Shown here: one piece after another, positions 1-17,150 of the stretch
Numbering within the stretch: the first letter of the stretch is position 1
How the letters are laid out: each line of letters begins with the position of its first letter
The notes under the pieces: generated by a model
Told to the model about the DNA's origin: nothing
Database searches by the model: none
The model's input: only the letters and a program-made list of their open reading frames with translations
NCBI GenBank assembly: GCA_049423385.1
Contig: JBMSQQ010000072.1
Span: 1-17,150, forward strand
Source: Silvanigrellaceae bacterium
GTDB taxonomy: Bacteria; Bdellovibrionota_B; Oligoflexia; Silvanigrellales; Silvanigrellaceae
Reading direction: 5' to 3'
Length of the DNA: 17,150 nucleotides
Program-made: the position numbers and the translations under genes

Positions 1-1771
1 CCGTTCCATTTTGGATCCAAAGGACGCGGTCGGCCTTGGCTGCATGTTCGGCGTTGTGGGTCACAAGGATCCGAGTTTTCTTTGCAAGCAGACCACGCAG
101 GCATTGCTTGAAAATACTCTTGCCAACCTTGCTGTCGACCGCGCTGAGGGGACTGTCGAGAAGAAAAATGTCGGCGTCCGAGTAAACAGCTCTTGCAAGG
201 GAAATCCTTTGTTTTTGTCCGCCAGAAAGATTCACGCCGCGCTCACCGATTTCAGTGTCATCGCTTTGGGCCAGCTGCGCGAGGTCGTCCTCGAGTGCGC
301 ATGCGGCTATGGCATTTCGATAAAGAAGTTCGTTGTCGGGATGCCCGAAAGTGATGTTGTCGCGCACCGAAGCGTTCATGATCCAGGGCAACTGGGAAAC
401 AAATGCAAATCGACCATTGGATGTCACGAGATTGTTTGAATTCTCAAGTTCGCGCATCAGAACGTGCAGGAAGCTTGTTTTGCCTCCGCCGACGGGTCCA
501 AGGACGACGATGAATTCACCACTGCGAATGTGCATGTCGATGAGGTTCAGCTCTGCGGTGCCTGCTCCCCAATTCACGGCACCCCGGGAAATCTGAATGG
601 AACCTGCGGCAAGTTCGGAATTGCTTTTCCTTGCTTCGAATTCTTCGCGGGCAAGGAAGTTTTCAATACGCTGGGTGGCGATGTTTGCGTCGATGTAGCC
701 CGAGAAGGTCATTGGCAATTGTGACATCACCGGACGGAGAATGCCGAAGAACGCCAGAGCGCTGAAAACATCCTCTATTTCGAGGCTTTCTCCGGTGAGC
801 AGGCGCGCACTGAACGTGGCCAATCCGACAAAAATGGGTGTGCTGAGAAAGAGAATGTTGACCAAAGCCGATTCTCGGGCAAGGCCATGGAGTTCTTCCA
901 ATTCTCTATTTCGGATTTTTTTGATGCGCGCAAGAAAACTCCGTTCCCACGCGTAAAATTTAATGACCCGGATGCCGTTGAGTATTTCGCTCATGAGACT
1001 GACGCGCTGGTCGCTGTGTTCCATGAGGCGCCTGCGGCCGGACATTAATTTTCTTGCGCGGCGTGAGGAAAAATAGAGCATGATGATCATCACCGCAAGA
1101 CCAGCAAATGTTGCCGGTCCCATGATGTAGAAAAGGGCCGAGATAATCACAATCCCCTGCAATGGCATGACCCATGCTGAATGCAACATGCTTGCCACGT
1201 TGTAGACTCGGGCGGCATCGTTGGCCATCAGATTCACGATTTCACCTGTGTTCGACTGAGCCCTGGCACGGTGGTTCAGTCGCAACGCTTTTTCATAAAT
1301 GGCAACCACAAGCCCAGCGCGCATACGCATCCCGAGTTTCAGTGACGCGTGATAGACGTGGTGAATGCTCAGGTTTGCCGTGAGTGCAGTGACCATCAGT
1401 GCGGCGGCTAGCGACCAACCCGCAAGAGCGATGGGCTCCGTGCTTTTCAATGCTTTGAGCAATTCGCGGATGATCAACGGGTTGGTTGTCGTGCAAATCA
1501 GGTTGACCAAGGCCAACAAACTGATTTTGAAGAATGTCTTTTTGTGCAATTTCCAGAGAGTGGAGATGACGGGCCGAGGCTGGGACTGCTGCTCCTGGCA
1601 GAAAATTCCCGCAAAATCCTTTCCGCACTGCGCCGAATCCTCGGCGCGGTTGAGGGTCAATAGATGCTCGTCGGATACGTGCTGCTTTTTGCCAATCGCA
1701 ATCAGCGGAGACACCCAATTGAAAAAGACATGCCGATACCAGGGGCTGTGTTCTTCCTTTTGAAGCAACAT
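1..1771 (-). CDS. ABCC/MRP-like ABC transporter (lasso-TMD1-NBD1 visible, 590 codons; continues past the left edge)
   Basis: Hand translation from ATG at 1771 (AAGGA SD just upstream); the same frame runs off the left edge and I found no stop. Motifs: N-terminal MLLQKEEHSPWYRHVFFNWVSPLIAIGKKQHVSDEHL; TMD motifs TGEIVNLMAND and SDQRVSLMSEILNGIRVIKFYAWE; Walker A GPVGGGKT (476-499); Q-loop FAFVSQLPWIMNASVRDNITFG; signature GVNLSGGQKQRISLARAVY (LSGGQ at 215-229); Walker B/D-loop IFLLDSPLSAVD; H-loop KTRILVTH. Confidence 0.93.
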   Translation of the reverse strand, partial: MLLQKEEHSPWYRHVFFNWVSPLIAIGKKQHVSDEHLLTLNRAEDSAQCGKDFAGIFCQEQQSQPRPVISTLWKLHKKTFFKISLLALVNLICTTTNPLIIRELLKALKSTEPIALAGWSLAAALMVTALTANLSIHHVYHASLKLGMRMRAGLVVAIYEKALRLNHRARAQSNTGEIVNLMANDAARVYNVASMLHSAWVMPLQGIVIISALFYIMGPATFAGLAVMIIMLYFSSRRARKLMSGRRRLMEHSDQRVSLMSEILNGIRVIKFYAWERSFLARIKKIRNRELEELHGLARESALVNILFLSTPIFVGLATFSARLLTGESLEIEDVFSALAFFGILRPVMSQLPMTFSGYIDANIATQRIENFLAREEFEARKSNSELAAGSIQISRGAVNWGAGTAELNLIDMHIRSGEFIVVLGPVGGGKTSFLHVLMRELENSNNLVTSNGRFAFVSQLPWIMNASVRDNITFGHPDNELLYRNAIAACALEDDLAQLAQSDDTEIGERGVNLSGGQKQRISLARAVYSDADIFLLDSPLSAVDSKVGKSIFKQCLRGLLAKKTRILVTHNAEHAAKADRVLWIQNGT

Positions 1772-1780
1772 TTTGTTCCT

Positions 1781-3001
1781 TCAGTGTTGGACAAAGGGTG
1801 TGAGTGAGCGAGCCCAGGAGATGAGTCCGCTCCATCCATCGGGGCCAAATCTTTTTCCATGCTGGAGAGCATTGTTGCGCATCATCGGCAGGACGTCGGG
1901 TTGATTGCAGAGCACGAGAGCCTTTTCCAGCGCATTTGCAAGTCGCTCTGTGACTCCTGCTTCATAAAGAATTGCACAGCTCGACGGTAAAACTTCAGCC
2001 AGGGCTCCGGTATTGCTGCTCACCAGCGGTGTTCCCTGTTGCAGGAATTCAACAGCAACGCGACAAATGACTTCACTGCCAAGACTCGGGATCAATCCGA
2101 AACTCGATTGTCTCATCCACAAAGCGACATCCCTGACCCGTTCATCCAGCACAAGAATACGAATGCGCTTTTGCGGCACTTCGACTAGCCATCGCTTGTC
2201 CGACAGGGCGACGTGTTGAACCTGGAAAGTTGAGCAGGCATGCTCAACCAATGAGAAAGAGTTTACGCTCTGTGATTCCCCGATAAAGACAACTTGCAGC
2301 CACTGATCCTTTTTGAGGTAGTTGTCGATTTGCGCCATGGCCAGTGCGTCGATGGTTTCCTTGTGTCCCTTGACGGGATCGTAACGTCCGACGATCGTGA
2401 AAGTGGGATGCGAGAAATCAAGTGAAAATTTGCGCGAGATGGCCACTGTTTGTGCGGGTGCATCAAGTGAAATAACGGGTTGAGCCAGTTTGGCGGTGCA
2501 ATAGAGATGAATCAGCTTCATTCGCTCTGGCACTTCGAAAGGTGTGCGTTGTTGAACCACGTTTGCAGCAAAGGCAACCCCCGACACGCCATTGTTGTAA
2601 ACCCAACGGTTCAACACGGAAGGCCTCACAGGATTGGCTTGCCCGCGCACTCTCACGAGACGTGTGGAGGACCAAAGTTTTTTATGCAGCAATCTGTGAA
2701 TTGAGCAGAGTGTATGTTCTCTTCCTTCAAACACCCACACAATCGAAGGTTTGTGCGATCTTATGAGTTCCCCGACAGCATGCCAGGTGACAAGAAATCG
2801 CGTGACGGAAAACGGGAACAGCGGAATGGCATTTGTTTGAATCGAGAACTGTGACGCCTTTCGCAAGGCGATGCTGTTGGCGGGTGCGCAATAGATGACC
2901 TTGCTGCTCTGGCGTGAAGAAACATACTGCGCCAATTGCAGGCTGTAATCTGTGACCGCAGAAAACCACGGATTTGAATTGAGAACTATGTGGAAATCCA
3001 T
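1781..3001 (-). CDS. Glycosyltransferase family 4 (GT-B fold), ~406 aa
   Basis: Part of ORF 1781..3112. The likely start is Met38 (ATG at 3001, MDFHIVLNSNPWFSAV), which overlaps the upstream gene by 16 nt. GT4 motifs: IVGRYDPVKGH, and LIPSLGSEVICRVAVEFLQQGTPLVSSNTGALAEV with the E-x7-E donor-binding motif. Confidence 0.88.
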   Translation of the reverse strand: MDFHIVLNSNPWFSAVTDYSLQLAQYVSSRQSSKVIYCAPANSIALRKASQFSIQTNAIPLFPFSVTRFLVTWHAVGELIRSHKPSIVWVFEGREHTLCSIHRLLHKKLWSSTRLVRVRGQANPVRPSVLNRWVYNNGVSGVAFAANVVQQRTPFEVPERMKLIHLYCTAKLAQPVISLDAPAQTVAISRKFSLDFSHPTFTIVGRYDPVKGHKETIDALAMAQIDNYLKKDQWLQVVFIGESQSVNSFSLVEHACSTFQVQHVALSDKRWLVEVPQKRIRILVLDERVRDVALWMRQSSFGLIPSLGSEVICRVAVEFLQQGTPLVSSNTGALAEVLPSSCAILYEAGVTERLANALEKALVLCNQPDVLPMMRNNALQHGKRFGPDGWSGLISWARSLTPFVQH

Positions 3002-3978
3002 GTGTTGCCGCCAACTTTCTTGAAGACAAGAATGATGTTGGAGGCAATATTGCCACTCTCTTCTTCGCTGACAAGTGTTTGTACGGACGAATTTGCACTT
3101 GCGTGGGAGCAAAGCTGCCCAAGGTCGTAGCTCTTTGCGCGATGGTAAACCAGCTTCAAACCATTGGCTTCAGCCCAGCCCAGTGTGTTGGACAAACTGA
3201 GCGGATGGTCGGATGGATGCAAAAACGCGTCTGCGATACGCGCTGGCGAGAAGCCAAGGTACCTGAAACGCAAGGATAACGACTTCTTTGCAAATACCGG
3301 TAGTGCTGCCCGCCACATCCAAAGCCTCAAGCTCGCAAGCATCAGCCGCATTCCGGAGGGTGCCTGCTTGGCTGTGGTGCTTGTCTCTGCGCTCATCACA
3401 GACCACAGGCCGAGGAATTTTTTCTGGACTCCCCGTTCAAGACGCCGACCTGTGCTTGAGTAAATCATCATTCGCAGGGTGCCACCCTGATTGAGGGCGT
3501 TTGACATTGATTTCAACAATTTCTGTGGCTCGGGCTGATGGTGCAACACACCAAAGCACTGAATATGATCAAACAAGCCATGGGCAGGCAGTGCGTGGTT
3601 GGCATCGCCATGTTCAAGTTCGATGGGCTTCAGTTGGTGCCAACGGATTTTTTTGTCGGCACGTCGCAGGGACTTGAGGCTCAAGTCGAAGCCGACGATT
3701 GGATTGTGTGGATGCAGGACGCGAAAAAGGAGAGGTTCGTCCGTGCCACAGCCCACAAGGGCAATCTTCTTTTTGTCCGAAAAGGCATGGCGCAAATCGC
3801 GCAACTTGAGATCGCGAACAGCCTCTTCCGACAAGTTTTTTTGACCTTGAGCAACAATGGCTGAAAAACCAGCGTGCGCTTCAAGCGAACCGTTGGGATT
3901 CGGACTGAGGAAAAAAGGCCTTCCTGGATAGGGAAACAGTTCATAAAAAAACTGCATTCTTTCCAGGAACGGATTCAT
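2986..3978 (-). CDS. Class I SAM-dependent methyltransferase, ~330 aa
   Basis: ORF 2986..4020; the likely start is ATG at 3978 (Met15), 17 nt after the KS stop. Motif I KIALVGCGTD, post-I IVGFDLS, motif II FDHIQCFGVLHH, motif III ALNQGGTLRMMIY. It also has N-terminal FYELFPYP and C-terminal DAFLHP motifs. Substrate unknown. Confidence 0.87.
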   Translation of the reverse strand: MNPFLERMQFFYELFPYPGRPFFLSPNPNGSLEAHAGFSAIVAQGQKNLSEEAVRDLKLRDLRHAFSDKKKIALVGCGTDEPLLFRVLHPHNPIVGFDLSLKSLRRADKKIRWHQLKPIELEHGDANHALPAHGLFDHIQCFGVLHHQPEPQKLLKSMSNALNQGGTLRMMIYSSTGRRLERGVQKKFLGLWSVMSAETSTTAKQAPSGMRLMLASLRLWMWRAALPVFAKKSLSLRFRYLGFSPARIADAFLHPSDHPLSLSNTLGWAEANGLKLVYHRAKSYDLGQLCSHASANSSVQTLVSEEESGNIASNIILVFKKVGGNTWIST

Positions 3979-3995
3979 GCCGCTTGCATCTGTTG

Positions 3996-5630
3996 TTATT
4001 GAATTCTCGACAGTACGCATGACGATATCCCACCAATCCCCATGCTGAGTTTGCCGCAGACGAGTCCGTCTGGCGCTTCAACCGTCAGGGCCTTGTCTGT
4101 TGCCAAATGACGACCTACCTCGCGGATGCTCGGATGAACCCGGTCAGCCGAAATGCCGGAACCTGTGAGTGTAAAGACTTTGCCGTTCTTTCGCGTCGAC
4201 AAAAGTTGGGCTGTGAGTTCCCAGCCACCGCACGTTGACATGCCGTGACCAAAAATTCCCTTGCGTGCCGTGATGATTGTTGACGCCGGAAGATTGTCGA
4301 TCAGTTTGAATTCCGACCAGTCACCCGGCGTGCCTGTGGCATGCATGTCCCAGGTGTGAACGTCTTTGGGTGCAATTCCCGCTTGCTCGAATGCATCGCG
4401 GATGCAGAGTTTCGGACCTTCCATGGAGGGCGTGATGATGTGCTCGGCATCGGAACTCAATCCAACGCCAAGAATTTCCACTCCAAGAGACTTTTGGCCC
4501 AACTTTTCCATGACGTCGTCGGCTGCAAGAATCCAGGTGCAGGCTCCGCCAGCCACGTGGGTTCCACGCAAATCACACAACGGGACACCTACATTGCAGC
4601 CGGCCGCAAGAACCTTGGCGGCATTGAATCCAGCAACCAATTCTGGCGGTGGTGGAAGGTCGGTCGTACCGATGATTGCGGCATCGTAATCGCCTGAGCG
4701 AATGCCATCGACGGCTTGGCGCAAAACCAAGCCAAACGTGGCGCATGCTCCGATGGATGCATAAGAAACACCATGGATTCCGTGCAACATCGAAACTTGG
4801 GCTGCGGGTGCGTTTGGCAGGTTCCAAAGCATGTTTGCATTCACGGCTTCCCATGGGGGAACAGGATGTTTCCACTTTTCCTGCAAAGCCTTTTTGGCTT
4901 TCGTCTTGGCACGAATCACGTTCAGTTTGTCGTTGGCAACATCTGCACCAATCGTGATGGATTCCATGGCGTTGAATTCGCGCAGATAGTCCTGCAGTGC
5001 ATCCGATTTTTTGCTCCAGTAGGTATCCCAGGTTTCCCAGGCTGCTGCGCGTTCAGGTGAGTCGATTTCGAAGGTTGTGGGTGACGTGGGTGCGTTTGTA
5101 TCCGTGTGTTTGCCGCTGATGTGCTCGGCCAAAGCTTTGCAGCGTTCTGGATGAGCCCAGAATTTGTTCCACACGCGCTCGGCGGATTTGTATTCATCAT
5201 GACCGATGAAATAGGCCGTCAGGTCGCCAAAACCGCTGCCGTAGCAGACGTAGACCCGAGGGTCGATTTTTTTGAGGGCTTGTTCGAGTCCGGGATTGCT
5301 TTCCAGAGCGTCAATCGAAGTTCCGACCGCCATACGGACGTGAGAGTATCCTTTGTCTGAAAGCTGTGTGAACTTGTTGTTGGGGTGGCGTTGGCTGATC
5401 CAGTCGCGATAGACTTCGAAATCAAATTTGGGCTTGCCGATCAGGAACGCTCCCTGAAACTGCTCAATTGGGCTCAAGGCCGGCTTGCCTTCCTGCACCA
5501 GGGCCAGAAATTCGCGGAGGTTGGCTGCCCCTGGCGAGCAGATGCCGACACCATAAAGCGAAATCTTGCGATTTGGCTTGGAATGTCCGCGTGTTTCATG
5601 GGATGTTGGCGAATTTGTTGCGTTTGCCAC
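3996..5630 (-). CDS. Stand-alone beta-ketoacyl synthase (KAS I/II, FabB/FabF-like) with a large insertion, 544 aa
   Basis: GTG start at 5630 with GGAGGG SD at 5639-5644. Catalytic Cys296 in SIGACATF (codon 4743-4745), His in DMHATGTPGD, Lys and His in TARKGIFGHGM, C-terminal SMGIGG, N-terminal GVGICSPG and GSGFG. Confidence 0.9.
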   Translation of the reverse strand: MANATNSPTSHETRGHSKPNRKISLYGVGICSPGAANLREFLALVQEGKPALSPIEQFQGAFLIGKPKFDFEVYRDWISQRHPNNKFTQLSDKGYSHVRMAVGTSIDALESNPGLEQALKKIDPRVYVCYGSGFGDLTAYFIGHDEYKSAERVWNKFWAHPERCKALAEHISGKHTDTNAPTSPTTFEIDSPERAAAWETWDTYWSKKSDALQDYLREFNAMESITIGADVANDKLNVIRAKTKAKKALQEKWKHPVPPWEAVNANMLWNLPNAPAAQVSMLHGIHGVSYASIGACATFGLVLRQAVDGIRSGDYDAAIIGTTDLPPPPELVAGFNAAKVLAAGCNVGVPLCDLRGTHVAGGACTWILAADDVMEKLGQKSLGVEILGVGLSSDAEHIITPSMEGPKLCIRDAFEQAGIAPKDVHTWDMHATGTPGDWSEFKLIDNLPASTIITARKGIFGHGMSTCGGWELTAQLLSTRKNGKVFTLTGSGISADRVHPSIREVGRHLATDKALTVEAPDGLVCGKLSMGIGGISSCVLSRIQ

Positions 5631-5638
5631 CTGTCAGA

Positions 5639-5644
5639 CCCTCC
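5639..5644 (-). promoter_or_regulatory. Shine-Dalgarno of the KS gene, inside a GC-rich hairpin cluster
   Basis: GGAGGG on the minus strand, 8 nt upstream of the GTG at 5630. Confidence 0.7.
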
Positions 5645-5751
5645 GGACAGCCGGAGCCAAAGCCCCGGCGTGATTCTTGAAACCATTCGAAGTCTTAAAA
5701 AACGTCTGATGTTAATGCCTGATTTCGCAGGGTCGGGCAAGCAAACTGGTC

Positions 5752-5780
5752 TTGACTAATGGAAGCCAACTCGATAAAGC
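5752..5780 (+). promoter_or_regulatory. Putative sigma70 promoter of tRNA-His
   Basis: TTGACT (5752-5757), 17-nt spacer, then a weak -10 TAAAGC (5775-5780), ending 15 nt before the tRNA. Confidence 0.45.
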
Positions 5781-5795
5781 CTCGCCAACCGTCGT

Positions 5796-5872
5796 GGTGG
5801 CTGTAGTCAAGCGGTTAAGACAATGGATTGTGATTCCATCATGCGCGGGTTCAAATCCCGTCAGCCACCCCA
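5796..5872 (+). tRNA. tRNA-His (anticodon GTG)
   Basis: Cloverleaf: acceptor GTGGCTG/CAGCCAC with an encoded G-1 (5796) pairing to discriminator C (5869), the His identity element. D arm GTC/GAC, anticodon arm ATGGA-TT-GTG-AT-TCCAT (GTG at 5830-5832), T arm GCGGG-TTCAAAT-CCCGT, encoded CCA at 5870-5872. Confidence 0.97.
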
Positions 5873-6013
5873 TCTTTCCTTATGTTTTTCGCTTCCGCTT
5901 GTTTTTTCAAATGTGAGTGTTGAGTCGCCAACTAGAGAATCGAGTTCGCAGCTCGCATACACCCCCGTGGCGCAGCAGGCCTCTTGTGTCAGGAAAAGAA
6001 CACTCAATCATTT

Positions 6014-6625
6014 CTACCCGCAGTCTGGTTTCGCGTGTCTCTGTTCAACAGAAATGAGGATTTTTTTGATCTGGTAGGTTGAGGGAATTATCACTGCAAA
6101 GCCGGCGCCCGACAACGCGTCCCCGCTTGGACAATTTCTTCCGGGCATAGATCTGATCAACTTCAGAACGGCATCAGCACGATCCTTCGCACCATCAGCC
6201 CGCTGGATTCCGTCGATACTGATGGAACAACACGTATCTCGATATGATTCGTGCACAATAATCAGTGAATTGGTCTTGAAATCAATCTGCGGAAGGCGTT
6301 CTTGCGGATAGAACAACGCGAAAGCACTTTTCAATTCACTGTCATTCGTTATGACGCGCCAGACAACACCATTGTCGCTTTCTCTTTTCCATCCGCTAGA
6401 GTTCAGCTTGAGAGTTTTGAAGGGAATTTCTTCAGGCTTGACGGACTTTGCCTCATGCTTGACGGACTTTGCCTCATGCTTGACGGACTTTGCCTCAGGC
6501 TTGACAGCAAATTCCTCGAGTTCCCCTCCATCGGACGAGTTGACTGTGTGTGTGCAGCTCACTGCGGCAAGGAAGAAGACTAAGAAAAATCTCTCGATAA
6601 AATGAGAGCTCACTATGGTTTTCAT
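6014..6625 (-). CDS. Putative lipoprotein with a PrcB C-terminal-like domain, 203 aa
   Basis: Hydrophobic FFLVFFLAAVS followed by Cys24 (lipobox-like AVS-C). The C-terminal segment LPQIDFKTNSLIIVH...SISIDGI...PGRNCPSGDALSGAGFAVIIP resembles the PrcB_C pattern (P-x-[VI]-DF ... I-x-I ... P ... AL[TS] ... V-x-IP), recognised by eye. Confidence 0.7.
   Translation of the reverse strand: MKTIVSSHFIERFFLVFFLAAVSCTHTVNSSDGGELEEFAVKPEAKSVKHEAKSVKHEAKSVKPEEIPFKTLKLNSSGWKRESDNGVVWRVITNDSELKSAFALFYPQERLPQIDFKTNSLIIVHESYRDTCCSISIDGIQRADGAKDRADAVLKLIRSMPGRNCPSGDALSGAGFAVIIPSTYQIKKILISVEQRHAKPDCG
6432..6505. repeat. 21-bp in-frame tandem repeat, 3.5 copies
   Basis: Unit tca(g/t)gcttgacggactttgcc at 6432, 6453 and 6474, plus a partial copy at 6495-6505. 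Encodes VKPEAKS-VKHEAKS-VKHEAKS-VKPE. Confidence 0.97.
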
Positions 6626-6712
6626 TCAGTTTTCCAATCAATTTTTTGGGAGATGATAATCTTTTTCATTATGAGTAAGTCAGACTGGGCTGATTGATGG
6701 GTGTGCGCATAT

Positions 6713-7720
6713 TCAAATACTGTCCACAAACTCAAGTCCGCGGGCTTTTGGCTTGAGGCCTTTTTCGTTGAGCCAGTTGTCGTTGAACAGTCGGCTCAAA
6801 TAGCGACCGGCTCCGTCGCAAAGAATCGTGACAATTGTTTTGCCCGGGCCCAACGTGCGGGCAAGCTTGACTGCACCCAGAACATTGAGTGCGGCCGAAG
6901 AACCCAAAAACAAACCTTCGCGATAAGCCAGGTGATGAACCATTTCGAGAATGGGTTCGTCTGGAATTCTCATGGCGTCGTCGATTGGTGCGCCTTCAAT
7001 GTTGGCCGTGACGCGAATTTGCCCGATGCCCTCGGTGATCGACCCCCCAACAACATCATTCAAGTGTCCGTTTTTGAACCAGCTGTACATCGCTGCGCCC
7101 ATCGGATCGACGCACACTGCTTTTATTTTGCTGTTTTGCGATTTCAAATAGCGGGCCACGCCACCAAGTGTTCCGCCGGAACCAACCGCGGTCACGAATC
7201 CATCGATTTGTCCTTTGGTCTGATGCCAAATCTCGGGTCCGGTGGTCTTTTCGTGGAACTCACGATTGGCAACGTTGTCGAATTGATTGGCCCAAACAGC
7301 GTTGGGAATTTCTTCTGCCAAACGACGTGCGACGTGGTTGAAGTTTTCCGGATTCGAATACGGCACCGCCGGCACGGGGCGCACATCGGCACCAATCGCG
7401 CGCAGGTATTCGAGCTTTTCTTGTGATTGGGTGTTGGGAATCACAATGATGGTTTTGTAGCCAAGTGCATTCGCAACATGTGTCAGGCCGATGCCAGTGT
7501 TTCCTGCGGTGCCTTCGACGATGGTTCCGCCGGGCTTGAGCGCGCCTCGTTGGATCGCGTCAAGAACGATTCCCAATGCTGCCCGGTCTTTGACCGAACC
7601 GCCTGGATTCAAGAACTCAGCTTTTCCGAGAATCCGACAACCGGTGAGTTTGGACAGGCCTGGAATTTCGATGAGTGGTGTGTTGCCGACCGCGCCGCAG
7701 AATCCGTTCGAAATACTCAT
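6713..7720 (-). CDS. cysK: Cysteine synthase (O-acetylserine sulfhydrylase, PLP fold type II), 335 aa
   Basis: VGNTPLI, PLP-lysine motif GKAEFLNPGGSVKDRAA, substrate loop EGTAGNTG, NQFDN, phosphate loop VGSGGT, TEGIG, EGLFLGSSA and TILCD. GAGGA SD before the ATG at 7720. Confidence 0.94.
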   Translation of the reverse strand: MSISNGFCGAVGNTPLIEIPGLSKLTGCRILGKAEFLNPGGSVKDRAALGIVLDAIQRGALKPGGTIVEGTAGNTGIGLTHVANALGYKTIIVIPNTQSQEKLEYLRAIGADVRPVPAVPYSNPENFNHVARRLAEEIPNAVWANQFDNVANREFHEKTTGPEIWHQTKGQIDGFVTAVGSGGTLGGVARYLKSQNSKIKAVCVDPMGAAMYSWFKNGHLNDVVGGSITEGIGQIRVTANIEGAPIDDAMRIPDEPILEMVHHLAYREGLFLGSSAALNVLGAVKLARTLGPGKTIVTILCDGAGRYLSRLFNDNWLNEKGLKPKARGLEFVDSI

Positions 7721-7869
7721 GCTGTGGTTCCTCGTTGTGGATTGTCAGCCCAATGGAGTTTGGACGAGGATAGATCAAATTCAGCGCGGTACGGGAGTCG
7801 AATTCTTGTTACTTCTTCCGGAATGTGCGGAGTGGTCTGTGTCGCATTGAAAAACGACATTCCGCAGGC

Positions 7870-9351
7870 TCAGGGAGCTGCTCTTCTTCCAAAGGTCGTC
7901 ACTTCGAATTTGCCATTGACAAGTGTGGTCACCGAAAGACCTTCGCCAGTTGCTGCGGGTGTGCTCGAACTGCATGGGAATTCCAAGCCGGTTTCTCCCC
8001 AGTGCAACGGCGAATCATGTTTGGAGACGAGATGCTTCCAGCGGCATTGGGACGACTTTTCATTCACTGCCAGAAGAGCATTCTTTCCATCCCGGCTGAA
8101 CACCACCTGGCGTCCCGCAAACGGAAGGCTGGTTTTTGTTTCACTTTGATCACCGACCAGGAAATGTCCAAACGCAGTGCGACGCAGAACGTGACCTGGA
8201 AAAAGTTCCAGCTCGGAAATGTTCCGTCCTCGGAAAGGAAGGGTGCCGACGATTTTCTGCTTCGCAGCAGAGGCTGTCAGGCTGATGTGAAAGATTTTAA
8301 GTTGACCAGCTTCCATGCTCCATGCATGCAGGCTTTCGGAGTTTGCATCGTCTTGCATTGCTGCATCTATGCCTTCTGTGAGCTTCCGAACAACTCCTTG
8401 CAGGTTGTTTGAAAAGTCTCCAAGACCAAACACACAATTCTTGTAAACAACGAATTGCGGGTTGAGCTCCAGCGGAACGCCACTGCAGGATTCCCTGGCT
8501 GCCCTGGACCTGGAGTTGACATGCTCTTCCCAGACACTTTGATCCGCAGTCAAGGAGCCATTCCATACCTGGCCGTTCGGGCCCACCAAGAGCCCGCGCT
8601 CGGCAAGAAGGTCGACCGTTAAAAAGTATCTTTCAAATTGAATTCTCATCAGCCCGCGGTGCTCGGCCGCAAAGAAAAATGCCTTTCCCAATTTTTCGGG
8701 TGAAAGATTTTGCGGAAAGGAAGTGATTGAAAGAAGTCTGCGCCCCCGTTCGGAATCAACAATGTGGAGTCGCGATGCAGTCGTCACCAGAGTTAATTGG
8801 CGAGGAAGCACCGGGCTTCCACCTTCCAGTGCGTTCTTGATGACAAAACCCGGGATCTGAATTTCGCATTGACTGCCCCCACGACACACCCTGCGCGGAT
8901 TCACCAGGGTGAGCTCAAGGGGCCCTGTTTCAAACACCCTTGCACCTGCAACGGGTGGTTGAAGTTTGCTTTCCACAACGTCCGTCATGCTGCAGGATGA
9001 TTGTCCCCCGGGACCAGGAGCACAAATCTTCGCGACGGGTTTCTCTCCACTGTTTGAAAGAACAACGGTCATTCGCTTGTTTTTCCATTCTTCGGGGATA
9101 GGCCTTTTCCAAACAAAGGCAACATTGGCTTGATGCAGGTTTTCAGCGCCAACAAAAGGAAGTGTGAGTTCATCGTTGTAGTGGTTGACCTCGGTTGATA
9201 TCCACGTCCGCAGAGCTTCGGAAAATGGTGGAGGCGAAAATCGTGAGCGCAGAACATCATTGGCCGATGCCCACAGAGACAAACCCAGGCAAGCAAGGAT
9301 TCCGGCCACGTGAGGAATCTTGAATGGAGTTCTGTTGGAAAGGTTCCTCAT
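7870..9351 (-). CDS. Secreted hypothetical protein, ~493 aa
   Basis: Long ORF 7870..9381. Best start is ATG at 9351 (GAGGT 6 nt upstream); an alternative ATG at 9375 forms an ATGA overlap with the giant gene's stop. Sec-type signal ...VAGILACLGLSLWASA|ND. Eight Cys in the mature part fall into four local pairs. No family recognised. Confidence 0.75.
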   Translation of the reverse strand: MRNLSNRTPFKIPHVAGILACLGLSLWASANDVLRSRFSPPPFSEALRTWISTEVNHYNDELTLPFVGAENLHQANVAFVWKRPIPEEWKNKRMTVVLSNSGEKPVAKICAPGPGGQSSCSMTDVVESKLQPPVAGARVFETGPLELTLVNPRRVCRGGSQCEIQIPGFVIKNALEGGSPVLPRQLTLVTTASRLHIVDSERGRRLLSITSFPQNLSPEKLGKAFFFAAEHRGLMRIQFERYFLTVDLLAERGLLVGPNGQVWNGSLTADQSVWEEHVNSRSRAARESCSGVPLELNPQFVVYKNCVFGLGDFSNNLQGVVRKLTEGIDAAMQDDANSESLHAWSMEAGQLKIFHISLTASAAKQKIVGTLPFRGRNISELELFPGHVLRRTAFGHFLVGDQSETKTSLPFAGRQVVFSRDGKNALLAVNEKSSQCRWKHLVSKHDSPLHWGETGLEFPCSSSTPAATGEGLSVTTLVNGKFEVTTFGRRAAP

Positions 9352-9371
9352 GATGCGACCTCGTCTTGGCT

Positions 9372-12300
9372 TCATGGGCACGTGTTCGTTGCCTGAGTTG
9401 TCGTGAAACTGATCCCGCTGAAACTGCTGCTTGCTTCAGGGTCAAGCTGAAGCGTGGTGGTGTTGCCTGTGGTTGTTCCTTCGATCGTCACAGAACAACT
9501 GCCGCCGGCAGCGATGCTGGATGAGCAGCCGTTGTTTGTAATTGTTGCGCCATTTGCATTTGTGATGCTTGGGCTTCCTGCTGCGATATTGAAGGCATTG
9601 AGTGTATTGTCGTTATGGAACGTGACGGTCAAACGCCTGATGCCGGAAACACACGACCACGCGCTTTCGACGGGTCGCAGCGACTGGCTGCAGTTGGGCG
9701 CGTTGGTGTTGCCTGCAATCGCAGCCACAGCGTTGTTCATGCTCACAAACGAGGGTGCGGATGGCGTCGACACCACCGTCGCATCGCCAAGAGACTGGCC
9801 CGTGGTTCCGGGGAAAGTCAACGTGCAGTTGGAGCCATTGGCGAGACTTCCCGAACATCCGCTGTTCGGGGTGGGAGTCACTGTCATGCTGGCAATGTCG
9901 TAGCCCGTGCCGTTGTTGAATGTGCATGTGGATTGAGGTGCTCCTGCACTGCAAGTCCAGGCCGAGCAGGTCAGTGTGGGTGATTTCACAATCGATCCTG
10001 TGAGGGTCACCGCCTTGGTCAGGGCTCCGATGGTGCACGTGAGCGTTCCGTTCACATGCGTGTTCGAGTTCGTGACAGTGGTCGTGTTGCTGCTCGTGGT
10101 TTGCGAGAGCGTCGCCGCCGCTGCGGGTGATGTTGGTGAATACGTCCATGTGCCACAGGTGACGAGGCCTCGACCATTGCCAAATTGATCCTCGCCCCAG
10201 GCCGACACCGCGGGGCAGGCGACGGTCGTGCCACTGGTGCAGGTCGTGGTTGGAAGCGAAGTGTTGTATGCCGGTTGCGCACTGGAGGATGTTGACAGCA
10301 GGATGTTGTTCAAGCTGTCTGCATTTTGCACCGTGATTCCTGAAGTGTCGGCTGTCAATCCGCAGGCTGATGCGCGGATGATTTGTCCACTTCCAACCTT
10401 CTTGAGAATCACGGAACCCGAATTGAACGTGCCGATTGATCCCAGCGCCAACGCACCGGGGAAAACTGCTGTCGAACCGCCCGGAGAACTCAAGTTTCCG
10501 GTTGCAGTTTCGCCCAGTGTAGCCGTTGTGCAGCCAGTGGAAGTCAGATTGCCAAATTCGTCCTTTGCAGTCACGCTCACCGACACACTTCCACCCGCTG
10601 TTGTCACGGTGGTGGAGCCTGCGGTGGCAAAGAGTGCAGAGGCAGTGGCGGGCAGGACACTGTTGAACGTCACTGCGGTGGATTGAATTGAGGTCGCGAA
10701 GTCTGAACCAAAAATGCCTGCTGCGATCGTTCGTGCAGTCGAGTCTGCCTTCACGAAGTTGAAATTGTGGGTGCCGGTGTTGATGCCGTTTGAGAATGAC
10801 AAGCTCACCGATGAATTTTGACCAAAGGGAGTGTTCACGCCAGTGCCGGAGGTGGACCAGCCCGAGTTTGCTGCGCCGCTGAGTGCAACAGCGTTTGTGT
10901 TCCAATAGATTGTTCGGGTGCCGTATGTTGCACCGCTCACGTGGCTTGCAACAACAGTGTTTCCAGCCTTTTGGGCATTCAATGTGATGTTGGTGATTTT
11001 CAGGTTGCCCACGGCTGCTGTCAGATTGGTGCTCGACGTGATTGCGTTGTTGCCGGAATCCTGCGCCGTGATGGCAACCGATTTGACGCCACCCCAAACC
11101 GTCAGGGCTGCAGAGGCGCCGGTCTTGTTGCAGGTCAGTGTGCCATCCAGCCACTTCTGGTTGCTTGAGTTTGTGATTCCGGAGAAACGCGAGTTCGCTG
11201 CACCTGACGCAGAGTAGCCGCTTGGGTTGGCAGTGGGTGTTGTAACCCCGGTGAAGCTCCACGATGTGCAGACATCATCATTCGTTCCGGCGGTCTTGCT
11301 CGACGAGGTGATTTGATTTCCGTAGGCATCCCAGAACCACGCGTAAGCACTGCCGCAGCTCACAGCAAAGGGCGACGTCGTGCTGTTGTTGCAAATCATT
11401 TCACTGTCGGAAGTGGTGCTGCGGGCATCGGCCGTGGTGATGCGGGAGACTGCCGGGGATGCTGCCTTCACCGTGATATTTGGAGATGTTGTCGCGTTCA
11501 AGCCACAGGCAGAGATATTGAGTGTTTGTGTGGTGCGCGCATCAAAAAGTTTGAGACCGGAAATGGTGTAAACACCGGGCATACTCTGGGAACCAAGACC
11601 CGTGACTCCGGTTGACGTGGAGAACGACGTGGAGGTTGTTCCGGTGGGGCCATCATTCGGAGAAGTCGTGGGGCCGGTGACAATCACACTGCCCGGGCAT
11701 CCGGTTGCCGTTGGGTTCCCCTGGTCATCGGTAACCAGCAAGCTGAGGCCGAAGGCGTTTCCGGCTGTGACCGTTGTGGGAGGGGCAGCACTCACGGCAA
11801 CCGTTGCTGCAGTGCCTGCGTTGACGTTGAAACTCGATTGGGTGGCTGCCACTCCATGCACGGAAACATCAAACGTCACAGCCGTCTGTGCGGCAGTGAA
11901 ATTGAGCAGGTAGGGAGCGCTTGAGACGTTGCATTCCAACACCGTGGATCCCGAAAAGGTGCACGACTTGATTGCGGGAGATGAAGATGTGTTTGTGAGT
12001 TGAAGGCCGTCTTGACCGTTTTGCAGATAAGCCCCGGTTGAGTTGCTCATAAACCTGATTGTCTTGCTCAGGTTTTTGGTTGGCGCTGTCAGGTTCCCGG
12101 CTTTGGGTGTTTGAACCGTCACCCTTGAAACCTGAACATTTCCCACACCCGCAACAATACTGGAACCCGAAACGTTGTGGGTCACCGTCACCGTGCTCAC
12201 GCCACCCCACAGGCGGATTGTTCGACTGAGCGACGCACGCGTGCAGGTGAGTTGTCCATTGAAATATGTGGCCGTCGAGTGGGTAGGAGTGACCGATGAC

Positions 12301-15300
12301 ACGTTCGAAATGGCGGCGGTCAAATTCGAGGGTGTTGGAGCTGTGTCAGTCGTGACATAGCTCCATGTGTCGCACGTATCAGCACGCAGATTTCCCCAGT
12401 TGTCCCAAAAGCGCGCCTGCAGTTCAACACATTGAACAACTCCGGTGGTGGAGTTGTTTTCGCATTCGTATTCGTTCAGTGCTGTGGTGTCCACGCTTGA
12501 TGTATTTGTGTTCACCACCATGTTCGTCACGGTGGCTGGAGCCACGGTCAAGGTGTACGGAGTCGTCACACCACATGCCGCGAGCGTCAATTGTGTGTTG
12601 CTCGTATTGTAGAGGGTGATGTTGCTGGGTTGGTAGACACCACTTGTGGGCGCAGTCGAAACTGCCGAGAATGTTCCGGTCGTTCCGACGGAATTGCTGC
12701 TGTTTCCGGGTGAACTTCTGGTTTGCCCGGCAGGCAAATCAACCGTCAAGTTGTCGCTTGCGCAGGATGGGTTCCCGGCTGCCGCAGAGGTGGTTGTGCG
12801 GTTGGCATACAGATCCTGCACTTCCGCTTCGATGTTGAACGGTGTGCCTGCAGTGAGAGCCGGCAAGCTGCTGGCAGTAGAACTGTTGAAGCTGGTGAGG
12901 AGAACTTTGTTTGCCGCTGCGGGCTGCACCGAGAACGCGATGGAGTTGGATGTGATTCCATAAACCGTGGCGCTGATGGTTTTTGCATTCTCTGCCTTGA
13001 TGAGATTGAACTTGTATGTTGCAGCCGAATAGCTATCGGCGGTAGAAAGGCTGCCGTTGGCGAACGTCACGCTCGGTTGCTGCGCGAGCCCGCGCTGGAG
13101 CGTTGCACCCGTGCCGCCTGTGCCCCAGCCGTTGCCGTTCGTGGCTGTTGAATTCCATGTGAGCGTTCTGCTTTCAGAAATGGGCGAAGGAGTATCCACA
13201 CCACTTTTGGTTGTGCGCAGGTTGACTGCCGAAATGGCCAGATTGCCCGAAGCCGCGGTGAGCGTCGGATTGGTTGAAGTGATGTCTGTGTTGGCGGCAC
13301 TGCGCGCAACAATCCTGACCTCCTTCACGCCACCCCAAGCCGTGATAGATAGGGGTGTGGCCAATGGAGATTTTGTGCACGAAATCGCGCCATCGACGTA
13401 GGTGTTTGTTCCCTTGTTTCCAAGCGTGACGCTTGCTGCCGCGGTTGTGGCAATGTTGATTGCGTCGGGACGAGTCTGGGGGTCGAAACTCCATGAATCA
13501 CAGTTGCCATAGCTGCCAGTGAGATTGTTTCCATAGGTGTCCCAGAAATAGGCGTAAACCGTTTTGCTGGAACAATCGAGTTGGTTGTTGGATGCGTGCA
13601 TCGGGCATTTCACCTCACTTTCTGCAGTGTTGACCGCTCCTGCAGTGGTGCGCAAAACCCCCGTTGCCGCGCTGGCAGGATTCACAATCACTGACACTGT
13701 TGCCGGGGAAAGGCCGCAGCCCGAGACTGAAAGTGATTCACTCGCTGATGCCCGATAGAGAACAACATTGCTGATGCTGTGCAGCCCAGTGCTTGCAATA
13801 CTGCTGGTGCCGTAATTCGGGTTGTTGCCGGCCGGAGATGCACCACTGCCTGACAAGGACAGCGGTGTTGTGCACTCGCTGCCGGAAGTGTTTTTGCTGG
13901 TGCGATTGAGGTGGATGTCTTGAATTTCGACGTCGAAACTGAATTGGCTTCCTGCGGTTTTGGCACTGAGCGTTGGCAATACAAACGCATGTGCATTTCC
14001 AGGATTCACCGTGATTCCGGTGTAGCTCAAAGTTTTTCCTTGAATCCGAAGCGTCAGCGCGTTGCTGGTCGAAGCAGCCGTGTAATTCAAATTCAAGGCA
14101 TCGCTCGTCACCCCGTTGGTCGCAAACGTTCTGGTGACAATGCTGTTGGTGGTGTCGCGTCCTGATTCAGTCACGCTCACAATCTTCAAGAAATTATTCT
14201 GTGAGGAGCCCGTGTCCACGTGTATTTTGCTGAGGGTTGAGCTTTGAACAAGCGGTCTTGTGGCAACATCAAAACCGCCCCGGCGTTGGTACAGGGTCAA
14301 ACCCGTGAAAGTCACGTTGCCCGTGGCGGCTGTCAGAGTTGCGCCTTGCAAGGTGGCTGGAGTTGTGCTGGAGACGTTGATTTTCGACAATCCGCCGTAG
14401 ATATTGCTGATTGAAGCCACCTTTAGGTCCTTGCTGCACGAGAGTGTCCCATCAATAAAATCAGTTGCAGTCAGTGTTGCTGTTCCGCCTGTGAAGGTGG
14501 TGGTGGGAACTGTCGCAGCCGTCAGGCCGGTTGGGAAGTTGGTATAGTTCCAACTGCAGCTCACGGGAGATCCGCCGTTGAGGCTGTTGCCCCAGTCGTC
14601 CCAGTAATACGCTTTGATGGATCCGCAATTCACGTTGCTGTTCGTGGGCGAATTCGATGTGAGTGAACATTCGTAACTTGTTGTTTCCGCCGTCACGCTC
14701 GTGTCGTTTGCAGCTGTGGACAAAAAGCCGATACGAGCAACATTGGGGCTGACGGCGATAATCTTTGTATTGCTGACACCGCAACCTGCAAAAGAAACAG
14801 TGGTTGGTCCTGTTTTGTACAGGGTGATGGTTGATTTGTATTCCCCGGGATTGCTTTGCACCAAGGGGTTTGGAGGATCTGCCGTGGGTGCGACCGCTTG
14901 TCCACCATTTTTTCCACTTGAAGTGTAGGTCGCGGTGTCGATGCCAAAACCAATTGTGGAACACTGTGCACTGGTGCTGCCGTTGATCCATGTGTTGGTC
15001 GGGTTGCCGAACTGATCCTTCATCACCACAGTGACATTGGACAAGGCTATTCCTGCTGTGGCGTTTGCCGGAACACTTGAGACGTCGATTTGCGATGCCG
15101 GGCCCGCGTCAACGCTTCTGCCCCAGACGACGTTTTTTCCGTTCAGGCTGAGTGTAATGTTGCCCGCAGTCGCAGCTGTTCTCAGATAACCTGTAAACGT
15201 GCTGCCGCACTCGGATCTGGTTGTGGAGTTGGCAAGAATGCACGTTGGGTTTGTCGGCATGGAATCAAGCACAACGGCTCTTGTGATGGTGAATTGCTTG

Positions 15301-17150
15301 GCTGCGATTATTTCGCTCGCGGGCAAGGGGACCAACTCTCCGTTTTTGCTTGCCGACACCTTGATGCCCTGAATCACCATTTTTGTTCCAGCGGGGACAT
15401 TCGAGGAAGTGATGATCGTATTGCTCAGGTCGGTGAACTCGGCAGTTGCTTCCAGATTTGCAACGCCGCCCCAATATTTGATGGATTTGGTGACGCCATC
15501 CCGGCTGCAAGAAAGGGTTCCGTCGACGAAGTCGGCAGATGAAACGGTGCGCGAAGAACCTTGTCCGGCCAAATTGTTTGGTGATTTGATGTCAAGGCTG
15601 TGCTGCGCCGTGGGATTGTTCCACGACCACTCGCAGGAGCTGCCGGTGGGGTCGATTCTGTTGCCAAAGGCATCCCAGAAGAACGAATACACTGTTCCAC
15701 AATTCGTTTCTGCAGTTGCAGATGAGGTGTTCGAGCAGGTGCGCTCCACCGAAGAAGAATTGCCGGTAAGTCCAAGATCATCGCTCGCAGGAACTGCAGA
15801 GGAATCACTCAAAACCATGCGATTGACAGGCGCGGTCCTGACGACAACACTCTTTGTGGCGGAGGTAAACCCACAGGCATTCAGGGTCAGACTCTGCGTT
15901 CCACTTTTGAACAGTGTCATGCCGTTGAGGGAATAATAACCCTTGCCGGGGATCTTGCTGATCGAGAAAGGTATTGAATTGGTTGCGTCGCCGCCCCATC
16001 CGCCAGTTGATGTTCCAGTTCCTGTCGGCACGGACAAGGCGATTCCAGCACTGCAGCCAATATCACTGAGATTACCAAATGCGTCGACAGTTTTGGCTGT
16101 CAATGAGAAGGGTACGCCCGCGACTTGCTGCGGGATGCTTCCACCATCAGACGGTATCACGACCCCGGAGGCTTGAACGGCGGCTTCGATGACATCGAGT
16201 GAATTTTCGTTTTCTCCCTCAATCCCTGCATTGTCGCTGACAACAAAAGTGCTTTTTCCGATTCTCTCTGATTTGTACAGACGCATTTCTCGAGAAGCGA
16301 CACCATTCACCCAGACCGCAGATCCGAAAAGAGGAGCTGTGTTGTTGGGCGATGTTCCGGCTCCCGAAAAAGTCAGGGTGCGTTCGTTGAGCTGGCTGTC
16401 CAGGGTGGTGATCACATTGTTGGCATAATCCAATGCCTTCATTGTCATTGTCTGCAGCGTACCTGCGGTGAATGTCGCGTTGGAAAAAATCAACTTGTAA
16501 TTTCGAATCGACAATGGTGTGTACTCGAAGTTCATTTCAACAGGTTGTGCCAAGGCTACCTGAACATTCATCAGTTTGAATTGGACTCGATGACCCACCG
16601 GGTACCAGACGTCGCTGAAAGTTATCTCGGAATCCATGTTGAAAAGTGAGGTCTCGCGGGATGTGTTTGCAAATTCGCCGGCGGAAGTGAATACGCCTGA
16701 GACGTCTCCCGGTCCGGTGATTTTTTCGGCCGCCAATTTCAAGCCGGCGGGACCTGGGGCCGGATTCCGCCACTCGTCAAAAAGCTTGATGGTGAGGTCG
16801 AAACGTCCATCAGTGGAGTTTTCAGCCTTGCGCGCAGAATGAGAACTCAGAATTTGATATTCGTGGACCGGCCCAGGTGAGACGATGATAGGCTTCGGGT
16901 ACGAACCCTGACGGCCTCCAGAAAGACTGTCCCGGATCGTCAATGCATTTGCGGCCAAAGATTCCGCTTTAAAGAACCTGAGATCAGCCCATGCCTGCCC
17001 TGAATAAAATCGCAGGGAGCTGGGCAAAATGGGCGCTGTTTGTAAACTATCGTTGGCCTGCGATGGACCACTCCATCGGAATGTAAACGCGTCAAGTGTG
17101 GCGTCGATGCCTGCGACAACGTCACCGTAGGAATCCACGGCATTGATGTA
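9372..17150 (-). CDS. Giant repetitive, disulfide-rich, Ig-like surface protein / putative adhesin (>2,592 aa; 5' end outside the window)
   Basis: The frame is open from the TGA at 9372-9374 to the window edge. Codons upstream of the track's GTG at 17138 read YINAV, so that start is an edge artefact. S/T/G/A/N-rich beta-strand composition, with recurring D-x-[FYW]-GN motifs typical of bacterial Ig-like repeats. Confidence 0.92.
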   Translation of the reverse strand, partial: YINAVDSYGDVVAGIDATLDAFTFRWSGPSQANDSLQTAPILPSSLRFYSGQAWADLRFFKAESLAANALTIRDSLSGGRQGSYPKPIIVSPGPVHEYQILSSHSARKAENSTDGRFDLTIKLFDEWRNPAPGPAGLKLAAEKITGPGDVSGVFTSAGEFANTSRETSLFNMDSEITFSDVWYPVGHRVQFKLMNVQVALAQPVEMNFEYTPLSIRNYKLIFSNATFTAGTLQTMTMKALDYANNVITTLDSQLNERTLTFSGAGTSPNNTAPLFGSAVWVNGVASREMRLYKSERIGKSTFVVSDNAGIEGENENSLDVIEAAVQASGVVIPSDGGSIPQQVAGVPFSLTAKTVDAFGNLSDIGCSAGIALSVPTGTGTSTGGWGGDATNSIPFSISKIPGKGYYSLNGMTLFKSGTQSLTLNACGFTSATKSVVVRTAPVNRMVLSDSSAVPASDDLGLTGNSSSVERTCSNTSSATAETNCGTVYSFFWDAFGNRIDPTGSSCEWSWNNPTAQHSLDIKSPNNLAGQGSSRTVSSADFVDGTLSCSRDGVTKSIKYWGGVANLEATAEFTDLSNTIITSSNVPAGTKMVIQGIKVSASKNGELVPLPASEIIAAKQFTITRAVVLDSMPTNPTCILANSTTRSECGSTFTGYLRTAATAGNITLSLNGKNVVWGRSVDAGPASQIDVSSVPANATAGIALSNVTVVMKDQFGNPTNTWINGSTSAQCSTIGFGIDTATYTSSGKNGGQAVAPTADPPNPLVQSNPGEYKSTITLYKTGPTTVSFAGCGVSNTKIIAVSPNVARIGFLSTAANDTSVTAETTSYECSLTSNSPTNSNVNCGSIKAYYWDDWGNSLNGGSPVSCSWNYTNFPTGLTAATVPTTTFTGGTATLTATDFIDGTLSCSKDLKVASISNIYGGLSKINVSSTTPATLQGATLTAATGNVTFTGLTLYQRRGGFDVATRPLVQSSTLSKIHVDTGSSQNNFLKIVSVTESGRDTTNSIVTRTFATNGVTSDALNLNYTAASTSNALTLRIQGKTLSYTGITVNPGNAHAFVLPTLSAKTAGSQFSFDVEIQDIHLNRTSKNTSGSECTTPLSLSGSGASPAGNNPNYGTSSIASTGLHSISNVVLYRASASESLSVSGCGLSPATVSVIVNPASAATGVLRTTAGAVNTAESEVKCPMHASNNQLDCSSKTVYAYFWDTYGNNLTGSYGNCDSWSFDPQTRPDAINIATTAAASVTLGNKGTNTYVDGAISCTKSPLATPLSITAWGGVKEVRIVARSAANTDITSTNPTLTAASGNLAISAVNLRTTKSGVDTPSPISESRTLTWNSTATNGNGWGTGGTGATLQRGLAQQPSVTFANGSLSTADSYSAATYKFNLIKAENAKTISATVYGITSNSIAFSVQPAAANKVLLTSFNSSTASSLPALTAGTPFNIEAEVQDLYANRTTTSAAAGNPSCASDNLTVDLPAGQTRSSPGNSSNSVGTTGTFSAVSTAPTSGVYQPSNITLYNTSNTQLTLAACGVTTPYTLTVAPATVTNMVVNTNTSSVDTTALNEYECENNSTTGVVQCVELQARFWDNWGNLRADTCDTWSYVTTDTAPTPSNLTAAISNVSSVTPTHSTATYFNGQLTCTRASLSRTIRLWGGVSTVTVTHNVSGSSIVAGVGNVQVSRVTVQTPKAGNLTAPTKNLSKTIRFMSNSTGAYLQNGQDGLQLTNTSSSPAIKSCTFSGSTVLECNVSSAPYLLNFTAAQTAVTFDVSVHGVAATQSSFNVNAGTAATVAVSAAPPTTVTAGNAFGLSLLVTDDQGNPTATGCPGSVIVTGPTTSPNDGPTGTTSTSFSTSTGVTGLGSQSMPGVYTISGLKLFDARTTQTLNISACGLNATTSPNITVKAASPAVSRITTADARSTTSDSEMICNNSTTSPFAVSCGSAYAWFWDAYGNQITSSSKTAGTNDDVCTSWSFTGVTTPTANPSGYSASGAANSRFSGITNSSNQKWLDGTLTCNKTGASAALTVWGGVKSVAITAQDSGNNAITSSTNLTAAVGNLKITNITLNAQKAGNTVVASHVSGATYGTRTIYWNTNAVALSGAANSGWSTSGTGVNTPFGQNSSVSLSFSNGINTGTHNFNFVKADSTARTIAAGIFGSDFATSIQSTAVTFNSVLPATASALFATAGSTTVTTAGGSVSVSVTAKDEFGNLTSTGCTTATLGETATGNLSSPGGSTAVFPGALALGSIGTFNSGSVILKKVGSGQIIRASACGLTADTSGITVQNADSLNNILLSTSSSAQPAYNTSLPTTTCTSGTTVACPAVSAWGEDQFGNGRGLVTCGTWTYSPTSPAAAATLSQTTSSNTTTVTNSNTHVNGTLTCTIGALTKAVTLTGSIVKSPTLTCSAWTCSAGAPQSTCTFNNGTGYDIASMTVTPTPNSGCSGSLANGSNCTLTFPGTTGQSLGDATVVSTPSAPSFVSMNNAVAAIAGNTNAPNCSQSLRPVESAWSCVSGIRRLTVTFHNDNTLNAFNIAAGSPSITNANGATITNNGCSSSIAAGGSCSVTIEGTTTGNTTTLQLDPEASSSFSGISFTTTQATNTCP
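9990..16130 (-). repeat. Six degenerate protein-level super-repeats (~353-380 aa, domains A-B-C; the last copy lacks C)
   Basis: Anchor motifs FFWDAFGN (15677), YYWDDWGN (14603), YFWDTYGN (13544), RFWDNWGN (12407), WFWDAYGN (11333) and WGEDQFGN (10193) give spacings of 358, 353, 379, 358 and 380 codons. Boundaries are approximate. Confidence 0.88.

Follow-up and report, generated by a model that had tools for sequence, protein, structure and literature searches.

The window, that is, the whole 17,150-nt contig that was analysed (C72), is best interpreted as encoding the distal part of a very large bacterial lipoprotein, namely its C-terminal 2,592 residues. There are reasonable grounds for regarding this protein as a surface fibre or adhesin, anchored by lipid and stapled by disulfides, of a bacterium of the freshwater Silvanigrellaceae type. 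A strict three-domain super-repeat and four domain families that lack annotation (A, B, C and D) are defined by this protein and its relatives, which are ORFs of 2,900-6,900 aa otherwise wholly blank in Pfam and NCBIfam.

The giant gene and its A-B-C super-repeat

The features of the window are collected in Table 1. The full-length protein is probably about 4,700-4,800 aa long, and the Cys-free residues that precede the super-repeat align with residues ~2100-2420 of the relative P0061. Two candidate N-termini are present in the same genome, on contigs C106 and C59, of which C106 is more likely to be the N-terminal contig of the window's protein; an exact overlap of the end of C72 with the start of C106 or the end of C59 was not found. 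Promoter and terminator signals around the gene junction did not rise above the shuffled background.

Table 1. Position and composition of the features of the giant gene and of the ORF that follows it.
Feature	Position	Strand	Description
Giant-gene ORF	9372..17150	minus	C-terminal 2,592 codons and stop; 5' end off the contig edge
Cys-free stretch before super-repeat	16182..17150	minus	Residues 1-323; no Pfam match
Unit 1	15111..16181	minus	A1 15843-16181, B1 15459-15842, C1 15111-15458; 2+4+2 Cys
Unit 2	14010..15110	minus	A2 14754-15110, B2 14385-14753, C2 14010-14384; 2+4+0 Cys
Unit 3 (modelled)	12915..14009	minus	A3 13686-14009, B3 13323-13685, C3 12915-13322; 2+4+0 Cys
Unit 4	11823..12914	minus	A4 12546-12914, B4 12195-12545, C4 11823-12194; 2+4+2 Cys
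Unit 5	10671..11822	minus	A5 11472-11822, B5 11082-11471, C5 10671-11081; 2+4+0 Cys
Incomplete unit 6	9990..10670	minus	A6 10332-10670, B6 9990-10331; 2+4 Cys; without C domain
Two tandem Cys-rich D domains	9375..9989	minus	D1 9675-9989 (6 Cys), D2 9375-9674 (4 Cys)
503-aa ORF	7870..9381	minus	Signal-peptide-like start; overlaps the stop of the giant gene

When each unit of ~370 aa was compared with the protein by BLASTP, the other five units were found at 24-32% identity (E 1e-13 to 1e-46), and the similarity between units, as judged from their sequences, is far above chance. Separate HMMs of the A, B and C domains, built on 57 units of the family, placed 17 domains in the strict order ABCABCABCABCABCAB between residues 324 and 2388, each with an E-value of 1e-10 to 1e-27. 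Both approaches bear out the A-B-C periodicity that the sequence-only reading had described; its motifs for the three domains are present again in the 57-unit consensus, and the interval that it assigned to the stalk, 9990-16130, corresponds to residues 341-2387, from A1 through the end of B6. Its figure of six A-B-C units has to be corrected, since the repeat is real but the HMM order gives five complete units, followed by a sixth that ends after A-B and lacks its C domain. Because DNA-level repeats are almost absent (a single 32-nt motif family and one 21-nt TRF row), there is no sign of recent unit duplication, and by this measure the units of the super-repeat are old. Comparison of the domain profiles with hhalign showed that only the D-x-F-G-N...C motif is common to A and B (19 columns, E 2.8e-4), and no significant similarity was obtained for the A-C and B-C pairs; the sequences therefore do not show C to be related by descent to A and B.

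Relatives occur almost only in this genus and in a handful of further genomes from its class. The lineage to which the family is restricted lives in fresh water, has been little studied and is related to Silvanigrella and Spirobacillus. A homologue search with unit 4 scored 8,000 candidates (1,425-4,536 aa), and the window's own protein was the sole one returned. In Pfam, the 2,592 aa as a whole matched no family at E<=1, and the A, B and C domains taken singly had no match at E<=10; NCBIfam gave nothing significant for the giant protein. The earlier remark that domain B belongs to no nameable family thus held even domain by domain, and a match of the three modules to one described repeat family was likewise not obtained in Pfam or NCBIfam. 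Full-text literature searches did not find a paper describing the A-B-C family.

Cysteine pattern and predicted fold

The translated 2,592 aa contain 50 Cys, the first of which is residue 366. In the window, the A domain carries two Cys in 6/6 copies, the B domain four in 6/6 copies, and the successive C domains 2, 0, 0, 2 and 0, in full agreement with the counts made at first sight of the sequence. Relatives retain the same Cys columns as the window protein, and six columns are kept in 56-57 of the 57 units. The Cys pair of the C domain is kept or lost as a whole: both residues are present in 48 of these units, neither in nine and a single one in none, and in a wider set the corresponding numbers are 128, 35 and 2. 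All four B-domain Cys are present in 172 of 195 copies. Both A-domain Cys were found in 169/235 copies in B-bearing proteins as against 2/729 copies in 103 A-only proteins, and their near absence from the latter indicates that the Cys pattern is derived and specific to the B-bearing family. Moreover, the two C-domain columns occupy facing positions of a hairpin predicted by AF2 (strands 313-315 and 320-322). From conservation, co-loss and this one hairpin geometry we infer that the Cys of the A-B-C domains are paired as disulfides. The A-domain pair would join the Cys after the D-x-F-G-N loop to the one in the [AG]CG hairpin, the B domain would hold one short-range pair and one equivalent to that of A, and the C-domain pair would be an optional cross-strand link within a hairpin. 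Five genes of the DsbA family are present in the genome. Sequons of the N-x-S/T type were not enriched in comparison with shuffled sequences (61 vs 52 +/- 6), and neither were D/E-x-N-x-S/T sequons (2 vs 2.7).

The AF2 model of unit 3, calculated from the 57-unit alignment, is all-beta and comprises three domains (pLDDT 91.1, pTM 0.85); an earlier model based on the six window units alone reached a pLDDT of 59.8 and was left out of the fold search. The top Foldseek matches of the unit 3 model include SbsC, FdeC, InvD, cadherins and titin. The profile search of the PDB with domain A pointed in a similar direction, to the Ig-like gamete adhesion protein FUS1p (E 7.7e-5) and to FdeC (E 0.39). The rod of Ig-like, three-domain units envisaged before any model was available is therefore supported by the all-beta prediction and the Ig-type matches.

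A surface coat or brush, in which many stapled, protease-resistant rods form a shielding or spacing cover of S-layer or glycocalyx type against grazers, phages or predators, is another use to which such rods could be put. The stalk units diverge rapidly, with 18-31% identity between genomes of one genus as compared with 63-91% for flanking genes, which is typical of exposed surface proteins. However, the S-layer structural matches have a large rmsd (13-19 A) and reflect generic similarity of Ig arrays, and searches of Pfam and NCBIfam revealed neither a domain that forms lattices nor one that anchors S-layers. Conservation of the distal tip and of the small partner gene would also be expected of a binding organelle rather than of a lattice, and the coat is considered unlikely.

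Probable anchor, putative distal tip and proposed surface display

The N-terminus of the protein lies outside the window, and the anchor was judged from relatives and candidates, by eye, against the lipobox consensus (h-region and L-x-[SA]-C). Among relatives, the ORFs L007, L013 and L014 begin with a lipobox-like sequence, as do both candidate N-termini of the same genome (C59 ...LLAS-C-SGG; C106 ...GALS-C-SKT). A barrel family was not found in the N-terminal fragment on C59 or, for the complete relative L007, within its first 2,700 aa; the N-terminus on C106 was inspected for a barrel by eye alone. Provided that the N-terminus is the anchor, the D domains are the distal tip. D1 (residues 2388-2492) and D2 (residues 2493-2592) directly follow B6, and the D domain stands at the extreme C-terminus of 19-23 relatives, in two or three copies in most of them. 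The D domains had no match in Pfam, NCBIfam or the PDB, and for the C-terminal 206 aa Pfam returned only DUF5979 (E 8.7). The 503-aa ORF, also without a match in these three databases, belongs to a fast-evolving family of Cys-bearing proteins of ~500 aa, encoded directly 3' of giant genes in five other loci.

In the proposed whole, the giant protein would be exported by Sec, receive a lipid at its N-terminal Cys and fold under the oxidising conditions of the periplasm before it is displayed as a long fibre on the outside of the cell. Its proximal part would be Cys-poor, its distal half a rod of 17 Ig-like beta-sandwiches (A-B-C five times, then A-B), each stapled by disulfides, and the two D domains at the tip would carry the binding function. 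We know of no established route for a folded lipoprotein of ~5,000 aa across the outer membrane. One option would be the T2SS, which another lipoprotein adhesin, InvL, uses; the genome has genes of T2SS type (GspG and three secretins). Surface exposure, the outer-membrane export route and adhesion are the parts of the scheme that we infer. The combination of Sec/lipoprotein entry with conserved Cys pairs in a giant Gram-negative fibre points to periplasmic oxidative folding before display.

Disulfides and a lipobox prove only passage into the periplasm, and the protein could accordingly be a structural fibre of the periplasm, tethered to the inner or outer membrane, or a cargo released into the medium, and in neither case serve as an adhesin attached to the cell. 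Partial release of InvL and PulA is described (PMC9245377). Nevertheless, with more than 40 Ig-like domains the rod would, at the usual length of such domains, greatly exceed the width of the periplasm, and retention of the distal tip domain in relatives also argues against a periplasmic or released product. This is the least probable of the readings considered.

The gene neighbourhood of the relatives raises the further possibility that the fibre is a mobile surface adhesin coupled to a non-flagellar MotA/MotB machine of the envelope, with a role like that which SprB has in Flavobacterium or CglB in Myxococcus. The putative machine parts are MotA/MotB, a 775-aa FliG_C-like membrane protein, a TPR lipoprotein and a small outer-membrane beta-barrel. 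Their cluster adjoins giant genes in three arrangements: upstream and divergent (G000 C59, G010, G006 C14, G007 C219), downstream and convergent (G005 C261), and downstream on the same strand (G071 C26, from another family of the class). With 7-11 matches to the MotA_ExbB family in each of five genomes, repeated adjacency by chance is unlikely. Moreover, the adhesins and motor of gliding in Bdellovibrionota are unidentified according to a 2026 review (PMC13104615). On the other hand, several of the adjacency cases are orthologous loci and hence not independent. The window's giant gene has no such cluster downstream, C106, its likelier N-terminal contig, has none upstream, and at G011 C165 no MotA occurs within 11.5 kb downstream. 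A paralogous TPR-OMP-FliG_C-like cluster on C49 stands without a giant gene, and gliding of this genus was not found documented in the literature consulted on this point. Coupling to a motor is rather improbable, and the same low likelihood attaches to the wider proposal that a non-flagellar MotA/MotB envelope machine of Oligoflexia/Bdellovibrionota, with the parts named above, has its missing surface adhesins in the A-B-C fibres; in this scheme the disulfide-stapled rod would transmit force and the downstream ~500-aa protein would cap or load the tip. The MotAB/FliG_C-like neighbourhood and the small downstream partner are nonetheless candidates for surface motility or attachment in this phylum.

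Comparison with known surface adhesins

Among known systems, giant adhesins of the T1SS/RTX type (LapA, SiiE, Bap-like) resemble the fibre favoured here in their size, in a tandem beta-sandwich stalk and in a binding region at the far end. RTX adhesins are mostly Cys-poor, and their stalk repeats one domain type, whereas the protein of the window has its 50 Cys and three alternating domain types. Entry here would be by the Sec/lipoprotein pathway, in contrast to export from the cytoplasm directly to the outside. When the whole protein and its C-terminal 206 aa were scanned with Pfam, neither RTX repeats nor any T1SS feature came up, and together with the lipoprotein-signal N-termini of relatives and candidates this makes the contrast with T1SS adhesins, drawn from the outset, an apt one.

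SprB, the gliding adhesin of Flavobacterium johnsoniae, is a surface filament of ~6,500 aa and ~150 nm (PMC13104615), and it shares with the present family a giant size and, for the family genes in several genomes, a motor-like cluster next door. It differs in phylum, anchor and domains, the link to a motor is drawn here from gene neighbourhood alone, and the neighbouring cluster is of the MotAB/FliG_C and not the gld type. A T9SS C-terminal sorting domain was not found at the C-terminus in Pfam or NCBIfam.

With the invasin/intimin family the protein has in common a rod of Ig-like domains with a predicted invasin-like fold. Neither Big_1 (PF02369) nor Invasin_D3 repeats were detected by Pfam HMM, whether in the whole protein (E<=1) or in single domains (E<=10). 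Three alternating domain types with fixed Cys replace the one repeated type of that family, the giant is about ten times longer, and the tip consists of a pair of Cys-rich domains of ~100 aa instead of a C-type lectin-like domain. In comparison with FdeC (PDB 4e9l), InvD and InvE, lipobox-like signals are present in relatives and candidate N-termini, and no inverse-autotransporter barrel was found in the N-terminal regions covered. LigA and LigB of Leptospira are lipoproteins with 12-13 Big_2 domains; here, no Big_2 match was obtained, and a much longer repeat combines three different modules with a fixed Cys pattern. Filamin/ABP280 repeats (PF00630), considered for domain A, and the Ig-like domains of GEX2/FUS1 also count among the nearest known systems; no match was obtained at the Pfam level, and B and C were without any sequence match.

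InvL of Acinetobacter baumannii is a lipoprotein of 492 aa with three invasin-like Ig domains and a lectin-like cap, whose surface display depends on T2SS (PMC9245377). With it the giant would share a putative N-terminal lipoprotein signal (in the candidate N-termini), invasin-like Ig domains and the lack of a beta-barrel, and this likeness would offer a route that allows for folding and disulfide formation in the periplasm. It differs from InvL in having at least 19 assigned domains in its visible part and no sequence relationship. The architecture that had been proposed as new is thus new in its domain families and its super-repeat, whereas its fold class is that of the known Ig-like rod adhesins (invasin/FdeC/InvL/Lig-like); the novelty lies in the former and not in a new type of machine.

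Anatomy and predicted fold of the stalk

The giant protein of the window, which forms an entire contig (C72) of a 3.47-Mb assembly in 183 contigs (completeness 90.6%, contamination 1.8%), is rich in Thr (14.5%) and Ser (13.3%), with Ala, Gly and Asn also abundant, and contains 50 Cys, the first at residue 366. The sequence-only reading had described six repeats of three alternating domains, A, B and C, and this observation is confirmed with small corrections. Each unit of ~370 aa matched the other five at 24-32% identity in BLASTP (E 1e-13 to 1e-46), and family-wide HMMs resolved 17 domains in strict order between residues 324 and 2388. Six A-B pairs are present, but unit 6 has no C domain. 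The Cys counts proposed per domain were reproduced, with two in A and four in B in 6/6 copies of each, and 2, 0, 0, 2 and 0 in successive C domains; the remaining 10 are carried by two mutually related terminal domains, D1 and D2. At the DNA level the units have fully diverged, the sole repeat being a 32-nt motif beneath the FWD-x-x-GN motif of domain B.

Coordinates of the giant gene, its domains and neighbouring genes
Feature	Position	Strand	Remarks
Giant ORF	17150 down to stop 9372-9374	minus	single open frame, 2,592 codons, 5' end open
Unit 1	A1 324-436, B1 437-564, C1 565-680 (residues)		family-wide HMMs
Unit 6	A6 2166-2275, B6 2274-2388 (residues)		family-wide HMMs
D1	residues 2388-2492		after B6, ~100 aa, 6 Cys
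D2	residues 2493-2592		after D1, ~100 aa, 4 Cys
503-aa ORF	7870-9381	minus	signal-peptide-like start; overlaps giant's stop
~500-aa family members	window 7870-9381; L095:10349-11911; L008:2261-3637; L011:158-1639; L104:127-1674; L105:3851-4480	minus (window)	L, loci fetched from genomes
CysK-like gene	6713-7720 of window
MotAB/FliG_C-like cluster	contig C59 of this genome (L097:1100-7580); L096; L106; L104:1737-7115; L105:5287-6658

An AlphaFold2 run on an alignment of the six window units only gave a pLDDT of 59.8. With 57 units (five from the window and 52 taken from other genomes, at eight loci), unit 3 was modelled at pLDDT 91.1 and pTM 0.85 as an all-beta chain with domains at ~1-112, 113-229 and 230-365; a single disordered loop spans 293-305. 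Since the model and a Foldseek search agree on this fold, the predicted rod of three beta-sandwiches per unit, which had been proposed earlier, is well supported. A sequence profile matched solved structures in domain A only (FUS1p, E 7.7e-5; FdeC, E 0.39), and membership of the Big_1 and filamin families was not supported.

In unit-3 numbering, columns C46, C98, C146, C170 and C211 hold Cys in 57/57 units and C135 in 56/57, while W173 is Trp in 56/57. In domain C, the two Cys columns were both occupied in 48 units, both empty in nine and never single; among all C domains found in a set of 158 sequences (150 library hits after removal of the window's duplicate, plus the window protein and eight genome ORFs), the counts were 128, 35 and 2. 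In the model, these columns (314 and 321) are predicted to oppose each other across a hairpin of strands 313-315 and 320-322. The A and B profiles have in common a strand, a D-x-F-G-N loop and the next Cys (hhalign, 19 columns, E 2.8e-4), which suggests that pair C46-C98 of A is equivalent to C170-C211 of B, C135-C146 then being an additional short-range pair. Moreover, A-like domains in 103 proteins devoid of domain B carry the Cys pair in just 2 of 729 copies, and the putative staples are therefore a derived trait of the A-B-C family. The evolutionary pattern supports the predicted disulfide pairing.

Distribution and divergence of the family

The whole protein had no match in Pfam or NCBIfam at E<=1, its isolated A, B, C, N-terminal and C-terminal pieces gave nothing significant in Pfam at E<=10, and six A-B-C relatives scanned against Pfam were equally blank. 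The earlier statement that domain B fits no nameable family therefore holds, and extends to A and C. Among 1.84 billion representative proteins, a six-unit profile recovered 281 at E<=1e-3, of which 29 reached E<=1e-30. Domain B occurs in 53 of the 158 sequences, arrayed as (A-B-C)n or (A-B)n; these proteins show as many as 13 matched stretches and reach 5,782 aa in length. The other matches are tandem arrays of the A-like domain without Cys.

The A-B-C unit was present in 13 of 41 related genomes, including 10 of 12 others of the same genus and two from other genera of the family, and in 0/16 genomes belonging to the class but to different families. A wider phylum sample (17/131 genomes) contributed a single genome from each of four further families within the class, with family ORFs reaching 6,311, 6,191, 5,644 and 6,945 aa. 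The nearest library relatives of the giant protein are fragments with 40-47% identity. Across genomes of the genus, the identity of units to unit 3 is only 18-31%, whereas the genes flanking the orthologous locus share 63-91%, which indicates that the stalk evolves fast.

The assembly's largest ORF (contig C27:10439-25048, minus strand; 4,870 aa) is also Thr/Ser-rich. Its likeness to the window protein is probably compositional, because it amounts to only ~20% identity in long gapped alignments with composition correction off.

Protein ends and gene neighbourhood

In three relatives with N-termini inside the loci examined (L007, L013, L014), the ORF opens with basic and then hydrophobic residues, followed by L-x-[SA]-C, which, judged by eye against the consensus, we take to be a lipoprotein signal. 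Two contig-end ORFs of this genome, each bearing such a signal, are candidate N-termini of the giant. The one on C59 (282 aa, ...LLAS-C-SGG) shares 57.7% identity with the N-terminus of the giant in genome G010, with conserved synteny. The one on C106 (2,071 aa, ...GALS-C-SKT) is collinear with residues 33-2010 of a relative, P0061, before running off the contig, and residues 2100-2566 of P0061 align with window residues 2-444 (40% identity); these alignments would place C106 and C72 next to each other, ~90 codons apart. Comparison of the two contig ends revealed no sequence overlap to prove the joining. From the alignments, one gene of ~4,750 aa spanning C106 and C72 is favoured over the C59 candidate. 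A third giant-protein N-terminal fragment (C5:2-5293, minus strand; 1,764 aa, off the contig end) starts with a lipobox-like signal, ...LQSA-C-SS, and contains many ~100-aa repeats closing in 'VCDN....NCT', a type different from the A-B-C family.

D domains, mostly in two or three copies, occupy the extreme C-terminus of 19-23 relatives, and other subfamilies have different C-terminal domains. A conserved stalk with a variable tip is a trait of adhesins. The window protein and a relative in genome G005 (C-terminus of L009) each terminate in Cys-Pro. The D domains, including window 9375-9674, show 'GC.g.l..g..C.l.f' motifs, possibly those of ASH/'choice-of-anchor'-type domains, a likeness that family scans did not bear out.

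Secreted proteins similar in size to the 503-aa product occupy the corresponding position in genomes G010, G001, G012, G005 and G071. Their alignment has invariant Cys columns at 15-21% identity to the window copy, and this fast-evolving family, without a match in Pfam, NCBIfam or PDB, lies immediately 3' of the giant in six loci, one of which belongs to a different family of the class. These proteins may partner the fibre tip. The CysK-like gene is 87% identical to a copy in a MAG labelled Silvanigrellaceae (next-best <=64%), which places the organism in the Silvanigrellaceae lineage of Oligoflexia/Bdellovibrionota. Positions 1-6625, 3' of the giant and its putative partner, encode a cysteine synthase-like PALP enzyme, a 203-aa protein with KHEAKSV repeats, an atypical beta-ketoacyl synthase, a SAM methyltransferase, a group-1 glycosyltransferase and an ABC exporter, a set that might serve to modify lipids or glycolipids.

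A further cluster adjoining giant genes comprises a TPR lipoprotein, a 196-aa protein grouped by a protein atlas with small outer-membrane barrels (score 0.97), a 775-aa membrane protein with a FliG_C/MgtE_N-like C-terminus, MotA, MotB and a 368-aa unknown protein. Together these genes make up a non-flagellar MotAB system. A rival explanation, in which the giant is a mobile adhesin coupled to this motor, has on its side the adjacency of the two, which takes three different forms and is seen in two families of the class; the cluster is absent beside the window's own 3' side and beside C106. On contig C49 (11272-19875), paralogues of the TPR lipoprotein, the small barrel and the 775-aa protein are grouped; a MotA-family gene lies ~5 kb off, and no giant gene adjoins them.

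Proposed working and known systems

The giant protein is in kind an Ig-like rod adhesin, for which the structural reading of the stalk is supported and the adhesin or fibre function is what we infer. The protein would be exported by Sec, lipidated and folded oxidatively within the periplasm, and then displayed as a long fibre that the N-terminal lipid holds to the cell, with the A-B-C rod as a stiff spacer resisting protease and force and D1-D2 as the binding end. The genome carries five DsbA-family genes, a GspG pseudopilin and three secretins. Rival explanations would place the same stapled rod in a surface coat, or make it a periplasmic or shed protein.

Summarizing, the protein combines four new domain families, a stalk that is unusual in being hetero-trimodular and Cys-stapled, and a putative lipoprotein anchor, and the gene-neighbourhood tie to a MotAB-type machine is intriguing. 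The lipoprotein adhesin InvL depends on the T2SS for its display at the surface (PMC9245377) and so demonstrates this kind of route for a protein of small size; one of ~4,750 aa, as proposed here, might use it as well.
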